From Thermodesulfobacteriota bacterium (GTDB lineage Bacteria > Desulfobacterota > Anaeroferrophillalia > Anaeroferrophillales > Tharpellaceae), in assembly GCA_024762675.1 (NCBI GenBank), contig JANTGZ010000001.1:14322-78321 (forward strand): DNA of 64,000 nucleotides. Reading direction: 5' to 3'. The notes beneath the pieces are model-generated. The model worked only from the letters and a program-made list of their open reading frames with translations, searched no databases and was not told where the DNA came from. The position numbers and the translations under genes are program-made. Below are positions 1-64,000 of this stretch, in pieces (within the stretch, counting starts at the first letter, position 1; each line of letters starts with the position of its first letter).

Positions 1-90
1 CTGGCCGGTGAATTTGCCGCCCACTTTGAGAAAGCTTATGGCAAGAAGGGTATTGCTGCAGAAATCGCGGATCAGTGCCCGGGTAGATAG
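1..90 (+). CDS. 3' end of an unidentified CDS (partial, C-terminal ~29 aa ...AGEFAAHFEKAYGKKGIAAEIADQCPGR*)
   Basis: Open frame running off the left edge and ending at TAG 88-90; too short to assign. Confidence 0.3.
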   Translation: MAGEFAAHFEKAYGKKGIAAEIADQCPGR

Positions 91-125
91 AGGTGAAGGA
101 TGAGGGATCCTTCATCCTTCATCCT

Positions 126-737
126 TCATCCTTTTTTTTTGCGGTGGCGCAGGATGTAGAAAATGCAGCTAAGCAGAAGGAAGGGTATGAGAATATAGAA
201 GGCTCTGTGGGAGTAGTTGCTGATCAGTTCTTGATTGTTGCCCACCAGATATCCGATAACGGCCAGAATGACAACCCAGATTCCGGCTCCCAGGCCGGTT
301 GCGAGGATGAACGGAACTAGTGGTAAGCGGGCTAGTCCGGCGGGAAAAGAGATGTATTGTCGGATGCCGGGAATCAGGCGACCGATGAAAGTGCCGAAAA
401 TCCCGTGATCACTGAAAAATTTTTCAACTCTACCAAAGGCTGCCGGGGTCAGGCCGACATAGCGGCCGTAACTAAGGAGGGCCGGACGTCCCATTTTTAA
501 AGCCAACCAATAGTTAAAGAGAGCTCCGAGAATGCTGCCCAGGATGCCGGCCGCGACGACTAAAAAGAAGTTCATCTCTCCGCGTTCGGCAAGATAGCCG
601 GCGGGCGGAATCACTACTTCACTGGGAAAAGGGAAGAACGAGCTTTCCAGAAACATCATGACGATAATACCGCTATAGCCGAATTTGCCGACTATAGCGA
701 CGATCGAAATTATTATTTTATAAAGTAACCCCTTCAC
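126..737 (-). CDS. DedA/SNARE-associated family inner-membrane protein
   Basis: 203-aa ORF with multiple TM segments and the DedA signature region (FFPFPSEVVIPPAGYL...GRLIPGIRQYISFPAGLARL). Confidence 0.8.
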   Translation of the reverse strand: MKGLLYKIIISIVAIVGKFGYSGIIVMMFLESSFFPFPSEVVIPPAGYLAERGEMNFFLVVAAGILGSILGALFNYWLALKMGRPALLSYGRYVGLTPAAFGRVEKFFSDHGIFGTFIGRLIPGIRQYISFPAGLARLPLVPFILATGLGAGIWVVILAVIGYLVGNNQELISNYSHRAFYILIPFLLLSCIFYILRHRKKKG

Positions 738-766
738 GTTCTTTAAATCACCAGTTTTTCTTTAAG

Positions 767-1603
767 TTATCCTGTCAGTGCTAGCAGAAGGGTTGTGCTG
801 CCGACTATCAGACAGTAGATGGCAAATATCTTAAGGCGCCGCTCTTCAATTATCATAAGTAAAAATTTAAGTGCCATGAGGCCGGTTACTAAGGCTGCCA
901 GGGCACCGCAGAGGCAGCTTAGTATTTGGTTGGAGGGGATTGCACTGATCTCACTGATATTCAAAAGTGCGGCTCCGCAGATCGCCGGTATCGAGAGGAT
1001 AAAAGAGAATCTGGCAGCAGTCCTGGGCTCTATCCCCAAAAGCATGCCGACGGCAATCGTCGATCCTGAGCGCGAGATTCCCGGAAGAATAGCTAACCCT
1101 TGAGTGATCCCGATAAGTAAGGCATCGGTCACTCGGGTACTTTTTTTTGTTGATTTTTCGGGTGTCTGTCTTTCTGCCAACCAGAGGAGTAGGGCGGTTA
1201 CCAGTAGCATTGCTCCGACCACATCAAGGCGGTCGAAGAGTGAGACAAAGATCTTTTTTCCGGCAAGTCCTATAACCCCAGTTGGAATAGTGGCCAAGAG
1301 CAGCATCAAGATAAATTTCCGTCGCTTTGCAGCTTGCGGGCCTGATGAGTAGATAGATTTTATCAGTAAGATCAGGTCATGCCGGAAAAAAATTATCACA
1401 GCCAGAAGGGTGGCAAGGTGGAGGAGAATCTCAAAGACAATTCCGGGTTGGTGCCAGCCTGGAAGTAGATGTTCGGCAATCACCAGGTGACCTGAACTGC
1501 TGACTGGTAGAAATTCTGTCAGTCCCTGGACAATTCCCAGAATGATTGCATTGATTAGCGACAATAGAGGTTCTCTTGGTGTGGGTGTTTTTAGGTCGCG
1601 CAC
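767..1603 (-). CDS. uppP: undecaprenyl-diphosphatase
   Basis: 278 aa, polytopic. Conserved UppP/BacA motifs (GIVQGLTEFLPVSSSGH; PGISRSGSTI). Confidence 0.85.
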   Translation of the reverse strand: MRDLKTPTPREPLLSLINAIILGIVQGLTEFLPVSSSGHLVIAEHLLPGWHQPGIVFEILLHLATLLAVIIFFRHDLILLIKSIYSSGPQAAKRRKFILMLLLATIPTGVIGLAGKKIFVSLFDRLDVVGAMLLVTALLLWLAERQTPEKSTKKSTRVTDALLIGITQGLAILPGISRSGSTIAVGMLLGIEPRTAARFSFILSIPAICGAALLNISEISAIPSNQILSCLCGALAALVTGLMALKFLLMIIEERRLKIFAIYCLIVGSTTLLLALTG

Positions 1604-2192
1604 TTGTTAGCAGAGCCGAAACCGGTTGTCAAGAGGCTGTTATAAATTTGTTAACATAATTTGAAAGTTGAAAAAATATTGTAGATTTGCAAAATTATTT
1701 TTTCTGTTTGTGAGAAATATCCTTTTTGAGAGATATTTTTCGCTTATTATTAAGGGCTTAGTTGTTAACAGTCTTGATAATCTCTGTCGTGTACTTTTCG
1801 CAATTGTCTGAAAATTATTTCAAGAAATAAGTTGACATTTGTAACCGCCTGAAAATAAAGGTTAAAATAAAATAGTACTAATTTCAGGGGGTTGCATAAA
1901 AAGTTAGTATTTTAAGTTGTTTAGATCATGGTATGGAGTTTGTTCACAGCCTTTCAGCAGGGTGTGTTCACTGGGTAAATGCAGCTTGTATCGCCTGCTC
2001 CGGAAAAATATAAAGCTGTTCTGTTTTTCAGTGATAAGTTTTTGGTGAAGTTTATTAGTTAGATTATTTATTTGATTTTACAGGATTTTTAAAGAAAGTT
2101 TTGTTAGTGGTCAATTTGTCAAGATTATAACCTGACACTACTGATTTCTGATCTGTAAAATAATTATTTGAAATTTGAGGAGGACGATAACG

Positions 2193-3026
2193 GTGAAAAA
2201 GATAGTTGCACTGATGCTTTCACCCCGGAGTTTGGGAAACTGTGAGATTCTGGTTAAAGAGATCTGTCGTCATGTGCCGGACAAACATGAGCTGTTGTTG
2301 ATTCGCCTTACCGATAAAGAGATAAAGCCCTGCAAAGCATGTTACGCCTGCCTGGTTAATGGCGTATGTCCTCTTGAAGATGATTTCACCTCAATAGCCG
2401 AAACTCTGGCATCAGCTGATGCCTTGCTGATCGCTTCTCCCACTTATTTCATGGGGGCTAATGGCATATTGAAAGTTTTTCTTGATCGTTGCCTGCAACT
2501 CTATCCAGCTCCTTTCAGTTTGCGGGGTAAGCCCGTGATCAATCTGGTGACGGCTGGTCTTATGGGAGAGGCGGGCTATAGTGAGATGATGCTCAATAGC
2601 TTCAGTTTGATTATGGGGCTTAAATTGAAAGCCTCAGAAGTTTTCTATGGAGCTTTGCCGGGTGAGATTTTTCTTGATAACGATGAGCAGTTAAAACGGG
2701 CTGCAGCTTTAGGAGATCTTCTCTTCAGTGATCATGAGCGGGATTTTGCGAGCTGGGCTTGTCCCTTATGTGGCAGTGATGTGATTCAATTACTCGGCAA
2801 GGATCGAATCCAATGTGTAGTCTGTCGAAACTACGGACAAATTAGTCAAAATGGGGAAAAAGTTGAGTTGGCGGTCGGGATAAATCCAGAAAATATTTTC
2901 TTTACAGAAGAGCAGTTTAGCCGGCATGGTATCTGGTTGCAGGATATGAAAGCCCGGTTTATGCGGCTACGTCGTAAATTGGCGGTTTTGACCGGTGCTT
3001 ATGCCAGTCAGGGAAAATGGTTTTGA
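2193..3026 (+). CDS. flavodoxin-like / NADPH-dependent FMN reductase-family flavoprotein with C-terminal Cys4 zinc-ribbon
   Basis: GGAGG RBS at ~2181 followed by GTG 2193 (the track ORF starts at an upstream TTG). N-terminal flavodoxin-like fold (LLIASPTYFMGANG). C-terminal CPLCG...CVVC zinc ribbon. Confidence 0.6.
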   Translation: MKKIVALMLSPRSLGNCEILVKEICRHVPDKHELLLIRLTDKEIKPCKACYACLVNGVCPLEDDFTSIAETLASADALLIASPTYFMGANGILKVFLDRCLQLYPAPFSLRGKPVINLVTAGLMGEAGYSEMMLNSFSLIMGLKLKASEVFYGALPGEIFLDNDEQLKRAAALGDLLFSDHERDFASWACPLCGSDVIQLLGKDRIQCVVCRNYGQISQNGEKVELAVGINPENIFFTEEQFSRHGIWLQDMKARFMRLRRKLAVLTGAYASQGKWF

Positions 3027-3030
3027 GTTG

Positions 3031-4074
3031 TCAGGAAGCTACCAGGTGCGCCATTTGGGTCGCAAGGGTTTCTTCGAAAACTTTCAGGAACGCTTCGACC
3101 GCCTGTGGGTCAAACTGGCTTCCCGAGCCATCTTTGATCTCCTGAATAGCGATTTTAAGGGATAGAGGTTTACGGTAGGAGCGTTCCGAAGTCATCGCAT
3201 CAAAGGTGTCGCAGACAGCAATTATCCTGGCCAGGTATGGGATGTTTTCTCCTTTCAGACCGTTGGGGTAACCGTTGCCGTCAAACCATTCATGGTGGCC
3301 TTCTATAATCGGCAGGAGATGGCCAAGAAAGTCGAGTGGCTCTAGGATTTTTACCCCTTTGTGGGGGTGGGTTTTAATGGTTTCGTATTCGACCACATTA
3401 AGTTTACCGGGTTTGTTAAGGAGTTGTTCTGAAATTCCGATTTTGCCGATGTCGTGGAGCTGGGCTGCATAGAGCAGGTCCAGTCGTTCATTTTCCTGCA
3501 AATTGAGAACGTCAGCCATCAGAGCCGAGTATTCTGCGACCCGTTTTGAGTGTCCTTGAGTGTAACGGTCTTTTTCTTCGATCGCCAGAATGAAGGAGCT
3601 GACGGTTTGGACAACCCGGTTGTGCAGGGCTTGAGTGGCCTCTTCAATTCTCTCTTCCAAAGTGTTTTGGTAGGCGATTTTATCCTCTTGGAGCTGGCGG
3701 AATTCCAGAGATCGGTTCAATAAAAGTAAAAGTTCTTTGACCCGGAACGGTTTGGTCATGTAGTCAAAAGCTCCAAGGCGTATATGGTCAAGAGCCATGT
3801 CAAGTTGTGCAAATCCGGTGAGGATGATGATTGGAATTAGAGGGTAATGCTTGGTTCCGTGGGCGATAACCTGGTCTCCTGAAACCTTTGGCATCTTGAG
3901 GTCGCAGATGACCGCGTCGATAGTGTCGTGGTGACGATCCAGCAGGCCAATCGCTTCATCGCCGTCACAGGCTGTAAGGTGTGCGAAATCCATACTCTCC
4001 AGGGTTTCGGAAAGGATCTCGCGAATATCTTCTTCGTCATCGACGATGAGGATTAATTTTTTGTCATTTAGCAT
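3031..4074 (-). CDS. response regulator with HD-GYP domain (c-di-GMP phosphodiesterase)
   Basis: N-terminal CheY-like receiver (LIVDDEEDIRE...DLKMPKVSG). C-terminal HD-GYP (HDIGKIGI...HHEWFDGNGYP). Confidence 0.85.
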   Translation of the reverse strand: MLNDKKLILIVDDEEDIREILSETLESMDFAHLTACDGDEAIGLLDRHHDTIDAVICDLKMPKVSGDQVIAHGTKHYPLIPIIILTGFAQLDMALDHIRLGAFDYMTKPFRVKELLLLLNRSLEFRQLQEDKIAYQNTLEERIEEATQALHNRVVQTVSSFILAIEEKDRYTQGHSKRVAEYSALMADVLNLQENERLDLLYAAQLHDIGKIGISEQLLNKPGKLNVVEYETIKTHPHKGVKILEPLDFLGHLLPIIEGHHEWFDGNGYPNGLKGENIPYLARIIAVCDTFDAMTSERSYRKPLSLKIAIQEIKDGSGSQFDPQAVEAFLKVFEETLATQMAHLVAS

Positions 4075-4350
4075 AGAGGTCTCTTCCGGCCTTCAGATGA
4101 TCTTTGTTGTTCACGGGAGGAGAATTGCCGTTTACAGGGTTGTGATTATCTTCGTTTTTGACTAGAGCTTTATCTTTTCACTTTTATTGATTGTTTCAAT
4201 TTTTGTCAAGTCGTTATCCCTTGCGATCATCCATTTCGTTGGTGGCTGCGGCTTCCTATGTGTTCTCTTTTTTAGATCGGGTGAGGAGAAGGCTTTGCTT
4301 TCCGTGTTGCCGGGTCAGGAGGGTTTGTTTTGGTAGTACCGAGCTCCGTA

Positions 4351-4815
4351 ATGTCAGCGCAAAAATTGGCTTTGCTGCTGGCTGATTTTCAGAAAAGTGG
4401 TAAAAAAATTGTCTTCACGAATGGCTGCTTTGACTTGTTGCATCCTGGTCATGCAAGTTATCTGGCAACGGCGCGCGAGCTTGGTGATCTCCTTGTCGTG
4501 GGTGTCAACTCTGATGCTTCCGTGCGTAGGCTTAAAGGAAAAGAACGTCCGATTATGCCCGAAGAGGCTCGTGCTCAACTGCTTGCAGCTCTCTCCAGTG
4601 TAGATTATGTAACCGTTTTTGACGAAGATGATCCTTATCAACTGATTAGTTTGTTGCGGCCGGATATCCTAGTCAAAGGTGGTGATTGGGATACCAGTTT
4701 AATTGTTGGTCGTGACCTTGTCGAAGCTCGAGGCGGTAAGGTTTACTCTCTCTCTTTTGTTGATGAGTACTCTACAACCTCTATTGTCGAGGAGATCATT
4801 CGTCGTTATAGCTGA
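4351..4815 (+). CDS. D-glycero-beta-D-manno-heptose 1-phosphate adenylyltransferase-like cytidylyltransferase (HldE/RfaE domain II-like)
   Basis: Nucleotidyltransferase motif FTNGCFDLLHPGHASYL, about 155 aa; start taken at ATG 4351. Confidence 0.7.
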   Translation: MSAQKLALLLADFQKSGKKIVFTNGCFDLLHPGHASYLATARELGDLLVVGVNSDASVRRLKGKERPIMPEEARAQLLAALSSVDYVTVFDEDDPYQLISLLRPDILVKGGDWDTSLIVGRDLVEARGGKVYSLSFVDEYSTTSIVEEIIRRYS

Positions 4816-4860
4816 TAGTCGGGCATCTGTTATGGCCGGCCCGGCAATCTAAAACGTGGG

Positions 4861-6045
4861 CTAATGTGAAGTTGGGAACAGGTAGTCCGCAGTATCAAGA
4901 TTGTTGCAGGGGGTTAAAATTATGTCCTGCCAACCCTTTTGGCGGGCACTTTGGATGGTCTTTTGCAAGGTTGCAATTGATTTCAATTTTTGTTTGCGAG
5001 AAACCCTTTGATCCGGGGTTTCAAATTTGAAAATTATCCTCTCTTTTTCGTCTGAGACTCCGTTCTCAAAGATCTTAAGCATGGTTGATGAGAGCTCTTC
5101 TAAAGGCAGCTTTAATTCTCTTCTGATTCTTTCCTGATAAGCCATAACCATCAAGTAGTCAGCCTTTGATGTTGCTAATGACTCTTTGGTACAGGCAAAC
5201 CAGTTTCGTCCCCAATCAGCATTGTAAAGAAGTTCGTAATGGATATTCTGAGCGCAGATAAGATCCGGTTTCAAGGAGCGGCAAGTCGTAAAAATTTCAT
5301 TGGCAAGGTGCTGGAGTTTTAAAGCCTGCTGTTGTCGCCAACTGTAAAAAGGGGCTTTGTAGGCGGTGATTTCAGTATGAGGTCTGCCGGTAATTCGATA
5401 GATATTTTTCGGATCTGGAAAGATAGTGTTGTTTACCAGCTCAAAACCCTGGTTGTGCCTGAGGATCAGGTCATCTTGCAGGAGAATACCGTCAATCGGA
5501 TAAGTTGCAAGATCTTTATATAGTTGTTTGAGAAAAACTATATTTTCCTGAGCTTGAGGATCAAGAAGGTTGTTTTCTCGACTGATCTTGCCCTGGTTTT
5601 CATCAAAGCTTAAAACTTGCGGTCTTAAACTACGGTCGTAGTTGGCCTTCAAAGTTGTCATCCAGGCGAAAATCTTTAGTCCGGCCCGGTGTGCGCTCTT
5701 GCAGGCCGGGGTCAAAATGTCGGAGATTACCGGGGCTTGGTCGGTGTCAAAATAGACTCCCTCCAGGCCTTGTTTGCGGGCTGACTTTTTTACAAGATTA
5801 TGGAAACGATCGCCATGGTTATGAAAGACCCTCAGAATGACGGTATTGTAACCAAGTTTTTTGAGTGTGTGAAAGTAGTCCTCACAGATACTCCAATTTT
5901 CGCCTTCAAGTACTGATATCTGAGCCCCAATCAAAGGTTTACGGGGTTCTGTCATGGCATCAGAGCAGGGGGTGAAGGTAAATAATGTAAATACTATGGT
6001 GATGATGATTGAGATAAGGTTTCTAAGCATAAGGAGACTTGCCAA
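4861..6045 (-). CDS. secreted glycoside-hydrolase-like (GH-like TIM-barrel, PgaB C-terminal-like/DUF4015-like) protein
   Basis: Signal peptide MLRNLISIIITIVFTLFTF. Motifs GYNTVILRVF...KIFAWMTTL resemble GH-like family proteins. Family assignment not certain. Confidence 0.45.
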   Translation of the reverse strand: MASLLMLRNLISIIITIVFTLFTFTPCSDAMTEPRKPLIGAQISVLEGENWSICEDYFHTLKKLGYNTVILRVFHNHGDRFHNLVKKSARKQGLEGVYFDTDQAPVISDILTPACKSAHRAGLKIFAWMTTLKANYDRSLRPQVLSFDENQGKISRENNLLDPQAQENIVFLKQLYKDLATYPIDGILLQDDLILRHNQGFELVNNTIFPDPKNIYRITGRPHTEITAYKAPFYSWRQQQALKLQHLANEIFTTCRSLKPDLICAQNIHYELLYNADWGRNWFACTKESLATSKADYLMVMAYQERIRRELKLPLEELSSTMLKIFENGVSDEKERIIFKFETPDQRVSRKQKLKSIATLQKTIQSARQKGWQDIILTPCNNLDTADYLFPTSH

Positions 6046-6054
6046 TGAAGTTTG

Positions 6055-6150
6055 AGTGCCTTGCAGGTTATTTTATGCACAAAAAAACAAGATTTAATAT
6101 TCAGAAAATGTTCTGATCGGAAGTTGTTACTTGCAAAATCCTGGCCGGAT
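6055..6150. repeat. degenerate copy (C) of a ~110-bp intergenic repeat family (agtgccttgcagg...aaatgttctgat...acttgc...gccggat)
   Basis: Shares 5' block agtgccttgcagg and internal aaatgttctgat/acttgc with the copies at 8986-9091 and 52494-52613. The central palindrome is lost. Confidence 0.45.
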
Positions 6151-6193
6151 AGTATTGGAGATTCGTAATTTTTTTGTTTCCGGTTATGCTGGG

Positions 6194-7588
6194 TCAGGAG
6201 AATAGTTCTGTAGTGAGTTCCTGCAAGGTGGATATCTCTTTTAGGCGATGATTCCCGGCTGTTTTTGAAGAGAGGTTGCCTTGCGGTACAATGATCTTTT
6301 TGAAACCGAATTTCAGGGCTTCGCTTAAACGTTGATCGATCATGTTTACGCGCCTGATCTCTCCGGTCAATCCAACTTCTCCGATAACTAATGTCGTTGT
6401 CGCTATAACCTGATCCAGGTGACTTGAAAGGATGGCGGCGATCAGGGCCAGGTCGATGGCGGGTTCTATAACCTTCAAACCACCGACGATGTTAAGGAAA
6501 ATATCTTTATTGCTGAAGCTAAGGCGCAGGCGTTTCTCCATTATAGCAATCATTAATGCGGCACGGTTACGGTCAATACCTAGGGTTGTGCGCCGCGGAA
6601 TCCCGCCGGAGACGGCAGTACTGACCAGGGCCTGAATTTCGGTCAGGATCGGTCGTGAGCCTTCAATTGTGGCACTGACCAGGGAGCCCGCCAGGTTTTG
6701 TGGTCGTTCATTGAGAAAGATACTGGAGGGGCTGTCGACTCCGACAAGCCCGCTACCGGTCATCTCAAAGACGCCGATTTCATTGGTCGAGCCAAAGCGG
6801 TTTTTGACGGCCCGGAGAATGCGGAAAGGGTATTGGGTATCGGATTCGAAATAGAGAACCGTATCGACCATATGTTCAAGAAGTTTGGGCCCAGCGATAG
6901 CTCCATCTTTAGTGACATGACCAATGATAAAGATCGGTGTATTTGTCAGTTTGGCGATCTTGACCAGGTGGGCCGCAGTCTGTCTGATCTGGCTGGTTGT
7001 ACCGGGAGGAGATTTGATCTCTGGGCTGTGGCAGGTCTGGATTGAGTCGATAACCAGAGCTTTTGGTTTGAGCCGGCGAAAATGATTTATAATCTCCTCA
7101 ATACCCGAGGCGGCCAGGAAGTAGAGATGTTCATTATTGATACCCATGCGTCGGCTGCGCATCTTGCTTTGTCCCGGAGACTCTTCGCCGGATACGTAGA
7201 GTGTAATCTGTTCAGGTGTGCTTAACCGGTCGAGGATCTGGAGCAATAAGGTCGATTTGCCGATACCTGGATCACCGCCCACCAGGACGACAGAGCCGTT
7301 GACCATGCCGCCCCCTAAAACCCGGTCAAATTCACCGATGCCAGTAGTTTGGCGAGGTTGTTCACTCTCGTCAATGTCACTTATCGGGATTGGTGCCGCA
7401 ACATTTCCCAGTTCGGTGATAGCCGCAATCATCTGCGGGGTTTCATGTTCACCTGAAGCTGAGGTTTCGGGTGGGGCCTCATGCATGGTCTCCCACTCGT
7501 TGCAGCCGGGACACTTGCCCAGCCATTTAGCGCTCTGGTATCCGCATGAAGTACAGAAAAAAGAGGTTTTATTCTTCTTGGCAGCCAA
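6194..7588 (-). CDS. radA: DNA repair protein RadA/Sms
   Basis: N-terminal C4 zinc finger (CTSCGYQSAKWLGKCPGCNEW), RecA-like Walker A (GGDPGIGKSTLLLQ), C-terminal Lon-like domain. Confidence 0.92.
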   Translation of the reverse strand: MAAKKNKTSFFCTSCGYQSAKWLGKCPGCNEWETMHEAPPETSASGEHETPQMIAAITELGNVAAPIPISDIDESEQPRQTTGIGEFDRVLGGGMVNGSVVLVGGDPGIGKSTLLLQILDRLSTPEQITLYVSGEESPGQSKMRSRRMGINNEHLYFLAASGIEEIINHFRRLKPKALVIDSIQTCHSPEIKSPPGTTSQIRQTAAHLVKIAKLTNTPIFIIGHVTKDGAIAGPKLLEHMVDTVLYFESDTQYPFRILRAVKNRFGSTNEIGVFEMTGSGLVGVDSPSSIFLNERPQNLAGSLVSATIEGSRPILTEIQALVSTAVSGGIPRRTTLGIDRNRAALMIAIMEKRLRLSFSNKDIFLNIVGGLKVIEPAIDLALIAAILSSHLDQVIATTTLVIGEVGLTGEIRRVNMIDQRLSEALKFGFKKIIVPQGNLSSKTAGNHRLKEISTLQELTTELFS

Positions 7589-7740
7589 AATGGATAATTT
7601 CCTGAAAGTTAAAATTGGGATGACAAAGTAAAATGTTCAGCTGCGAGGCGCCCGAAACCTAAGGAATGAGGCGTACAGATAGTACGCCGCAGTGACGAAG
7701 GTTGAAGGGGAACGAAGTAGGTGGGCATTTTACGAAGTCA

Positions 7741-8937
7741 TCATGCCTTGCGGCGGTAATGGATGTTTAAAAGAATGCTGATTAAAACCAGTGAGGTAAG
7801 CATCGAGGTACCGCCATAACTGAAAAGAGGCAAGGGTATACCTACCACCGGCATAAGTCCTGAGACCATGCCGATATTGATGGTTACCTGCCAGAAAAAG
7901 ATGGCTGCAATACCACTTGCCAAGTAGCTGCCGAAACTGTCTCGTGCTTCCATGGCGATATTTAAAGTTCTGAAAAGAAAGGCAAAATAGAGAGCCAGCA
8001 GGATTATGGTTCCTAAGAATCCCCATTGTTCAGCGTAGGCGGCAAAAATGAAATCAGTATGTTGCTCGGGCAAGAAGTGTAGGGTGTTTTGGGTTCCCTT
8101 GAGAAAGCCTTTGCCGAAGAGTTTGCCGGCACCGATTGCTATCTTTGATTGGGTAATGTGGTAGCCGGAGCCTAAAGGATCATTTTCCGGATTGATAAAA
8201 GTCAAAATTCGCTGACGTTGATAGTCATGCAGGAAATGCCATCCGGTAAAAGCCGCAGTCATGGCGCTGATGGTGATTGTGATGATTGTTCCTCTAGTGA
8301 TACCGGCAATGAAAATCACCACTCCCGATATGAGAATGATAAGCATGGCAGTGCCCAGGTCGGGTTGCTTGAGAATCAGGATGCTGGGCAAGGCGACAAT
8401 GACAGCCGGGGTCAACAACTCTTTCAGGTTGTAGGGTGGTGGCAGACGCCGATTACTGAGGTAGCGAGCCAGAGCAAGGATGACTGTGATTTTGGCAAAC
8501 TCCGAAGGCTGTACATTCATGCCGCCAATTGAGAGCCAGCGAGTCGCTCCCATGTGCTTGCTTCCGGCTAAATCCACTGCCAGCAGTAGTAGTAACCCGA
8601 GTCCGTAGAGCGGATAGGCAGCTTGGTAAAGGTAGTTATAGTGAAAAATGAAAAGTCCACATCCGGCTATTAGAGCTATAGCGAACCAGGTAACTTGCCG
8701 GCGACAGTAAGCTGTTAACCACCCTCCGGTTTCAGGGTTGTAGGTGGCGCTGTAGATTGTGAGAAGTCCCAATGCCACCAGAAGAAAGGCCAGCCCTAAA
8801 GTCAGATAATCAAAATCATGGAGACGGTTGCGATCGAGAGGTTGCTCGGCCAAGTTATTTTTCGATAAGGAGGCGAATGCATCTGAGTTGGCATCGACAA
8901 GGGGTGAGCGGTGCGGTGTTCGTCGTAAAAAGGCCAT
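7741..8937 (-). CDS. rodA: rod shape-determining protein RodA (SEDS family peptidoglycan polymerase)
   Basis: FtsW/RodA/SpoVE family polytopic protein located immediately downstream of mrdA in the mre cluster. Confidence 0.88.
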   Translation of the reverse strand: MAFLRRTPHRSPLVDANSDAFASLSKNNLAEQPLDRNRLHDFDYLTLGLAFLLVALGLLTIYSATYNPETGGWLTAYCRRQVTWFAIALIAGCGLFIFHYNYLYQAAYPLYGLGLLLLLAVDLAGSKHMGATRWLSIGGMNVQPSEFAKITVILALARYLSNRRLPPPYNLKELLTPAVIVALPSILILKQPDLGTAMLIILISGVVIFIAGITRGTIITITISAMTAAFTGWHFLHDYQRQRILTFINPENDPLGSGYHITQSKIAIGAGKLFGKGFLKGTQNTLHFLPEQHTDFIFAAYAEQWGFLGTIILLALYFAFLFRTLNIAMEARDSFGSYLASGIAAIFFWQVTINIGMVSGLMPVVGIPLPLFSYGGTSMLTSLVLISILLNIHYRRKA

Positions 8938-8985
8938 AAATATTTAGTCGCCAGCTGATTGATTTTAATATGGAAAAGCTTTTTA

Positions 8986-9091
8986 GTACCTTGCAGGATA
9001 TTTTCTTGTTTTTTAACAAGGAAATGTTCTGATAAGAGCACTTACTTGCGGGCCGATAAAGCCCGATTTGGTTGCGGGATTGTTCCCCGCA
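8986..9091. repeat. copy A of ~110-bp intergenic palindromic repeat element (REP/MITE-like)
   Basis: Near-identical (~90%) to 52494-52613. Contains the palindrome cttgttttttaacaag and a second hairpin gcgggattgttccccgc. Sits between the mrdA stop and the rodA start. Confidence 0.7.
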
Positions 9092-10936
9092 TTATTTGGT
9101 TTTGTTAAGATAAAATTCAATTGCCTGGCGGGCTATTGGTGCTGCGGTTGAGCCTCCATGGCCGCCATGCTCGACTAGAACCGCTATCGCAATCTCCGGG
9201 TCATTGTAGGGGGCAAAGGCGGCAAACCAGGCATGATCGCGAAAACGCCAGGGGGTATCTTTTGAACCTTTTAGATCTTCAAGACTCTGTTTGACAACCT
9301 GGGCAGTGCCGGTTTTTCCGGCCATCTCACACCCTTTAATAGTTATTCGGGATTTAAAAGCGGTTCCGCGTTTGTCATTTACCACTTGCCAGAGGGCTTT
9401 ACGTATGGCCTGCACATGTTTGTTGCTGATTTCAACCCTGGTGCCAACAGCTCTTCGGGAAGGACTCTGGTTAGTGGAGGAGTTAAGCGGTTTATTTATC
9501 TCTTTAACCAGATGCGGTTTATAGTAGGTTCCTCCATTTGCGAAAACGCTGTACATGGCGGCAACCTGTAAAGGGGTGGTCGTCAGGTAACCCTGGCCTA
9601 TGCAGATAGCAATTGTATCACCTGTATACCATTGATCATGGACATTTTTCAACTTCCATGATGAACTCGGCAAAAGACCACTTTTCTCTTCCGCCAGTTC
9701 TATGCCGCAGGTTCGACCGAGACCGAACTGGGATCCGTAAGCTGCGATCCGGTCTATAGCAATCCGGGTAGCCAGATTGTAATAATATACATCACATGAC
9801 TCCCTGAGGGATCGATACATATCGACTTTTCCGTGTCCATATCGGTTCCAGCAACGAAAACGGGTATTACCCAGCGTCATGGTTCCGCTACAGGAAAAAG
9901 AGGTTAGCGGGGTAATAATCTGATCTGTCAGAGCGACTGCTGCGATCAAAGGTTTGATGGTGGATCCGGGAGGGTAACGGCCTTGAATGGAACGATTTTG
10001 CAGGGGGCGCAGAGGGTCGTTGTTAATCCTTTGCCAATCCTTGGCTGAAATTCGGGTCGCAAAAAGATTGTTTGAAAAGGATGGGGTGCTGACCAGGGCC
10101 AGGATTTCACCGTTTTTAGGATTGATAGCAACCAGACTTCCGACATCTGCGCCCATCAGTTCAAAGGCAAGTTGTTGGAGGTCAATATCGATGGTTAGTT
10201 CAAGGTTCTTTCCGGATTGGGCCGGTTGTATGGTGTAGGCGGAAAGCTCACGACCACGTGCATTAACTTCAACATGGCGCTGGCCGTCCTCTCCGCGTAG
10301 ATATTCCTGGTAACGTGCTTCGATACCGGAGCGCCCAACCAGATCGTCTCGGGCATAACTTTTATAGGCCGGCAGTGCAAGTTCTCGATCATTTACAAAT
10401 CCCAGATAACCGATAATATGAGAACAGACTTCATCATATGGGTATTCTCGTATGGGTTCGGTTTCAATAAGGATGCCGGGCAGTTCAAGCTTGCGGGCTT
10501 CAACTCGGGCCAATTCATTGGGGCTGAGGTTCTTTTTTAAGGTTATTGGCTGATGGCGGGCACAGGTAGGGGTTTTTTGGTAGAGGTTTACGATTGTCCC
10601 GGCTTCAAGGTCTTCAATCTGAGCCGCCAGCAGGTCTGCAACCTCCTCTATTCGTTCAATGTTTTCAGGAATCAGCTGGAGGTTGAAGCCAAGAGAGTTG
10701 TCGGCCAGGATCTCTTTATTACGATCTGTAATAATACCTCTCAGAGCCCGAACCCTTCTGGTCCTGATGCGGTTATCTTGTGACTTTTGATTATAATGTT
10801 CGCCCTGAACTATCTGCAGGTACCAGAGTCGCAAAGTGATACTGGCGACTATAAGTCCCATGACAATCATGATTACACGTCCATTGGCGGCAATCTGTTC
10901 TCGTTTGCTTTTTTTGCTGTTGTCTACATTTGCCAT
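9092..10936 (-). CDS. mrdA: penicillin-binding protein 2 (peptidoglycan D,D-transpeptidase MrdA)
   Basis: 614 aa. N-terminal membrane anchor, PBP dimerisation domain, transpeptidase motifs (STIKP, SxN, KTGT). Positioned between mreD and rodA. Confidence 0.9.
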   Translation of the reverse strand: MANVDNSKKSKREQIAANGRVIMIVMGLIVASITLRLWYLQIVQGEHYNQKSQDNRIRTRRVRALRGIITDRNKEILADNSLGFNLQLIPENIERIEEVADLLAAQIEDLEAGTIVNLYQKTPTCARHQPITLKKNLSPNELARVEARKLELPGILIETEPIREYPYDEVCSHIIGYLGFVNDRELALPAYKSYARDDLVGRSGIEARYQEYLRGEDGQRHVEVNARGRELSAYTIQPAQSGKNLELTIDIDLQQLAFELMGADVGSLVAINPKNGEILALVSTPSFSNNLFATRISAKDWQRINNDPLRPLQNRSIQGRYPPGSTIKPLIAAVALTDQIITPLTSFSCSGTMTLGNTRFRCWNRYGHGKVDMYRSLRESCDVYYYNLATRIAIDRIAAYGSQFGLGRTCGIELAEEKSGLLPSSSWKLKNVHDQWYTGDTIAICIGQGYLTTTPLQVAAMYSVFANGGTYYKPHLVKEINKPLNSSTNQSPSRRAVGTRVEISNKHVQAIRKALWQVVNDKRGTAFKSRITIKGCEMAGKTGTAQVVKQSLEDLKGSKDTPWRFRDHAWFAAFAPYNDPEIAIAVLVEHGGHGGSTAAPIARQAIEFYLNKTK

Positions 10937-10946
10937 AAGAAGGGGA

Positions 10947-11552
10947 TTAGGCGGAGATGCTGTTGGGGTTGTTTGGCCAATATTTTTTCTGAATAGAGCT
11001 CAGAAAAAATAGGATGGGGATTGCAAACAGGGTTGTGGTGGCGGCTCCGCCAAACGCTTTTAAGATGGTGCCTGAATAGTGTTGGGGGACCATTGTTATG
11101 CCTAAAAAAAAGGTTATAAGGAGTTTGCCAAGGCCGGCAAAAAGAGCCTGTGGGAAGATATGGTTCATGAAAATAGTTTGATTAAGGCGACAGCCGAGAA
11201 GGAAGATGAAAAGATGGCAAAGAGGCTGCAGAATGCCGGGAGAGCTGCTGAATAGGGAGGTAACTAGAGCGATGCCGGTGGCGGATAGTAGAGAGCGCAC
11301 CCCTGGCGGACATGAAGTTAGAAAAATAATGAGTACCAGATTGAGATCAGGTGTGAAAGTGGCCGGAACGCCAAGGTTTGGGAAAAAACTTGATTCGATG
11401 GCGGTCAGGATAAAAGCTGTACAAGTAAAAAAGAGTGGTGAAAAAAGGGCCAGGGTGTTCATATTTTTCAAGTCTTTTAGGGTTGATCTCTCAGCAAAAA
11501 AATCAAGAATTTTAAGAAACTGTGAAAGTGTCGGATCTGAGGTGTGCAACAA
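10947..11552 (-). CDS. mreD: rod shape-determining protein MreD
   Basis: Small polytopic membrane protein directly after mreC. The true start may be the internal Met at ~11462, which would give ~170 aa. Confidence 0.7.
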   Translation of the reverse strand: MLHTSDPTLSQFLKILDFFAERSTLKDLKNMNTLALFSPLFFTCTAFILTAIESSFFPNLGVPATFTPDLNLVLIIFLTSCPPGVRSLLSATGIALVTSLFSSSPGILQPLCHLFIFLLGCRLNQTIFMNHIFPQALFAGLGKLLITFFLGITMVPQHYSGTILKAFGGAATTTLFAIPILFFLSSIQKKYWPNNPNSISA

Positions 11553-11576
11553 AGCCGATGGAGTTTTGCGGAGTTG

Positions 11577-12410
11577 TCAAGAGTTGGGTAGGGAGGGGAT
11601 AATAAAGACCTCCTCAATAGTGTTGAGATCAAATTCAGGTTTTACATTGATGGTTTGACTTAGTCCATTGTGGCTTTGCGTAGTAGTTACGATGGTGCCG
11701 ACGGTTATTCCCTTGGGAAAGATGTTGTCAAGGCCTGAGGTGATCAGTTGGTCGCCGACTTTTACATCGGCGGTGCGCTGCAGGTAGGCCAGTTCGCAGA
11801 GTTCGCCGCCGGTGCCTTGCAGGGTGCCGCGAATACGATTTCTTTGAATGATGACATCACAAGCACTATTTTGATCTACCAGCAACAGGACTTTGGCTGA
11901 TTGTGGCCCGCAGGCAATGATACGGCCGATAACACCACCGGGGGTGAAGACCGGATTATTTACTTCAAGATCCTGGTTGGATCCGCAGTCGATGATCAAG
12001 ATATGAGAGAGACTGTCGGTCTGGCGTCCGATTACATGGGCTGATATGCCTTGGGCCAGAGTGTCATGTTGTTTTTTGAAATTAAGGAGCTTATGCAGGC
12101 GCAGGTTTTCGAGGCGAGCTTCTTCCAGTTGGGCCAGGCGGCTTTCTGCGATGGCAAGATCTTTTTTCAGTTGAGTATTGATCTCTTTTGTGCCGACAAG
12201 GTTGATGTAGCTGTCAAAAGCTCTGCTGCCGGTGGAAAAGGTCAAATCGATGCACTTTTGGATCGGGTAGGTCATGGTCAAGGCCGCCTTTTCAGCTATG
12301 CTGATCAGGCTGCCTCCTCTTTGTAACCCAAAACTGATGCAGAGGGTAAAAAAAGTAAAAATCAGCGCCAGGCTGAGCAGCCATGGCAGTCGGCGGCTGA
12401 AAGCGGTCAT
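11577..12410 (-). CDS. mreC: rod shape-determining protein MreC
   Basis: N-terminal TM, coiled-coil, MreC beta-domains. Position between mreB and mreD. Confidence 0.88.
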   Translation of the reverse strand: MTAFSRRLPWLLSLALIFTFFTLCISFGLQRGGSLISIAEKAALTMTYPIQKCIDLTFSTGSRAFDSYINLVGTKEINTQLKKDLAIAESRLAQLEEARLENLRLHKLLNFKKQHDTLAQGISAHVIGRQTDSLSHILIIDCGSNQDLEVNNPVFTPGGVIGRIIACGPQSAKVLLLVDQNSACDVIIQRNRIRGTLQGTGGELCELAYLQRTADVKVGDQLITSGLDNIFPKGITVGTIVTTTQSHNGLSQTINVKPEFDLNTIEEVFIIPSLPNS

Positions 12411-12467
12411 GTTAGTCTCGCTCTAATGCGGGAATCACTCCCGCAACCCAAAAATTACTGAAAGGCA

Positions 12468-13502
<1,035 letters not shown>

Positions 13503-13938
13503 TTATGAAACTCTCTAAATTATATAGACTACCTTTTTTTCAAGACAGCCTGAAATATGATATTATTTACTGGGTATGCGATTGAAAATGCAAGTCTTGC
13601 GCCAATGTAACTTCAACCATCCAGAACTTCCCTGATCTTAAATCAAACAACTCTTTGTCGATTAAGAAAACTTTAATTTCAACAAGTGCCGGTATGTTAA
13701 CAGGGAAAAAGGGAAAATTCAAGAAAAATAAATGGTTCCGGACTATTTTAGAAAAAAAAAGAGTCTTGATAAAAAAATAGAAAAACGTTCGATTTCTGCA
13801 TCATGAAAAGCTGACTTGACTCCGGCATTCGGATGGATTACATCTCTTGCAGTTTTAACATAAGGGCTCACGCTGATTTTTTATGATGATCCGACTATAC
13901 AAAAAATATTATACGAAGCCGTTAAGGATTGTGCAGCC

Positions 13939-15342
13939 ATGAATCCGTTACAGTTGCCGGATGAGTTCTGGCTCGAGGATACAGTTCTTGATGATGATTC
14001 CGGGGAGTCTCGGCATGTCTATAGTGTCTCTCAGTTAAGTGGTGATATCCGCCTTATTTTAGAGGATAATTTTACTCCGGTCTGGGTCGAGGGTGAGATC
14101 TCAACACTTAGAACTCCAGCTTCTGGACATAGCTATTTTACTCTCAAAGACGAGCGCTCGCAGTTGAAAGCGGTGATTTTTCGTCGTCAACGAGTGGCCT
14201 TGAAGTATCAGCTGCAAGAGGGTGACCGGGTATTATGCAACGGCCGAATCAGTCTTTATGAGCCTCGTGGAGAGTATCAGATTATTGTCTCCAGCATTGA
14301 GCTTCAGGGGCTTGGCGAGTTGTGGCGGGCCTTTACGGATCTCAAAGAGAAACTTATGCGCGAAGGTTTATTCAAACCTGAACGTAAAAAAGCGATTCCT
14401 CAATTGCCTCAAACTCTGGCTCTGATAACTTCAGCTACCGGTGCAGCGGTTCATGATATTCTCCAGGTTGTGAGGCGCCGTTTTGTCGGAGTAGAGATAA
14501 TTGTTGTGCCGGTGACGGTTCAGGGTGAACAGGCTGCCGGCGAGATTGTTGCCGCTTTGGAACTTGTCAACCGCTATTGGAGAGAACGCATTGATACTGT
14601 GATTCTGGCTCGGGGTGGAGGCTCTTATGAAGACCTGCAGCCCTTTAACGATGAGCGGGTGGCCCGGGCAATTGCTGCCGGCTCGATTCCGTTGATCAGT
14701 GCCGTGGGCCATGAGATCGACTTTACAATAGCCGATTTTGTTGCTGATCTCAGGGCCCCGACACCGTCAGCAGCAGCCGAGTTGGTTATCGCTGACCAGA
14801 GTGAAATTGTCGATCGACTGCACCACCTGCGCCAGCGTTTACAGCAGATCGGGCGCTATCAAATATCTGTGGAGCGGCGGCGTTTACAGATGTTGGCACT
14901 GGCACTTGAACGAGGTGGCGAGACGGTTTCCTTAAGGCGTCAGGAATTTGTTGAACTTAAGATTCGTTTCCGGACGGCGATGCTCTCTCGTTTGCGTCTA
15001 GTACGGCAAAATCTTAAAATCTATGAATTTCGTCTGCAACAGGAGTCTCCTCTTTTAAGGATTAAACCACTTTTAGCCGGGATTGATCTGCAAGAACAGC
15101 GATTCAAACAAGCCCTGCGTCATCTTCTGGCCGGAAAACGACAACAGGTTACGGTCTCAAGTGATCGTCTTAAATCCGGCAGCCCCCTGGCCGTGCTGGC
15201 TCGGGGCTATACGATTGTCGAAAGAGTCGACAATGATAAGGTGGTCAGCAAAAGTTCCGACCTGGCAGTGGGAGAGCAACTGCGTCTTCGTCTACATCAG
15301 GGAGGGGCAATGTGTCGGGTCGAGAAGATTGATGAATTGTGA
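13939..15342 (+). CDS. xseA: exodeoxyribonuclease VII large subunit
   Basis: 467 aa, OB-fold N-terminus, XseA catalytic region. Typical length and motifs. Confidence 0.9.
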   Translation: MNPLQLPDEFWLEDTVLDDDSGESRHVYSVSQLSGDIRLILEDNFTPVWVEGEISTLRTPASGHSYFTLKDERSQLKAVIFRRQRVALKYQLQEGDRVLCNGRISLYEPRGEYQIIVSSIELQGLGELWRAFTDLKEKLMREGLFKPERKKAIPQLPQTLALITSATGAAVHDILQVVRRRFVGVEIIVVPVTVQGEQAAGEIVAALELVNRYWRERIDTVILARGGGSYEDLQPFNDERVARAIAAGSIPLISAVGHEIDFTIADFVADLRAPTPSAAAELVIADQSEIVDRLHHLRQRLQQIGRYQISVERRRLQMLALALERGGETVSLRRQEFVELKIRFRTAMLSRLRLVRQNLKIYEFRLQQESPLLRIKPLLAGIDLQEQRFKQALRHLLAGKRQQVTVSSDRLKSGSPLAVLARGYTIVERVDNDKVVSKSSDLAVGEQLRLRLHQGGAMCRVEKIDEL

Positions 15343-15352
15343 TTGGTGAAAT

Positions 15353-16312
15353 ATGAATAAAAAGATAACCTTTCTCTTTTTTTTATTGATGTTGCTATTG
15401 GCGGCTTCTTTCTTGCCGAGTTCGATATGGGCTGAAAACGAGGGCTTTGTTTCGGTTTCTCGATTGGATTATGAGATTTTCCACGCCCCGGAAAATCTGC
15501 GGCCCGGACAGGCTCTAGTGGTTGCTTTTCGTTATCGAGGTACAAAACCGGTGGCTGACCAGCAGCCCCTTATGTTAAATTTTATCGATCGGAAATTCTT
15601 TCTCGAACCAGTTGCCGGAGGTTGGCGAGGGGTAGCAGCGGTTCCTTTGGGAACTGTAGCCGGCAGTTATCAATTGTTGATCAAGTTTGATGATGGTGCA
15701 GAACTGGCTTTGCCGATTACTGTACTTGCTCATGACTATGGTGAACAGCGGCTGACGGTTCCAGACGAGATGGCAACTCCGGTACGACCGGAAAATCTGC
15801 AGAAAATCAAACAAGATCGAAAGAGTTTGAGGCTCGCCTATGCTTCCTCCGGCTCCGACCTTCTTCTTGAAAGAGTGGTTCGACCACCTCTTTCTACAAC
15901 TATCACTTCACCTTTTGGTCGGAGACGGTTGCTCAATGGTAAACCAAAATCTCCACATGGTGGAGTTGATTATAAAGCCGCTGTCGGAGTGCCTATAGTT
16001 GCGGCGGCAAAAGGCCGGGTGGTTCTGGCGGAAGAGCTTTATTATAGTGGTAATCTGGTGCTTCTCGATCATGGTCTAGGTATTTTTACACTTTATATGC
16101 ATCTCGATGAGATATCCTGTCGTTGCGGTGATGTTGTTGATTTCGGTCAGATTATCGGGACGGCGGGAAGTAGTGGCCGGGTAACGGGTCCCCATCTGCA
16201 CTGGGGGGTCAAGATTGCCGGAGTTTTCGTCGATCCGCTTCGTTTTGTTACCGATAGTAAACATTTGTTAAGAGTTCCGTGGGAGGGTGAAGATGGCAAA
16301 AGTAAGTTTTGA
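15353..16312 (+). CDS. M23 family metallopeptidase (secreted, LytM-like)
   Basis: Signal peptide. M23 catalytic motifs HGGVDY...LDHGLGIFTLYMHL...GPHLHWGV. Confidence 0.85.
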   Translation: MNKKITFLFFLLMLLLAASFLPSSIWAENEGFVSVSRLDYEIFHAPENLRPGQALVVAFRYRGTKPVADQQPLMLNFIDRKFFLEPVAGGWRGVAAVPLGTVAGSYQLLIKFDDGAELALPITVLAHDYGEQRLTVPDEMATPVRPENLQKIKQDRKSLRLAYASSGSDLLLERVVRPPLSTTITSPFGRRRLLNGKPKSPHGGVDYKAAVGVPIVAAAKGRVVLAEELYYSGNLVLLDHGLGIFTLYMHLDEISCRCGDVVDFGQIIGTAGSSGRVTGPHLHWGVKIAGVFVDPLRFVTDSKHLLRVPWEGEDGKSKF

Positions 16313-16514
16313 AGATTCAATGAAGAGGCTTGAAGAGGTTGTCGGCAAATTGGAAGGGGAGGAGGTCTCATTGGAAGAGTCCCTGAAACTCTTTGAACAG
16401 GGGGTTAAATTGATGCGTTTTTGTCATCTTCGCTTAAGTGAGGTTGAAGAGAAGGTCCAGACTCTGGTGGCGGATGAAAAAGGGGGTGGCCATCTAGAGG
16501 AGTTTAAGGAGTGA
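16293..16514 (+). CDS. xseB: exodeoxyribonuclease VII small subunit
   Basis: ~74 aa. MAKVSFEDSMKRLEEVVGKLE... matches XseB. Overlaps the 3' end of the M23 gene in another frame. Confidence 0.85.
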   Translation: MAKVSFEDSMKRLEEVVGKLEGEEVSLEESLKLFEQGVKLMRFCHLRLSEVEEKVQTLVADEKGGGHLEEFKE

Positions 16515-17422
16515 ACGAACAGCTAAAGGTTTTTCTGGATGAGTATGTCCCTCGAATAGATCTCTATCTGAAGAAGCTGTTGTTTGCTGATCGGGTCGGT
16601 GTCCGGTTGGCGGCACCATTAAATGATGCTATGCACTACAGTGTCGACGCCGGTGGTAAACGTTTGCGACCGGTTTTGACGGTTATGGCTTACCGTCTTC
16701 TGGCTGACGATTGGCAGCGGGCCCTGCCGGTGGCGGCTGCTTATGAATTGGTTCACACCTACTCTCTGATTCATGACGATCTGCCGGCTATGGATGACGA
16801 CGATCTGCGTCGAGGGCGGCCGACCAACCATAGGGTTTTTGGTGAAGCGATGGCAATCCTTGCTGGAGATGCCCTTTTGACCGAGGCTTTCCGCCTGCTT
16901 GCCGATGAGGTTGAGGCTGGACCTGATATTGTTGTAAAATTGGTTTCCGGTTTGGCCTTGGCAGCCGGGCGTGATGGTATGGTCGGAGGCCAGGCTATCG
17001 ATATTTTGAGCCAGGGAAGCGGTCAGGGAAAAACTGGTAAGCAGAGTGAACTTCTTAAGATTCTGCATCGACGTAAAACCGGAGCTATGATCTCCGGTTC
17101 ACTGTTGGCCGGGGTCGATCTGGCTCAAGGCGATGCCTCCTTGCGATCACGGCTGGCTGAATTTGGTGAAGTTATAGGACTTGCCTTTCAAGTGGCAGAT
17201 GATATCCTTGATGAAGTCGGCGAAGAGGAGAGTCTGGGAAAAGATATAGGTTCCGATCGCGAATTGGGAAAATTAACCTTTGTCTCCCTCTTTGGTCTCT
17301 CTAAAGCCCGGTTCAAGCTTGCCGAACTCCACCGGCAGGCACTCTACCTTCTTGAGCCCTTAGGAGAAAAGGCTGATGGCCTCAGGGCTTTGGCGGATTA
17401 TATTGTAGAAAGGGATCGATAA
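16511..17422 (+). CDS. ispA: farnesyl-diphosphate synthase / geranyltranstransferase
   Basis: Two aspartate-rich motifs (LIHDDLPAMDDDDLRRGRP; second DDxxD region). Canonical xseB-ispA arrangement. Confidence 0.9.
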   Translation: MNEQLKVFLDEYVPRIDLYLKKLLFADRVGVRLAAPLNDAMHYSVDAGGKRLRPVLTVMAYRLLADDWQRALPVAAAYELVHTYSLIHDDLPAMDDDDLRRGRPTNHRVFGEAMAILAGDALLTEAFRLLADEVEAGPDIVVKLVSGLALAAGRDGMVGGQAIDILSQGSGQGKTGKQSELLKILHRRKTGAMISGSLLAGVDLAQGDASLRSRLAEFGEVIGLAFQVADDILDEVGEEESLGKDIGSDRELGKLTFVSLFGLSKARFKLAELHRQALYLLEPLGEKADGLRALADYIVERDR

Positions 17423-18102
17423 TGCAACGTATTCATATATTAGGCTGTGGAAAATTCGGTTATCGGGCGCTGGAGTTTTACGCGCAAAAAAGAGAACCTC
17501 AAAATCTGGTCCTTGTCGATTCAGAGGAGGAGAATCTGGTCTTAGGACAACAGCTCTTATCATCCGCAAATGTGGACTTTTCAACCAGCAGCCGGGACGC
17601 AGTTGATTATCTCGTCACCCTTATAAATGATCCAGAGGCTTTACAGAATGACTGGATTATTCCCACTGTACCACTCCATCTTGCTTTTGCGGTTTTGCGC
17701 CGGCTGAGCCGGCGCGGACAACTGCCCTGGACAACCCGGCCCTCACTGCCTAATCTCTTTGCCGGAGAACGAGACGAGATCTACAGCAGCCTGGCCGATT
17801 TTCTCTGTCCCTCCGATTGCCCTCAGCCGCGAAGCCACTGCTTCCACACCGGGAAAAAGCGCGATCCCTCGCTTCTCAACCTTCTGGCTCGTCTCGATTA
17901 TCGTTTGCAACATGAACAATGTCGGAAATTACCCTCTCTTATCCTGCCCAGTACCCAGATCGGTCCCGGTCTTGGCGGTTTTCCCTTGCGGCGCCTGGAG
18001 CGAATAATTTCTTTTATAAATAATCGCTGCCCCGGCCCGCTGCTTTTTAGCACGGCCTGTCGCTGTCATGGAGTTACCAATATTCTTGCCAGTCAGCAGT
18101 GA
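17422..18102 (+). CDS. hypothetical protein, Rossmann-like N-terminus (ILGCGKFG) and Cys-rich motifs (CPSDCPQPRSHC; CRCH)
   Basis: ATG overlaps the ispA stop, so it is translationally coupled. It occupies the position where dxs is usually found. No recognisable family. Confidence 0.5.
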   Translation: MQRIHILGCGKFGYRALEFYAQKREPQNLVLVDSEEENLVLGQQLLSSANVDFSTSSRDAVDYLVTLINDPEALQNDWIIPTVPLHLAFAVLRRLSRRGQLPWTTRPSLPNLFAGERDEIYSSLADFLCPSDCPQPRSHCFHTGKKRDPSLLNLLARLDYRLQHEQCRKLPSLILPSTQIGPGLGGFPLRRLERIISFINNRCPGPLLFSTACRCHGVTNILASQQ

Positions 18103-18339
18103 AAATCCTTCGGAAAAATGTTCATAAGATTATAAGTTGCCTTGTTAAGCTCTTAGTAAGTGATTTCCCCCATTGTTACCTCTCTAAAAGTAAAAAAAGC
18201 ATACTTTTTTCATACTTTTGTCGTATTGACTTTCCCATAATAATTTGTTTTCTTAGAAATTATATAGAAAAGCATCAAATCATGTGAAAACCACACCCGT
18301 CGAAAGACGGGGTCGGAAAACCACGGGTCTTGTCACCAG

Positions 18340-18392
18340 CATTTTCAAAGACAGCCGGGTTGCCTCTCTCAAGAGCAACTCGGCTGTCTTTG
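18340..18392 (+). terminator. Rho-independent terminator-like hairpin (agacagccg...cggctgtct followed by a T-run)
   Basis: 9-bp GC-rich stem followed by tttgtttgt. Lies within the structured 5' region upstream of the PEP-CTERM gene. Confidence 0.5.
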
Positions 18393-18454
18393 TTTGTGAA
18401 GCTATTTTAAATACACCAAACAGGCATTTAATTTTATAAGGAGGGGGTCAGAGG

Positions 18455-19168
18455 ATGAAAAAGTTAACTTTAATTTATATGATTTTGTTTCTTGTGTTGA
18501 CGCTTGCCGCCGCGACGGCCTCAGCGAATTTGGTGACTATCGGTACGGCAAATTATCTTGGTTCTGACTACAATTTGATCTGGGACGATGACAACAACGG
18601 TAATTCGGTGATCTGGTTGGATTACAGCAATGGCGCAACAAATTGGGTGGCCCAGAACGCTTGGGCCGCAGGACTGAATGCCTCCGGCGTCTTGACATAT
18701 GATATAGATTCAACCTACACCGTTGACTGGGGCACAAACAGCTGGCGACTGCCGGCCACGGTTGACGGTCCGAGAGTTTTTGGCTACGACGGCACCACTA
18801 CAGCCGGTTATAATATCACCAGCTCCGAAATGGGCCATTTATATTATACGGAGCTGGGCAACCTGGGCTATCATGACACAGCGGGTAATACACAACCGGG
18901 TTTTGGTCTAAATAATACAGGAGTTTTTAATAATCTTAGGAATAATGACGGCCGCTACTGGTCCGGCACTGATTTTACAGCCTATTCTTCATCAGCATGG
19001 CACTTTTTTATGTACTACGGCAGTCAAGACACCTATCTTAAAACTAACAACCTCTATGGACTAGCAATTCGCAGCGGCGATGTTTCAGCGGTTCCAGTGC
19101 CTGCGGCTATCTGGCTCTTAGGCTCTGGTCTGATTGCTATTGTTGGAATACGGCGTAAGAAAGGTTGA
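18455..19168 (+). CDS. PEP-CTERM sorting-domain secreted protein
   Basis: Strong RBS GGAGGGGG. N-terminal signal peptide. C-terminal VPVPAAIWLLGSGLIAIVGIRRKKG is a PEP-CTERM motif variant plus TM and basic tail. Confidence 0.8.
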   Translation: MKKLTLIYMILFLVLTLAAATASANLVTIGTANYLGSDYNLIWDDDNNGNSVIWLDYSNGATNWVAQNAWAAGLNASGVLTYDIDSTYTVDWGTNSWRLPATVDGPRVFGYDGTTTAGYNITSSEMGHLYYTELGNLGYHDTAGNTQPGFGLNNTGVFNNLRNNDGRYWSGTDFTAYSSSAWHFFMYYGSQDTYLKTNNLYGLAIRSGDVSAVPVPAAIWLLGSGLIAIVGIRRKKG

Positions 19169-19380
19169 TTTTTTTTATAAGCTGAATGTCATAAGGCAGA
19201 GCTATCAAGGTTCTGCTTTTTTTTGTAATTATCCTTCCGGTTTTAAACGTGACTTTCATTACTCTCCCTGAGGGGGCGCTTTTCTTGACTTGCTTCCAGC
19301 CCTCTGTTACTTACTGTTCAATTCTATCCTGATAGTTTATGCCCTTGTAGAGGGTGTTGTCGGCTGCCAATTGAGGAATA

Positions 19381-20048
19381 TGATAAAGCCCAAGCGGGAA
19401 ACCCTGAAGGATCGTCGTCAGCGAGTGCAAGATGTGATTTTGAATTTGTCACGTCTTTATCCTCTGGCTACCTGTGGGCTTGTCTATAACAGCTCCCTGG
19501 AGTTGCTGGTTGCCGTTATCCTGTCAGCCCAGTGTACAGACGTGCGAGTCAACCAGGTGACCCCAGCTCTTTTTGCCCTCTATCCTGATGCTCGAGCTTT
19601 TGCTCAAGCGTCGCGATCAGAGCTCGAAGAGGCGATCCGAAGTACCGGTTTTTTTCGTAACAAGGCGAAAAATATTCAGCTCTGCTGTCAGCAGCTGCTG
19701 GCCCGGCACGATGGCCGGATTCCACCATCCTTAAATGAGCTGGTTAAGCTCCCCGGGATTGGTCGAAAAACCGCCAATGTTGTTTTAGGGGAGATCTATG
19801 GTTTACAGGGGGTCGTTGTCGACACTCACGTTAAGCGCTTAAGTTGTCTGCTGGGTTTAACCAAAAGTGAAGATCCCGTTAAAATTGAACAGCATCTAAT
19901 GAAAGTTGTGCCGGAGATGGCCTGGAATCTCTTTTCTCATCTTTTGATCTATCATGGGCGTAACCTCTGTCCGGCCCGGCGTCCTGGATGTGAAGCTTGT
20001 CCGGTTGTCCGACTCTGTCCGGCTGGTCACAAGAAAGTATTCTCATAA
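19381..20048 (+). CDS. nth: endonuclease III (DNA glycosylase/AP lyase)
   Basis: HhH-GPD motif (LVKLPGIGRKTANVV) and C-terminal 4Fe-4S Cys cluster (CPARRPGCEACPVVRLC). Start taken at ATG 19381. Confidence 0.85.
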
Positions 20049-20575
20049 TGTCGGATTTTACCATTATCGATATTCCAAGCCCCAATTTTGACTCTCGTCC
20101 TCCCGGAGTAACTATCGATCTTGTGGTGATTCATGCGATCAGCCTGCCGCCGGGTAAATTTGGTACGGGGCGGGTAATCGACTTTTTTACCAACTCTCTT
20201 GATTCGGAAGAGGATCCCTATTTCTCTGAAATTAGCGGGCTCAGGGTTTCATCCCACTATTTTATCGAACGTCAGGGTCGGGTTATACGTTTTGTGGATG
20301 ATGAAAAACGGGCCTGGCATGCCGGAATCAGCCGTTTTCAGGGGCGTGATAACTGTAATGACTTTTCTCTCGGCATAGAACTTGAAGGAGATGACTTTAA
20401 TTGTTTTACCGAGGTTCAATATCAACGTTTGAATGAGCTTTTAAAGTCTATAAAAAACCGCTGGCCGGCTGTGACCGGTAATCGAATTGTCGGTCATTGT
20501 CATGTTGCGCCGCAACGAAAGAGTGATCCGGGGCCTTTTTTTGACTGGAAAAGAATAGGAGTAGAGATTGCCTGA
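20048..20575 (+). CDS. ampD: 1,6-anhydro-N-acetylmuramyl-L-alanine amidase
   Basis: Amidase_2 motifs (AWHAGISRFQGRDNCNDFSLGIELEG; HCHVAPQRKSDPGP). ATG overlaps the nth stop. Confidence 0.85.
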   Translation: MSDFTIIDIPSPNFDSRPPGVTIDLVVIHAISLPPGKFGTGRVIDFFTNSLDSEEDPYFSEISGLRVSSHYFIERQGRVIRFVDDEKRAWHAGISRFQGRDNCNDFSLGIELEGDDFNCFTEVQYQRLNELLKSIKNRWPAVTGNRIVGHCHVAPQRKSDPGPFFDWKRIGVEIA

Positions 20576-21575
20576 GAGAGAGTTCAGTCAGCTCTTAATG
20601 GTCGGGGTTAGCGGAGAACGGTTGACAAGGTTTGAACGTTCGGCCTGGCAACGCTTTCCTCCGGGCGGGATCATTCTCTTTGCCCGAAACTGCGTTGATC
20701 CACAAAAAACTAAGGCTTTAGTCGGCGAACTCCAGGAAATCTCAATTGAAACCAGTGGCTTGCCGTTGATTGTGGCAGTGGATCAGGAGGGTGGTCCGGT
20801 TGTTCGTCTTCGTGAGAGTTTTCCCGATTTTCCCGGGGCTGCAACCTTAGGTAAGGATGATGATCTGAAAAAGACCCGGAGTACGGCCAAGGCTCTTGGG
20901 AAAGCTTTGTCTGAGATCGGTATAAATTGCAATTTGGCTCCGGTTGCCGACCTCCTGCAAACCTCAAGCCGAGTCCTGCATAAGCGCTGCTTCGGGGCTG
21001 ACCCGGAACTGGTTTCAGGCCACGTTAAAGCCTATATTGAGGGCCTGCAGAGCAGTGGGGTGGCGGCTTGTGTAAAGCATTTTCCCGGTCATGGAACGGT
21101 CGCTGATGACAGCCACACTATGTTACCGGTCTCACCTTTGCAGAGGTCCGAACTGGAGCCCCATCTTAAACCCTTTGCGGCAGCCATTGTCGCCGGGGTT
21201 AAGATTATGATGGCGGCCCATCTTAAATTTCCCGTAATTGATTCACGCTCGGTGCCGTTTTCATCACTTTTTTTAAATGAAATTGCCCGTCTTGAGATGG
21301 GTTTTTCCGGCCTGATTATATCGGATGATCTTGATATGGCAGCTGTTGCCGGAAGGCCTCTGCCTGAGGTGATGGTCGAGGGATTAAAAGCCGGTCTCGA
21401 TATGGCGTTGTGGGGTCGAAATCTTAAAGCGGTTGCCGACCCCGAGCTGGTGATGGCAGGTTTTGTTAATAAAATTCAAGATTGTGGTCTGACATCCGAG
21501 CTCCTGCAGAGAAAAATAGAGCGCATTCGTCTTTTACGAAAGGCTTTGGAGATGGGGTTGAGTAAGGATGGTTAA
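20568..21575 (+). CDS. nagZ: beta-N-acetylhexosaminidase (GH3)
   Basis: GH3 motifs (KHFPGHG; ISDDLDMAA). Overlaps the ampD stop. Confidence 0.85.
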   Translation: MPEREFSQLLMVGVSGERLTRFERSAWQRFPPGGIILFARNCVDPQKTKALVGELQEISIETSGLPLIVAVDQEGGPVVRLRESFPDFPGAATLGKDDDLKKTRSTAKALGKALSEIGINCNLAPVADLLQTSSRVLHKRCFGADPELVSGHVKAYIEGLQSSGVAACVKHFPGHGTVADDSHTMLPVSPLQRSELEPHLKPFAAAIVAGVKIMMAAHLKFPVIDSRSVPFSSLFLNEIARLEMGFSGLIISDDLDMAAVAGRPLPEVMVEGLKAGLDMALWGRNLKAVADPELVMAGFVNKIQDCGLTSELLQRKIERIRLLRKALEMGLSKDG

Positions 21576-22737
21576 ACTTGGTTTAGAGAGCTTTATTGAG
21601 AAGGCAAAGATACTTCCTGCAGGTTGCCGGGCTGCATTCTTAACCCACCAGGCTGCAGTTGACAGTCGTGGAATCACCTCTTTAGAGCGTGTGCGTCGGG
21701 CCTTTCCCGAGCTTGTGCAGTCGGTTTGGAGTCCGCAGCACGGTTTTTATGGTGATCGCCAGGCTAATATGATCGCCTCTAAGGATTTCTCAGATCCCCT
21801 CTCCGGTTTGCGGGTATGCAGTCTTTATGGTGAAAAGCGACAACCAACACCAGAGATGTTTTCGGGAATTGATCTGATTCTGGTTGATCTCGTAGATGTT
21901 GGTTGCCGTGTCTATACCTATATTTGGACTCTCTATCTTCTACTTGTGGAGGCGGCCGGAGCCGGTGTCAAGGTTGTGATTCTTGATCGCCCCAACCCTT
22001 TAGGCGGAGTGGAGATTGAAGGCAACCTGCCGCGCTCAGATCACAGCTCTTTTGTAGGGCTTTATCCGCTGCCGATGCGCCACGGTATGACGATTGCTGA
22101 ACTGGCTCTCTATTTTAAATATCGAGCCGGTATCGATGTTGAACTTGATATTTTTGAAATCGAAGGTTGGCGGCGGTCATCATATTTTAATGAAACCGGA
22201 CTTTTCTGGGTCTTGCCGTCACCCAATATGCCGACTCCGGCAACGGCTATGGTCTATCCGGGTCAGGTACTGCTCGAGGGAACCAATCTCTCCGAAGGGC
22301 GGGGAACAACTCTGCCCTTTGAGTTGTGTGGGGCTCCGTTTATTGATCCAAGGGCTTTATTGGCGGAGATCGACCAACAAGCTGCAAGCGGATTATTTTT
22401 GCGCCCGACCTGGTTTACACCGACTTTTGATAAGTGGGACGGTGAACTTTGCGGCGGTCTCCAGCTTCATGTTATTGATTCGCAGAAGTTTTCTCCTTAT
22501 CGTTTTACACTGGCGCTGCTTAAAGCTGTGATCAAGCTCTATCCTGATAATTTTGCCTGGTTGGCGCCGCCTTACGAGTATGAGTATGAAAAACTTCCCA
22601 TCGATATCCTGACTGGCGACCCGCTTATCCGTAAGGCTCTTGAAAGTTCAGGCGATCTTGATCATCTTAAGGAGTCCTGGAAAGATAGCCTTGAAGTTTT
22701 TTACGAACAGCGCACTAATGCTATAATCTATCTTTAA
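21568..22737 (+). CDS. namZ: DUF1343-family protein (exo-beta-N-acetylmuramidase NamZ-like)
   Basis: 389 aa. Conserved DUF1343 core (LVDLVDVGCRVYTYIWTL...ILDRPNPLGG). Overlaps the nagZ stop. Confidence 0.7.
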   Translation: MVKLGLESFIEKAKILPAGCRAAFLTHQAAVDSRGITSLERVRRAFPELVQSVWSPQHGFYGDRQANMIASKDFSDPLSGLRVCSLYGEKRQPTPEMFSGIDLILVDLVDVGCRVYTYIWTLYLLLVEAAGAGVKVVILDRPNPLGGVEIEGNLPRSDHSSFVGLYPLPMRHGMTIAELALYFKYRAGIDVELDIFEIEGWRRSSYFNETGLFWVLPSPNMPTPATAMVYPGQVLLEGTNLSEGRGTTLPFELCGAPFIDPRALLAEIDQQAASGLFLRPTWFTPTFDKWDGELCGGLQLHVIDSQKFSPYRFTLALLKAVIKLYPDNFAWLAPPYEYEYEKLPIDILTGDPLIRKALESSGDLDHLKESWKDSLEVFYEQRTNAIIYL

Positions 22738-22843
22738 CGGCTGGAAGTTTTTTTTTAGGGTTTTGGTTTTTTCGGACACCCTGTTTGACAAGTTCTACTA
22801 TCTTTCTTATAATTCTATGCGAAATATATTTTGGGGAGGGAAA

Positions 22844-23341
22844 ATGAATAATCAGTATAAAGTTATTTCGGTTCTATTGTTGTTTGTTGTTGCCGGTGTT
22901 ATTTTTTCCGGCTGTGCCGGTTGTGCCGGTTATGAGCGCGGTGCTCGGGTAACCCCGGTTTTTGTCGCGGCTTCCGGAGCTAAAGTCTACGTTCATCCGC
23001 CGAAAGATCAAACCCTTTCCGGCTGGATGGAGACCTATATCGATATTGAGCTTGAACATTTAGGCTTTAAAATTGTCGAAGACCCCCATGCCAGTGATCT
23101 GCTGGCCTACTACTCTTACTCCTACGATTGGGAGGAACCCTCCTATATCCGTGATTTTTTGATTGTTTTCAAGCCCTATCCGGGTGACGACCTGGAGCTG
23201 CTGGCCTCGGCCAGCTGCTATCATCGTTGTTCCTGTTCATTTACTCAGGCCGGCGGCCAGGAAGTGCATGAAGCTTTTACGGCCCTGCGTGAAGAGCTCA
23301 ATGCGGCCTCGAAAACCAAGACCAAGGATTCATGGCAGTGA
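22844..23341 (+). CDS. hypothetical lipoprotein
   Basis: Start at ATG 22844 gives the signal plus lipobox ...VIFSGCAGCAG. No family recognised. Confidence 0.5.
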   Translation: MNNQYKVISVLLLFVVAGVIFSGCAGCAGYERGARVTPVFVAASGAKVYVHPPKDQTLSGWMETYIDIELEHLGFKIVEDPHASDLLAYYSYSYDWEEPSYIRDFLIVFKPYPGDDLELLASASCYHRCSCSFTQAGGQEVHEAFTALREELNAASKTKTKDSWQ

Positions 23342-24252
23342 GAAAAATGACGGAATCTGGTACCGGAGCCCGCGGTTTCACTCTGGTTGAACTTCTCTTA
23401 GCCCTTGGGATTGCCGGAATAATTGCCGCATTTTCCATTTCGATTTCAAGCTCCATCAGCAATTTAAGTAAACAGGCCATGACCAAAGCTCGCATGGGGA
23501 CGATTGCGGCAAAAGCCAGGCAGTATTATCGCTCACATAAACTTCAGGTTCCTGCAGCCACCACTCCGACCGATTCGATACCTGTAGATTCGAGCAACCT
23601 TAATTTGGAGCAGAAGTATCGTCTTGATGGTTGGGGAAAGTATCTTTACTACCGAGTCTCTCCGGCAATTAATGGTATAAAAGTTAATGGCAGCAGCACC
23701 GGGGTCGGGGCAATAATTATCAGTGGTGGCCCAAATCAGCAGATTGATATCGTTAATCATACGACGGCCTCTAGCCTGCTGGTGGCCGGGGACGATCTTA
23801 TAGTCGGAGTAAACTTCAATCAGGAAGCGACCGAGATTGTACTTGAAGATCTACAACTTTTACAGAGTAAGGTTGAGGCCTTTGATGCTCAGTTTGAGGG
23901 AGTAGATAATGATAGTTCCGGTGGTATCGATGAGGATGGCTGTATCGCTGACAGTGGTACCGGATGTCCTCCAACAGGTGATAATGATCCAAACTGTGGT
24001 CGCGCAACTCTTGATAATATAACCTTTTATGACTGCGGTAGTGGCGCCGGAGTCAATGAAACTGCTTCAGCCGCAGCCTTTATGACTTATCTATACAATC
24101 TTTCCAGTCACTATATTGCCGACTCCTGGGGCAACCCCTATCAATGGAGTGATCCGGCAGATCCTTTGAAACATCACAAGTTCTGGTCCTATGGTCCGGA
24201 TGGTTCTAGTGGAACGGTTGCCGGTGATACTGCCGACGACATAGTTTTTTGA
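23332..24252 (+). CDS. prepilin-type N-terminal cleavage/methylation domain protein (large pilin/pseudopilin-like)
   Basis: Canonical class III signal ...GARGFTLVELLLALGIAGIIAAF (G|FTLVE). The true start may be ATG 23347. About 300 aa. Confidence 0.75.
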   Translation: MAVRKMTESGTGARGFTLVELLLALGIAGIIAAFSISISSSISNLSKQAMTKARMGTIAAKARQYYRSHKLQVPAATTPTDSIPVDSSNLNLEQKYRLDGWGKYLYYRVSPAINGIKVNGSSTGVGAIIISGGPNQQIDIVNHTTASSLLVAGDDLIVGVNFNQEATEIVLEDLQLLQSKVEAFDAQFEGVDNDSSGGIDEDGCIADSGTGCPPTGDNDPNCGRATLDNITFYDCGSGAGVNETASAAAFMTYLYNLSSHYIADSWGNPYQWSDPADPLKHHKFWSYGPDGSSGTVAGDTADDIVF

Positions 24253-24327
24253 CCACGAAATAATCAAAAAAATTTGATTGGTGTTTGTTGCAGTGTCTCG
24301 TGCTGTTTAAAACAGGTGGAGTTGTTC

Positions 24328-25905
24328 GTGAAATGTAGTAAAGCGGCCGCCGATAACCGTGGATTTTCTCTTTTATTGGTTCTGATCATGATGTCAGCGG
24401 TAACCATTGGTCTGGTTATGTTGACGAGGAGTGCTTTCAAAGGGGAGAATTTTAGTAAAAATGAAGTGACCGTTGCCCGAATGAACGTGGTTGCTAAAGC
24501 TTTGGGACAATACTATCTCGGTCATCGAAATCTTCCAGGTCCAGGCGCAAATTCGCGGGTTCCAGTGGCGCGGTTGTCTCTGCAGGCAAAGTACGGCCTT
24601 GACGGTTGGGGCAAGTTTTTGCACTATAATTATGATTCTATCTCCAGTTTGCGAGGTATCAGTGTTGACGGTAAAGCGGTGGCCGCTGTTTTGGCCAGTA
24701 GCGGTTCCAATCAGGAGATTGAGGCGGCGACTCGACCCGGAAATGGAACTATCTATCTTGATGTCGGTAATGACGATATTCTCATGCCGGTTACCTTGCA
24801 ATCTGAGGCTGTAGCTCTGGCAACCACAACCCTGCACAACCTGGCCCGCAAAACCTGTTCGTATATCTGTGTCAATGGTGAGTCGGTTCTCGATGATGAT
24901 GATCTTGATGCGACGGATGCAATGGGGGCTCTGGATGGAGATGGTTTTACAGGTGGATTGTCACAGGTCGGTTTATTTCTGGAATTTTCTTTAAATACTG
25001 CGACTTATGCCATTGATCCCTGGGGTAACAGCTATCAATGGTTGGGGGATAGTTCATTACCGGCCAACTCTTTTCGTTCATTGGGACCGGATGGCGTGGT
25101 CAGTGGTGATGATATTATTGTTGGTGCCCGCACGACCTTGGTAGCGTGCGGTTGCTCATTCCCCCCTCCGTTGAGTCTGTTCACCTTTGAAGCTAATCAA
25201 ATTCAAGGAAATATAATAACTGTGAAGACTCCATATGGTGAAAGTATTGGGACATTGGAAGGTGATACATCCGTTGTGGCCTATCAAACGGGGGCCGATT
25301 ATGATGGCCCTCCTACTTCATCTGCCGGAGAGTACGCAGTCTATTTTGATGGCAACCATGATTATATTATAATGGATCAGCCCCCCTATTTTGTTCTTGA
25401 CGAAGATTTCACCTTGTCGGCTTGGTTTAAGACAACCGGCGTGTTGAATCAATATGCGAAAGTGATTTCTCGAAGAATTGGAAGTTATAAATACTATTTT
25501 CTCGGTTCCAAAGGTAACAGTGGCACAACCAGATGTGATAACGGAGGAGTGGCGCATCCCTATGGCGGTGTTTTGGGAGGCCAAGATGATTATAATATGG
25601 GTGGTCATCAGACTAGCACCAGAACGATTATCAGTATGCCTTGCGGTGAGTGGCATCATGTAGCGGTGGTTTTTGATCACGAACTTGCAGGATCATCACT
25701 CTCTATCTATTATGACGGTATACTGCAGGAGATTCGAAGTGGTTTGCCGGTGTCAGCTCCGAATGATGAAGATATCAAATTAACTATCGGAGCTGACAGT
25801 GGTGGAGGGAGTGGTTTTTTTCAGGGCTGGATCGATAATGCTGCACTTTTTGATGAGGCTTTGACCGGAGAACAGATTATTTCAGTGATGGATCGGAGTG
25901 AATAG
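24328..25905 (+). CDS. pilin-like N-terminal domain protein with C-terminal LamG/concanavalin-A-like lectin domain
   Basis: RBS AGGTGGAG followed by GTG 24328. N-terminus RGFSLLLVLIMMSAV is pilin-like but lacks Glu+5. Shares motifs with the upstream gene (KYGLDGWGKFLHY; DPWGNSYQW). C-terminus has LamG-like motifs (FTLSAWFKT...WHHVAVVFD...LSIYYDG). Confidence 0.65.
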   Translation: MKCSKAAADNRGFSLLLVLIMMSAVTIGLVMLTRSAFKGENFSKNEVTVARMNVVAKALGQYYLGHRNLPGPGANSRVPVARLSLQAKYGLDGWGKFLHYNYDSISSLRGISVDGKAVAAVLASSGSNQEIEAATRPGNGTIYLDVGNDDILMPVTLQSEAVALATTTLHNLARKTCSYICVNGESVLDDDDLDATDAMGALDGDGFTGGLSQVGLFLEFSLNTATYAIDPWGNSYQWLGDSSLPANSFRSLGPDGVVSGDDIIVGARTTLVACGCSFPPPLSLFTFEANQIQGNIITVKTPYGESIGTLEGDTSVVAYQTGADYDGPPTSSAGEYAVYFDGNHDYIIMDQPPYFVLDEDFTLSAWFKTTGVLNQYAKVISRRIGSYKYYFLGSKGNSGTTRCDNGGVAHPYGGVLGGQDDYNMGGHQTSTRTIISMPCGEWHHVAVVFDHELAGSSLSIYYDGILQEIRSGLPVSAPNDEDIKLTIGADSGGGSGFFQGWIDNAALFDEALTGEQIISVMDRSE

Positions 25906-25978
25906 GAGGCCATTTGAAAAAAATTGCTCTTCTCAGATAGCCTCCTATGTAAGGCCGGTTAGATTAGTCGTTGTCCAC

Positions 25979-26740
25979 TTACTTTAGAACTTCACCTTTA
26001 AGGTTAATGACCATCTCTTTAACTGGAAGGGTTTGACCGGCTTTTTGCAGGGCGTTTTTAACGGCCACCGGCAGACCCGAACAGCAGGGCACTTCCATGG
26101 TGACAACGGTTACACTTTCGACTTCGTTTTTCGCAAACATCTCGGTAAAACGTTCTTCATAATCGGGCAGGTCATCAAATTTGGGGCAACCCATCATGAC
26201 GACACGGTCGGCCAGCAGCTCCTGATGCAAGGCCGCATAAGCAACGGCAGCGCAGTCAGCCAGGATAAGAATATCCGCATTTCTAAGGAATGGAGCATGG
26301 GCCGGAATCAGACGGATCTGAACTGGCCAGTGGCCGAGGGCGGAAGTCGGGGCGGGGCCTTTGGAAATTTCTTGCTTGTTATTATCTTTACAGCTTGTTA
26401 AGGTCTGCATCTGGGTAGAGGGGCAACCGCAGGCCAGGGTTTCAGGTGCATTAATCTGACTCTTCTCACTGGATGCGCTATTATCACTGGCGTCACGACT
26501 TTTGAGATACTCCTCGACGGCTTCAGGGTCGAAATCATCAGCCACCCTTTCAACTATCGAGATCGCCCCCTGCGGGCAGTCTCCCAGACAAGCCCCGAGA
26601 CCGTCACAATACTTTTCGGCGACAACTTTGGCCTTGCCATCAATTATCTGAATGGCGCCTTCATCACAGGCCGGAACGCACTGTCCGCAACCATCGCACA
26701 ACTCTTCATCGATCTCGATAATTTTTCGTAAAATCTTCAT
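25979..26740 (-). CDS. 4Fe-4S ferredoxin-domain protein with C-terminal domain of unknown function
   Basis: Two CxxCxxCxxxCP clusters at the N-terminus (CDGCGQCVPACDEG; CDGLGACLGDCPQG). Additional Cys-rich C-terminal domain. Confidence 0.7.
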   Translation of the reverse strand: MKILRKIIEIDEELCDGCGQCVPACDEGAIQIIDGKAKVVAEKYCDGLGACLGDCPQGAISIVERVADDFDPEAVEEYLKSRDASDNSASSEKSQINAPETLACGCPSTQMQTLTSCKDNNKQEISKGPAPTSALGHWPVQIRLIPAHAPFLRNADILILADCAAVAYAALHQELLADRVVMMGCPKFDDLPDYEERFTEMFAKNEVESVTVVTMEVPCCSGLPVAVKNALQKAGQTLPVKEMVINLKGEVLK

Positions 26741-26765
26741 CTTAAATCTCCATTATTTTTGATGT

Positions 26766-27518
26766 TTAATTTATAATCACACTTTTTCTTGCCACCTCGC
26801 GGCCGCTGTTGGTCGAGAGATCTTCTTTTATATGAGCCGCAAATTCAGCCTGAGAAAAAGGTGTCTCTTTATTCTGGTTTTGTAGTCGGTATATTTGGAT
26901 GGCATCATGAACGCATCTAAAGTTCAGGGTCTCATTGTCACCAGGGTGAAAGATGTGGTCAAGGATGGCTAGAACTTCTTCGGTCAACTCCTCTTTCGCT
27001 TTGAGTCCTTCAAGTATCTCCCGACCCAAGCGGACAGCTTCTCTCTCTAAATCTTCTAAAGAAGGTGTGGTCTTATTTTTCTTCGCCAGTTTGGCTCCGA
27101 TATTATGGAGGTAGGCGGCGCAAAGGACAACGGCCGGGTTGGCGCCCTCTTCAGGAGCTATTTTAGCGGCAAAGCGGGCCACTTTGGTGGCTTGGCCGAC
27201 GTTTTTAAAATCTTTATGGAAATGCATCTTCATTTTAAGGGCGACCCGATCTTTAAGCAGGTCGTCCCTGCCGGCAAGCAACTCAGGTGGTAACTCTCCC
27301 ATACACTGCTCAGCGTATTGGCAGTAAGAGGCACAACCGAAATCCATTTTAGGATTAACCACCTGCTTTCCGCAATTTTTACACTTGCAAGTGGTCTGGT
27401 CCTTGAAAAATTCGATGTCGGTGCCGCATTCGGGGCATTTTGAGTCAAATATTGCATCATGTTTCCAGTAGCGGGAATCCTGACCGGGACAGCGCATGGC
27501 GTTTTCTCCAATTGTCAT
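26766..27518 (-). CDS. HD-domain phosphohydrolase with N-terminal zinc-ribbon
   Basis: N-terminal CPECG...CKNCG zinc ribbon. HD motif region (LHNIGAK...). Co-directional and adjacent to the ferredoxin gene. Confidence 0.65.
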   Translation of the reverse strand: MTIGENAMRCPGQDSRYWKHDAIFDSKCPECGTDIEFFKDQTTCKCKNCGKQVVNPKMDFGCASYCQYAEQCMGELPPELLAGRDDLLKDRVALKMKMHFHKDFKNVGQATKVARFAAKIAPEEGANPAVVLCAAYLHNIGAKLAKKNKTTPSLEDLEREAVRLGREILEGLKAKEELTEEVLAILDHIFHPGDNETLNFRCVHDAIQIYRLQNQNKETPFSQAEFAAHIKEDLSTNSGREVARKSVIIN

Positions 27519-27570
27519 AGAAATATATTGTTCTTAGAGAGTTTAGCGGATTTAATTCCGCAGCAACTAC

Positions 27571-27652
27571 TTTTAAAGTGTATCGATTTTTAAAGTGTAT
27601 CGATATTGTCTTTTTATTCTGTTTGAGGCAGATTATCATTGACTTAAGTCAA
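27571..27652. promoter_or_regulatory. divergent promoter/operator region: perfect 17-bp tandem direct repeat (ttttaaagtgtatcgat x2, 27571-27604) and perfect 14-bp palindrome TTGACTTAAGTCAA (27639-27652)
   Basis: Read directly from the sequence. Lies between the divergently transcribed HD/ferredoxin genes and the Crp/Fnr regulator. The palindrome has the TTGAN-N4-NTCAA Crp/Fnr architecture. Confidence 0.55.
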
Positions 27653-27726
27653 TCGGCTGAAATATTGTTATTATGAATGTATCGTTGATAGCAAAATGTG
27701 ACTGGGTTAGTAATTTATGGTGAAAT

Positions 27727-28425
27727 ATGGTTGATGACCGAGATAGATCGTTGGTGAAATGGCTTGGTGAGACTACACTGTTTTCCGGAATGGCGGACCA
27801 ACATCTCAGGGATTTGAGTGGGATCGCCATGGTTGTCAGTTATAAACGCCGGGCAACCATTTTCAGTGAAGGAGATCAGGGTAATGGTTTTTACTTGGTG
27901 AAAGAAGGAAAGGTGAAGATATTTATGATCTCCCCGGATGGCAAGGAGCAGATTCTGCATATCTTCGGGCCCGGTGAGCCCTTCGGGGAAGTGCCGGTTT
28001 TTGCCGGTCAAAGTTTTCCGGCGCATGCCGTGGCTCTGGAAACCAGTCGCCTGGTCTTTTTACCACGTGATGATTTTATTGCATTGGTCGCTGCTAATCC
28101 GGCTCTGGCACTCAATCTGTTGGCAGCCCTCTCTCAGCGTCTGCGTCAGTTTACGAAGATGATAGACGCACTCTCTTTAAAAGAGGTTCCCGGTCGTCTT
28201 GCGGCTCATCTGCTTTTTCTGAGCAAGAAACAGTCTGCGGGAGATCAATTACAGTTGGAACTCTCAAAAACCCAGTTAGCCAGCCTGCTGGGTACGATTC
28301 CGGAAACTCTTTCAAGGATGTTAAGTAAACTGCAGCGGGAGGGGTTTATCACGCTTGAGGGGGCCAGTATCGCTATTGTCGATCGGGAGGGACTTGAAGA
28401 GCTCGCCGAAATCGGCAAATTTTGA
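27727..28425 (+). CDS. Crp/Fnr family transcriptional regulator
   Basis: cNMP-binding beta-roll (GEPFGEVPVFAG) plus C-terminal HTH (TQLASLLGTIPETLSRMLSKLQREGFI). Confidence 0.85.
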   Translation: MVDDRDRSLVKWLGETTLFSGMADQHLRDLSGIAMVVSYKRRATIFSEGDQGNGFYLVKEGKVKIFMISPDGKEQILHIFGPGEPFGEVPVFAGQSFPAHAVALETSRLVFLPRDDFIALVAANPALALNLLAALSQRLRQFTKMIDALSLKEVPGRLAAHLLFLSKKQSAGDQLQLELSKTQLASLLGTIPETLSRMLSKLQREGFITLEGASIAIVDREGLEELAEIGKF

Positions 28426-28438
28426 TTTTTTTAAATTC

Positions 28439-29596
28439 TCAGCGTCCTAAACTAAGTCTTTGCCCGATCATTATTTTTGAGCTATTAAGCTTATTGATTT
28501 TTTTCAGTCTCGTGATCGGGATCTGAAAGCGACGGCTGATAGCCCCTAAAGTGTCTCCGTTTTTAACGGTGTAATATGGTTGGCGGTAATTTTTTTTATC
28601 GGGTAATGGTTTTAATGTCTTAAAAACTGTTGCCATTTTATGACTGGAGCCTTTTGGGAGGAGCAGATTGAACCTGCCGCTGGGTAATTGTTTGCTGATC
28701 AGGTGGGGGTTAAGTTTTTTCAGGGTGTGATAGGTGGTTCCTAGCTGCAGGGCGAAATCGGTCAGCAAAAATTCATTTTTCAGCTTTAATGAAACCGGCT
28801 CTCCGGTCAAGGGTTGATAATATTGGTCGGCTGAGACGTTGAAACCATAAATTTCCGGATTAGTGAGGATTATTTTAATGGCTGCCAGGCGATATAGGTA
28901 GCGTTCGCTCTCCTGGGGTAGAGAGAGGTGGTAGTAATCGCTGGATTTCTGTTCATCCATGGCGCTACTGACCCTCTGTTCTCCGCAATTATAGGCTGCT
29001 AAAGCCAGGGACCAGTGTGAAAATTTTTCTTTTAAAAAGGAGAGATAAGAGAGAGCTGAGCGGGTTGCAGCGAGAAGGTCAAGTCGTTCATCGATGGTGG
29101 TAGTGATGCGCAGGCCCTGACGGCGACCGGTATGTTTCATGAACTGCCAGAGTCCGGCGGCCCCGGCCCGGGAATGGATATCTACAATCAGTGAACTTTC
29201 AGCAACCGGCAGATATTTCAGATCATCAGGCAGGTCGGCGGCCTTTAGCTCTTTTGCAAAAAAAGGGAGGTATCGGGAACTGCGTTTAAGCCACATTTCA
29301 ACTTGAGCGCGATTATGAACTGCAATCGTAAATTCACGGTCAAGCATTTCACGGCAGTGACGCTCACTCAACGGCAGAGGTTCACCGCAGAATGAGAGGG
29401 TTTTCGGTATCTTGAAGCTGGGAAAGATTTGGCCGGCGTTTTTATGTGGTAGGGATGGTTGGTTTTCAGGCAGGGCCGCAAGCGGTGTTGCCTGAATCAA
29501 GAAGATCCCGAGGGCAAAGAATATAATATGTTTGATTTTATATGGTTTTTTGTTGTACATATCAGCATTTTTAATGTTTTTTCCGGTATTCGTCAA
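28439..29596 (-). CDS. mltD: membrane-bound lytic murein transglycosylase D-like (SLT domain + LysM)
   Basis: SLT motifs (ESSLIVD...AGAAGLWQF...AYNCGEQRV). C-terminal LysM (YTVKNGDTLGAISRRFQIPITRLKKINKL). Confidence 0.8.
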   Translation of the reverse strand: MTNTGKNIKNADMYNKKPYKIKHIIFFALGIFLIQATPLAALPENQPSLPHKNAGQIFPSFKIPKTLSFCGEPLPLSERHCREMLDREFTIAVHNRAQVEMWLKRSSRYLPFFAKELKAADLPDDLKYLPVAESSLIVDIHSRAGAAGLWQFMKHTGRRQGLRITTTIDERLDLLAATRSALSYLSFLKEKFSHWSLALAAYNCGEQRVSSAMDEQKSSDYYHLSLPQESERYLYRLAAIKIILTNPEIYGFNVSADQYYQPLTGEPVSLKLKNEFLLTDFALQLGTTYHTLKKLNPHLISKQLPSGRFNLLLPKGSSHKMATVFKTLKPLPDKKNYRQPYYTVKNGDTLGAISRRFQIPITRLKKINKLNSSKIMIGQRLSLGR

Positions 29597-29608
29597 GTTT
29601 GAAAAAAG

Positions 29609-30325
29609 ATGTTTCTGAAAAGCCGAAAAAAGAAAAAATCCAGATCCTGGCGCAGTCGTTTTTTGATTTTGTGTCTTTTTGTGGTTCTGCTGACGGCATT
29701 GCAGGTTTTTATTTTTGGTTTTATAAAACCGCCCTTAACTATTCCTGTTGCCCGGGCCTGGATTGCCTATGGATTTAAGCAGGAAAATTATCCACAACCT
29801 CGTCAGTGGGTTGAGCTTGAAGGTTTTTCACCACATTTACGGCGGGCTGTGCTAGCCTCTGAAGATCAGCGTTTTTTACGTCATCACGGTTTTGATTTTA
29901 TTGAACTTGGACAGGCTCTGCGGTCTCTGCATGAGGGAGGTGCTTTGCGTGGGGCCAGTACCATCTCTATGCAGACGGCCCGGACCATGTTTTTATGGCC
30001 GGCCCGTAGTTGGTGGCGGAAGTTCGGTGAAGCTTACTATACGTTGTGGCTGGAACTGCTCTGGAGTAAAGAGAAAATTCTTGAATTCTATTTAAACAGT
30101 GTTGACTGGGGACCCGGAATCTTTGGCGCAGAAGCTGCATCCTTGAAATACTTCAATTGTCATGCCCTCTACCTTGATGCCCGGCAGGCAGCTTTGCTGG
30201 CTGCGGTACTTCCGGGACCTCACCTTTGGCGGCCGGACAGGCCGACTGAAGCTGTCATGCGCCGGGTCGAAAGGATCCAACAAGAGATGGAAAAAATGCC
30301 TCTGGTAGAAAATGGGAAATCTTAG
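29609..30325 (+). CDS. mtgA: monofunctional biosynthetic peptidoglycan glycosyltransferase
   Basis: GT51 motifs (ASEDQRFLRHHGFD; ISMQTAR; TLWLELLWSKEKILEFYLN). Confidence 0.88.
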   Translation: MFLKSRKKKKSRSWRSRFLILCLFVVLLTALQVFIFGFIKPPLTIPVARAWIAYGFKQENYPQPRQWVELEGFSPHLRRAVLASEDQRFLRHHGFDFIELGQALRSLHEGGALRGASTISMQTARTMFLWPARSWWRKFGEAYYTLWLELLWSKEKILEFYLNSVDWGPGIFGAEAASLKYFNCHALYLDARQAALLAAVLPGPHLWRPDRPTEAVMRRVERIQQEMEKMPLVENGKS

Positions 30326-30489
30326 TTGGTGAGACCTAGTATGACGTTTTAAGCGTGTCCGACTTGTCGGTAGTTTTTTATATGGTCATCCTGGGTCGTA
30401 ACAATAGTCTTTATACTTGACAAGGTTCAGTTAACCGTTGTAGTCAGCGTCTGTTTCTATATCTAGAAGAGAATTTTGATAGCATATTT

Positions 30490-31278
30490 ATGGGTTTTTT
30501 GAAGAATCTCAAGTTTTGGCATAGGGACTCATCCTACTTGCCTTCGGTTGACGAAAATCTTGTTTCAACCGAGTTGCTTGAAGAAGAGTTTTCGGGTGAC
30601 GGTCGTGAACTTCGTGATCATGGGTCTGGAAAAGCTCTTTATCAGAGTGGGGAAGGCCGGGTTTTTCTGCTTGGACTGCTACTCAGTGTTGTTTTTGTTG
30701 TTCTGATCACCTACTCTCTGGCAATTGATATAAAAGCCGGGCAGACCCTCTTGTTGGCCTTTGTGGCCCATACTTTAGGTGGTAGGGCTGCTGGTATCGG
30801 GCTCTGTATTGCCTTTGAGTTTTCAACCTGGGTTACGATAGCTTACAATATGTTTCTTGAAATATTGATTGTTTGTTACTGTTATTCGCTTTTTGTTTTC
30901 TCATTTAAAAATTATCTCAATTGTAAATGGCTCACAATTGCTTCAAAAAATGCTGAAAAACAAGCTCTTAAACATAAAAATGTCGTCGCTCGTTACGGCT
31001 GGCTGGGGATCTTTGCTTTTGTTATGATTCCACTGCCGATTACGGGCCCGGCGGCGGGGTCAATTATTGCCTATTTTCTAAAGTTCAGTATTAAGCGTAA
31101 CTTCGCTGCGGTATTTTCCGGGACTTTGGCATCAATTGTTATCTGGACCTTTTTCTTTGACTATCTCGACCGCCATATTGCAATCTTTAAGTATGTAGTG
31201 GTTGGGGCGCTTTTAATTGTCTTTATCTACTATTTTAAGACTCTTAAGAGATGGTTTACGCAAGAGATAGAGGAGTGA
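30490..31278 (+). CDS. polytopic membrane protein (COG2426 small-multidrug-export-like family) with N-terminal soluble extension
   Basis: Several TM helices. IPLPITGPAAGSIIAYFLK motif resembles the COG2426 family. Assignment tentative. Confidence 0.45.
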   Translation: MGFLKNLKFWHRDSSYLPSVDENLVSTELLEEEFSGDGRELRDHGSGKALYQSGEGRVFLLGLLLSVVFVVLITYSLAIDIKAGQTLLLAFVAHTLGGRAAGIGLCIAFEFSTWVTIAYNMFLEILIVCYCYSLFVFSFKNYLNCKWLTIASKNAEKQALKHKNVVARYGWLGIFAFVMIPLPITGPAAGSIIAYFLKFSIKRNFAAVFSGTLASIVIWTFFFDYLDRHIAIFKYVVVGALLIVFIYYFKTLKRWFTQEIEE

Positions 31279-31332
31279 CGGTTTTTTGCATTAATATCAA
31301 AAGTAATTTTTATACCTTGATGGAGGGCTCTG

Positions 31333-31611
31333 ATGGAAACAAGATTGGCACTTAAAGGTGATGTTGCAAACGTTGAAACCTGGGATGAATTTTCACAAGA
31401 CCTTACGGCTGCAACTGATGCCGGGGTGGGCAAACTGGTTCTCGATATGGAAAGGGTAACTTATCTCAATTCGAGCGCTCTCGGATCTATTGTGAGTGCT
31501 CAGAGAAAGGTTGCTGATCGGAATGGTGAAATGGTTTTGGTTAATGTTTCAAAAAAGTTGCTCCAGTTTTTTGAGCTCTATAATCTGACGGAAATTCTGA
31601 CGATCGAATAG
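31333..31611 (+). CDS. STAS-domain anti-sigma-factor antagonist (SpoIIAA-like)
   Basis: 92 aa STAS fold (VLDMERVTYLNSSALGSIVSAQRK...LYNLTEIL). Confidence 0.75.
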   Translation: METRLALKGDVANVETWDEFSQDLTAATDAGVGKLVLDMERVTYLNSSALGSIVSAQRKVADRNGEMVLVNVSKKLLQFFELYNLTEILTIE

Positions 31612-31727
31612 CCTGTTGTAAAATATTCCGGGCACTTATTGCAGCATTCGATGTTGTGTAGTGCCCGCAATCTTTTCTCTATACTCTTCTCCTGTTATCA
31701 CATGTCGGGAAAATCTCGTTCTTTCGT

Positions 31728-32564
31728 TTAAAACAGTTCCGATTTTAAGTATTCCTTCACTTCACTGAGACTTTCAACGATTAAATCACGTTTTTTGGGG
31801 AGTTCCGTTGGGCTCAATTCCAGGGTGACGGCACCTTCGTAGTTGCGCCCCTTGAGCATATAGAGGAAACGGGTTAATGGTAGGATCCCGCGCCCCGGAA
31901 AGAGGTGCTCCCGGCCGTGGCCGTAATCACTGAAATGGATATTTTTAATTCGACCGGTAACCAGAAGGCGTTGGAATTCACCGAGGAAGTTGGGGTTGTG
32001 AGAACCTATATGGGTCGTATCAAAGGTCATGAAAAGGTTATGCTTTTCGATGAATTCAAGCATATCTTCCGATTTTCTAAGAATGTTAGGGTTAAAGCGA
32101 ATACGGTTTCCGACATAGGGCATGTTTTCAAGGGTGACGATGACTTTGCTGTCTTTTACCAGGGTCTGGTAGTCTTTAACTTTATGGAACCAGCGACGGA
32201 AGGCGAATTCGGGAGGGAACCAAAAAGGGGGGTGAAAATTGACTAGCGGAATCTCAAAATCTCTCGCCAACTCAATACATCTAATGAGTGACTTTCCGCT
32301 GTGCCCCCAGCCGTGAAGTTTGAAGAAAGGGGCATGGATTGAGAGTATCGGACAGAGTGGAAGCAACTTCTCAATAATTTTGTGAGGGTTGCCACTCTCG
32401 AAAAGAGCGTTGATGATTAATTCGACCCCGTCATAACCACTCTCAGAAGCGATCTCGAAGATCTCTGAAAGTTTCCTCGTGTAGAGGGTTCCGGCGGAGA
32501 GGACAACTGCTCGGCGCGGGGCGATGGTCCGAGGCGGAAGGTTGGTTGTAGATTGCGAATTCAT
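31728..32564 (-). CDS. sugar phosphate isomerase/epimerase (xylose-isomerase-like TIM barrel)
   Basis: AP endonuclease 2 / TIM-barrel family features. 278 aa. Confidence 0.6.
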   Translation of the reverse strand: MNSQSTTNLPPRTIAPRRAVVLSAGTLYTRKLSEIFEIASESGYDGVELIINALFESGNPHKIIEKLLPLCPILSIHAPFFKLHGWGHSGKSLIRCIELARDFEIPLVNFHPPFWFPPEFAFRRWFHKVKDYQTLVKDSKVIVTLENMPYVGNRIRFNPNILRKSEDMLEFIEKHNLFMTFDTTHIGSHNPNFLGEFQRLLVTGRIKNIHFSDYGHGREHLFPGRGILPLTRFLYMLKGRNYEGAVTLELSPTELPKKRDLIVESLSEVKEYLKSELF

Positions 32565-32729
32565 GGATATTTTTAAACAGGGTTAACTGTTGAATATTTA
32601 CCTTATAGTTGTTAGGGAGAGGTATTAATCTGAGCATAAATCTTTTGATTGATGAATATCCTCTCATTTATAATAACAAGAGTAGCAGGGAATTAAAACC
32701 AAAATCTTTAAAAATTAATCTACTTTACC

Positions 32730-33656
32730 ATGGGCAAGGTTATTACAACAATTATTCCGATTTTCATGCTGATTATGTTGGGAGCAGGGGCGCGACGTTT
32801 CGGTTTTATGAAGGCCGATTTTATTGCTGCAGCCAATCGTTTGGTTTTTTATCTGGCCATTCCGGCCCTGGTCTTTCGGGCCTTGACAAAAGCTTCATTG
32901 CGTTCAGAGTTTGATCCCTGGTCGGTGATCATGATGGTCATCGCAGTGCTCTTGGTTGTTGTGTTTACCGTATTTTATAATCGAAGTCGAAAAGTTGTTG
33001 ACGGGCCGCTACAGGGAACCTTTGCTCAGGCGGCAATCCATGGAAATCTCGGCTATATCGGCCTGGCGGTCGCCTTTTATTATCTCGATGAGAGTGGGTT
33101 TGCTCGGGCAAGTATGATGGTCGGTTTTTTGATGATTTTGCAGAATCTTTTAGGGGTTGTTTTACTGCAATATTATTGTTGTGAAAAATCAATTTCCCGT
33201 AGAGGCCGGGATCTGCTCGCCCCGGTACTACTTAATCCAGTTATCCTCGCCGCCTTATCTGGAATTGTTTTTAATTTAAGTACTCTGCCGATGCCGCAGA
33301 TAATCGATCGTTTTTTGATGATTCTAAGCGGTTTAGCTCTGCCTATGGGGCTTTTGCTGATTGGTGCATCGATCTCCTTTGCATTGCTTAGGCAGTGGCT
33401 GCCACAGGCTGCATTAGTCGCTTTGTTCAAACTTTTCTTGCTGCCGGCGGTCGGTTTACTGTTCTTCCGTTTAGCTGGTGTTGACGCCCAAACCTTTACT
33501 CCTGGGTTGATTCTGTTGGCCGCACCGACCGCGACTCTGACTTTTGTTATGGCCCGGGAGATGGGTGGGCATGTTGATTTGGCAGTCGCCTCTATCTCTT
33601 TAACGACGATCCTTTCGGCTTTCAGTTACGCTTTGTGGCTGGGCTTGTTGAATTGA
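32730..33656 (+). CDS. AEC (auxin efflux carrier) family transporter
   Basis: 308 aa, ~10 TM. N-terminal IIPIFMLIMLGAGARRFGF typical of AEC/malate-permease family. Confidence 0.8.
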   Translation: MGKVITTIIPIFMLIMLGAGARRFGFMKADFIAAANRLVFYLAIPALVFRALTKASLRSEFDPWSVIMMVIAVLLVVVFTVFYNRSRKVVDGPLQGTFAQAAIHGNLGYIGLAVAFYYLDESGFARASMMVGFLMILQNLLGVVLLQYYCCEKSISRRGRDLLAPVLLNPVILAALSGIVFNLSTLPMPQIIDRFLMILSGLALPMGLLLIGASISFALLRQWLPQAALVALFKLFLLPAVGLLFFRLAGVDAQTFTPGLILLAAPTATLTFVMAREMGGHVDLAVASISLTTILSAFSYALWLGLLN

Positions 33657-33678
33657 TGGAGATCGTCGGCCTCAGGCC

Positions 33679-34527
33679 TTAGGGGAAAAAGTTTTTTATA
33701 ACTTTGCTGAACGGCCCGGGATGGCCGTTAGCGATTGTCGAGTCGTCGATTTTTACGACCGGCAGGAGATCCACGGTTGAACTGGTGATAAAGACCTCGT
33801 CCGCTTTAAGAGTTTCCTGTAGAGTGCACTCCCTCTCAATCTGTTTGATACCATGTATGGCCGCTTGCTGCAGAATATAGCTTCGGGTGATGCCGTTCAA
33901 GATATACTGGTCAGCTTGAGGTGTGTAGAGGGTTTTATTCTTGATAAAAAAAATATTGCCGGCCGTACCTTCGTGTATCAGACCTTCTTCGGTGACAAAG
34001 AGAGCTTCCTGACATCCGCTCTCAACAGCCCTCTGTTTCATCATGATATTGGGCAGCAGGGAGATACTTTTTATGTCACAGCGGCTCCAGCGGATTTCAG
34101 GTACGGTGATTATAGAGACCCCTTGGGCTAGTTGTGGGTCATATTCAGGGTGCGGTCTAAATGTCATTGTCAGGTTGGCCCGGAGTTTTGCAGAGTAGTT
34201 ATGGCGTCGCGGTTCGATACCTCGGGTTATCTGGACATAGACCATGGTTTCGGTGAAGCCGGCCTTTCTGATACCGGTTTCGATGATTTCGGAAAGTTCG
34301 GGTAATGACGCGGGCATCTCTAAAATAATGCCGTCGGCACTTCGCTGTAACCTCTCGAGATGTTCTTTGATGAGGAAGGGTTTGCCGTTGCGTGTGACAA
34401 TTACTTCGTATATACCGTCAGCGAAGAGATAGCCGCGGTCATTTATTGGTATAAAGGCCTTCTCCAAGGGTATAAAATTATTATTGATGTAGGCAATTTC
34501 CGGCATTCTCGTGTTTCTCCTATTCAT
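33679..34527 (-). CDS. class IV aminotransferase (branched-chain / D-amino-acid aminotransferase or aminodeoxychorismate-lyase family)
   Basis: PLP fold-type IV motifs (DRGYLFADGIYEV...ERLQRSA; TRGIEPR). Confidence 0.8.
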   Translation of the reverse strand: MNRRNTRMPEIAYINNNFIPLEKAFIPINDRGYLFADGIYEVIVTRNGKPFLIKEHLERLQRSADGIILEMPASLPELSEIIETGIRKAGFTETMVYVQITRGIEPRRHNYSAKLRANLTMTFRPHPEYDPQLAQGVSIITVPEIRWSRCDIKSISLLPNIMMKQRAVESGCQEALFVTEEGLIHEGTAGNIFFIKNKTLYTPQADQYILNGITRSYILQQAAIHGIKQIERECTLQETLKADEVFITSSTVDLLPVVKIDDSTIANGHPGPFSKVIKNFFP

Positions 34528-35291
34528 TTGTCAGGCTTGTTTCCCGTTCTGAGGCCTGGTCGCAGGCTGTTCCAATAGATTCTGGCCTTCTCATTTCTAC
34601 TGTTGATAACCTTGTCCAGCCGGGCAAGGGTACTCTGTCGGCAAGCTTCATCCTCTCTCTCCTCGAGAAGCTGAATTTCATCTTCGATTAATTCCACCGC
34701 TCGCTCAAGGGGGTTGGGGTCGGCAATATTAGAGGGGAGCTTTTTTTGACCGAGCTCTTCAAATAGTTTTGCTGTTTCACAGTTCAGAACTCTCTTTTTT
34801 TCGACAATAAGCGGATTTTTTTCACTATCATTGAGGATTACCAGAGCGCTTTCCATGGCTTCAGTGTAGTCTTGAGCAATCAGGCAGGTAAAGGGTAGCA
34901 GGTGAAAAAGGCGGCCAATTTTAACACTTAGCTTTAAAAATGGTGAGAGGCCATAAAAGATAGCCGCCAGCATCTGGTTTCGGCTTTTCAATTCATTTAT
35001 AACATATCGACGAGTATCAAGTGAGAAGTTTTTGATTTCAGTATAATTTATAATGTGAATGTAGGGGCGATTCTGAAAGTATTGATCAATAATCTGAGTC
35101 GTGAAATGCATGAGGCTCTGGGCATCATGTAAGGTGGGTTTGCCGAAACTATGAGTCAAGAGAATCTGTTCACCGATAATGTCGGCGGAGATTTTATACT
35201 CATTACCAAAATCTATTCTATTCCATTCCGGCTTGTTGAGAATGGTTAGCTTGGTGACCGGGCAGGTATAGGTGTTGCGGGATTCACTCAT
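34524..35291 (-). CDS. hypothetical protein, translationally coupled upstream of the class IV aminotransferase
   Basis: 255-aa ORF whose stop overlaps the aminotransferase start (ATGA). No recognisable family. Confidence 0.5.
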   Translation of the reverse strand: MSESRNTYTCPVTKLTILNKPEWNRIDFGNEYKISADIIGEQILLTHSFGKPTLHDAQSLMHFTTQIIDQYFQNRPYIHIINYTEIKNFSLDTRRYVINELKSRNQMLAAIFYGLSPFLKLSVKIGRLFHLLPFTCLIAQDYTEAMESALVILNDSEKNPLIVEKKRVLNCETAKLFEELGQKKLPSNIADPNPLERAVELIEDEIQLLEEREDEACRQSTLARLDKVINSRNEKARIYWNSLRPGLRTGNKPDK

Positions 35292-35519
35292 GGATGATTT
35301 CTAAGCATAACGAAGAGTTGGATGAAATTGGCACTCTCAGGTAGTTTCCTGAGCCCGGGGAGGATGGCTCAGGAAATGATATATTTAGTGAGAGTCTATA
35401 AGGTGTGAGGGCTTGTAAAGTCAAGTTTTTATTGATAATTGTAACAGTGTCTGCGACTGAAAAATCCAGTCGCAGACACTATCGCAGTGAGGAGGCGGGG
35501 TGTTTGGGCGTCTGCTTGA

Positions 35520-37127
35520 TCAAAGAACAAAGACATTGCCGCGATTTATCAGAAAATCCGGATCAATGGCGGCTTTGCACTGTTTCAGTTGCTCGATTGC
35601 AGCCTGGTTGTAGAGGGTGATAAAATCTTTTCGTTTGCGTTTCCCGGTACCATGCTCGCCCGAATAGACACCGCCCAGCTCGACTGCTTTGGCAATGAAA
35701 AGATCGTAGAGTTGGGCGGCCCGTTTCAGTTTTTCCTGCTCCGGCAGCAGAGTGAAGTGAAGATGGCAGTCGCCAAAATGGCCGAATGATAGATAGTCGA
35801 TACCTTCGGTTTTGAGCAGGGTGTGAATGTACTCAAGGAACTCGGCAAAACGCTCAGGGGGTACGACTGTGTCGGTCATGATTGTATAGGTGCCGTGTTT
35901 CTGGATGACCTCGAGGGCGTTGGCCGGCATCGAGTGGCGTGACTCCATGAATATTCGGCGTTTGGGTTCATTGTCGAGAAGAAGAACAGCTTCCGGATCA
36001 ATGCCGCAATCAGCCGTCAGGAGGCGGTTAAACCAGAGCTCTATCTCCTGGTCGGGACTCTTTTCACCTATTGGTATCTGGAGGTAGATGGCAACCTGAT
36101 TATCACCATAAAAGAGGCGTTCTTTGTGGTCCATGTAGCTTAAGGAGTTGACGCCGAAATACTCAAAAGCGCTTAAGGTGCCGAAATTTCCGTCGAGCTC
36201 TTTATCGAGGAATTGATAAAAGGCAATCGCCTGGTTTTCATCAGGAAGTGAGAAAAAGAGGTCGAGGTACGCTTTTGGACGCGGGGCAAGTTTTAAAGTG
36301 CAACCAGTAACCAGCCCAAAGAGGCCTTCGCTGCCGATAAACATATCGATCAAATCGATTTTGCCGTCAGGGGATGAGAATGGACCACTGGCATTTTTAA
36401 TCTCGGGCCTTTGGTAGGTCGGTACTGGCCAGTACCTTTTATTATCTCCATCAGCCAGAATGAACTCCCCGTTTTCAGATATATACTGGCCCCGCACGGC
36501 GCTGATTTTTAGGCTATCGGGCAGGAGTATTTCAAGACCTTCAACCCAGTCTCTGGTGGCTCCAATCTCGCCTGGGGTAAAGCCGGAAGCGTTACAGGCG
36601 ATGCTTCCACCGACCCACGCATCACCTCGGCTGGTAGGGTCGATCGGGTAATAGAGACTTTTGTTGGTCGCTTCGAGAATCTTTTCACGCAGTTCCTCAA
36701 GGATAATATTGACAGGGCTGGTTACTTTAAGATTCTCTCGGTTAATAACAACATCAGGTTCATCAAGTTTTGCTGTTGAAAGGACAATGCCGCCTTCTGC
36801 AGTTGCGCTGCCGGTCAAATTGGAACGACCGGCGGAGAGTGTAATCGGGATCTTTGCTGCGCGCCCGGCCCTCAGGATGATTGCTGCCTGCCGTTCATTG
36901 CTCGGTCTGCAGAGGGCTTCGGCCTGGGCCGGAAGGTTGGAGCTGTCAGATGCGAATCCAGCGATAATCTCAGGATCTAAAACCAGCGTTAAAGAGAATT
37001 TTTCATTTAGGAATTCAGCGATCTCAAGCAGATTTTCGACTCCTTGATGAGTGCTGCAGAAATCGTCGATTTCCTGGTATTCAAGATCGCTCAGAACTTT
37101 GCTCAGGGGTATGATGTTTGTACTCAT
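35520..37127 (-). CDS. FAD-binding oxidoreductase (GlcD / D-lactate dehydrogenase-like FAD-linked oxidase)
   Basis: FAD PCMH-type domain and FAD-linked oxidase C-terminal region (EHGTGKRKRKDF...AIDP). Confidence 0.8.
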   Translation of the reverse strand: MSTNIIPLSKVLSDLEYQEIDDFCSTHQGVENLLEIAEFLNEKFSLTLVLDPEIIAGFASDSSNLPAQAEALCRPSNERQAAIILRAGRAAKIPITLSAGRSNLTGSATAEGGIVLSTAKLDEPDVVINRENLKVTSPVNIILEELREKILEATNKSLYYPIDPTSRGDAWVGGSIACNASGFTPGEIGATRDWVEGLEILLPDSLKISAVRGQYISENGEFILADGDNKRYWPVPTYQRPEIKNASGPFSSPDGKIDLIDMFIGSEGLFGLVTGCTLKLAPRPKAYLDLFFSLPDENQAIAFYQFLDKELDGNFGTLSAFEYFGVNSLSYMDHKERLFYGDNQVAIYLQIPIGEKSPDQEIELWFNRLLTADCGIDPEAVLLLDNEPKRRIFMESRHSMPANALEVIQKHGTYTIMTDTVVPPERFAEFLEYIHTLLKTEGIDYLSFGHFGDCHLHFTLLPEQEKLKRAAQLYDLFIAKAVELGGVYSGEHGTGKRKRKDFITLYNQAAIEQLKQCKAAIDPDFLINRGNVFVL

Positions 37128-37284
37128 GTTGTTTCCTCTTTAGTTTTTTTGTAACATTTAGGTTCCGTAATCGTATTGTCTCGATGTGGGGACATACCTC
37201 CAGGCCGGGCTTTAGCCCGTGACAGGTTGAGTTGTGTCCCCAGTAGAAGAGGGTGAAGCAAAGTTTACAGCTATCTGCTGTAAC

Positions 37285-38562
37285 TTAATTTTTGAGTTGC
37301 AGAATCTGTAGCGGACCGTCGGGAACTACGGCCCAGCGAGCTTGCGGTCCATGCTTATTGAGTAACTCAGCAATTGCCTTTTCCAGAGACTTGACCGGTT
37401 TCATATGGTAGCTTTCGATCTCATCACTACTTAAGCCGTCACTGTAAAGCCAGACCGGGTGATCAAGCATCACCTGATAGGTCTCCTGGGCACACCACTG
37501 ATCGGGAATAAAAAATTCTCGATCTAGAAGGCGCTCAATAAAATTTTTCGGGGTATCAACCATTTTCAGGATCTCAATATACTCCGGGCTTCCGGCACCC
37601 TCACTGCAGGCGCTGGCAATCACGATCTCACCGCCGGATTTAACGACCGGCGCAGCCCCGGTAATGCCCTTGACGGATTGGTAGAGGTTGCAGTCAAGAG
37701 GTGCGCCGGAGTTGGTTGTGACAATGAAATCCAGTGGTTTCTCAAGCTCTTTGGTGCAAAAAGGAGCAAGAAAACGACACCCTTCAAGGTGGGCCTTAAC
37801 TGGATCGCCGGCAAAAACCCGGGTGATCTTTTTGGCGGTATTAAGAGTTACGTTTACTATGAAATCGGCACCGGCTTTTTTCATGATCGCAAGCCCGGAC
37901 TCATGAAAAGGATTACCTTCCAGGGCTCCGTAAACCGTCATAGGATGGGCGATCATCTCCGGGCCATGCATATATTCAAGAGTCTCTATTGATGAGATGC
38001 CGGGTAGAATCGATTTGCGGCCGCCGGAAAAACCGGCCCACATATGGGGTTCTATAAAACCGGTTAAGACTTTAAGGTCGGCGGCAACATAGTGTCGGTT
38101 GATCAAGGCCGGGACGCCGTCATTAATCTCACCTACCAGAACCATATCCTCTGCTGCTTTTGAGAAATGGTTGATGATGCAGTAGTCTTTAGCAATTTCA
38201 TCTCCGACCAGGGCGATCAGCTCGTCTCCTTCATTGGGGCGATGGATACCGGTGGCGATGAGGATAGTGATAGCTTCTCTTTTTATACCAGCTTTCTCAA
38301 TTTCTGCAAGCAGAGGCGGAAGGATCATTTTATTGGGCACTGGACGGGTAATGTCACTGATAACTACACAGGCGCTTTTGCGCCCTTTTGCAAGATCGAC
38401 CAATGGTTTTGCTGCAATCGGGTTGAGTAAAGATTGCAGGACTGCATCTTTAGAGTTTTCGACGACCGGTGCTTCGCCTGGTTGCAATACGCCTTGGAAT
38501 CCAAGGCTTTCCGGAATCTCAAGCGCCAAACCGTCAAGGCCGTAACTCAGTGTGACTTCCAT
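37285..38562 (-). CDS. larA: LarA-family nickel-dependent lactate racemase-like protein (DUF2088)
   Basis: 425 aa. N-terminal LarA-type motifs (VVISDITRPVP...ILIATGIHRP). Confidence 0.7.
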   Translation of the reverse strand: MEVTLSYGLDGLALEIPESLGFQGVLQPGEAPVVENSKDAVLQSLLNPIAAKPLVDLAKGRKSACVVISDITRPVPNKMILPPLLAEIEKAGIKREAITILIATGIHRPNEGDELIALVGDEIAKDYCIINHFSKAAEDMVLVGEINDGVPALINRHYVAADLKVLTGFIEPHMWAGFSGGRKSILPGISSIETLEYMHGPEMIAHPMTVYGALEGNPFHESGLAIMKKAGADFIVNVTLNTAKKITRVFAGDPVKAHLEGCRFLAPFCTKELEKPLDFIVTTNSGAPLDCNLYQSVKGITGAAPVVKSGGEIVIASACSEGAGSPEYIEILKMVDTPKNFIERLLDREFFIPDQWCAQETYQVMLDHPVWLYSDGLSSDEIESYHMKPVKSLEKAIAELLNKHGPQARWAVVPDGPLQILQLKN

Positions 38563-38608
38563 TTTATCTCCCTTAGATCAGGTTTTGTTGTTTTGATATT
38601 GAACTCTT

Positions 38609-39949
38609 TTAATGGCTGAAGATTACTTCCGGCAGCCAGGTAATTATTTCAGGAAAGATGATTAACAATGCCAATCCCAGTAACTGCAGGGCGACAAAAG
38701 GGATAATTCCACGATAGATATGGCCGATGCTTATGCCTTCGGGGGCGACTCCTTTAAAATAGAAGAGGGCGTATCCGAAAGGCGGAGTCAGAAATGAGGT
38801 TTGCAGATTGACGCACATCAGCATCGCAAACCACAAGGGGTTGAAGTCAAGTTCCATGGCGATTGGCGTAAAAATAGGAACGGTAACCAAGAGAATGGCA
38901 GCCCAGTCGATGAACATTCCCATAAAAAAAACAATGGCCATCATAATTGTTAAAACTACATAACGGTTGAGGCCGCCGCCCAAAAGAAAGTTGGCAACCA
39001 CATCACCACCGCCCATGCTCAAAAAAACGGTGCTGAAGAATTTTCCGCCAATGAAGAGCATCATGATCATGGCCGTGGTTCTGTAGGTTGAGATGCTGGC
39101 TTCTTTCAGGACCTTCCAGTTGAGTTGTCGATTGGCTAAGGCGAGAATCATAGCGCCAACTACACCTAAGGCCGCAGCTTCAGTGGGGGTGGCAATACCG
39201 GAGAGGATGGTACCCATGACGGTCAGGATCAGCCCCAAGGGCGGAATCAGTGATTTTAAGGTCATCCCCCATTTCTGAACAGCACTGTGGGTTCGATCAC
39301 TTTCCGGAATTGGTGGACCGATTGTAGGCTTAAAGTGGCAAAGAATAACAATGTAAAGAAAATAGAGCGACGAAAGTAGAATGCCCGGCAAAATAGCTCC
39401 GGCGAAGAGATTGCCAACTGAGGTCTCTTTGAATCCGGTCAAGCCACCATAGACAACCAGCATGATGCTTGGAGGAATAAGGATTCCCAAGGTTCCGGAG
39501 GCGCAGATAATACCTGAAGTGAGCTCTTTCTGATAACCTTTTTTGATCAAAGCGGGGCCGGCCATAAGTCCCATGGCGACAACTGAAGCCCCGATAATTC
39601 CGGTGGTTGCGGCAAAGACCGTACTGACAACGACTACGGCTAAGCCGAGGCCCCCTTTTAAGCCGCCCAGGACGATGTAGAGTGATTCAAAGAGCTTTTC
39701 TGATACTTTTGAGCGGTCTAAGACCTGAGCCATCATAATAAAGAGGGGGACCGCAACAATGACATAGTTTTGCATTAGTCCCCAGGAGTTATTGGCAAAC
39801 ATGTCAAAGAGCATGGGAATATTAAAGCCGTTGTCGATGAGGCCGAAAAGGGCAGCGACAGCGGCCAGGGTGTAAGCCAGAGGATGACCCAGGGCGATAG
39901 CGATAATCAGGGTGACGAACATCAGGATGGTGAGGATTTCCGGACTCAT
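38609..39949 (-). CDS. dctM: TRAP transporter large permease subunit
   Basis: 446 aa, 12+ TM, DctM family. Confidence 0.88.
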   Translation of the reverse strand: MSPEILTILMFVTLIIAIALGHPLAYTLAAVAALFGLIDNGFNIPMLFDMFANNSWGLMQNYVIVAVPLFIMMAQVLDRSKVSEKLFESLYIVLGGLKGGLGLAVVVVSTVFAATTGIIGASVVAMGLMAGPALIKKGYQKELTSGIICASGTLGILIPPSIMLVVYGGLTGFKETSVGNLFAGAILPGILLSSLYFLYIVILCHFKPTIGPPIPESDRTHSAVQKWGMTLKSLIPPLGLILTVMGTILSGIATPTEAAALGVVGAMILALANRQLNWKVLKEASISTYRTTAMIMMLFIGGKFFSTVFLSMGGGDVVANFLLGGGLNRYVVLTIMMAIVFFMGMFIDWAAILLVTVPIFTPIAMELDFNPLWFAMLMCVNLQTSFLTPPFGYALFYFKGVAPEGISIGHIYRGIIPFVALQLLGLALLIIFPEIITWLPEVIFSH

Positions 39950-40503
39950 GACAGCTCCTCCTCAGGTTTTGTGGTAATCGTCTTCCAGTCCTGTATCAGT
40001 TTAGTAATCATCTGTATAAATAATAAGGAGAACCCAATGGCCATTATTGTTTTAAAAGGGTAGATTGGAGGTCCCCAACTGGTCGATTGATGTTCCCAGT
40101 TTTTCCATGAGTCTAAGGCATAGCGCCAGGAGAAGATGGTCATGCAGGCGAAGGTCGGAAAAAATATGACCAAGTTGGTGATGACACCAAGTATGGCACG
40201 CTTTCTGGTTGCCAGTCGGGCTTCAAAGATATCGATTGAAACGTGGCCGTTATGGAGCTGGGTATAGCTCATCCCGAGAATATAGTGGATGCCGTAAATG
40301 AAAGTTGTTGTTTCAAAACCCCAGGAGGTAGGCGCGGTAAAGATGTAGCGCATTATAACCTCGTAGACTACCACCGCAACCATCGGCAAGATCATCAGGG
40401 CTCCCAGCTGACCGACTTTTTCATTGATGTAATTTATCCCATTGGATACTGAATTGCTCATTATTTCACCGGGTAGTGCAGGAAAAGTTATGGGTATCGG
40501 CAT
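39946..40503 (-). CDS. dctQ: TRAP transporter small permease subunit
   Basis: 185 aa, 4 TM. Stop overlaps the dctM start. Confidence 0.8.
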   Translation of the reverse strand: MPIPITFPALPGEIMSNSVSNGINYINEKVGQLGALMILPMVAVVVYEVIMRYIFTAPTSWGFETTTFIYGIHYILGMSYTQLHNGHVSIDIFEARLATRKRAILGVITNLVIFFPTFACMTIFSWRYALDSWKNWEHQSTSWGPPIYPFKTIMAIGFSLLFIQMITKLIQDWKTITTKPEEELS

Positions 40504-40557
40504 CCGGTATGAGTTGAACCCATACCGGATGCTTTAGCTAGATTTGTTACGATTTCA

Positions 40558-41721
40558 TTATTCGTTGGTCTTGCCGCCGATAAAGGTTTCATAAGGCCAG
40601 GGTGTGACACCTGAGCGGATTTCGCGCCAATCAGCAAAGTCTTCCATCAGCGCTTCCTGAGAGTCGAGAGCCTTTTTAACGTCGGGATATTTGGCCTTTA
40701 AAGAATTAAGATGGGCTTGGGTGGTCTTTTTGAAGGCGATAATGGTGTCTTTGTTCATTTTCACGAATTCGACATTTTTCTTAAACATTTCGATCGCTTT
40801 GATATTGAGGTTGGTTGTCCAGTTGTAGCTCCAGAGTTGAGTTTCCTTGGCGCAGATTTTGACAATCCATTTGAGATCTTCAGGTAGTTTGTTCCAGGCA
40901 TCTTTGTTGAAGAAGAGGCCGAACTGACAGCCGGGCTGATGGACGCCGGGTTCGATGACGAACTTTGTGATCTCATCAAAACCCATCGGGTAGTTAAGCG
41001 CCGGAGCAGAAAACTCAGCCGCATCGATAACGCCGCGTTCGAGGGCGAGATAGACTTCACCACCGGGCAGTGGGCTGACTGAGGCGCCCATCTGATTCAT
41101 GATATCCATGAACCAGCCCGGAGTCCGGACTTTCATACCTTTGAAATCTTCGAGTTTGGTGGCTCTTTTATTGGAAAAAAGACCCATCTCCTGACCACAC
41201 TGACCGCCGGGCATGGCAACCATGTTGTAGCGACCGTAGAGTTCGTTCATCATCTCGGCGCCGCCGCGTTCATAGAGCCAGATATTATAGAGTTCAGCAT
41301 CGATTCCCATGGGCACTGAAGCAAAAGCGACAAAGGCTTCATTTTTACCCTTCCAGTAGCCTGGCCAGTCGTGGCCGCATTGGGCTGAACCTTTGCTGAC
41401 GGCATCAAAACTCTGCATCGCGGGGACCAATTCGCCGGCAGAGAAACATTTGATGTTTAAGCGACCACCTGAGGCCAGACGCACCGAGTCGGCAAAGTGC
41501 TGGGCGTAGTCAAAAAAGAGTAGTCCTTTGGACCAGGGCATAACCATCTTCCAGCGAATTGGTTTTTCACTGGAAGCTTCAACCTTTAGACGTTTAACGG
41601 TCTGATGTCTTGCGTCAGTGCCGAATTTTTCTCGTTTTCCGGCTTCGGCGCTGGTGGTGATTGTGAAAAGCGACAGGGTGAAAATAATTGCGACTAGTAA
41701 CCATAAACTCTTTTTCATCAT
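40558..41721 (-). CDS. dctP: TRAP transporter substrate-binding protein
   Basis: Signal peptide. Periplasmic solute-binding fold. Immediately upstream of dctQM. Confidence 0.75.
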   Translation of the reverse strand: MMKKSLWLLVAIIFTLSLFTITTSAEAGKREKFGTDARHQTVKRLKVEASSEKPIRWKMVMPWSKGLLFFDYAQHFADSVRLASGGRLNIKCFSAGELVPAMQSFDAVSKGSAQCGHDWPGYWKGKNEAFVAFASVPMGIDAELYNIWLYERGGAEMMNELYGRYNMVAMPGGQCGQEMGLFSNKRATKLEDFKGMKVRTPGWFMDIMNQMGASVSPLPGGEVYLALERGVIDAAEFSAPALNYPMGFDEITKFVIEPGVHQPGCQFGLFFNKDAWNKLPEDLKWIVKICAKETQLWSYNWTTNLNIKAIEMFKKNVEFVKMNKDTIIAFKKTTQAHLNSLKAKYPDVKKALDSQEALMEDFADWREIRSGVTPWPYETFIGGKTNE

Positions 41722-41803
41722 CTTCTCCTTTTTTGTATCAGTTTGATTAAAATGTTTGAAGTAAATTCCTCAAACACAGTTGCAACTAAATTGTATTATT
41801 TAT

Positions 41804-42580
41804 TTAAGAATAGGTCCAGCCGCCGTCTATACTCAAGGCCTGGCCGGTAATACATTGGGCTGCCGGTCCGGCGAGATAGAGAGCCAGGGCGGCGAGATCT
41901 TCAGTTGAAACCAATTTTTTCAAGGGTTGGTTTTTCAACAGAACCTGTTCCGGAACCTGCTCTTCGCTGATGCCGTGCTGTTTGGCCAGATCGACGATCT
42001 GTTTTTCAACCAGCGGAGTTAGAACATAGCCCGGACAGATAGAGTTGGCAGTAATGTTCCATTCTGCCAACTCACAGGCCATCACCTTGGTAAAACCAAC
42101 AATTCCGTGTTTGGCTGAAACATAGGCGCACTTCCAGGGTGAAGGCGCTTTGCCGTGGGCTGAAGAGATATTGATGATACGTCCCCAGTTGGATTTTTTC
42201 ATGTGCGGCACACAAGCTTTAGTGCAGAGAAAGGTCCCGGTTAGCATGACTGAAATCAGCTGGTTCCATTTTTCAAGTGGAAACTCTTCAATTTTGCTGA
42301 TGAATTGCAGGCCGGCATTATTGACCAGTATGTCGACCGTGCCAAAGCTTGCAACCGCTTTTTTAACCATCTCCGTGACGCTTTCCTCGTTAGCTACATC
42401 GCAACCTACAGCTAGAGATGTGCCATTTTGCTCACTGATTTCGTTAGCACTTGTCTGGGCCGTAGCTTCATTGAGATCGGCGACCACAACCTGGGCTCCA
42501 TGTTTAGCGAGTTGGGTTGCAATCTCTTTGCCGATACCGCTACCGGCACCTGTGATGATTGCAGTTTTGTTACTGAGCAT
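41804..42580 (-). CDS. short-chain dehydrogenase/reductase (3-hydroxybutyrate dehydrogenase-like)
   Basis: Start at ATG 42580 with RBS AAAGAGG. TGAGSGIGKEIA Rossmann motif, NNAG, YxxxK catalytic tetrad. Confidence 0.85.
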   Translation of the reverse strand: MLSNKTAIITGAGSGIGKEIATQLAKHGAQVVVADLNEATAQTSANEISEQNGTSLAVGCDVANEESVTEMVKKAVASFGTVDILVNNAGLQFISKIEEFPLEKWNQLISVMLTGTFLCTKACVPHMKKSNWGRIINISSAHGKAPSPWKCAYVSAKHGIVGFTKVMACELAEWNITANSICPGYVLTPLVEKQIVDLAKQHGISEEQVPEQVLLKNQPLKKLVSTEDLAALALYLAGPAAQCITGQALSIDGGWTYS

Positions 42581-43073
42581 GATTTTATCCTCTTTGTTGG
42601 ATTTTTCTGGAAAAAGGTTGCCTGTATAACTTGTCAAGCAAACTAACTTTTTGTTTAAAAATATGTTTTTCCTTTTAGGGTAGGAGGTGGCCCGCGATTC
42701 CATCTGCCTGTGGTTGTCTTGAGCACCAGGCCGTCAAGAGTCGTCATGCTCACTTTCCTTTTCTTTTTTTAGTGTCAAAATCTATAACGCAGTATTATCT
42801 CTAACTTGGACTGAATGTACGACTAAAATAGCAACAAGCAGGCCAAGGGCTGCGGGATTTTTTACAGAGGCCTGCAACGAAGAAAATTAGCTTTATAAAA
42901 CAACTATTTAGTATAATTGTACGGATTTGTGCTGAGTTGTAATAGTTATTATGTTGACGAATTTATCCTCTCTATAGTATGTTTATGTAGCAAATGGTCT
43001 ACAATGAAAATTTATTGTAATTTGACTTTCAGCCGGGCTTTTAAATAGGCAGCAAAGCTGTCAAAAGGATAGT

Positions 43074-44492
43074 GTGGGGGGAGCGGTGTCGAAAAGATCT
43101 TCAAAGGCAGATTTAGAGTCAGCTCTGAAGTTTTCTCATCTGATTATCGACAGTATTCACAACGGTGTCATTGTGACAAATGCCGAAGGAAAGGTTATCT
43201 TTTTTAATAAACCCTACGGTCGTTTTTTAGGGATTGATCCAGCTGCCCAGATTGGCAAACATGCAACTGAGGTTATTGAAAATACTCGCATGCATATCGT
43301 TGCCAAGACTGGTAAGGCTGAGATCAATAAAGCCCATCGTATGAAAAACCAGGATATGGTGGTTCAGAGAATTCCGATTAAGAAAAATGGCAAAGTGATA
43401 GCGGTTTTCGGTCAGGTGATGTTTAAGGATGTTGGTGACGTGCGCAAGTTGGCAGATCGTCTCTCTCTGCTTGAGAGCAAAGTCAAGCTTTACGAGGAGG
43501 AGATATTCTCTCTGCGTTCGACTCGCTATACCTTCGATAGTATTATTGCCGAAAGCTCGGTTATGGAGCAACTTAAAAAAGAGGCTTTAAAGGCGGCGGC
43601 GACGGCTCTGCCGGTTTTGATCACCGGGGAGTCTGGAACCGGCAAAGAGATGTTTGCCCAAGCCATACACCACGCCAGTAATCGTCGAGTTCATCCTTTT
43701 GTGCGGATTAATTGCGCTTCTATCCCGCGAGAGTTGCTCGAAGCTGAACTTTTTGGCTACGAGAAGGGGGCTTTTACCGGGGCCCGCACCTCAGGCAAAC
43801 CAGGTAAATTCGAACTGGCTAACCAGGGCTCAATCTTTCTTGATGAGATTGGGGATATGCCTCTTGAAATGCAGCCGAAGTTATTGCGGGTTCTTGAAGA
43901 GAAAGAGTTTGAAAGAGTCGGGGGGATTTCATCGATCCGTTCAGATTTCCGACTTATTGCCGCGACCAATCATATCCTGGCTGAAAAAGTGGCAAGCGGT
44001 TCTTTTCGGGCTGATCTCTACTACCGCCTGAAAGGTATTCCTTTAGTTATTCCACCGTTGCGAGAGCGCCGCGAAGATGTTATCTTTCTAGCTAGAAGCC
44101 TCCTGAAGCAGATGGTCCAGGATTCATTTATTCCTGAGATCTCTTTAAGCTCCGAGGCGGCCAATGTCTTGCTCATGTATGACTGGCCCGGTAATGTGCG
44201 GGAGTTGAATAATGTCTTAGGCCAGATTCTTGCAACTATTGAACGTGACGTTATTGAATTGGACGATCTCCCTTTTTATCTGCGTAAGCAGCCGGGGCAA
44301 CCTGGAGATCAAGGGCCCGGAAAGAGCTTGGCTGAGATTATGGCTCAAGTGGAGCAGAAAACTATTAAACAAGCTCTGGACCTGGCGCATGGGAATAAAA
44401 GTATGGCGGCTCGCCAACTCGGTATCCATCGTACCCTTCTCTATAAAAAGATGAAGCGGCATGGCATGCAGGTCTCAACCGAGAATGGTTAG
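43074..44492 (+). CDS. sigma-54-dependent transcriptional activator with N-terminal PAS domain
   Basis: PAS domain, then AAA+ sigma-54 interaction domain (GESGTGKE; GAFTGA), C-terminal Fis-type HTH. Divergent from the SDR/TRAP/lactate block. Confidence 0.88.
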   Translation: MGGAVSKRSSKADLESALKFSHLIIDSIHNGVIVTNAEGKVIFFNKPYGRFLGIDPAAQIGKHATEVIENTRMHIVAKTGKAEINKAHRMKNQDMVVQRIPIKKNGKVIAVFGQVMFKDVGDVRKLADRLSLLESKVKLYEEEIFSLRSTRYTFDSIIAESSVMEQLKKEALKAAATALPVLITGESGTGKEMFAQAIHHASNRRVHPFVRINCASIPRELLEAELFGYEKGAFTGARTSGKPGKFELANQGSIFLDEIGDMPLEMQPKLLRVLEEKEFERVGGISSIRSDFRLIAATNHILAEKVASGSFRADLYYRLKGIPLVIPPLRERREDVIFLARSLLKQMVQDSFIPEISLSSEAANVLLMYDWPGNVRELNNVLGQILATIERDVIELDDLPFYLRKQPGQPGDQGPGKSLAEIMAQVEQKTIKQALDLAHGNKSMAARQLGIHRTLLYKKMKRHGMQVSTENG

Positions 44493-44617
44493 TGATCACT
44501 TTGTAGGTAGTGAAAAAGATACATAGGTGTAGCGTATTTGGTTCACTCAGGGTTGCCTTATTAACCCGAGCTATTTGGAAGGCAAATTTTTTGCCATTTT
44601 ATTAAGGAGTTTTTTTG

Positions 44618-45178
44618 ATGGATTTTACTATAAATAGCGACATCGAAGGCGTCTGTTTGATAAAACCCGATATATTCCGTGACCAGCGCGGTTTTTTCAT
44701 GGAGACCTTTAATCAGGAGAAATATGTTGATGGGGGGGTACCTTACAGCTTTGTGCAAGATAATATGTCATATTCAGGGCGGGGGACGGTGCGTGGCCTG
44801 CATTATCAGCTCAAACAGCCCCAGGGTAAACTGGTCTTTGTTCTGAAGGGGGAGATTTTTGATGTGGCGGTTGATATACGGCGCGGTTCGCCGACGTTCG
44901 GTCGCTGGATCGGTTATAATCTGTCAGCTGGTAACCGGTATCAGCTCTTTGTGCCTCCAGGCTTGGCGCATGGTTTTATGGTGCTCAGTGAGACCGCCGA
45001 AGTCTACTATAAATGTACCGATCTTTACTCTTGTGGAGATGAGTATGGCTTACTCTGGAGTGATCCGGAGATCGGGATAGAGTGGCCCGGCCAAGAGGTT
45101 ATCCTTTCGGAAAAAGATACCTCTTGGCCGACACTGGCCATGATCAATGAAGAGCATCTGCCGATTTGGTCAAATTAA
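44618..45178 (+). CDS. rfbC: dTDP-4-dehydrorhamnose 3,5-epimerase
   Basis: RBS AAGGAG. RmlC cupin motifs (FRDQRGFFMETF; RGLHYQ). Confidence 0.88.
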   Translation: MDFTINSDIEGVCLIKPDIFRDQRGFFMETFNQEKYVDGGVPYSFVQDNMSYSGRGTVRGLHYQLKQPQGKLVFVLKGEIFDVAVDIRRGSPTFGRWIGYNLSAGNRYQLFVPPGLAHGFMVLSETAEVYYKCTDLYSCGDEYGLLWSDPEIGIEWPGQEVILSEKDTSWPTLAMINEEHLPIWSN

Positions 45179-46545
45179 TAACCAGCGGCTTTCCAAGTAC
45201 TCATACCGCCAATGACGCTGTAAACATTTTTATAGCCCCGCTGTTTCAGGATCGAGGCTGCGATGTTGGAACGGTAACCGGACATGCAGATGACGCTGAT
45301 ATGTTGATCCAGGTTACGGCTGAACCCTTGATTAATAAGTTCCGGCAGCGGAATGTGTTCAGCGTTTTCGATGTGGCCACTAAGCCATTCAGATTCATTG
45401 CGGACATCCAGAACCGTATGGTTGCCATATTTATTGAGGACATGGTTGAGGGAGTGGACGGTGATTTGGGGCAGGAAGCCAGTCTCTTCAGCCGCCAGAA
45501 TCCAGCTGCTTAATCCAATGATATAGCCCTTGATATTGTCGTACCCGACTCTGCGGAACATGGTTGTTGCATCTTCTATTTCCTTATGATTGTTGGCCAG
45601 GAGCAGGAGTTCGCTCTCCGGTTTAACCACATTTCCCATCCAGGTGGCCGAGTTTGGGGCCATGCCTATATTAAAACTTGAGGGGATATGGGCGCCGCCA
45701 AAGGCGGTCGCCTCCCTTAAGTCGATGAGTAACCTCTCCGAATCGGAGGCCAGAAAATTTTTACAGGTTAATGGTTTATACTCATTTATCGCCGGTAACT
45801 CCCCAGTAAGTTTTGCTCCCTGCAAGTTGGTGTCGATGATGTGGGTGAAGTTGATTGGTCGATGTGGGGTGTTCTGGCTTAGTTGTTTCCTGAAATCTTC
45901 GAAATCGAGTTGCATAAAAGGGTTGGTACGGCGTTCAAAACCTAAGGTTGATGAAGGTTTTGCACTGATTCCGGCGCCACAGAGGGACCCCGCACCATGA
46001 GCGGGATATACTTCTACGTAGTCAGGAAATTCGTCCAGTTTAACTTTCAGGCTGTGATAGGCATTCCTGATCTGCTCTTCCAGGAGTTCACCTCCGGCCA
46101 GATCGGGGCGACCGATACTGCCGACGAAAAGAAGGTCGCCGGTTAAAAGCATCTCGACAAGATCGCCGCGGACCAGATCGGTGAGCGCCAGGGAAATAGA
46201 GTTGGGGGTATGGCCGGGGGTTGAAATTACCCTTATTTTAGCGTTGCCGATAACTATTTCAGCCCCGTCATGCAGAGGTATATGATCATAGTCAACCGGT
46301 GAACCGGCGCCTATATGGATCGGGGCGCCGGTTTGATGCTTAAGCTCAGCCGCTCCGGAGATATGATCGGCATGGACATGGGTTTCTATGATGCCGGTGA
46401 TTTTCAATTTGTTGATCTGGGCCGCTCTAAGATAGTCGTCAACATCTCTTTTGGGATCAACAACAATGGCGCGGCCATCTTGCGGACAGCCGATCATATA
46501 CGACAAACAGCCAAGGCCTTCGACTTTAAATTGCTGAAAAAACAT
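45175..46545 (-). CDS. MBL-fold metallo-hydrolase fused to two rhodanese domains (persulfide dioxygenase/sulfurtransferase-like)
   Basis: HxHxDH motif (ETHVHADHISG) at the N-terminus. Two rhodanese-like modules at the C-terminus (active-site Cys region CMSGYRS). Confidence 0.75.
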   Translation of the reverse strand: MFFQQFKVEGLGCLSYMIGCPQDGRAIVVDPKRDVDDYLRAAQINKLKITGIIETHVHADHISGAAELKHQTGAPIHIGAGSPVDYDHIPLHDGAEIVIGNAKIRVISTPGHTPNSISLALTDLVRGDLVEMLLTGDLLFVGSIGRPDLAGGELLEEQIRNAYHSLKVKLDEFPDYVEVYPAHGAGSLCGAGISAKPSSTLGFERRTNPFMQLDFEDFRKQLSQNTPHRPINFTHIIDTNLQGAKLTGELPAINEYKPLTCKNFLASDSERLLIDLREATAFGGAHIPSSFNIGMAPNSATWMGNVVKPESELLLLANNHKEIEDATTMFRRVGYDNIKGYIIGLSSWILAAEETGFLPQITVHSLNHVLNKYGNHTVLDVRNESEWLSGHIENAEHIPLPELINQGFSRNLDQHISVICMSGYRSNIAASILKQRGYKNVYSVIGGMSTWKAAGY

Positions 46546-46588
46546 AATTGTCTCCTGTAAGATTATAATTTTTTTCTGGAGTTATGTT

Positions 46589-49162
46589 TTAGTTTCCAGC
46601 CGGCAAAGCGTCAAGCATTAAATTGTCGCCAGAACCGTTATTCTGAAAACCGACGATTTCATCGGTTGCCGAGTAGGTGACAAAGGTCGCTTCGTTCAGC
46701 TCTTCGCTGTCGGGAAACAGTTCTTCGACCATGTCGACAAATTTTTCACCGGGGGTCAGGGTCATCAGCGTTGACCCAGACCCGACAATACTGCCGTCGT
46801 CTCGTCGTGCCTTAAGTTCTACGTTGACACTGCTGGTGCCGGGGTTGACGAAGGCGATGCCGGTCCAACCTTGATGGTCGATTTTCGGAAAAACTCCTTT
46901 GCTGGCACTTATGCCGACTCCGGTGTAGCCCCCGAGCTGAGCCCCAAAAGAGAATAGCTCAAAGCCGGTGATGCCGCTGTTGGCCTCAATTTTAAGCCAG
47001 TCAGTGCCGCTCGGCAGGCCGAGCTGGGACGCCAGGCCGATGTATTTCTTTACGCCGGCTTCCATCTCAACGTTTATCGCTGTAAGGGCAGTTCCGTCAC
47101 TTTGATAGGGTGTTACCGTGAAATGATCGTTGGCCGCAGTCGGATCGTAAGCTACGATTCCGGTCCACCAGCCGTTGTCACTGGCAATATGAGGGTAGAT
47201 GATGGTTGTCGTGAGCTCATTTTTGAGCAGGATGCCGCTCATCTGTAACGGGGGCGGACCGCTGGTGCCAAAGAGTTCGAGGCCGACAATGCCGTCGGCA
47301 TTTTTGATTTCTGCTGAATGGATATCGGGTTGTGAAATACCGTCGAAAAGTTGGGCAATTGTGAATGCCTGGTGGGTGCCGGCGGCCATGCTGACAGTTT
47401 TACTTGATCCGTTATCAAACTGTATCGTCAGGTTTTTGGTTTCCGTGGTGGTGTTGACCAAAGAGATTCCGGTCCACCAGCCGGGGAGGCTGGCAACATG
47501 AGAAATATAGAGAGACCCACTGTTGACTTCGGCCACTGTTGGTACTGCAACCCGGTAACCGCTGACCTGGTGCGAGAATTTAGTGTAGCCGGTTATGTCG
47601 TCGGCGGTAGTTGCAAAGACGATAAATCCGATTTGGGAGGGGTTGCTCAGTTCAGTGCCGACTGTTATCTGGCGCCGGGCCATTGTGTTTAAATTTATAG
47701 TTATGGGTGTGCCGATCTGATAGCCGGCATCACTGTAACTGATAAGTTGACCGCTGACGGCAGTTTCTCCAGTGTTGATGAGGGCTATTTCAGTCTCCCA
47801 GCCGCTATGGCTGGCGACGTGGGGGAAATAGATGCCGCTGGCAATAGGAGGCTTAGCAGCACTGTCAAAAAGATAGGCCGCCCCAGTCATGTCATCTTGT
47901 TCAGGTACCCCGACAAGGGCGTCACGGTTGCTGCTGATGTCGGCTGAAGCACCAAAAAAATCAAAATTATTAGCGTCGCTCGCCGTCAGCTTCTCCTTGA
48001 TGCCCCAATTGTTGCTGCCACCTTCATTACGTTCCAGTATATAAGCGGCTCCATTTGCTGTTCTTGGACCTAAGGTGTCGTGTCCCTGGGCGCCAACTAT
48101 TGCATAATCTCCGGCAATGCCAATCGATGTGCCGAAGTAATCAAGGGCAATGCCATCATTACTTGTGACTTTTTTAAGTTCTCCCCAGGAATTTGTACCG
48201 CCATTGTCTTTCTGATAGATGAATACAGCGCCGGCGCTCGAACCGTTAGGGTTGTTGTCGTTTGGACTTCCTGCTAAGGCAAATTCTCCGGAGATGGCAA
48301 CCGCAGTAGCAAATTCGTAGTAGGCAGCCCCGTCACTGGCGGCTAAGTCGGCGACTTTGCCCCAGTTATTACTGCCGCCCTGGTTACGGTTGAAAAGGTA
48401 GGCGAGACCGGAGTCGATACCGCTGTCATCAGTGCCAGGAGCTCCAACTACAGCATTGTCACCATCAAGGGCAACTGCGAAGCCGAAATTTTCAGCCCCT
48501 TCAAGGTTGAATAGGGTGGTGACACTGATTTTGCTCTCCTGCCCCCAGTTGTCATTGCCGCCTTGGTTGCGGTAAAAAATATAGGCGGCCCCAGCATTGG
48601 TGGTGTTGTCATCATCGCCCGGCATGCCAACAATAATGCGGTCGCCAGAGATTCCTACAGCGGTGCCGAAACCATCATCAGCATTGCCCTGGTCGGCTAC
48701 AAGTTTTTTAACTTGACTCCAGCTATCGCCCTGGCCTCGGGCAAATACAAAAGCTGTTCCCGAGGCGGAGCCGTTGTCGTCGTCTCCAGGAGCGCCTATG
48801 ACTATAAAATCGCCGGAAATAGCAACTGTCCAACCGAAAGCATCTCCGGATGCCCCATCACTAGCAGTGATTTTGCTTAACTGCCCCCAGTTATTACTGC
48901 CCCCCTGGTCGCGGGCAAAGATAAAAGCGGCTCCAGCCCCGGAGCCCTTATCATCATCTCCGGGTACGCCGACCACAGCATAGTCACCGGCAATAGCCAC
49001 CGCGTGACCAAAACTGTCGTCATCGGAGAGTCCGGTTGCGGCCAATTTGTGCTCAGTGGCAGAGACAGTGAGGGATGTGCAGACAAGGATTGTTGTTGCA
49101 ATAAACATCATTATTGCCAGGCGATAAAAGTTCTTCATGGTTTTACTTCCTTCAGAGTTCAT
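46589..49162 (-). CDS. large secreted FG-GAP/integrin-alpha-like repeat protein with a C-terminal array of unassigned ~100-aa repeats
   Basis: Signal peptide. ~8 repeats of (GD..VVG.PGDDD.GS.AGAAFIF.R.QGG.NNWGQ). Then 4 repeats containing [Y/F]PH[IV]AS..GWWTGI. Confidence 0.7.
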   Translation of the reverse strand: MNSEGSKTMKNFYRLAIMMFIATTILVCTSLTVSATEHKLAATGLSDDDSFGHAVAIAGDYAVVGVPGDDDKGSGAGAAFIFARDQGGSNNWGQLSKITASDGASGDAFGWTVAISGDFIVIGAPGDDDNGSASGTAFVFARGQGDSWSQVKKLVADQGNADDGFGTAVGISGDRIIVGMPGDDDNTTNAGAAYIFYRNQGGNDNWGQESKISVTTLFNLEGAENFGFAVALDGDNAVVGAPGTDDSGIDSGLAYLFNRNQGGSNNWGKVADLAASDGAAYYEFATAVAISGEFALAGSPNDNNPNGSSAGAVFIYQKDNGGTNSWGELKKVTSNDGIALDYFGTSIGIAGDYAIVGAQGHDTLGPRTANGAAYILERNEGGSNNWGIKEKLTASDANNFDFFGASADISSNRDALVGVPEQDDMTGAAYLFDSAAKPPIASGIYFPHVASHSGWETEIALINTGETAVSGQLISYSDAGYQIGTPITINLNTMARRQITVGTELSNPSQIGFIVFATTADDITGYTKFSHQVSGYRVAVPTVAEVNSGSLYISHVASLPGWWTGISLVNTTTETKNLTIQFDNGSSKTVSMAAGTHQAFTIAQLFDGISQPDIHSAEIKNADGIVGLELFGTSGPPPLQMSGILLKNELTTTIIYPHIASDNGWWTGIVAYDPTAANDHFTVTPYQSDGTALTAINVEMEAGVKKYIGLASQLGLPSGTDWLKIEANSGITGFELFSFGAQLGGYTGVGISASKGVFPKIDHQGWTGIAFVNPGTSSVNVELKARRDDGSIVGSGSTLMTLTPGEKFVDMVEELFPDSEELNEATFVTYSATDEIVGFQNNGSGDNLMLDALPAGN

Positions 49163-49361
49163 GTTGTTTTACTTCGTTATGTTTAAATCATACTCTTTAA
49201 GTTTACTATACCACAAAGGGCACCGAGATCACAGAGAAAAAATGATTCAATTTTCTCCAGTTTCCAGGTGCCCTTGATTCGCTGCTCTTGATAATAAATA
49301 TTTTATTAAATATTTAATTTTTCGGTTGGAGTCTCTTCTGCTTGGCTTTGAGCCGGCCGGT

Positions 49362-51281
49362 TTATGGCAGGGGGAGGGTGATGGTAAATGTGGTGCCCTT
49401 GCCGGGTGTGCTTTTAACTGAGATGTTACCATTATGTTGCTCGATAATTCGATGTGCGATGGCCAGACCGAGGCCGGTGCCCAGGCTCTTGGTTGTAAAG
49501 AAAGGGTTGAAAATCGATTCCAGATCGGTTTTGTCAATACCCGACCCGGTGTCGCTGATTTCGATGGTTAAGTAGCAAATCTTAGGTGCACAGTAGATGG
49601 TTTCCGCAGTCGTATCTTGAGCATTTTCCGGCCACTGGGTTCGTATAGTCAGGTTGCCATTGTCTTCGGTAGCATCAAGGGCATTGATGATGATGTTGAG
49701 TAATACCTGTTGCAGGAGACCTTTATCGCCCTTAATTTGTGGTTGTCGGTCAGGTCCGTGGTTAAGTTCAAGGGTGATATTTTTCTGGCCAATTCTATTG
49801 GAAACCAGAAAAAGGGCATTGTCGATAACATCTTTGATGGTTAGAGCTTCGAACTTGGGATTACTGGGTCGGGCAAAACGAAGAAGATTTTTTATGAATT
49901 CATCAAGCCTTTTTACCTGGCTGAAGACCTCGTTGAAAATCTCTTGGTTAGGATCCTGTTTGTCAAAGTTTTTACCGATTATCTGGAGGGCTGCGGCGAT
50001 ACCGGCCAACGGGTTGCGGATTTCATGGGCGATGCCGGAGGCCAGTTCTCCCAGGGAAGCCAGGCGGTCCATGCGCGCCAGATTAGTTTCCATCTTTTTG
50101 CGTTGGGTGATGTCGATAAACATGCAGCTTAGGCCGGAGGTCTCTCCCTCCTTGTTTGTGATATTTGAAAAACAGACTTCAGTAGGTAACCTGGTCTGGT
50201 CGGCGCAGATCAGGTCAAACTCAGATAAGTATCCGGTTTTCTGGTCGATACCTTTGCCGCCACCGCTGAAAATTTCTCGGATTTCCTCCTCTTCAGCACT
50301 GAACAGGTCTATTAGTGAAGTACCGACCAGATCTTTTACTGAATGTCCCAGCAGGATACTGGCAGAATTATTTGAATGGGTGATTTTCAGGTTGGTATCG
50401 GCTGTAATCAGGCCGATTCTTAGGCCCTGGATGATGCTTTCATAGAAACTTTTAAGTTCTTCATTCACTTCCAGGTGTTGGGAAAGTTCTTTATTCTGGC
50501 GGGCGATCCGCATTACCATTTCGTGATGCTTCATGGCTCGGCCGATGGCCATCGCTGAGTGGGTGACGATGGCTGTGGCCATGCGGGCCTCTTCGTAACT
50601 GACCGGTTTGTCGCTTTCAGGTTTGTCGGCCAGAACGTAGCCGTAGAAGTTATGATCATCACAGATCGGGATGATCAAAAAAGCGGTCGCATTACCGATC
50701 ATGGACTCGATGGTTTCGTCATGCTGGTAGTAGGTCAGGATTGAATAATGGCGAAAGCGGCCTTCATTGCTCAGCAGTTTGTCGAAGGCGCAGGCCTTGT
50801 CCACTCCTTTAAAACAGACATTGATGTTCTGTCTCTGTTTACGGCCTTGACGGCCACGGAAATTATCTTTGAAGATTCCGCATTTGACTTCAAGTGAGTT
50901 GGGCTGCAACTCTTCTTCTGTTTTTTCTGAAGGTTTTGATTTTATAACATTTAACGGTTCTCGATCAGCATAGGCTCTTTTCAGTAAGCCATTTACCTGG
51001 GCAAAGGGGACATTGATTTCCTGAGCGCTGTCAAAGCCATAGCTGGCCCGGCTTTCGAGGTTTTTGTCCTGCTGGTCATAATAGAGTACTACAAGGCGCT
51101 CCAGATCGGTGGTGCTGATGATATCTTCAGCAACATGGTTTAATAGAGTGTCGACGACATCAGCCCGAGCCATGCGGGTGACGCTGCGGTAGAGATAGCG
51201 AAGATCCTGTACGCGCTGGTCGCTATCTTCCATTGTCGTTTGATCGCTCATGAGATCACTTTTGTCTTGTGGTGGGCACAA
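49362..51281 (-). CDS. cytoplasmic sensor histidine kinase with GAF/PAS sensory domains
   Basis: HisKA H-box (HEIRNPLAGI) and HATPase_c (G-boxes DTGSGI; GTGLGLAI). No TM segment. Confidence 0.85.
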   Translation of the reverse strand: MCPPQDKSDLMSDQTTMEDSDQRVQDLRYLYRSVTRMARADVVDTLLNHVAEDIISTTDLERLVVLYYDQQDKNLESRASYGFDSAQEINVPFAQVNGLLKRAYADREPLNVIKSKPSEKTEEELQPNSLEVKCGIFKDNFRGRQGRKQRQNINVCFKGVDKACAFDKLLSNEGRFRHYSILTYYQHDETIESMIGNATAFLIIPICDDHNFYGYVLADKPESDKPVSYEEARMATAIVTHSAMAIGRAMKHHEMVMRIARQNKELSQHLEVNEELKSFYESIIQGLRIGLITADTNLKITHSNNSASILLGHSVKDLVGTSLIDLFSAEEEEIREIFSGGGKGIDQKTGYLSEFDLICADQTRLPTEVCFSNITNKEGETSGLSCMFIDITQRKKMETNLARMDRLASLGELASGIAHEIRNPLAGIAAALQIIGKNFDKQDPNQEIFNEVFSQVKRLDEFIKNLLRFARPSNPKFEALTIKDVIDNALFLVSNRIGQKNITLELNHGPDRQPQIKGDKGLLQQVLLNIIINALDATEDNGNLTIRTQWPENAQDTTAETIYCAPKICYLTIEISDTGSGIDKTDLESIFNPFFTTKSLGTGLGLAIAHRIIEQHNGNISVKSTPGKGTTFTITLPLP

Positions 51282-51349
51282 TTGTCAGTATGTTCAGAGT
51301 TCAGTTTTTTTGGTTTAACTCTAAACATACTGAACTCTGAACGGTAAAT

Positions 51350-52126
51350 TTACAGATTCAGATTGTGTGCGGTGCTGTGGCACTCTCCGCAAGTCGGGAA
51401 TTTCTTCATGATGCCAGGTGAATGCGGGACGCCATGGCAATCCTGGCAGGCCGGAACCATTTTGTGCTTCTCTTTGTGGCAAGCGGCGCAGGATAGAGCA
51501 TGGTGTTTAGTCGTACTGGCAGTCAGCTGGCTTAAAGCTTCATCGTGACATGAGCCGCAGCCCTCCGATGGCGTGGCGTCGTTGTAGACCACGACCAGGG
51601 GTTTATGGGCCTGATGACACTGGGCACAATCAGCCTGAACCATGGTTTCGCCGTGGGGTTCGTGACAGCTTACGCAGAGTGGTATCTGAGCATGTTCCTG
51701 GTGACAGGCGGTACATGCCATGGTTGTATGGAAGCTTTTGTTTTCCTGGAGTAGGGTTCCCTGTTCCTGGTGGCAGGTCAGGCAGGCCCCGGTGATATCC
51801 TTGGCTAGCTGCAGAACCAGGGGCATATGAGGGTTGTTGTGGCAGCTTAGGCAGTTTTCCAGTTCATAATGGGATTTGCCACTGTGACAGCTGTCGCAGG
51901 TGGGGATGTTTTCGCGAACAGTGGGGGGGTGGCCTTCGTGGCACTCCATACAGGTCACTGCTGTTTTATGGGCTCCGCCCTGGGCTTCAATGTCGGCCGG
52001 AGGCTGGGTGTGGCACTTGATACAGTCATCATTGCTGAGTTCGGCTGCCAAGCTTAAAGATGTGAAAGTCAGGATCAGCCCAGCGCTGATTATAAGTGCC
52101 ACCAGGATTGTCGTCAGCCTTTTCAT
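51350..52126 (-). CDS. dodecaheme c-type cytochrome (c7-type polymer-like), periplasmic
   Basis: Signal peptide plus 12 CxxCH motifs counted in 258 aa, many as CxxCHxxH. Confidence 0.9.
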   Translation of the reverse strand: MKRLTTILVALIISAGLILTFTSLSLAAELSNDDCIKCHTQPPADIEAQGGAHKTAVTCMECHEGHPPTVRENIPTCDSCHSGKSHYELENCLSCHNNPHMPLVLQLAKDITGACLTCHQEQGTLLQENKSFHTTMACTACHQEHAQIPLCVSCHEPHGETMVQADCAQCHQAHKPLVVVYNDATPSEGCGSCHDEALSQLTASTTKHHALSCAACHKEKHKMVPACQDCHGVPHSPGIMKKFPTCGECHSTAHNLNL

Positions 52127-52493
52127 GTTTTTTTCTCCCCATTTTTAACAGTTTAAAATAATTGTTTTTATAAGAAATCCGCACTATTAAAAAATATCCC
52201 CAAACTCAACAGCAATGATTGTACCTTGATGATTCCATGTTTAAATTTACTCTGGAGATCCTTTTTCGAAAGTTTTATGTTTCAGTTGCAGCTATGCTTT
52301 TGCCCTCAATCTTATTTTTATAGACTCTCTTATTGGGCTTGGCATTCAAAACGATATGATGTATTAAATTACGCCACCACTCTATGCCATATGACCCATT
52401 CGGGTTAAATGCCGCAGTGCGTAGATGTTTGAGGACTATTATTTTATTGGCTTACGTGGCTTTCGCATAAATATTGCTAGGCTATAACGGTTT

Positions 52494-52613
52494 AGTGCCT
52501 TACAGAACATTTTCTTGTTTTTTTTAACAAGAAAATGTTCTTATAAGAGCACTTATTTGCGGGCCGATAGGGCTTGGTTGGATTGCGGGATTGTTCCCCG
52601 CATTAGATATTTC
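52494..52613. repeat. copy B of ~110-bp intergenic palindromic repeat element (REP/MITE-like)
   Basis: Contains the perfect 15-bp inverted repeat gaacattttcttgtt/aacaagaaaatgttc and the gcgggattgttccccgc hairpin. About 90% identical to 8986-9091. Confidence 0.7.
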
Positions 52614-52703
52614 ACATGAGTATGTTACGGTTGATTTTTGTTTCCCCTCTCTGCTACATTAATATATAGTTAAACAGTCAACTTTTCTGGAGGTAAGACG
52701 GGA

Positions 52704-54116
52704 ATGTCAAGTAAACGGGTTCTGGTTGTCGATGATGAACACCTGATACGCTGGTCTTTGGTCAGGGCCCTTGATGAAGCGGGATATCAAGTTGAGGCGG
52801 CAGAGACCGGAGCCGAAGCTCGCACTAAATATCGCGATTTCAGGCCTCATGCGGTGCTTCTTGATATATGTTTGCCTGATGCTGTTGGGACTGATCTCTT
52901 GAAGGAGTTCAAGGCCGATGACAAAGATTTAGTTGTCATTATGATCACAGCCCATTCCGATGCCGACTCTGCCGTCAGCGCTCTCAAGATTGGGGCTACT
53001 GATTATGTCGGTAAGCCTTTTGACCTCGAAGATGTCCTGCATTCAATTGAGCAGGCTCTTGAAAAACAGCGGCTACAGGATGAAAATGCCTATTTTCGTC
53101 GAGTCCTTAAAGATAAAATAGAACGTGACAACCTGGTTGGTAACTGTCCAAAAATGATCGAGGTCTATAAGCTTATCAAGATTGCGGCCGATGCCGATGC
53201 CAAAACTGTTCTGATTACCGGCGCCAGCGGTACCGGTAAAGAGTTGGTTGCCCGGGGAGTCCACATGCACAGCTCTCGTTCGAAAGAGCCTTTTATAGAT
53301 GTCAATTGTGCCGCCATTCCTGAATCACTGTTGGAAAATGAACTTTTTGGTCACGAACGAGGAGCCTATACAGATGCCTCCCAGAAGCAGAAAGGTATTT
53401 TTGAGATGGCCGGGGGAGGCACTGTTTTTCTTGATGAGATTGGAGATATGCCTATCGGTATGCAGGCCAAAGTTCTGAAAGTGATTGAAAATCGGAGTTA
53501 TCGGCGCCTCGGTGGCGATAACGATGTCCTTTCCGATGCCCGGATTGTGGCTGCGACCAATCAGGATCTAACAAGCATGGTCAAGGAAGGGAAATTTCGC
53601 GCAGATCTTTTTTACCGCTTGAATGTGATGCCCATCAAACTGCCTTCTCTGGTCGAGCGGAAAATGGATATTCCTCAACTGGCGGCCTATTTCATCAACC
53701 GTTTTAATGAAGAGTATGGTCGTAATATTGATGGGGTTGATGCTCAAACTATGCATCACCTTATGTCATATGACTGGCCCGGTAATGTTCGTGAGCTCCG
53801 TAATGCCATTGAACGGGCGATGATGCTCGAGCGTGGCAGCAGTCTCACTTCACAACATTTCAGCTCGGAAATTATTAATGCCGGCAAGTCTGCAGAGGGT
53901 AGCAGCGCTGATGAAGCTACGGCTGAAGATGATTGCTTCTCCTTTGGACAGGTAAAGCTGCCCAAAGATGGAATCTCTCTCGAAGAAGTTGAAAAACAGC
54001 TCATCCAGATGGCCTTGAAGCGTTGGAATGGTAATCAGACCAAGGCTGCCGAATGCCTGCGCATGAGTCGAGATACTTTGCGCTACCGGATGAAGAAATT
54101 CGGTCTTCCGAAATAG
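52704..54116 (+). CDS. sigma-54-dependent response regulator (NtrC family: receiver + AAA+ + HTH)
   Basis: Receiver (VLVVDDEHLIRW...D) plus sigma-54 activation domain (GASGTGKE; GAYTDA) plus C-terminal HTH. Confidence 0.9.
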   Translation: MSSKRVLVVDDEHLIRWSLVRALDEAGYQVEAAETGAEARTKYRDFRPHAVLLDICLPDAVGTDLLKEFKADDKDLVVIMITAHSDADSAVSALKIGATDYVGKPFDLEDVLHSIEQALEKQRLQDENAYFRRVLKDKIERDNLVGNCPKMIEVYKLIKIAADADAKTVLITGASGTGKELVARGVHMHSSRSKEPFIDVNCAAIPESLLENELFGHERGAYTDASQKQKGIFEMAGGGTVFLDEIGDMPIGMQAKVLKVIENRSYRRLGGDNDVLSDARIVAATNQDLTSMVKEGKFRADLFYRLNVMPIKLPSLVERKMDIPQLAAYFINRFNEEYGRNIDGVDAQTMHHLMSYDWPGNVRELRNAIERAMMLERGSSLTSQHFSSEIINAGKSAEGSSADEATAEDDCFSFGQVKLPKDGISLEEVEKQLIQMALKRWNGNQTKAAECLRMSRDTLRYRMKKFGLPK

Positions 54117-54214
54117 CTTTTCAGTTTATTGTTTTAATAGAAGCACCACAGAGAACACAGAGAAAAACTTAATTTTGCCTTTTTGGTTCCGGCCTTGCCG
54201 GATTGGGGATAGGT

Positions 54215-55573
54215 ATGAAAAATCATAAAATTATCTTTCATTTTGCGAGGCTGATCAGTTTTTTTGTTATTGTGATTTCGCCTCTTTTTTTTACGCAATC
54301 GATTTTGGCCGCCTGTCTGACCAGCTCCTGTCATCAGCAATTAAAAACTTTTGCCCAACTTCACGAGCCTTTGGTTGAAGGAGAGTGCCAGGCCTGTCAC
54401 GAGCGTGTGGTTGAAGAGCATCCCTTAAAAAAAGGGTCAAGTTTCAAATTGGTCGCTGATGGGGCAGCCTTGTGTCTTGAATGTCATGACGCTTTTGATC
54501 CAGCCTCCGGTAAGCTTCATGATGCTGTGGCTGAGGGTGAATGTTTGGCCTGTCATAACCCCCATGGCAGTAACGGTGACGGTCTGTTGCAGGCAGGTGG
54601 CGATCTTAAAGTGATCTGTTTCGAGTGCCATGACGGAACTCCTTTTGCACAGGAATTCGTCCATGGTCCGGCTGCAGCCGGGGTTTGTCTCGAGTGTCAT
54701 GATCCTCACCAATCAAATAATGAGGCGCTCCTACTGCATGATTCCAAATCTTTATGTCTACGTTGTCACGCTGACCTGGCTACAGGCCTGGAAGATGCAA
54801 CCGTCATTCATGCACCTCTAAATGATGAAGCTTGTAACTCCTGCCATGAAGTCCACGCTAGCCCTTTTGCTCATCTTCTTAAAGGGGATGGCCCCAAATT
54901 CTGTTTTTCCTGCCATAAAGAGCTGGCTGACAAATATAATAAGGCCGGTACTAAACACACTGCTCTCTATAAGGATGGTCGTTGTGGTAATTGTCACGCC
55001 CCCCATTTTTCAAGTTACGCAGCCTTGCTGCCGGAACGTGAAAGTGATGTCTGTCTGCGCTGTCATGGCAAGGATGATTTCCATCGTTCGAAGGCCTTGA
55101 AAAATATCCGTACCGAACTGACCGAAAAAGAGCATCTGCACGGCCCCTTGAACGACGGAGACTGCTCAGCTTGTCATGATCCGCACGGTTCCGACTTCTA
55201 TCGGCTCCTGGTTAATGACTATCCTGAAAGTTTTTACGCTCCCTATCGTAAAGGGACTTACGCTTTCTGCCTTAGCTGCCATGAAGAGAATCTTCTGCGT
55301 TTTCCGGAGACCTCCATCTATACCCTTTTTCGGGATGGCAAACGCAACCTGCACTACACCCATGTTGCTGACCCTCGCAAAGGCCGCAGTTGTCGGGCCT
55401 GTCATCAGGCTCATGCCAGTAACGGCCCCAAGTTGGTAAACGAGGATGGGGCTCCTTTTGGGAACTGGAAAATCCCTCTGCGACTGGTCCTGACCGAGAC
55501 CGGCGGCAGTTGTTCTCCCGGTTGTCATCGTCGCATGTCTTACGATCGTAAAAATCCTGTAATAAAAAAATAG
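54215..55573 (+). CDS. periplasmic multiheme c-type cytochrome (13 CxxCH + CxxxCH + Cx4CH)
   Basis: Start at ATG 54215 (the track's upstream TTG is unlikely). Signal peptide. 13 canonical CxxCH motifs. One CSPGCH near the C-terminus and one CLTSSCH near the N-terminus. Confidence 0.88.
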   Translation: MKNHKIIFHFARLISFFVIVISPLFFTQSILAACLTSSCHQQLKTFAQLHEPLVEGECQACHERVVEEHPLKKGSSFKLVADGAALCLECHDAFDPASGKLHDAVAEGECLACHNPHGSNGDGLLQAGGDLKVICFECHDGTPFAQEFVHGPAAAGVCLECHDPHQSNNEALLLHDSKSLCLRCHADLATGLEDATVIHAPLNDEACNSCHEVHASPFAHLLKGDGPKFCFSCHKELADKYNKAGTKHTALYKDGRCGNCHAPHFSSYAALLPERESDVCLRCHGKDDFHRSKALKNIRTELTEKEHLHGPLNDGDCSACHDPHGSDFYRLLVNDYPESFYAPYRKGTYAFCLSCHEENLLRFPETSIYTLFRDGKRNLHYTHVADPRKGRSCRACHQAHASNGPKLVNEDGAPFGNWKIPLRLVLTETGGSCSPGCHRRMSYDRKNPVIKK

Positions 55574-55900
55574 TATTAAACAGTTCAACGTTCAAAGTTA
55601 AAAGTTCAGGGTTAAGGTCAAAAGCAAGTTTAAGGGCAAAAGCAGTGCAAAAGTCAAACTCGGAGCTGCTTTGGCCTTTTTTTCTCATCGAGAAAACTTA
55701 AACATTGAACTTTGAACTGCCTGAGCGATATCCCCCTTGTGCCTGACCGTTATGGTGGGGTAAGTGCCCCACTTGGGTGTCGACCAGTTCTCAGGGGCTT
55801 TTTGCCGGCTTTTTATGTTTCTCAAGCGGTCTCTTTAAACTGTTGAATATATTTGCTTTTTTAAAGTTGTAGTGCTCTTTTTCACTGACTTTATGAATTT

Positions 55901-55916
55901 TGGCACAATATATGCT
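55901..55916 (+). promoter_or_regulatory. candidate sigma-54 (-24/-12) promoter TGGCAC-aatat-ATGCT
   Basis: Perfect -24 TGGCAC with correct spacing to a GC-containing -12. Lies ~160 nt upstream of the tetraheme cytochrome start. Palindrome GTGGGGtaagtGCCCCAC at ~55758-55775 upstream could be an activator site. Confidence 0.45.
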
Positions 55917-56078
55917 CTCTGTCATTATAGATTTGCTTAGATCAGCATTTTAAGTTGTTTTAGGTCTTTTGGGGAAGATCTTGATTTTTGAAATGTTGCG
56001 ATAAAAAGACTGCACGTACAACTGGAAAAGAGAGTGGGAGCTTAACAACAAATAAATATGCCTGAGAGGAATATAATT

Positions 56079-56759
56079 ATGAAGAGATATATGATAATTT
56101 TCTTGTGTGTTGCCGCCCTGGCTTTTACTGCCACGCAGGTTTTAGCTGGTGCCGCACCCGGAACCGGGATTGTCGGTTCTAAACATGATATGAATGTTGT
56201 TTCTAATCCGGATAGCCAGAATCGTGTCTGTGCTTTCTGCCATACCCCGCATCACGCCCTTGATGATGCTTCGGCCGATTATCTGCCTTTGTGGTCGCAT
56301 GAACTTACCAGTCTAACCTACACTGACTATAGCTCAATCACATTTGATGGTGCCGGATTCCCGGCTGGTGATACCTTGACCGGTCCTTCCCGTCTCTGTA
56401 TGAGCTGTCATGATGGTGCGGTCGCGGTTGACCAGCATTATGGCGGCATTGGTACTGACGTCCGTTCCGGTGACAGCTGGGGTGAAATCGGCGTCGGCGC
56501 CGGTGGTGACTTGAGCAATGACCATCCGATCGGTTTTGATTACACCGCGATTGCCGGTGTGGTTGATGATGAGATTCGTTTGGCTACAACTCCGGTTGCT
56601 AATCCCAGTGTAAACACGATTACCGAACTGTTGTGGGATGACCAGTGGATGACTTGTGCCTCCTGTCATGATGTTCATAACACTGATGCCAACGAAGACT
56701 ATTTTCTCTATGGTCCGCAGGCTAACTCCGATTTCTGCCTGATCTGTCACGACAAATAA
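56079..56759 (+). CDS. tetraheme c-type cytochrome, secreted
   Basis: Start at ATG 56079 (MKRYMIIFLCVAALAFTATQVLA signal). Four CxxCH motifs (CAFCH, CMSCH, CASCH, CLICH). Confidence 0.85.
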   Translation: MKRYMIIFLCVAALAFTATQVLAGAAPGTGIVGSKHDMNVVSNPDSQNRVCAFCHTPHHALDDASADYLPLWSHELTSLTYTDYSSITFDGAGFPAGDTLTGPSRLCMSCHDGAVAVDQHYGGIGTDVRSGDSWGEIGVGAGGDLSNDHPIGFDYTAIAGVVDDEIRLATTPVANPSVNTITELLWDDQWMTCASCHDVHNTDANEDYFLYGPQANSDFCLICHDK

Positions 56760-56790
56760 TAACCTTTTAAATTAGTCCAGTCACGATAAA

Positions 56791-56824
56791 GGCTGCCGGT
56801 AGTATCTGCCGGCAGCCTTTTTTA
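56791..56824 (+). terminator. Rho-independent terminator (ggctgccgg-loop-ccggcagcc followed by a T-run)
   Basis: Perfect 9-bp GC-rich stem followed by T6, directly after the tetraheme cytochrome stop. Confidence 0.8.
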
Positions 56825-56878
56825 GGTTGCGTAAAAACTTGAGTAAATGGTATAGTTATTAAAATAACAAAACCGATT

Positions 56879-58003
56879 ATGGAGTTGTCGATGCCTGTAG
56901 ATGTTGTCGTAAACCGTCCTGGTTCGATTAGATTGGCCTTTTTGCTGGTTCTTATCTTCTTCCTCTTGTTGCTTTTTTCTGCCTGTACCGGCCCTGAGGT
57001 GGTTCGTCCTCAAGGTTCGGTTTTTTTCCCGCCGGTTCCCAACCCCCCCCGGGTTCAATACCTGACCCGGATCTCCAGTTCAACCGATGTTGATGGTAAA
57101 AAACTGGGCGGGCTTTCAATTATTGCCGTCGGAGATAGCCGGGCTGAAAAACCCAAACCTATCATTAAGCCCTATGGAATTACCGTGCGTGATGGTAAAC
57201 TATATGTCTGTGATACTTCACCCGGGCGTCTGATTGTCATCGATCCGGCCCGTAAGACTTTTGAATTTTTGAAAGGTAACTACAGTTTCGGTAAACTGAA
57301 AAAACCGATTAATTCAGCCTTAGACAGTGAAGGCAACCTCTATGTTGCCGATACCATGCGCAAAGAGGTGCTGGTTTATGGTCCGAGTGGCAGCTTTCTG
57401 CGCGCCTTTGGTAAAGGTCTCGAGATGAAACCGGTCGATGTTGCTATCGATGGTGACTATCTTTATGTTCTTGATCTCAAGAATCATGATATCAAAATAC
57501 TTGATCGGAAAAGTGGAAAGCTATTGGAAACTATTGGTAATGATTCTGATAATAAACACCTTTTGTCGATGCCCATCAGCCTTGATACCGATCCCAAAGG
57601 CAGCATCTATGTCTCCAATATGACTTCCGGTAAAATTATCAACTTGGATCGTGATGGTCACCTGCTGGGTGAATTCGGCAAACTTGGTGATGGTTTTGGC
57701 CAGTTCGGTCGGCCCAAAGGTTTGACGGTGGATGACCAGGGGCGTATCTACGTCGTTGATGCGGCCCATCAGAATGTTCAGATTTTTAATAAAGATGGCC
57801 GGCTGTTGATGTTTTTCGGTGATCCCGGGCTTCCTTTTGGCTCCCTCAATTTGCCGGCTGGGATTGCAGTTACCTCTGAAGGGATTGATCTTTTTAAAGA
57901 ATATATCGATCCCGCTTTTCAAGTTGAGCAGCTGATTTTCGTTACCAGTCAGTTCGGTCCGGCCAAGATCTCGGTTTATGGACTCGGAGAACTGAAAAAC
58001 TGA
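56879..58003 (+). CDS. NHL-repeat (six-bladed beta-propeller) lipoprotein
   Basis: Signal plus lipobox (LLFSAC). Repeated NHL motifs (GNLYVADT; GSIYVSNM; GRIYVVDAAHQNVQIFNKDGRLL). Confidence 0.8.
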   Translation: MELSMPVDVVVNRPGSIRLAFLLVLIFFLLLLFSACTGPEVVRPQGSVFFPPVPNPPRVQYLTRISSSTDVDGKKLGGLSIIAVGDSRAEKPKPIIKPYGITVRDGKLYVCDTSPGRLIVIDPARKTFEFLKGNYSFGKLKKPINSALDSEGNLYVADTMRKEVLVYGPSGSFLRAFGKGLEMKPVDVAIDGDYLYVLDLKNHDIKILDRKSGKLLETIGNDSDNKHLLSMPISLDTDPKGSIYVSNMTSGKIINLDRDGHLLGEFGKLGDGFGQFGRPKGLTVDDQGRIYVVDAAHQNVQIFNKDGRLLMFFGDPGLPFGSLNLPAGIAVTSEGIDLFKEYIDPAFQVEQLIFVTSQFGPAKISVYGLGELKN

Positions 58004-58040
58004 TTACTGCGGAATATTTTACAGTGATTTTTTAATAAAT

Positions 58041-58093
58041 ACCACAGAGAGCACAGAGGATGGTTTTCTCTGAGACCTCTGTGCTCTCTGTGG
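58041..58093 (+). terminator. perfect 19-bp inverted repeat hairpin (accacagagagcacagagg / cctctgtgctctctgtggt), terminator/REP-like
   Basis: Read from the sequence. Located directly after the NHL gene. The half-site motif accacagaga(g/a)cacagag recurs at ~54143. Confidence 0.6.
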
Positions 58094-58123
58094 TGAAAAA
58101 TATGTGGTCTAAAAACCATTTTT

Positions 58124-58729
58124 ATGGTCAATTTATTTAAAAATTGTCGAATTATTTTGTTGATCGGCTCTCTGGCCGTGGTTTTCTTTCTTGCCGGTTG
58201 TGATGCCACTGCCCGTTATAAGGTCTTAACGACGATATTTGACGGGGTGCCAAGCCCGATTCCGCCGGAAAAAGTCCTTGAGGAGTATTATGCTAAACGG
58301 CTTCAGGCCGAACGCGATGCAGCTGCCGGCAAAGTTTCAGCCGACGCTTCGACCGGGCTTTTGCATGTTTCCAAACATCTTCCCTATACGCAAAAAAAAT
58401 GTAAGGATTGTCACGATTTCAGCACCGCAGTCGGCCTTATCCGGCCGCCTAGAGAGCTCTGTTTTGTATGTCATCGCAAGTTTCGTGACCATATTCGTGA
58501 ACCCTTTGTTCATGGTCCGGTTGCAGTTGGTGACTGTTCTGCCTGTCATCTGCCGCACTCTTCTGAAAACACCTCTCTGCTGGAGCTTGATCGGAATAAA
58601 ATCTGCGATAAATGTCATCATGAAGAGCGCCTTGCGGTCGAGATGCATGATAAAATTATGACCCACGGTATGGCCTGTGTTGATTGTCATGACGCCCATT
58701 ACGGCCAAGCCCGCTACTTTCTCAAATGA
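58124..58729 (+). CDS. pentaheme c-type cytochrome lipoprotein
   Basis: Signal plus lipobox (FFLAGC). Five CxxCH motifs (CKDCH, CFVCH, CSACH, CDKCH, CVDCH). Confidence 0.85.
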   Translation: MVNLFKNCRIILLIGSLAVVFFLAGCDATARYKVLTTIFDGVPSPIPPEKVLEEYYAKRLQAERDAAAGKVSADASTGLLHVSKHLPYTQKKCKDCHDFSTAVGLIRPPRELCFVCHRKFRDHIREPFVHGPVAVGDCSACHLPHSSENTSLLELDRNKICDKCHHEERLAVEMHDKIMTHGMACVDCHDAHYGQARYFLK

Positions 58730-58752
58730 TTATCTATTCAGGAAGAGTGTAG

Positions 58753-60735
58753 ATGCGGCCGACCCTGGTTATTTTATTCTGCCTGTTAACGGCTCAACTC
58801 ATGCTGGCTGGTCAATCGCAGGCTCGGGCTCTTTTTATGATCCGGGATTTTCGTAACTGGCTTGAACTTGAATATGAGTATGAAGGTTCCAGTTCCGATA
58901 GTGCCGGCAGCAATCAGGATCTGACGGAACAGCAGTTATGGGAGACCTACCATTTTGAGATGGCTTACGCTATCTATAGCCCACGTTGGCTTAACGGCCA
59001 TTTTGAGGTCGATCTTGGCTTTCTGCAGGAGTGGTATGACGGCACCAGTGACGGTTCCGGCTCCGATAACGACTTTGTTCTCGGTTACCGTCTGGATGGT
59101 ATTATCTTGGATCGTAAATCTTTTCCCACAACGTTTTTTGCCGAGTCGGAGAGTACTCGGGCCGACCGCCGTTTCGCCCGTAATTACGATCTGCAAACTG
59201 AAAACTATGGTATCGCTACAACCTACAAAAATCGCTTTGTACCGGTTCACTTAAGCTATTTTTCCAACCGCAGTGAAACTGACGGGCTCGAACTTGATCG
59301 CGAGATTACAACCGAGACCTTTTCGGCAGATCTCTCCCACCAGACTGATGATGGCTTCAGCCTTAGTGAAATAAACTATTTCTATACCGACGACAAAACT
59401 TCATTTTCCGGTTCTCAGCCCTCAGATAAAAATAATGTCGAGGAGTATTTTCTCCGTAATTCACTGACCTGGGGAGAGCATCTCAAGCGCAGCTACTTTA
59501 TCTCCAGCTATCGTTATCGTGAGGAAGAGGGCAGTAATCCGATCAAATCTACGGACTGGTTTGAAACTATTGACTGGCGACCGGGACTTGCCCTGCGCCT
59601 GGGACTCGAATATCAGTTCAGCAAAGATGAAACTGAAACTTTAAATCGTAAAGATAACCGCTATCGGGGTTGGATCGAGCATCATCTTTATGAGAGCCTT
59701 ACAACCTCCGCCCGGGCCAGTAGCCGTAACCTCGAATTTGACGGCGGTAGCGAAGATGAGAACGGTTTTGTTTTAAGTCTTTCCTACCGTAAAAAATTAC
59801 CGGCTGATTCCTATTTTACCATGGGCTATTCCTACGGATATGAAGAGACCGAGCGGGACTTGGATGATAACCTGTTCTTCGTCGTCAATGAGGAGATGAT
59901 TGTCGATCTCTTTGAGAGAAACCTCTTAAATAATCTTGATGCTGTAGCTGAAACCATTGTTGTTTACAATGAGGATCGACTCATTACCTATGTTGAGGGA
60001 GCCGATTACACAATTGAACAGGTTGGTCGCGAAACCGAGATTATTATCCCCTCCGGCAGCCTTATCAATGAAGGAGACAAACTTTCGCTCGACTATGAAT
60101 ACCTGGTTAACCCTGACATCGATTTTTCCACTACCGTCCATCAGGCCAGTACAACTTTAACCCTTTTTGACCGTCATTACCGAATCTATGCCAACTATGT
60201 CAATTCAAAACAGAAATTACTCTCTTCGGCCGATGATCCGGATCTTTATGACAGTCTCTACAATCTTGAGACCTGGACTGTCGGGGCTGAAGGCGAGTGG
60301 AACTATGTGACTTGCGGCCTCGAGTACACAGATTACAACTCAACCACCGATATTCGCCAATATCTCGAAGGTTTCATTAATTATAGACGCTATTTCAGGC
60401 GTAATTTTATCTTTTTTTACCTGCGTGATCGCATAACCAGCCATGATGATTTGGATAATGGTACTGACAGTAATGGTGGCAGTGAAAATGTTCTGACCAC
60501 CGGTTTTCAGTATAAGCGAAAATTCCCGCTTGGGGCGATCGGTGAAGTCAACCTCGATTATTTAAACCAGAGCGGTCGTAGTAACGACCGTCAGGAACTC
60601 GATCTCGAAATAGCCTATCAGCTTCGGGTTGGGAAGCTTGTCTTTGAAGCCAGCATTGAAGAGGAGTGGGCCTGGACCGATAATCGCGATGAACGTAATG
60701 ATAAGGTTATGTTCAGAATCCGCCGCTACTTTTGA
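58753..60735 (+). CDS. putative large outer-membrane beta-barrel protein (porin-like; candidate conduit component)
   Basis: Cleavable signal (AGQSQA). 660 aa rich in Y/D/N/G/T with amphipathic alternating stretches (GFVLSLSYR; YFTMGYSYGYE; LEIAYQLRV). C-terminal ...RIRRYF ends in Phe, the OMP signature. No Cys pairs or enzymatic motifs. Confidence 0.5.
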   Translation: MRPTLVILFCLLTAQLMLAGQSQARALFMIRDFRNWLELEYEYEGSSSDSAGSNQDLTEQQLWETYHFEMAYAIYSPRWLNGHFEVDLGFLQEWYDGTSDGSGSDNDFVLGYRLDGIILDRKSFPTTFFAESESTRADRRFARNYDLQTENYGIATTYKNRFVPVHLSYFSNRSETDGLELDREITTETFSADLSHQTDDGFSLSEINYFYTDDKTSFSGSQPSDKNNVEEYFLRNSLTWGEHLKRSYFISSYRYREEEGSNPIKSTDWFETIDWRPGLALRLGLEYQFSKDETETLNRKDNRYRGWIEHHLYESLTTSARASSRNLEFDGGSEDENGFVLSLSYRKKLPADSYFTMGYSYGYEETERDLDDNLFFVVNEEMIVDLFERNLLNNLDAVAETIVVYNEDRLITYVEGADYTIEQVGRETEIIIPSGSLINEGDKLSLDYEYLVNPDIDFSTTVHQASTTLTLFDRHYRIYANYVNSKQKLLSSADDPDLYDSLYNLETWTVGAEGEWNYVTCGLEYTDYNSTTDIRQYLEGFINYRRYFRRNFIFFYLRDRITSHDDLDNGTDSNGGSENVLTTGFQYKRKFPLGAIGEVNLDYLNQSGRSNDRQELDLEIAYQLRVGKLVFEASIEEEWAWTDNRDERNDKVMFRIRRYF

Positions 60736-61301
60736 TGGGCAGAGGTGAAATAGTGGAAAAGCAACTCTTTACAGACTCTTACCAACATAGTTTTTTCCTT
60801 AAAGTCAGTTGTGCCCTGCTCCTGACCTTGAGCCTTTGCGGTCTGGGTCTCTATCTTTATCTTAACCGACCTTTTGGTGGTGACTTCCTGCTGGCTATTG
60901 CCGAACTTGATCGTCTGCGAAAGAGTATTGTCTGGGCTGTGGGGGTCTCAGTTACGGTTCAGCTTGTGATCTTTGCCCTGCTCCTCTATCTGGCCTCACT
61001 TTTCTGGACCCATAAGGTGGCCGGTCCGCTCTATCGCTTGAAAATGACTTTTTTGCGTCTTGCCGATGGTGACTGGACGCCGATGTATCAGGTGCGGAAA
61101 AATGACCAGCTCAAAGAGATTCCCGGTTTGCTCAATCGTGGTCTCAAAGCCGTGCGTTCAATTGACGATGAGATAAATAGTGAGCTTTTTGAAGTTGAGG
61201 AAAAATTGCAGAAATTTCACGTCGGTGAAAGTGATTGCGAAGTCATAACTGAGGCTCGGAGTCGCCTGATTCGGTTGCTTGATAGGCACTGGCCAATGTA
61301 A
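60732..61301 (+). CDS. small membrane protein: 2 TM helices + HAMP-like domain, no output domain
   Basis: Two hydrophobic helices followed by HKVAGPLYRLKMTFLRLADGDW...NDQLKEI, which fits HAMP heptads. Paralogous to the 62196 gene. Confidence 0.55.
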   Translation: MMGRGEIVEKQLFTDSYQHSFFLKVSCALLLTLSLCGLGLYLYLNRPFGGDFLLAIAELDRLRKSIVWAVGVSVTVQLVIFALLLYLASLFWTHKVAGPLYRLKMTFLRLADGDWTPMYQVRKNDQLKEIPGLLNRGLKAVRSIDDEINSELFEVEEKLQKFHVGESDCEVITEARSRLIRLLDRHWPM

Positions 61302-61386
61302 TTGATACAGGGTTAACCTTCACTCTGAGTGGTCAAAATTAAAAAATTAAAATAAACGTGGTCCGAACTTTGCTCTATTGTGATCT

Positions 61387-62220
61387 ATGAATAACCGACT
61401 TTCGCTATTTTTCTATTTATTGATATTTGCTCTGGCCTTGGGCCTTGCCGGTGTTCTTATATCGGACAGTGGTAATCCTCACAGCATGAAAACTGACTGC
61501 GCAGATTGTCATCTGCGAGCTCCGGCACAGGATGAGGCCGGCACCAATCTTTTTGTTGCCGATATCGAAACCCTCTGTTTGCGTTGTCATACCGAGGTCA
61601 AGGTGACCATGTCCCATCCTGTAGGAGTTAAGCCGACTTTTAAACTCCCGCTCGATATGCCGCTTGACTGGAAAGGTGAGATGACCTGCACAACCTGTCA
61701 TCGTATGCATGGTGATGACGATAACCGCTTCTTTTTTAATAATAAATTTTTGCGGCGTAACTCCACCGGCAAGGCCTTTTGTCTTGAATGTCACCAGAAT
61801 AACTTTCTCTCCAACCGTAGCATGGGCCATAGCGTTGCTCAGAATGCGGCGCACTACACTCCGAGAGATTCTTTTGCAGGAGAGGCTAAAATAGATGAGT
61901 CCTCAGCTTCCTGCTTGACCTGTCACGACGGCTCTCTGGCTAAGGATGAGGGCAGTGCCATAATCGAAAGAACGGCCGGTATCTGGCGCCATGGAGGTCA
62001 AAGTAATCGTAGCAGCCATCCTTTGGGCGTAAGTTACAGCAGGGCCCATGCGAGAAAACCTCACGCCTATCGACCGATGGCTGAATTGCCGAGGACAGTC
62101 CGGCTCCCGGGTGGGAAAGTGGAGTGTGTCTCATGTCATAATCTATATGCAAAAGATGAATGTCTGTTGGCCGTCTCAAATGAAAGAAGTAGACTATGTC
62201 TGACCTGTCATCGAAAATAA
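61387..62220 (+). CDS. heptaheme c-type cytochrome with N-terminal membrane anchor/signal
   Basis: N-terminal hydrophobic segment. Seven CxxCH motifs (CADCH, CLRCH, CTTCH, CLECH, CLTCH, CVSCH, CLTCH). Confidence 0.85.
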   Translation: MNNRLSLFFYLLIFALALGLAGVLISDSGNPHSMKTDCADCHLRAPAQDEAGTNLFVADIETLCLRCHTEVKVTMSHPVGVKPTFKLPLDMPLDWKGEMTCTTCHRMHGDDDNRFFFNNKFLRRNSTGKAFCLECHQNNFLSNRSMGHSVAQNAAHYTPRDSFAGEAKIDESSASCLTCHDGSLAKDEGSAIIERTAGIWRHGGQSNRSSHPLGVSYSRAHARKPHAYRPMAELPRTVRLPGGKVECVSCHNLYAKDECLLAVSNERSRLCLTCHRK

Positions 62221-62807
62221 AACACCCCTATAAACGGAGCCGCTATCTGGTTGATCGGGCTCTACAGTTGCGTTTTATGCTCCAGTTGGCGGGCAGCGGG
62301 TTGCTGCTGGTGGTGATGGCTGGTGTCAGCATGTTTCTATGGGGGCGCTACCTGCTTGAAAAAGAGCTCTACAGCCCCCATTTAAGCCATGCCGGTTCCG
62401 GTGAATTGCTTTTGCCTTTATTGTTAGGGCTAAATTTGGTCTTCGCGGCTCTGATCGTTGTCGTGGTGGTTCTCTTGGGCCGCCGTCATCTTAGGAAAAT
62501 AACCGGCTCTTTACTGCGTCTTGAAGACAACCTTGAGCAGATGGGGCAGGGAGAGGTTCCGGCAGAACTAGTTTTGCGTAATGATGACCCTTTACAATCG
62601 GTAGGGGAGACTTTTAATTCCTTTTCGTCAGGAGTTAACCAACGTCGTGATCTGGTTCGCATAGAGATTCGTAGTGCAGTTACTGCTCTACAACATGCAC
62701 TTGAAACCGGTTCCTCAGGTACAGCTGTCGTAAGCGATCTGGATAACGCCAAAACAGCCCTGGAAAAAGCCCGTAAAACTCTTAATTATAGACAAGTCGG
62801 ACCATAA
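62196..62807 (+). CDS. small membrane protein: 2 TM helices + HAMP domain, no output domain (paralogue of 60732-61301)
   Basis: 2 TM followed by ITGSLLRLEDNLEQMGQGEVPAELVLRNDDPLQSVGETFNSF, a near-consensus HAMP. Overlaps the 3' end of the heptaheme gene by 25 nt. Confidence 0.55.
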   Translation: MSDLSSKIKHPYKRSRYLVDRALQLRFMLQLAGSGLLLVVMAGVSMFLWGRYLLEKELYSPHLSHAGSGELLLPLLLGLNLVFAALIVVVVVLLGRRHLRKITGSLLRLEDNLEQMGQGEVPAELVLRNDDPLQSVGETFNSFSSGVNQRRDLVRIEIRSAVTALQHALETGSSGTAVVSDLDNAKTALEKARKTLNYRQVGP

Positions 62808-62864
62808 CCTTAAACTCCAAACCCCGAACTTTAAACTTTGAACTGTCCCAAATAGAGTAATGTT

Positions 62865-63905
62865 TTGTTGAAAAAGTTTAATTTATTTCTTGTTTTATCC
62901 TTCCTCTTTCTGGCGACTTGCTTTCTGGCGGCCTGTGTTGAGTCGTCAAAGCCCTCGATTGAGACTGAGGCGGTACTGGAGAAACCGGTTTGGCCGGCTT
63001 CACCGGCACCACCTCGTATTGCCTGGCAGGGTGAAATTAAAGATTTTCGCGATTTCCGCAGACAGGAAAGTTTCTGGCAGCGTCTCGCCGGTCTCGTTGT
63101 CGGCCAGCGCCAGAGTGGACTTGTCAAGCCTTACGGGATCTATGCCGATGATCACGATCATATTTTTGTCGTTGATACCGGGGCCCGCCGGGTCTATTTT
63201 CTTAACACCAAAGACGGCAGCTATAAAACAATACCCGAAGAAGATGAAAACCCTTTTCTTTCACCGATTGATATCACTGGAGATGGTGCGGACACTCTTT
63301 TTATCTCTGATTCAAAAAATGCCAGGCTCTTTCGTTATACTCTTAATGATGGCCGTTTAGTTGAGTTTCCGACGGTCGACCTGCAGCGACCTACCGGGAT
63401 TGTCTACTGCCTTAAAGAGCGGCTTCTTTATGTTGCCGATACGCTGGCCCACCAGGTCGTTGCCTTAGAGTACAATGGCCGTGAACGTTTTCGTTTCGGC
63501 GAGCGCGGGGTTGGTCCCGGCCAGTTTAATTTCCCGACGGCTGTGGCTATAAGTGAGTGTGGCATGCTGGTGGTTACCGATGCCCTTAACGGTCGGATCC
63601 AGATATTTGCCACCGACGGCACCTTTGAGCTTGAAGTTGGTCGACCAGGTGATACCTCCGGAACTTTTGCCAAGCCCAAAGGTGTGGCTTTAGACAGTGA
63701 CTGTAACATCTATGTTTGTGATGCCCTGTTTGACGCAGTCCAGGTTTTTGATAAAGGCGGGCGCTTGCTGTTGACTTTTGGTGACAGCGGTTCCCGGCCC
63801 GGTCAGTTCTGGATGCCGACCGGAATCTTCGTTGACGGTAAGGACAATATCTACGTCGCCGACAGCTATAACCAGCGTATTCAGATCTTTCGTTATTTAA
63901 AGTAG
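62865..63905 (+). CDS. NHL-repeat lipoprotein (paralogue of 56879-58003)
   Basis: TTG start. Signal plus lipobox (FLAAC). NHL repeats (HIFVVDTGARRVYF; RLLYVADTLAHQVV; NIYVCDALFDAVQVF; NIYVADSYNQRIQIF). Confidence 0.75.
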   Translation: MLKKFNLFLVLSFLFLATCFLAACVESSKPSIETEAVLEKPVWPASPAPPRIAWQGEIKDFRDFRRQESFWQRLAGLVVGQRQSGLVKPYGIYADDHDHIFVVDTGARRVYFLNTKDGSYKTIPEEDENPFLSPIDITGDGADTLFISDSKNARLFRYTLNDGRLVEFPTVDLQRPTGIVYCLKERLLYVADTLAHQVVALEYNGRERFRFGERGVGPGQFNFPTAVAISECGMLVVTDALNGRIQIFATDGTFELEVGRPGDTSGTFAKPKGVALDSDCNIYVCDALFDAVQVFDKGGRLLLTFGDSGSRPGQFWMPTGIFVDGKDNIYVADSYNQRIQIFRYLK

Positions 63906-64000
63906 ATGCATTCGTAAAAAGTTTGAGATCACTTTGAAACGTCATTCCGGCGAAAGCCGGAATCCAGTAAATTCAACGACTTCTGGATACCGGATCAAGT

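What the first reader, a model, noticed from the sequence alone, without database searches (positions are those of the whole stretch)
51350..63905. Sigma-54-controlled gene cluster of five multiheme cytochromes, two NHL-propeller lipoproteins, two HAMP-only membrane proteins and a 660-aa putative OM beta-barrel: candidate novel extracellular electron-transfer conduit
Twelve kb contains cytochromes with 12, ~14, 4, 5 and 7 hemes. One is a lipoprotein. One has an N-terminal membrane anchor. The rest carry signal peptides. Interleaved with them are a 660-aa protein with outer-membrane beta-barrel signatures, two paralogous NHL-repeat lipoproteins and two paralogous 2TM+HAMP proteins. Known porin-cytochrome conduits (Geobacter Pcc/Ext; Shewanella Mtr) combine a periplasmic cytochrome, a beta-barrel and an outer lipoprotein cytochrome. 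Here the composition differs: small 4-7 heme units, NHL propellers and HAMP adaptors. A NtrC-type response regulator sits inside the cluster and a GAF/PAS histidine kinase flanks it. This suggests a dedicated regulated respiratory module that matches no described cluster I can recall.
Basis: partly seen in the sequence, partly recalled or inferred. Interest (0 to 1): 0.85.

Follow-up and report, generated by a model that had tools for sequence, protein, structure and literature searches.

The report
OmcE-type cytochrome nanowire gene cluster
This 12.5-kb stretch is a real gene cluster for moving electrons out of the cell, but it is a further example of the OmcE "cytochrome nanowire" cluster already known from Geobacter relatives, here with three extra genes.

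Summary
Window 51350-63905 carries five multiheme cytochromes (12, 13+2 variant, 4, 5 and 7 heme sites). It also carries two NHL-propeller lipoproteins, two small 2TM/HAMP-like proteins, a 660-aa predicted outer-membrane beta-barrel and an NtrC-type sigma-54 activator. No other ORF in the 64 kb has two or more CxxCH motifs.

The claim that it matches no described cluster does not hold. The 4-heme protein is a full-length homologue of the Geobacter OmcE nanowire subunit (PDB 7TFS, 34% identity, all four CxxCH and four distal His aligned). The core order (13-15-heme cytochrome, OmcE-like subunit, propeller, 5-heme lipoprotein, barrel, propeller) recurs gene for gene in Geomonas, Malonomonas rubra and Desulfuromonas. 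In the latter two the sigma-54 activator and the divergent 12-heme cytochrome are also present. This matches the "omcE gene cluster" described in a 2025 preprint. The barrel family has about 2,000 sequence clusters.

Two features are lineage-specific. One is a HAMP1/7-heme OmcE-derived cytochrome/HAMP2 insert, absent from close relatives. The other is the host, which is close to Candidatus Tharpella, a group with no known terminal reductase.

Verdict: real and functionally coherent, a new member of a known kind with a minor variant. Interest is moderate.

The parts
46589..49162 (-). FG-GAP-repeat secreted protein (857 aa). It is a conserved neighbour of the kinase; whether it belongs to the system is uncertain.
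   Evidence: Pfam FG-GAP_2 scores 306 bits over 7 repeats. The protein has a signal peptide. It sits next to the kinase in L001, L007 and L008.
49362..51281 (-). Soluble PAS histidine kinase, the presumed partner of the sigma-54 activator.
   Evidence: Pfam finds PAS, HisKA and HATPase_c but no GAF. No hydrophobic segment is present. It is conserved at 63-79% identity in L001, L004, L007 and L008.
51350..52126 (-). cytA: 12-heme periplasmic cytochrome (258 aa), transcribed divergently.
   Evidence: It has 12 CxxCH motifs and c3/c7-type Pfam hits. Orthologues are 50% identical in Malonomonas and Desulfuromonas at the same position.
52211..52226 (-). Sigma-54-type -24/-12 promoter element upstream of cytA (AGGTACAATCATTGCT).
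   Evidence: It lies 84 nt upstream of the cytA start. The element GG-N10-GC with ACAATCATTGCT is kept in L001, L004, L006, L007 and L008 while the flanks differ.
52704..54116 (+). NtrC-type response regulator and sigma-54 activator.
   Evidence: Pfam finds Response_reg, Sigma54_activat (222 bits), AAA_lid_14 and HTH_8. The GAFTGA loop reads GAYTDA in all six orthologues. It is 56-64% identical to the regulator at the same position in Malonomonas and Desulfuromonas.
54203..55573 (+). cytB: 13-15-heme periplasmic cytochrome resembling MtrA/DmsE.
   Evidence: It has 13 CxxCH plus one CX4CH and one CX3CH. Seven paired-CXXCH units are found. It matches MtrA (6R2Q_A) at E 1.8e-11 and DmsE-family TIGR03508 at 136 bits, below the cut-off of 192. 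It is 44-54% identical to the first gene of the Geomonas, Malonomonas and Desulfuromonas clusters.
55901..55916 (+). Sigma-54-type -24/-12 promoter element upstream of cytC (TGGCACAATATATGCT).
   Evidence: It has one mismatch to TGGCAY-N5-TTGCW. Matching elements lie 140-180 nt upstream of cytC orthologues in L001, L004, L006, L007, L008 and L010. Perfect-consensus sites are present in L011, L013 and L014.
56058..56759 (+). cytC: tetraheme OmcE-family cytochrome, the predicted nanowire subunit.
   Evidence: phmmer against PDB gives 7TFS (G. sulfurreducens OmcE filament) at E 5.9e-23 over the full length, and 9YUQ at 8.4e-20. It is 34% identical to OmcE over 234 aa. Four CxxCH plus H43, H65, H156 and H207 align with OmcE.
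56788..56820 (+). Strong intrinsic terminator directly after cytC.
   Evidence: A 15-bp stem with 9 GC pairs and a 3-nt loop, followed by TTTTAGG.
56879..58003 (+). NHL1: NHL beta-propeller lipoprotein.
   Evidence: Pfam NHL scores 75 bits. The lipobox is FSAC. It is 46-49% identical to the first propeller of the Geomonas, Malonomonas and Desulfuromonas clusters.
58124..58729 (+). cytD: pentaheme lipoprotein cytochrome immediately upstream of the barrel.
   Evidence: It has 5 CxxCH and the lipobox LAGC followed by Asp. It matches MtrA at E 7.6e-8. Orthologues are 42-51% identical.
58753..60735 (+). 660-aa outer-membrane beta-barrel with about 28-30 strands and an inserted small beta domain at roughly residues 384-451.
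60732..61301 (+). HAMP1: small 2TM inner-membrane protein with a HAMP-like cytoplasmic segment. Its start overlaps the barrel stop codon.
   Evidence: Two hydrophobic segments are present. It is related to HAMP2 at profile level (hhalign 95.5%). The invariant motif is WTHK-AGPL-R. It is absent from L007, L008, L011, L013 and L014.
61387..62220 (+). cytE: 7-heme cytochrome with a long hydrophobic N-terminus. Its C-terminal half derives from OmcE.
   Evidence: It has 7 CxxCH. Residues 173-277 match 9YUQ_N at E 3.6e-6 and OmcE at 1e-5. The alignment shows an extra block carrying 3 heme sites, loss of the N-terminal KHD His, and VH changed to LY.
62196..62807 (+). HAMP2: small 2TM protein with a divergent HAMP domain. 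It overlaps cytE by 25 nt.
   Evidence: Pfam HAMP scores 14.4 bits in the window copy, and 27.6 and 24 bits in the L004 and L009 orthologues. An invariant LYSPH lies in the short loop between the two hydrophobic segments. The family has only 30 members in the 5.8-billion-sequence database.
62865..63905 (+). NHL2: second NHL beta-propeller lipoprotein.
   Evidence: Pfam NHL scores 87.5 bits. The lipobox is LAAC. It is 39-50% identical to the second propeller in Geomonas, Malonomonas and Desulfuromonas.

Best explanation
This is an OmcE-type cytochrome-nanowire and porin-cytochrome cluster for extracellular electron transfer.

**Proposed mechanism.**
1. A soluble PAS histidine kinase and an NtrC-type activator switch on sigma-54 promoters in front of cytA and cytC.
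2. cytC, a tetraheme OmcE homologue, is exported, receives its hemes in the periplasm, and is passed through or mounted on the 660-aa outer-membrane barrel. The two propeller lipoproteins assist. Outside the cell cytC polymerises into a heme wire.
3. cytB (13-15 hemes, MtrA-like) and the pentaheme lipoprotein cytD form the electrical link through or at the barrel.
4. cytA (12 hemes) shuttles or stores electrons in the periplasm.
5. Electrons flow between the periplasm and minerals, electrodes or partner cells. The direction is not determined.

**Shown here.** Homology of each part; the barrel fold prediction; the lipoboxes; gene-for-gene synteny with clusters in cultured Desulfuromonadales and Geobacteraceae; and conserved -24/-12 promoter elements.

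**Inferred.** Polymerisation of cytC, the role of the barrel (anchor, secretion pore or cytochrome sheath), the roles of the propellers, and the order of electron transfer.

**Lineage-specific addition.** The HAMP1-cytE-HAMP2 insert is an optional module. My best guess is an inner-membrane-anchored, OmcE-derived cytochrome with two sensor-like partners.
For: **cytC is an OmcE homologue.**
- It matches OmcE 7TFS at E 5.9e-23 end to end and 9YUQ at 8.4e-20. Identity is 34% over 234 aa.
- Four CxxCH and four distal His align with OmcE.

**Core composition matches the described omcE cluster.** It has two multiheme cytochromes, two propeller lipoproteins, an OmcE subunit and a large barrel, as stated in bioRxiv 10.1101/2025.10.22.684050.

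**One-to-one orthologues in the same order.**
- Geomonas nitrogeniifigens: cytB 44%, cytC 47%, NHL1 46%, cytD 42%, barrel 27% over the full length (E 1e-54), NHL2 39%.
- Malonomonas rubra DSM 5091 and a Desulfuromonas sp.: the same core, plus cytA at 50% and the sigma-54 regulator at 56-64%.

**MtrA-like cytochromes.** cytB and cytD match MtrA 6R2Q_A at E 1.8e-11 and 7.6e-8.

**Regulation.**
- Sigma-54 elements are conserved upstream of cytA and cytC in six relatives and are at perfect consensus in three Desulfuromonadia loci.
- cytC has its own promoter and a strong terminator, as expected for an abundant structural subunit.

**Downstream genes in relatives.** The operon continues with an OmcE-domain 11-12-heme cytochrome, an octaheme HAO-family cytochrome and 800-1300-aa PKD cytochromes.
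Against: - No experiment exists for this protein set. At 34% identity to OmcE, filament formation is not guaranteed.
- The Geomonas orthologue matches 7TFS (E 4.5e-19) more weakly than cytC does. The compared clusters are therefore OmcE-like paralogous clusters, not proven orthologues of G. sulfurreducens omcE itself.
- I could not compare the barrel and propellers directly with those next to GSU0618 or DSOUD_2954.
- Deletions in the related NHL/cytochrome clusters of D. ferrophilus gave no Fe(III)-oxide phenotype.
- cytD has Asp at position +2 of the lipoprotein. In E. coli that would keep it in the inner membrane.
- The activator has GAYTDA instead of GAFTGA.
- The window ends 95 nt after NHL2, and a hairpin repeat sits where relatives have the next cytochrome gene. 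The outer cytochromes are therefore unverified in this genome.
Confidence: 0.72

Rival explanations
1. It is a classical porin-cytochrome conduit only, like Geobacter Ext/Pcc or Shewanella Mtr. cytB sits inside the barrel, cytD is the outer lipoprotein cytochrome, and cytC is a monomeric extracellular or periplasmic tetraheme that never polymerises. The propellers are structural accessories.
For: - cytB and cytD are MtrA-like.
- A pentaheme lipoprotein directly upstream of a barrel recalls ExtC/ExtF/ExtK. That comparison rests on my own knowledge of Jimenez Otero et al. 2018, which is cited.
- The barrel resembles MtrB as much as any other barrel.
- Only 34% identity to OmcE.
Against: - cytC keeps all eight heme ligands of OmcE over its full length.
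- It has its own sigma-54 promoter and a strong terminator.
- It is accompanied by the same barrel-plus-two-propeller set that the 2025 preprint ties to filament-forming OmcE in two species.
- The two readings are not mutually exclusive. The conduit function is part of the best explanation.
Confidence: 0.18
2. The barrel and propellers are purely a secretion and assembly machine, analogous to a chaperone-usher system, for OmcE-family subunits. They carry no electrons. Electron input to the wire comes from other conduits encoded elsewhere.
For: - The preprint suggests the barrel functions in secretion or as an anchor, and cites Shen et al. 2025 for a porin-like assembly pathway for OmcS.
- About 28-30 strands is larger than the 26 strands known for MtrB (strand number of MtrB from my own knowledge; strand count of this barrel).
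Against: Two MtrA-like multiheme cytochromes (cytB, cytD) are invariably encoded with the barrel in every locus examined, and cytD is separated from the barrel gene by only 23 nt. A pure secretion device would not need them.
Confidence: 0.07
3. It is an ordinary periplasmic respiratory enzyme locus (nitrite, hydroxylamine, sulfite or tetrathionate reduction), with the multiheme proteins acting as electron donors to an octaheme enzyme.
For: - Relatives carry an HAO-family octaheme two genes downstream (4QO5 at E 1e-25).
- Speth et al. 2022 proposed an HAO-family protein as terminal reductase in Tharpellota.
Against: - No catalytic cytochrome such as NrfA, Otr, MccA or HAO lies inside the window region.
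- An outer-membrane barrel, three lipoproteins, an OmcE homologue and giant PKD-domain cytochromes are not features of periplasmic reductase loci.
- The Geomonas and Malonomonas loci, as far as fetched, show no HAO-like gene yet keep the core.
Confidence: 0.03

Closest known systems
omcE nanowire gene cluster of Desulfuromonadia (G. sulfurreducens OmcE, PDB 7TFS; Desulfuromonas soudanensis OmcE bundles; bioRxiv 10.1101/2025.10.22.684050)
   Same: - A tetraheme OmcE-family subunit, two multiheme cytochromes, two beta-propeller lipoproteins and a large beta-barrel.
- The same gene order as in the Geomonas, Malonomonas and Desulfuromonas loci fetched here.
- A sigma-54 promoter in front of the subunit gene.
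   Different: - The host is outside Desulfuromonadia. The closest named relative is Candidatus Tharpella aukensis.
- There is no glycosylation gene block in the window.
- It has an extra HAMP1-cytE-HAMP2 insert between the barrel and the second propeller.
- cytC is only 34% identical to OmcE.
- Direct homology to the barrel and propellers next to GSU0618 or DSOUD_2954 was not tested.
Desulfovibrio ferrophilus IS5 clusters DFE_0448-0451 and DFE_0461-0465 (Deng et al. 2018, PMC5815863; PMC9769857)
   Same: [quoted passage not shown]
- Homologues are reported as widespread in sediment sulfur-respiring bacteria.
   Different: - No porin or barrel gene was recognised in D. ferrophilus.
- Its genes are split over two clusters.
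- Sequence homology to the window proteins could not be tested here.
Shewanella MtrCAB porin-cytochrome complex (PDB 6R2Q)
   Same: - A multiheme periplasmic cytochrome related to MtrA (cytB E 1.8e-11, cytD E 7.6e-8).
- A large outer-membrane barrel and a lipoprotein cytochrome, encoded together.
   Different: - The barrel is not in the MtrB/PioB family by sequence (no Pfam, NCBIfam or PDB sequence match).
- The barrel is predicted to have more strands.
- There is no MtrC/OmcA-type decaheme.
- cytB has 13-15 hemes rather than 10.
Geobacter Ext/Pcc conduits (ExtABCD, ExtEFG, ExtHIJKL, OmaB-OmbB-OmcB)
   Same: The architecture is a periplasmic multiheme cytochrome, an outer-membrane barrel and a small lipoprotein cytochrome. 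The pentaheme lipoproteins ExtC/F/K are recalled from my own knowledge.
   Different: - Ext and Pcc clusters have no propeller lipoproteins and no OmcE subunit.
- Homology of the barrels was not tested.
OetABI conduit of syntrophic sulfate reducers (Murali et al. 2023, PMC10553843)
   Same: A porin plus periplasmic and extracellular cytochromes, clustered with nanowire-type cytochromes (OmcS/OmcX-like), in Desulfobacterota from seep and vent sediments.
   Different: - NHL and propeller proteins are not mentioned anywhere in that paper.
- The wire types there are OmcS/OmcX, not OmcE.
- Homology was not tested.

Membership tests
OmcE-type nanowire gene cluster | Tetraheme subunit homologous to OmcE over its full length, with four CxxCH and the four additional His ligands. 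| tested here: met
   7TFS at E 5.9e-23, aligning query 20-233 with chain 8-232. Identity 34%. H43, H65, H156 and H207 plus four CxxCH are aligned.
OmcE-type nanowire gene cluster | A large outer-membrane beta-barrel gene in the same cluster. | tested here: met
OmcE-type nanowire gene cluster | Two beta-propeller lipoproteins and two further multiheme cytochromes. | tested here: met
   NHL1 and NHL2 have lipoboxes. cytB and cytD are present. Each has a one-to-one orthologue in the reference loci.
OmcE-type nanowire gene cluster | The subunit polymerises into an extracellular heme filament. | not testable with these tools
   This needs cryo-EM or filament preparations.
OmcE-type nanowire gene cluster | Barrel and propellers orthologous to those flanking G. 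sulfurreducens omcE (GSU0618) or D. soudanensis DSOUD_2954. | not tested
   Those sequences could not be fetched. The Geomonas OmcE-like protein used as a bridge matches 7TFS more weakly than cytC does.
MtrCAB / MtrB-PioB porin-cytochrome | Barrel belongs to the MtrB/PioB family. | tested here: not met
   No Pfam hit at E <= 0.01. The only NCBIfam hit at E <= 0.1 is an unrelated phage tail-tube model. The profile against PDB sequences finds nothing at E <= 10, so 6R2Q_B is not matched.
MtrCAB / MtrB-PioB porin-cytochrome | Periplasmic decaheme of the MtrA/DmsE family. | tested here: not met
   cytB scores 136 bits against TIGR03508, below the cut-off of 192, and has 13-15 heme sites. It is related but not a member.
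NtrC-type sigma-54 enhancer-binding protein | Receiver + sigma-54 interaction AAA+ domain + Fis-type HTH. | tested here: met
   Pfam scores of 95.6, 222 and 57.7 bits.
NtrC-type sigma-54 enhancer-binding protein | GAFTGA loop that contacts sigma-54. | tested here: inconclusive
   The loop reads GAYTDA and is invariant in six orthologues. Conserved -24/-12 promoters nearby argue that it is functional.
HAMP domain proteins (PF00672) | Match to the HAMP profile above the gathering score, following a second transmembrane helix. | tested here: inconclusive
   Window HAMP2 scores 14.4 bits against a cut-off of 25. Orthologues score 27.6 and 24 bits. HAMP1 shows only a 12.7-bit hit in one orthologue. 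The 2TM topology is supported.
D. ferrophilus DFE_0448-0451 / DFE_0461-0465 cluster | Sequence homology of the cytochromes and NHL proteins to the DFE proteins. | not tested
The resemblance rests on heme counts and NHL content reported.

The most novel reading that the evidence does not exclude
The window comes from a relative of Candidatus Tharpella. For this candidate phylum, genome analysis found no sulfate reduction and no recognisable terminal reductase, and proposed an HAO-family octaheme as the reductase. The most novel reading is that extracellular electron transfer through this OmcE-type wire and barrel apparatus is the missing terminal electron sink of these bacteria. In close relatives an HAO-family octaheme is embedded in the same operon. 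On this reading the lineage-specific HAMP1-cytE-HAMP2 insert is a new inner-membrane redox-sensing module, or a base or cap for the wire. cytE is an OmcE derivative that has lost the N-terminal His and one distal His.
Probability: 0.3. Interest if true: 0.65.

Novelty: new member of a known kind. Interest (0 to 1): 0.4.

Why it matters
- It extends the OmcE nanowire machinery, with its barrel, two propellers and sigma-54 control, from Geobacter relatives to a deep-branching vent and sediment lineage near Candidatus Tharpella. This supports the view that the apparatus is widespread: the barrel family alone has about 2,000 sequence clusters.
- It offers a concrete, testable candidate for the unknown terminal electron acceptor pathway of Tharpellota.
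- It points to cultured organisms, Malonomonas rubra DSM 5091 and Geomonas, in which the conserved cluster and its sigma-54 regulation can be tested genetically.
- It flags OmcE-derived multi-domain cytochromes (cytE, and the 548-aa protein in relatives) as candidates for the filament base or cap that the field is looking for.

Tried and rejected
1. **Paralogous cluster at 9-13.5 kb.** Gene lengths of 201, 277 and 344 aa suggested one. These genes are mreBCD and pbp2.
2. **Riboswitch or leader RNA in the cluster.** No Rfam match passes in 51.2-64 kb.
3. **Shared activator-binding site.** A 12-mer (AGGGCAAAAGCA) occurs in both sigma-54 intergenic regions, but it is not conserved at the matching positions in relatives.
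4. **Sigma-54 element upstream of NHL1.** It is present in L001, L004 and L010 (AGGCATG-AAATTGCT) but absent from the window.
5. **Sequence beyond position 64000.** Exact-protein look-ups returned only a 7-kb Logan contig that also breaks at the end of NHL2.
6. **Naming barrel-family members.** Cluster look-up gave no informative names.
7. **AFDB fold search.** The library was unavailable.
8. **Desulfuromonas versatilis OmcE-like locus.** Not on record.
9. **Supplement of Deng et al. 2018.** Not held. The OmcE structure paper PMC9357133 is also not held.
10. **Paralogy of HAMP1 and HAMP2 by BLASTP.** No hit. Only the profile comparison links them.

Full report
**1. Observation**

| Gene | Window coordinates | Length | Heme sites |
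|---|---|---|---|
| cytA | 51350-52126 (-) | 258 aa | 12 CxxCH |
| cytB | 54203-55573 | 456 aa | 13 CxxCH plus CLTSSCH and CSPGCH |
| cytC | 56058-56759 | 233 aa | 4 CxxCH |
| cytD | 58124-58729 | 201 aa | 5 CxxCH |
| cytE | 61387-62220 | 277 aa | 7 CxxCH |

- No other ORF in the 64-kb window has two or more CxxCH motifs, so the concentration is far beyond chance.
- NHL1 and NHL2 match the NHL repeat (75 and 87 bits). They carry lipoboxes, as does cytD.
- The regulator at 52704-54116 is a complete NtrC-type sigma-54 activator.
- The flanking kinase has PAS, HisKA and HATPase_c. No GAF domain was detected and it has no membrane segment.
- The rest of the window is ordinary chromosome: radA, rodA, pbp2, mreBCD, peptidoglycan recycling genes and a TRAP transporter with its own sigma-54 activator.

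**2. The 660-aa protein**

- It matches no Pfam or NCBIfam family, and its profile matches no solved-structure sequence.
- With 16 homologues, AlphaFold2 gives a confident all-beta model (pLDDT 83.6). The model has about 29 long strands and a small inserted beta domain near residues 384-451.
- With its signal peptide and C-terminal ...RRYF, it is an outer-membrane barrel, not a soluble protein.
- The word-indexed search found only 17 relatives. A full HMM scan found 2,032 representative clusters, of which 445 have E <= 1e-30. Nearly all of the 150 listed are 650-690 aa. It is therefore a large, unnamed family.

**3. What the cluster is**

*The OmcE link.* The decisive lead came from comparing the cytochromes with solved structures.
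- cytC is a full-length homologue of the G. sulfurreducens OmcE nanowire subunit (7TFS, E 5.9e-23; 34% identity over 234 aa).
- It also matches a second filament entry, 9YUQ.
- All four CxxCH motifs and the four extra His (KHD, TPH, NDHP, VH) align.
- cytB and cytD resemble MtrA of the Mtr complex.

*The published cluster.* A 2025 preprint on Desulfuromonas soudanensis OmcE bundles states that the minimal omcE clusters always encode two multiheme cytochromes, two beta-propeller lipoproteins, the OmcE subunit and a large beta-barrel. It also reports such clusters in five phyla. That is exactly the core found here.

*Direct test against fetched loci.* I fetched loci around OmcE-like genes of named organisms. 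Percentages are identity to the window protein.

| Window gene | Geomonas nitrogeniifigens | Malonomonas rubra DSM 5091 | Desulfuromonas sp. |
|---|---|---|---|
| cytA | absent | 50% | 50% |
| sigma-54 activator | absent | 56% | 64% |
| cytB | 44% | 54% | 51% |
| cytC | 47% | 48% | 46% |
| NHL1 | 46% | 49% | 48% |
| cytD | 42% | 51% | 44% |
| Barrel | 27%, full length, E 1e-54 | 28% | 25% |
| NHL2 | 39% | 46% | 50% |

Gene order is the same in all three loci. In Malonomonas and Desulfuromonas, cytA is divergently transcribed, as in the window.

**4. Relatives and extent**

- Ten metagenomic loci carry the same arrangement.
- One is a contig of the type MAG of Candidatus Tharpella aukensis, at 69-89% identity across eight genes.
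- In relatives the operon continues after NHL2 with:
  - a 548-640-aa cytochrome whose N-terminal domain is OmcE-like (7TFS at E 5.6e-26);
  - a 410-aa HAO-family octaheme (4QO5 at E 1e-25);
  - 800-1300-aa PKD-domain cytochromes.
- The window stops 95 nt after NHL2. A hairpin repeat lies there instead of the next gene start.
- An independent assembly of the same sequence also breaks at that point. The downstream part in this genome is therefore unknown.

**5. Regulation**

- A sigma-54-type element, TGGCACAATATATGCT, lies about 140 nt upstream of cytC.
- A second element, AGGTACAATCATTGCT, lies 84 nt upstream of cytA on the minus strand.
- Both recur at the matching positions in six relatives while the flanking sequence diverges.
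- Geomonas, Malonomonas and Desulfuromonas have perfect TGGCAC-N5-TTGCT sites upstream of their OmcE-like genes.
- cytC is followed by a 15-bp-stem terminator. This suits a highly expressed structural subunit with limited read-through into the assembly genes.
- The activator's GAFTGA loop is GAYTDA in all orthologues.
- No riboswitch was found in the cluster.

**6. The lineage-specific part**

- HAMP1, cytE and HAMP2 sit between the barrel and NHL2, and their reading frames overlap neighbouring genes.
- HAMP1 is seen in seven of the fifteen loci compared, counting the window and a second assembly of the same sequence. The whole trio is seen in six of them; the Ca. T. aukensis contig ends within HAMP1.
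- It is missing from close relatives (L007 and L008, with NHL2 at about 80% identity), from L002/L003, and from the three Desulfuromonadia loci.
- Both small proteins have two membrane segments. HAMP2 orthologues reach the Pfam HAMP threshold, but the window copy does not.
- The two families are related only at profile level.
- The HAMP2 family has just 30 members in the large database.
- cytE ends like OmcE and aligns with OmcE's last three heme sites. It carries an extra block with three heme sites. It lacks the N-terminal KHD His and has LY in place of VH.
- The function of the trio is unresolved. Two guesses are a membrane-anchored redox sensor or relay, and a terminal subunit of the wire. 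Neither was tested.

**7. Mechanism and rivals**

The best-supported reading is an OmcE-type wire assembled at, and electrically fed through, a barrel/cytochrome complex under sigma-54 control.

Three rivals were considered:
- A pure porin-cytochrome conduit with no filament remains possible at 34% identity to OmcE.
- A pure secretion role for the barrel fits poorly with the invariant pairing with two MtrA-like cytochromes.
- A periplasmic reductase locus is not supported.

The Mtr family label is rejected for the barrel. For cytB the similarity is real but below the family threshold.

**8. Novelty**

- The core is a known kind.
- What is new is the host lineage and the optional trio.
- Speth et al. 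2022 found no sulfate reduction and no standard terminal reductase in Tharpellota. They proposed an HAO-family octaheme instead and did not discuss extracellular electron transfer.
- The present cluster is found on the Ca. T. aukensis type MAG. In close relatives it is linked to an HAO-family octaheme. This suggests a testable alternative: these bacteria may respire extracellular acceptors or partner cells.
- That step is inference. The taxonomic placement of the window itself rests only on identity within this cluster.

Noticed in passing
window 18281-18368 (+): A c-di-GMP-I-GGC riboswitch aptamer (RF03167, 59.4 bits, just above the gathering score of 59). It lies upstream of a 237-aa ORF (18455-19168) with no Pfam family.
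   Followed up: no
window 63943-63967 and on to 63987: A hairpin repeat (CATTCCGGCGAAAGCCGGAATCCAG, with an ATCCAG/CTGGAT outer pair) lies directly after the NHL2 stop. In relatives the next cytochrome gene starts within about 10 nt at this point. It is unique within the window. An independent Logan assembly of the same sequence breaks here.
   Followed up: partly
L005 6806-8044; L014 18247-19404; L001 16895-18127; L008 14742-15980: An HAO-family octaheme cytochrome (about 385-412 aa, 4QO5 at E 1e-25) is embedded in the extended OmcE-type operon of relatives, including a Desulfuromonas sp. It may be the HAO-family protein that Speth et al. 2022 proposed as the Tharpellota terminal reductase. 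Its placement inside an extracellular electron transfer operon was not noted there.
   Followed up: partly
L005 5125-6771; L011 15738-16841; L013 16044-17705: The gene after the second propeller is a larger cytochrome (7-12 hemes) whose N-terminal domain matches OmcE at least as well as cytC does (5.6e-26 for the L005 protein). It is a candidate base or tip subunit of the wire. The 2025 preprint states that no tip-like candidate (OmcE-like with more exposed hemes) appears in the OmcE operons.
   Followed up: partly
window 54308-54328 (cytB residues 36-42): The Cys of an apparent lipobox (LAAC) in cytB is the first Cys of a CX4CH motif (CLTSSCH). The Geomonas orthologue has CISTACH at the same place without a lipobox. 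It is therefore more likely an unusual heme site than a lipidation site.
   Followed up: partly
window 43074-44492 (+) with 37285-42703 (-): A second PAS/sigma-54 activator lies next to a TRAP transporter (DctPQM), a LarA-like lactate racemase, an SDR and an FAD-linked oxidase. This looks like an unrelated sigma-54-controlled catabolic locus.
   Followed up: no
window 45175-46545 (-): A metallo-beta-lactamase-fold protein fused to two rhodanese domains, the architecture of persulfide dioxygenase-rhodanese fusions. It sits just outside the cluster.
   Followed up: no
L002 15330-16492: An IS element (HTH_Tnp_1 + rve) splits the distant version of the cluster. It separates the OmcE-like gene from the barrel operon. 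That locus ends with ResB, echoing the resB/ccsB neighbourhood described for omcE clusters.
   Followed up: no
window 23332-25905 (+): A protein with a weak T2SS-G (pseudopilin) match is followed by a 543-aa LamG-domain protein. No link to the cytochrome cluster was established.
   Followed up: no

Follow-up and report, generated by a model that had tools for sequence, protein, structure and literature searches.

The window analysed here is a 64,000-nucleotide stretch of a Thermodesulfobacteriota bacterium genome (GCA_024762675.1, JANTGZ010000001.1:14322-78321). Its plus strand carries three closely packed genes: HAMP-A (60753..61301), a predicted inner-membrane protein of 182 aa with a GTG start; cytochrome C (61387..62220), a heptahaem c-type cytochrome of 277 aa with seven CXXCH motifs; and HAMP-B (62196..62807), a 203-aa paralogue of HAMP-A. 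Directly upstream of HAMP-A lies a putative outer-membrane beta-barrel of 660 aa (58753..60735), and directly downstream of HAMP-B an NHL-repeat beta-propeller lipoprotein (62865..63905; Pfam NHL E 2.7e-25, lipobox FLAAC), both on the plus strand. The preliminary description gave the order as barrel, HAMP, heptahaem cytochrome, HAMP, and NHL; it is correct in the window and conserved among related loci.

The maximal ORF of HAMP-A opens with a TTG at 60732 (60732-61301, 189 aa), and the NCBI call starts at the ATG at 60735 (188 aa, P0014). The GTG at 60753, with an AGGTGA read from the sequence at 60743-60748 before it and a fit to the V/M-EKQ N-termini of the 182-aa homologues, seems the more likely start. 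With that start, HAMP-A would lie clear of the barrel gene, whose last nucleotide is 60735. HAMP-B does overlap the end of the cytochrome gene on the plus strand, as first described; the overlap is 25 nt and is also found in five related loci.

Both HAMP ORFs are real genes under purifying selection. When compared to three relatives, dN/dS was 0.13-0.14 for HAMP-A and 0.14-0.19 for HAMP-B, and homologues keep their position in several phyla, so that these are not chance frames. The preliminary description had allowed for spurious ORFs; decaying leftovers of longer receptor genes would be another version of the same idea. The one point in its favour is that the window sequences have no above-threshold Pfam match, and we regard it as practically refuted by the conservation (dN/dS 0.13-0.19 and synteny in several phyla). 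Besides, members from different phyla keep to ~180-205 aa (among the 149 best-ranking family representatives with an available sequence, 144 fall within 170-215 aa), and the AlphaFold2 models of both proteins are confident (pLDDT 73 and 76).

The models show a common layout: TM1 helix, short loop, long TM2+AS1 helix, ~16-aa connector, AS2 with an extension, turn, and C-terminal helix. The helices on either side of the connector span residues 51-110 and 128-161 in HAMP-A, and 68-117 and 134-170 in HAMP-B. Counting from the ATG at 60735, HAMP-A contains TM1 (~aa 20-43), the loop (~44-65), TM2 (~66-90), and the HAMP segment (~91-145; WTHKVAGPLYRL...GD...R..DQL...LN), followed by a helical hairpin tail to the C-terminus. 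HAMP-B starts with the cytoplasmic motif YKR.RYLVDR.LQLRF and continues with TM1 (~28-50), TM2 (~71-95), the HAMP segment (~96-150; ITGSLLRL...GQGE...R.DDPL...FN), and its own helical hairpin tail. An N-in, two-TM topology agrees with hydropathy and charge for both. The periplasmic loops are short (about 10-20 aa), with L54, S60, and H62 near-invariant in that of HAMP-B; conserved polar residues are Y51 in HAMP-A and S60, H62, and N80 (in TM2) in HAMP-B. No conserved His pairs for b-haem were found within the TM helices of either protein.

Models, hydropathy, and profiles thus agree with the original view of two TM helices, a HAMP domain, and a short helical tail, with neither sensor nor output domain. 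The hairpin tail is about 50-55 aa in both proteins; the ~70 aa first given for the tail was an overestimate, the length after AS2 being about 43-53 aa. The AS1 helix and the connector rank among the best-conserved parts of both proteins, and in HAMP-A they are clearly ahead of all others, whereas the tails are the least conserved and are poorly kept across phyla. This argues that the HAMP domain itself is functional and not a mere membrane anchor.

Taken singly, the window sequences stay below the HAMP threshold, whereas their families are clearly HAMP. Against the Pfam gathering cut-off of 25 bits for PF00672, HAMP-B scored 14.4 bits in a single-sequence search (E 0.049, profile positions 4-49 of 53), and HAMP-A gave no HAMP match. 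In the family alignments, of which the window proteins form the first rows, a Pfam HAMP match is obtained for 34 of the 80 A-superfamily sequences (best E 1.5e-8) and 10 of the 18 B-family sequences (best E 6.8e-10), and HAMP_2 matches 6 of these 18. Hence, the PF00672 search that had been proposed as a check came out positive for the families and below cut-off for the window sequences, and the near-consensus HAMP described for HAMP-B holds at family level, not for the single sequence.

Searched against the PDB, the HAMP-A and HAMP-B family profiles match TM2-HAMP of the chemoreceptor PcaY (E 6e-8 / 6e-7) and those of Tsr and HtrII (HtrII E 4e-6 to 2e-5); Af1503 HAMP chimeras are matched at E 0.006-0.009. 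In both proteins, helix AS1, connector, and helix AS2 directly follow TM2, with a small residue or Pro opening AS1, a Gly opening the connector, and D/E-x-x-hydrophobic opening AS2. Near-invariant residues are G97/P98, G112, R121, D124, and N134 in HAMP-A, and G104, L106, R108, G119, R128, D131, and N141 in HAMP-B.

Homologues are routinely named 'methyl-accepting chemotaxis protein' in the sources because of HAMP alone. We rejected this class: Pfam and NCBIfam give no MCPsignal domain, and HAMP-A and HAMP-B stop ~50 aa past HAMP. Sensor histidine kinase was rejected as well, with HisKA/DHp and HATPase_c absent from both proteins; the EnvZ model match (21 bits against a cut-off of 415) is confined to TM2-HAMP.

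That the two ORFs are paralogous, as first proposed, is revealed by profile comparison alone. BLASTP finds no significant similarity between HAMP-A and HAMP-B, yet hhalign aligns their profiles over the full length (99.9%, E 8e-35), and they are therefore ancient paralogues. In 16 of 16 comparisons, Nitrospirota A was nearer to A of the window's group, and Nitrospirota B nearer to B. By these sequence comparisons, both paralogues have been retained since before the module spread across phyla.

Both proteins are members of a large family of HAMP-only proteins, ~190 aa in length and uncharacterised, which is also found without cytochromes in unrelated contexts, e.g., in Bacteriovorax. One member (P0162) is a natural tandem fusion of two 2TM-HAMP units in a single 326-aa protein, suggesting that two of these units can function together. 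In other lineages, HAMP-only genes of this family have different neighbours: the one at locus L041 is flanked on both sides by genes for pilin-like proteins that carry an N-terminal methylation motif, and gene sizes at L037 are arranged similarly.

Cytochrome C matches Pfam Paired_CXXCH_1 (E 1.7e-16); six invariant non-motif His and an invariant Met91 are ligand candidates. Its N-terminal hydrophobic segment of 19-21 aa could be a signal anchor or a signal peptide, and no more than ~10 residues separate it from the first haem motif and from an invariant His. In the alignment, this segment resembles a cleavable signal peptide in several Nitrospirota homologues, and TM-TM contact with cytochrome C is therefore uncertain. 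Assignment as a NapC/NirT/NrfH quinol dehydrogenase was rejected, the match being a weak C-terminal one to TIGR03153 (E 0.0033, 17.5 bits against 134).

The upstream part of the cluster (54203..58729, plus strand) encodes a 13-CXXCH cytochrome (54203-55573), a 4-haem cytochrome (56058-56759), another NHL lipoprotein (56879-58003), and a 5-haem lipoprotein cytochrome (58124-58729), in an order common to loci L001-L003, L005, and L075. Regarding the features of porin-cytochrome systems (Mtr, Ext-Oet, or Uet type), multihaem cytochromes, lipoboxes, and NHL proteins were confirmed, and the 660-aa protein had no family match in Pfam or NCBIfam. We infer that it is a barrel; it has a signal peptide, an aromatic C-terminal end (...RRYF), and a conserved position. 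HAMP-A, HAMP-B, and possibly cytochrome C are the only predicted inner-membrane proteins of the conserved cluster, and the rest have signal peptides or lipoboxes.

A sigma-54-dependent response regulator (52704..54116, plus strand; REC-AAA+-HTH_8 by Pfam) heads the cluster, and is kept there in L002, L003, L005, and L075. Further upstream on the minus strand lies a soluble histidine kinase (49362..51281), with ~270 N-terminal aa followed by PAS-HisKA-HATPase (Pfam) and no TM segment seen in its sequence. In Dissulfurirhabdus thermomarina, its orthologue is directly upstream of the sigma-54 regulator. The kinase is a candidate cytoplasmic partner of the HAMP tails, and the regulator a candidate downstream regulator. 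A sigma-54-type promoter match with one mismatch occurs inside the cluster (55901-55916), although the match count for the window was equalled in 9 of 100 shuffles.

HAMP-A, cytochrome C, and HAMP-B form a fixed three-gene module, tightly spaced or overlapping, that is reported here for the first time. It occurs in the candidate phylum Tharpellota, Thermodesulfobacteriota (including the cultured D. thermomarina), Nitrospirota, and a MAG labelled Gammaproteobacteria. The A-C-B order was found in all 24 loci having a close C homologue and enough flank; A and C overlap by 4 nt in Nitrospirota, and the 25-nt overlap of C and B is that of the window's group. Among 62 metagenome loci with flanks, 47 scored positive for both HAMP genes and nine more for A only. 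Three of these nine were inspected, and B was present in each, displaced by two TPR genes or beside a disrupted C gene. The module is thus present in at least 50 of the 62 loci, and probably in 56.

The neighbourhood survey suggested beforehand found close homologues syntenic with multihaem cytochromes and NHL proteins wherever they were detected. The module almost always lies inside probable extracellular electron transfer clusters that also encode NHL proteins, an undecahaem cytochrome, and a putative outer-membrane barrel, with barrel and NHL adjacency looser than the triad itself: L005 has another cytochrome between barrel and HAMP-A. Distant clusters containing C (L076, L077, and L151) lack HAMP-A and HAMP-B and keep a barrel-sized protein, NHL proteins, and cytochromes. 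The HAMP proteins are therefore dispensable for the conduit, and a regulatory add-on fits better than a core structural part. The triad appears to be a module for sensing or docking at the inner membrane that has not been described before. The preliminary description had offered a structural or adaptor role in a membrane complex, or a split signalling system, and we keep both as candidates.

We tentatively favour, at less than even confidence, a split redox sensor with cytochrome C as input, a HAMP-A/HAMP-B heteromer as transducer, and the PAS kinase and sigma-54 regulator as candidate output. HAMP-A and HAMP-B would form a heteromeric four-TM and HAMP bundle in the inner membrane, on which cytochrome C would dock by means of the hydrophobic helix at its N-terminus, the conserved periplasmic loops, or both, supplying in trans the sensor domain that the HAMP proteins are missing. 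Being connected to the haem chain that the conduit forms in the periplasm and outside the cell, cytochrome C could pass changes in its redox state or occupancy to the HAMP bundle and from there to the cytoplasmic hairpins. The hairpins may in turn modulate a soluble partner, for which the co-encoded TM-less PAS kinase is the prime candidate, and kinase and regulator would tune expression of the cluster.

Consistent with a split sensor, kinase and regulator head the cluster in both the window and D. thermomarina, and the HAMP proteins, with loops of ~20 aa, have no input of their own. HtrII, which takes its signal from a separate membrane protein via TM contacts, provides a precedent. However, with no output domain to be recognised and tails that are little conserved across phyla, the HAMP proteins show no obvious conserved partner in the cytoplasm. 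In the Nitrospirota locus L021, the kinase next door carries TM segments and a HAMP domain itself, so a kinase acting in trans is not a general requirement. The occurrence of the HAMP-only family in cytochrome-free contexts such as Bacteriovorax also speaks against a split sensor.

A structural docking or electron-transfer role in the inner membrane is nearly as likely, even if we would not expect it to be the correct one. HAMP-A, HAMP-B, and cytochrome C would then make up the end of the conduit in the inner membrane, where cytochrome C would be held and oriented by the four TM helices of the HAMP proteins; a quinol/quinone site may exist at the periplasmic interface, and the HAMP bundle would be only a rigid cytoplasmic dimerisation plug. 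The restriction of predicted inner-membrane products to these three agrees with it, the overlap or close spacing of the genes hints at a complex of fixed stoichiometry, and polar residues are conserved at the periplasmic membrane interface or in TM2 (S60, H62, and N80 in HAMP-B; Y51 in HAMP-A). NrfH/CymA-type quinol dehydrogenases are membrane-anchored with a haem near the anchor, and the first haem motif and invariant His of cytochrome C are similarly close to its hydrophobic segment. Nevertheless, a canonical HAMP domain, here among the most constrained parts, is unnecessary for anchoring or quinol chemistry. Cytochrome C falls outside the NapC/NirT/NrfH family apart from the TIGR03153 match, the TM helices lack conserved His pairs for b-haem, related clusters do without both HAMP proteins, and the HAMP-only family exists away from cytochromes.

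We consider it unlikely that HAMP-A and HAMP-B are membrane chaperones or gatekeepers for the export, haem loading, and hand-over of cytochrome C or another single-pass or secreted partner. The pilin-like proteins encoded around the HAMP-only gene of L041 also have a single N-terminal hydrophobic helix, a point in favour of this role, but HAMP is a signalling module with, to our knowledge, no role in biogenesis, and neither protein has a chaperone, ATPase, or protease motif. Geobacter does have dedicated assembly machinery for cytochrome nanowires, the osc cluster (Shen et al. 2025, as cited in PMC13194489). Yet, PMC13194489 presents none of the components that it names for this cluster (folding factor OscH, secretion proteins OscE/F/G, and morphology factor OscD) as a HAMP protein. 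Less probable still are generic modulators, i.e., decoy subunits that would tune full-length HAMP receptors or kinases from other loci by entering into mixed dimers with them, with cytochrome adjacency reflecting co-regulation only. The family is large, occupies many unrelated contexts, and is routinely annotated 'methyl-accepting chemotaxis protein', all of which would suit such a role. However, the A-C-B order with overlapping or close genes is kept across phyla and both paralogues are retained, which makes co-regulation alone hard to accept.

When compared to known systems, both HAMP proteins give weak NCBIfam matches to SiaA-type phosphatases, EnvZ, and CtpM that fall exactly on TM2-HAMP, far under the cut-offs (15-21 bits against 415-900). 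The PP2C, kinase, or MCP outputs of those proteins have no counterpart in HAMP-A and HAMP-B. The surrounding genes resemble the OetI-type (ExtABCD-like) conduit of syntrophic sulfate reducers and Uet of Tenderiales, and an OetI barrel has been reported for D. thermomarina (PMC10553843). In Uet, an undecahaem cytochrome is encoded together with two NHL proteins and a barrel; the window has a barrel candidate, periplasmic and lipoprotein multihaem cytochromes, and two NHL propellers, to which its relatives add an undecahaem cytochrome. The window's barrel candidate has no Pfam family, and the likeness to the OetI and UetC systems is one of gene content. Neither the OetI-type nor the Uet description mentions HAMP or small 2-TM proteins.

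The closest parallels for the module itself come from signalling. Af1503 of Archaeoglobus fulgidus, which gave the first HAMP structure, is a membrane receptor with HAMP as its last domain and, like HAMP-A and HAMP-B, no output domain. It has a sizeable extracytoplasmic sensor domain, whereas HAMP-A and HAMP-B have none and add a helical hairpin and the arrangement as a paralogous pair around a cytochrome. HtrII, the partner of sensory rhodopsin II in haloarchaea, shares two TM helices, a minimal extracytoplasmic loop, a membrane-proximal HAMP, and input from a separate membrane protein encoded alongside, as proposed here for HAMP-A and HAMP-B. However, HtrII is a homodimer with a long methyl-accepting signalling domain that binds CheA/CheW, and its partner is a 7-TM rhodopsin; HAMP-A and HAMP-B are two distinct paralogues that end after a ~50-aa hairpin, and their proposed partner is a multihaem cytochrome. 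Finally, Desulfovibrio DcrA and Geobacter GSU0582 and GSU0935 are chemoreceptors of related anaerobes with a periplasmic c-type haem sensor domain as redox or ligand input to a 2-TM/HAMP transducer. There, the haem domain is part of a full-length chemoreceptor, inserted between its TM helices, whereas in the window a separate heptahaem protein stands beside transducers without a signalling domain.

The conserved unit in this gene cluster is a triad, in which the gene of a HAMP-only protein (HAMP-A or A; ORF1, 60732-61301, + strand, 189 aa from the maximal TTG start at 60732) is followed by a heptahaem cytochrome gene (C; 61387-62220, +, 277 aa with seven CXXCH motifs) and by the gene of a second HAMP-only protein (HAMP-B or B; ORF2, 62196-62807, +, 203 aa). 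The end of C and the start of ORF2 share 25 nt. A 660-aa ORF (58753-60735), a putative outer-membrane barrel, lies upstream of ORF1, and an NHL-repeat gene (62865-63905) lies downstream of ORF2; the Pfam assignment of the NHL and cytochrome genes is solid. Lipoboxes (LFSAC, FLAGC, FLAAC) are seen on the NHL propellers and on a 5-haem cytochrome (56879-58003, 58124-58729, and 62865-63905), whose gene at 58124-58729 is located just upstream of that of the 660-aa protein. Both propellers and this cytochrome are probably lipoproteins, as expected for partners of a barrel associated with the outer membrane.

For ORF1, the NCBI annotation starts at ATG 60735 and gives 188 aa (P0014). An AGGTGA at 60743-60748 precedes a GTG at 60753, and a start at this GTG yields the V/M-EKQ N-terminus and the 182 aa of the closest homologues. 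Judged from the sequence, TTG 60732 and ATG 60735 are both probably too early. When read from GTG 60753, ORF1 does not overlap the upstream 660-aa gene. Purifying selection acts on both HAMP genes: in comparisons with three relatives (69-75% nucleotide identity), dN/dS is 0.13-0.14 in ORF1 and 0.14-0.19 in ORF2.

At the structural level, AlphaFold2 models of both proteins were computed from family alignments (pLDDT 73 and 76) and share one predicted layout: a cytoplasmic N-terminal stretch, the first membrane helix, a short loop, a long helix that joins the second membrane helix (TM2) to the first HAMP helix (AS1), a connector of ~16 unstructured residues, a long helix made of the second HAMP helix (AS2) and its extension, a turn, and a last helix. 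Such a topology, with two TM helices and with the N-terminus, the HAMP, and the tail all cytoplasmic, agrees with hydropathy and charge distribution, and the N-terminus of ORF2 carries seven Lys/Arg. The periplasmic loops are only ~20 residues long in both proteins, so neither has a sensor domain of its own, and after the HAMP only a helical hairpin of ~43-53 residues follows. Identification as methyl-accepting chemotaxis proteins, kinases, or SiaA-type phosphatases was ruled out, since both proteins lack the output domains that define these classes. When the ORF2 monomer model was compared with the PDB by Foldseek, generic helical bundles alone were returned (best E 0.67), a result that is uninformative for elongated helical monomers.

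The HAMP identity put forward in the preliminary description was not supported by the window sequences taken singly: ORF2 reached 14.4 bits (E 0.049) against a Pfam cut-off of 25, and ORF1 gave no match. In NCBIfam, both proteins weakly match SiaA and CtpM, and ORF2 also matches EnvZ, in each case over the TM2-HAMP segment of the model. At the family level the assignment is clear, both from the matches of individual members and from profile matches to the PDB. The Pfam HAMP model was matched individually by 34 of the 80 members of the ORF1 superfamily (best E 1.5e-8) and by 10 of the 18 members of the ORF2 family (best E 6.8e-10), whose alignment was extended with Nitrospirota orthologues. Against the PDB, the 80-member ORF1 profile retrieved the TM2-HAMP of the PcaY chemoreceptor (E 6.4e-8), the HtrII HAMP, Tsr, and Af1503 chimeras, and the ORF2 profile retrieved PcaY, Tsr, and HtrII at E 6e-7 to 4e-6. 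The near-invariant residues are those of a classic HAMP: Gly-Pro/Gly-Ser opening AS1, a Gly opening the connector, and R..D..L...N at AS2. In both proteins, conservation is among the highest in AS1 and the connector, which clearly stand first in A, and the periplasmic loops also hold conserved residues (Y51 in A; L54, S60, and H62 in B).

The two proteins had also been described as paralogues, and this proved correct. BLASTP found no similarity between the two window proteins, and a first hhalign comparison with close homologues aligned TM2-HAMP only (93.9%, E 1.5e-7). With the broader alignments that were needed, including Nitrospirota orthologues and the wider family, the two families aligned in their entirety, N-terminal basic motif and tail included (99.9%, E 8.1e-35). 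All eight Nitrospirota proteins in the upstream position were closer to A than to B of the window's group, and the reverse held for all eight downstream proteins; the A/B duplication is old.

An HMM search with the HAMP-A alignment in 1.84 billion representative proteins gave 1,285 clusters at E <= 1e-10, and 144 of the 149 best matches with sequences had 170-215 aa and matched end to end. Considering this number of clusters and their uniform length, ~190-aa proteins made of two TM helices, a HAMP, and a hairpin constitute a large family, whose members are left unnamed by annotation pipelines or called 'methyl-accepting chemotaxis protein'. Many lack cytochrome neighbours, for example in Bacteriovorax, Firestonebacteria, and Methylomirabilis, and no common theme was found in these contexts except for pilin-like neighbours in one group. 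In a Methylomirabilis MAG (L041:3270-4725), the HAMP-only gene is flanked by two ~140-aa genes with a prokaryotic N-terminal methylation (pilin-like) motif, and O-antigen-ligase/TPR proteins come next. This locus is another case of the family beside proteins with a single N-terminal hydrophobic helix; a Goldbacteria MAG (L037) has a similar pattern, a likeness drawn from gene sizes alone. One 326-aa protein of the representative library (P0162) is a tandem fusion of two complete N-motif/2TM/HAMP units (HMM domains at 13-139 and 221-293).

Close homologues of A and B are rare (19 and 13 clusters in a collection of 5.8 billion proteins) and are found on the same contigs. On longer contigs, the gene order is sigma-54 regulator, 13-haem cytochrome, small cytochrome, NHL protein, lipoprotein cytochrome, 660-aa protein, HAMP-A, C, HAMP-B, NHL protein, undecahaem cytochrome, and octahaem-class cytochrome. 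On a 2.5-kb contig, a HAMP-A relative of 32-37% identity has a C homologue next to it, with overlapping stop and start. We scanned one genome per GTDB species and obtained 66 loci with HAMP-A relatives, which were scored with local HMMs for A, B, and C, a close C homologue being one with a score > 260 and sequence on both sides being required. The order A-C-B was present in all 24 loci with a close C homologue and both flanks. These came from 'Deltaproteobacteria' MAGs, Candidatus Tharpella aukensis, a MAG labelled Gammaproteobacteria, the cultured Dissulfurirhabdus thermomarina, and many Nitrospirota/Thermodesulfovibrionia MAGs. The A and C genes overlap by 4 nt in the Nitrospirota loci, and C and B by 25 nt in the group of the window. 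The HAMP-only genes keep their cytochrome neighbours in these loci, and the HAMP pair observed in the preliminary description is real and a stronger finding than could be seen there.

Reciprocally, we searched metagenome contigs with the C alignment, which yielded 389 stretches encoding C, and scored 62 loci with at least 450 nt on each side. A and B were both in place in 47, nine were scored without B, two had B only, and four had neither. Three of these nine were inspected, and B was present in each: two loci have two TPR genes inserted in front of it, and in the other it adjoins a disrupted C gene. For more distant C homologues, one from a Planctomycetota MAG and one from another contig, the cluster has a barrel-sized protein, NHL proteins, and cytochromes and neither A nor B, and one Nitrospirota-type cluster (L151) has lost both. 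Therefore, the link of A and B to C is tight but has exceptions, and conduit genes can be present where this pair is not.

Two Nitrospirota MAGs hold two A-C(-B) copies each (L058/L062 in Nitrospirae MAG S139_46; L063/L074 in a Thermodesulfovibrio MAG), and downstream of the triad they encode a small cytochrome of ~141-154 aa with four haems, a relative of part of C. The closest relatives of the window genes are those of Candidatus Tharpella aukensis, of the candidate phylum Tharpellota (L010/L013; A 80% and C ~80% identical). The description of this phylum reported finding no common terminal reductases in the MAGs (PMC9213671), a question on which the present large cluster of the extracellular-electron-transfer type could bear.

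The window also encodes candidate signalling partners. A histidine kinase (49362-51281, -) has an unassigned N-terminal part of ~270 aa followed by PAS-HisKA-HATPase, and no TM segment was seen in its sequence. Beside it lies the gene of a 12-CXXCH cytochrome with a signal peptide, and both (within 49362-52126, -) are divergent from the sigma-54 regulator gene; in D. thermomarina (L075), the kinase orthologue is directly upstream of this regulator, co-directional and overlapping. An 857-aa protein with seven FG-GAP_2 repeats (Pfam E 4e-93; 46589-49162, -) adjoins the kinase gene. A sigma-54-type -24/-12 match with one mismatch, TGGCACAATATATGCT (55901-55916, +), is found ~140 nt upstream of the 4-haem cytochrome gene (56058-56759), which is followed by a strong terminator-like hairpin (56788-56820, +; 15-bp stem, nine GC pairs, T run). 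The window has five such matches vs. 2.3 expected, a count not significant by itself (at least five in 9 of 100 shuffles). Within the cluster, sigma-54 may drive separate and high expression of this small cytochrome.

In one Nitrospirota-type subgroup, a ~96-aa ORF immediately precedes HAMP-A, or precedes C in loci that lack A. It matches the PilZ domain above threshold in L151 (1909-2196, Pfam E 9e-7), weakly in L007 (827-1114, E 0.018), and not in L028 (9671-9955). Its product would be a cytoplasmic protein resembling c-di-GMP receptors in an otherwise periplasmic cytochrome operon. It was rejected as a specific partner of A and B because it is also found without them (L151). We also rejected a kinase beside a distant C homologue (L077:9299-10900) as a 'Rosetta stone' fusion of 2TM-HAMP and kinase, its TM region being its own and unrelated, with a Cys-rich insert. 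This insert holds several CxxC-like pairs between the TM region and a HAMP-AS2-like 'ELGEAFNNL', and may be a metal- or cluster-binding sensor.

At the functional level, our tentative proposal, possible rather than probable, is that A, B, and C form a split redox sensor. A and B would be a heteromeric HAMP transducer, C would supply the input domain in trans while in electronic contact with the periplasmic haem chain, and the cytoplasmic hairpins would act on a soluble partner, for which the PAS kinase is the obvious candidate. We infer this from two non-redundant paralogues, a constrained HAMP, conserved loops, a fixed triad, and the kinase and regulator of the cluster. The closest working precedent for input from a separate partner is the sensory rhodopsin II-HtrII pair, and the family profiles of A and B both match HtrII. 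However, conservation of the tails between phyla is poor, one Nitrospirota locus has beside its triad a membrane-bound kinase that carries a HAMP of its own, and in some lineages C may lose its N-terminal segment as a signal peptide. The idea that the loop His of B is the distal ligand to a haem of C was dropped, because six invariant His and one invariant Met of C cover all seven haems.

Since A, B, and C are the only inner-membrane candidates in the cluster and the first haem of C is close to its hydrophobic N-terminus, the triad could instead form the terminus of the conduit at the inner membrane and perhaps include a quinol site. We rank this structural role, the main rival, only a little below the sensor. 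Against it, neither anchoring nor a quinol site needs a canonical and strongly constrained HAMP, C falls outside the NapC/NrfH family, and related clusters do without A and B. Roles of A and B in biogenesis or as generic decoys rank well below both the sensor and the structural readings. A bolder version of the split redox sensor, which we rate as unlikely, would be a novel architecture for signalling: a three-way receptor in which the multihaem cytochrome, itself part of the wiring of the conduit, is the trans input to an output-less heterodimeric HAMP transducer whose short hairpins control a soluble kinase or another cytoplasmic effector. On a wider scale, the more than 1,000 clusters of ~190-aa HAMP-only proteins would be general 'bare transducers' that provide a HAMP relay for single-pass or periplasmic partners, such as cytochromes and pilin-like proteins.

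To our knowledge, how the state of a conduit is sensed and how it is linked to the inner membrane are poorly understood outside Shewanella and Geobacter. The triad-bearing cluster spans Nitrospirota, Thermodesulfobacteriota, the candidate phylum Tharpellota, and related sediment and vent lineages, and D. thermomarina is one cultured host open to experiments. A conserved A/B/C module would be a concrete and testable candidate for the sensing or connecting step. Moreover, it would assign a first role to a large HAMP-only family that pipelines mislabel as chemoreceptors, and would offer a natural heteromeric HAMP for studying the relay without a fused output.

Compared with known systems, the HAMP domain of A and B is of a known kind, and Af1503 is a precedent for a receptor that ends in HAMP. 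The gene cluster of the window resembles the OetI-type/ExtABCD-like conduits of syntrophic sulfate reducers, and the authors of that work placed a barrel of D. thermomarina in their OetI tree (PMC10553843). A second likeness is to the Uet cluster of Tenderiales, which comprises a barrel, two NHL proteins, and an undecahaem cytochrome (bioRxiv 10.1101/2022.05.06.490989), and NHL propellers were reported beside outer-membrane cytochromes in Desulfovibrio ferrophilus (PMC5815863). These three papers make no mention of HAMP or small 2-TM proteins, and full-text searches gave no relevant result, either for HAMP-only proteins or for HAMP linked to multihaem cytochrome/NHL clusters. Membership of the triad in the Geobacter osc (OmcS-companion) cluster was set aside, as the folding factor, secretion proteins, and morphology factor that a citing paper names for osc are not presented there as HAMP proteins. 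What is new here is a triad conserved across several phyla, formed by two output-less paralogous HAMP proteins and a heptahaem cytochrome, inside extracellular-electron-transfer clusters.
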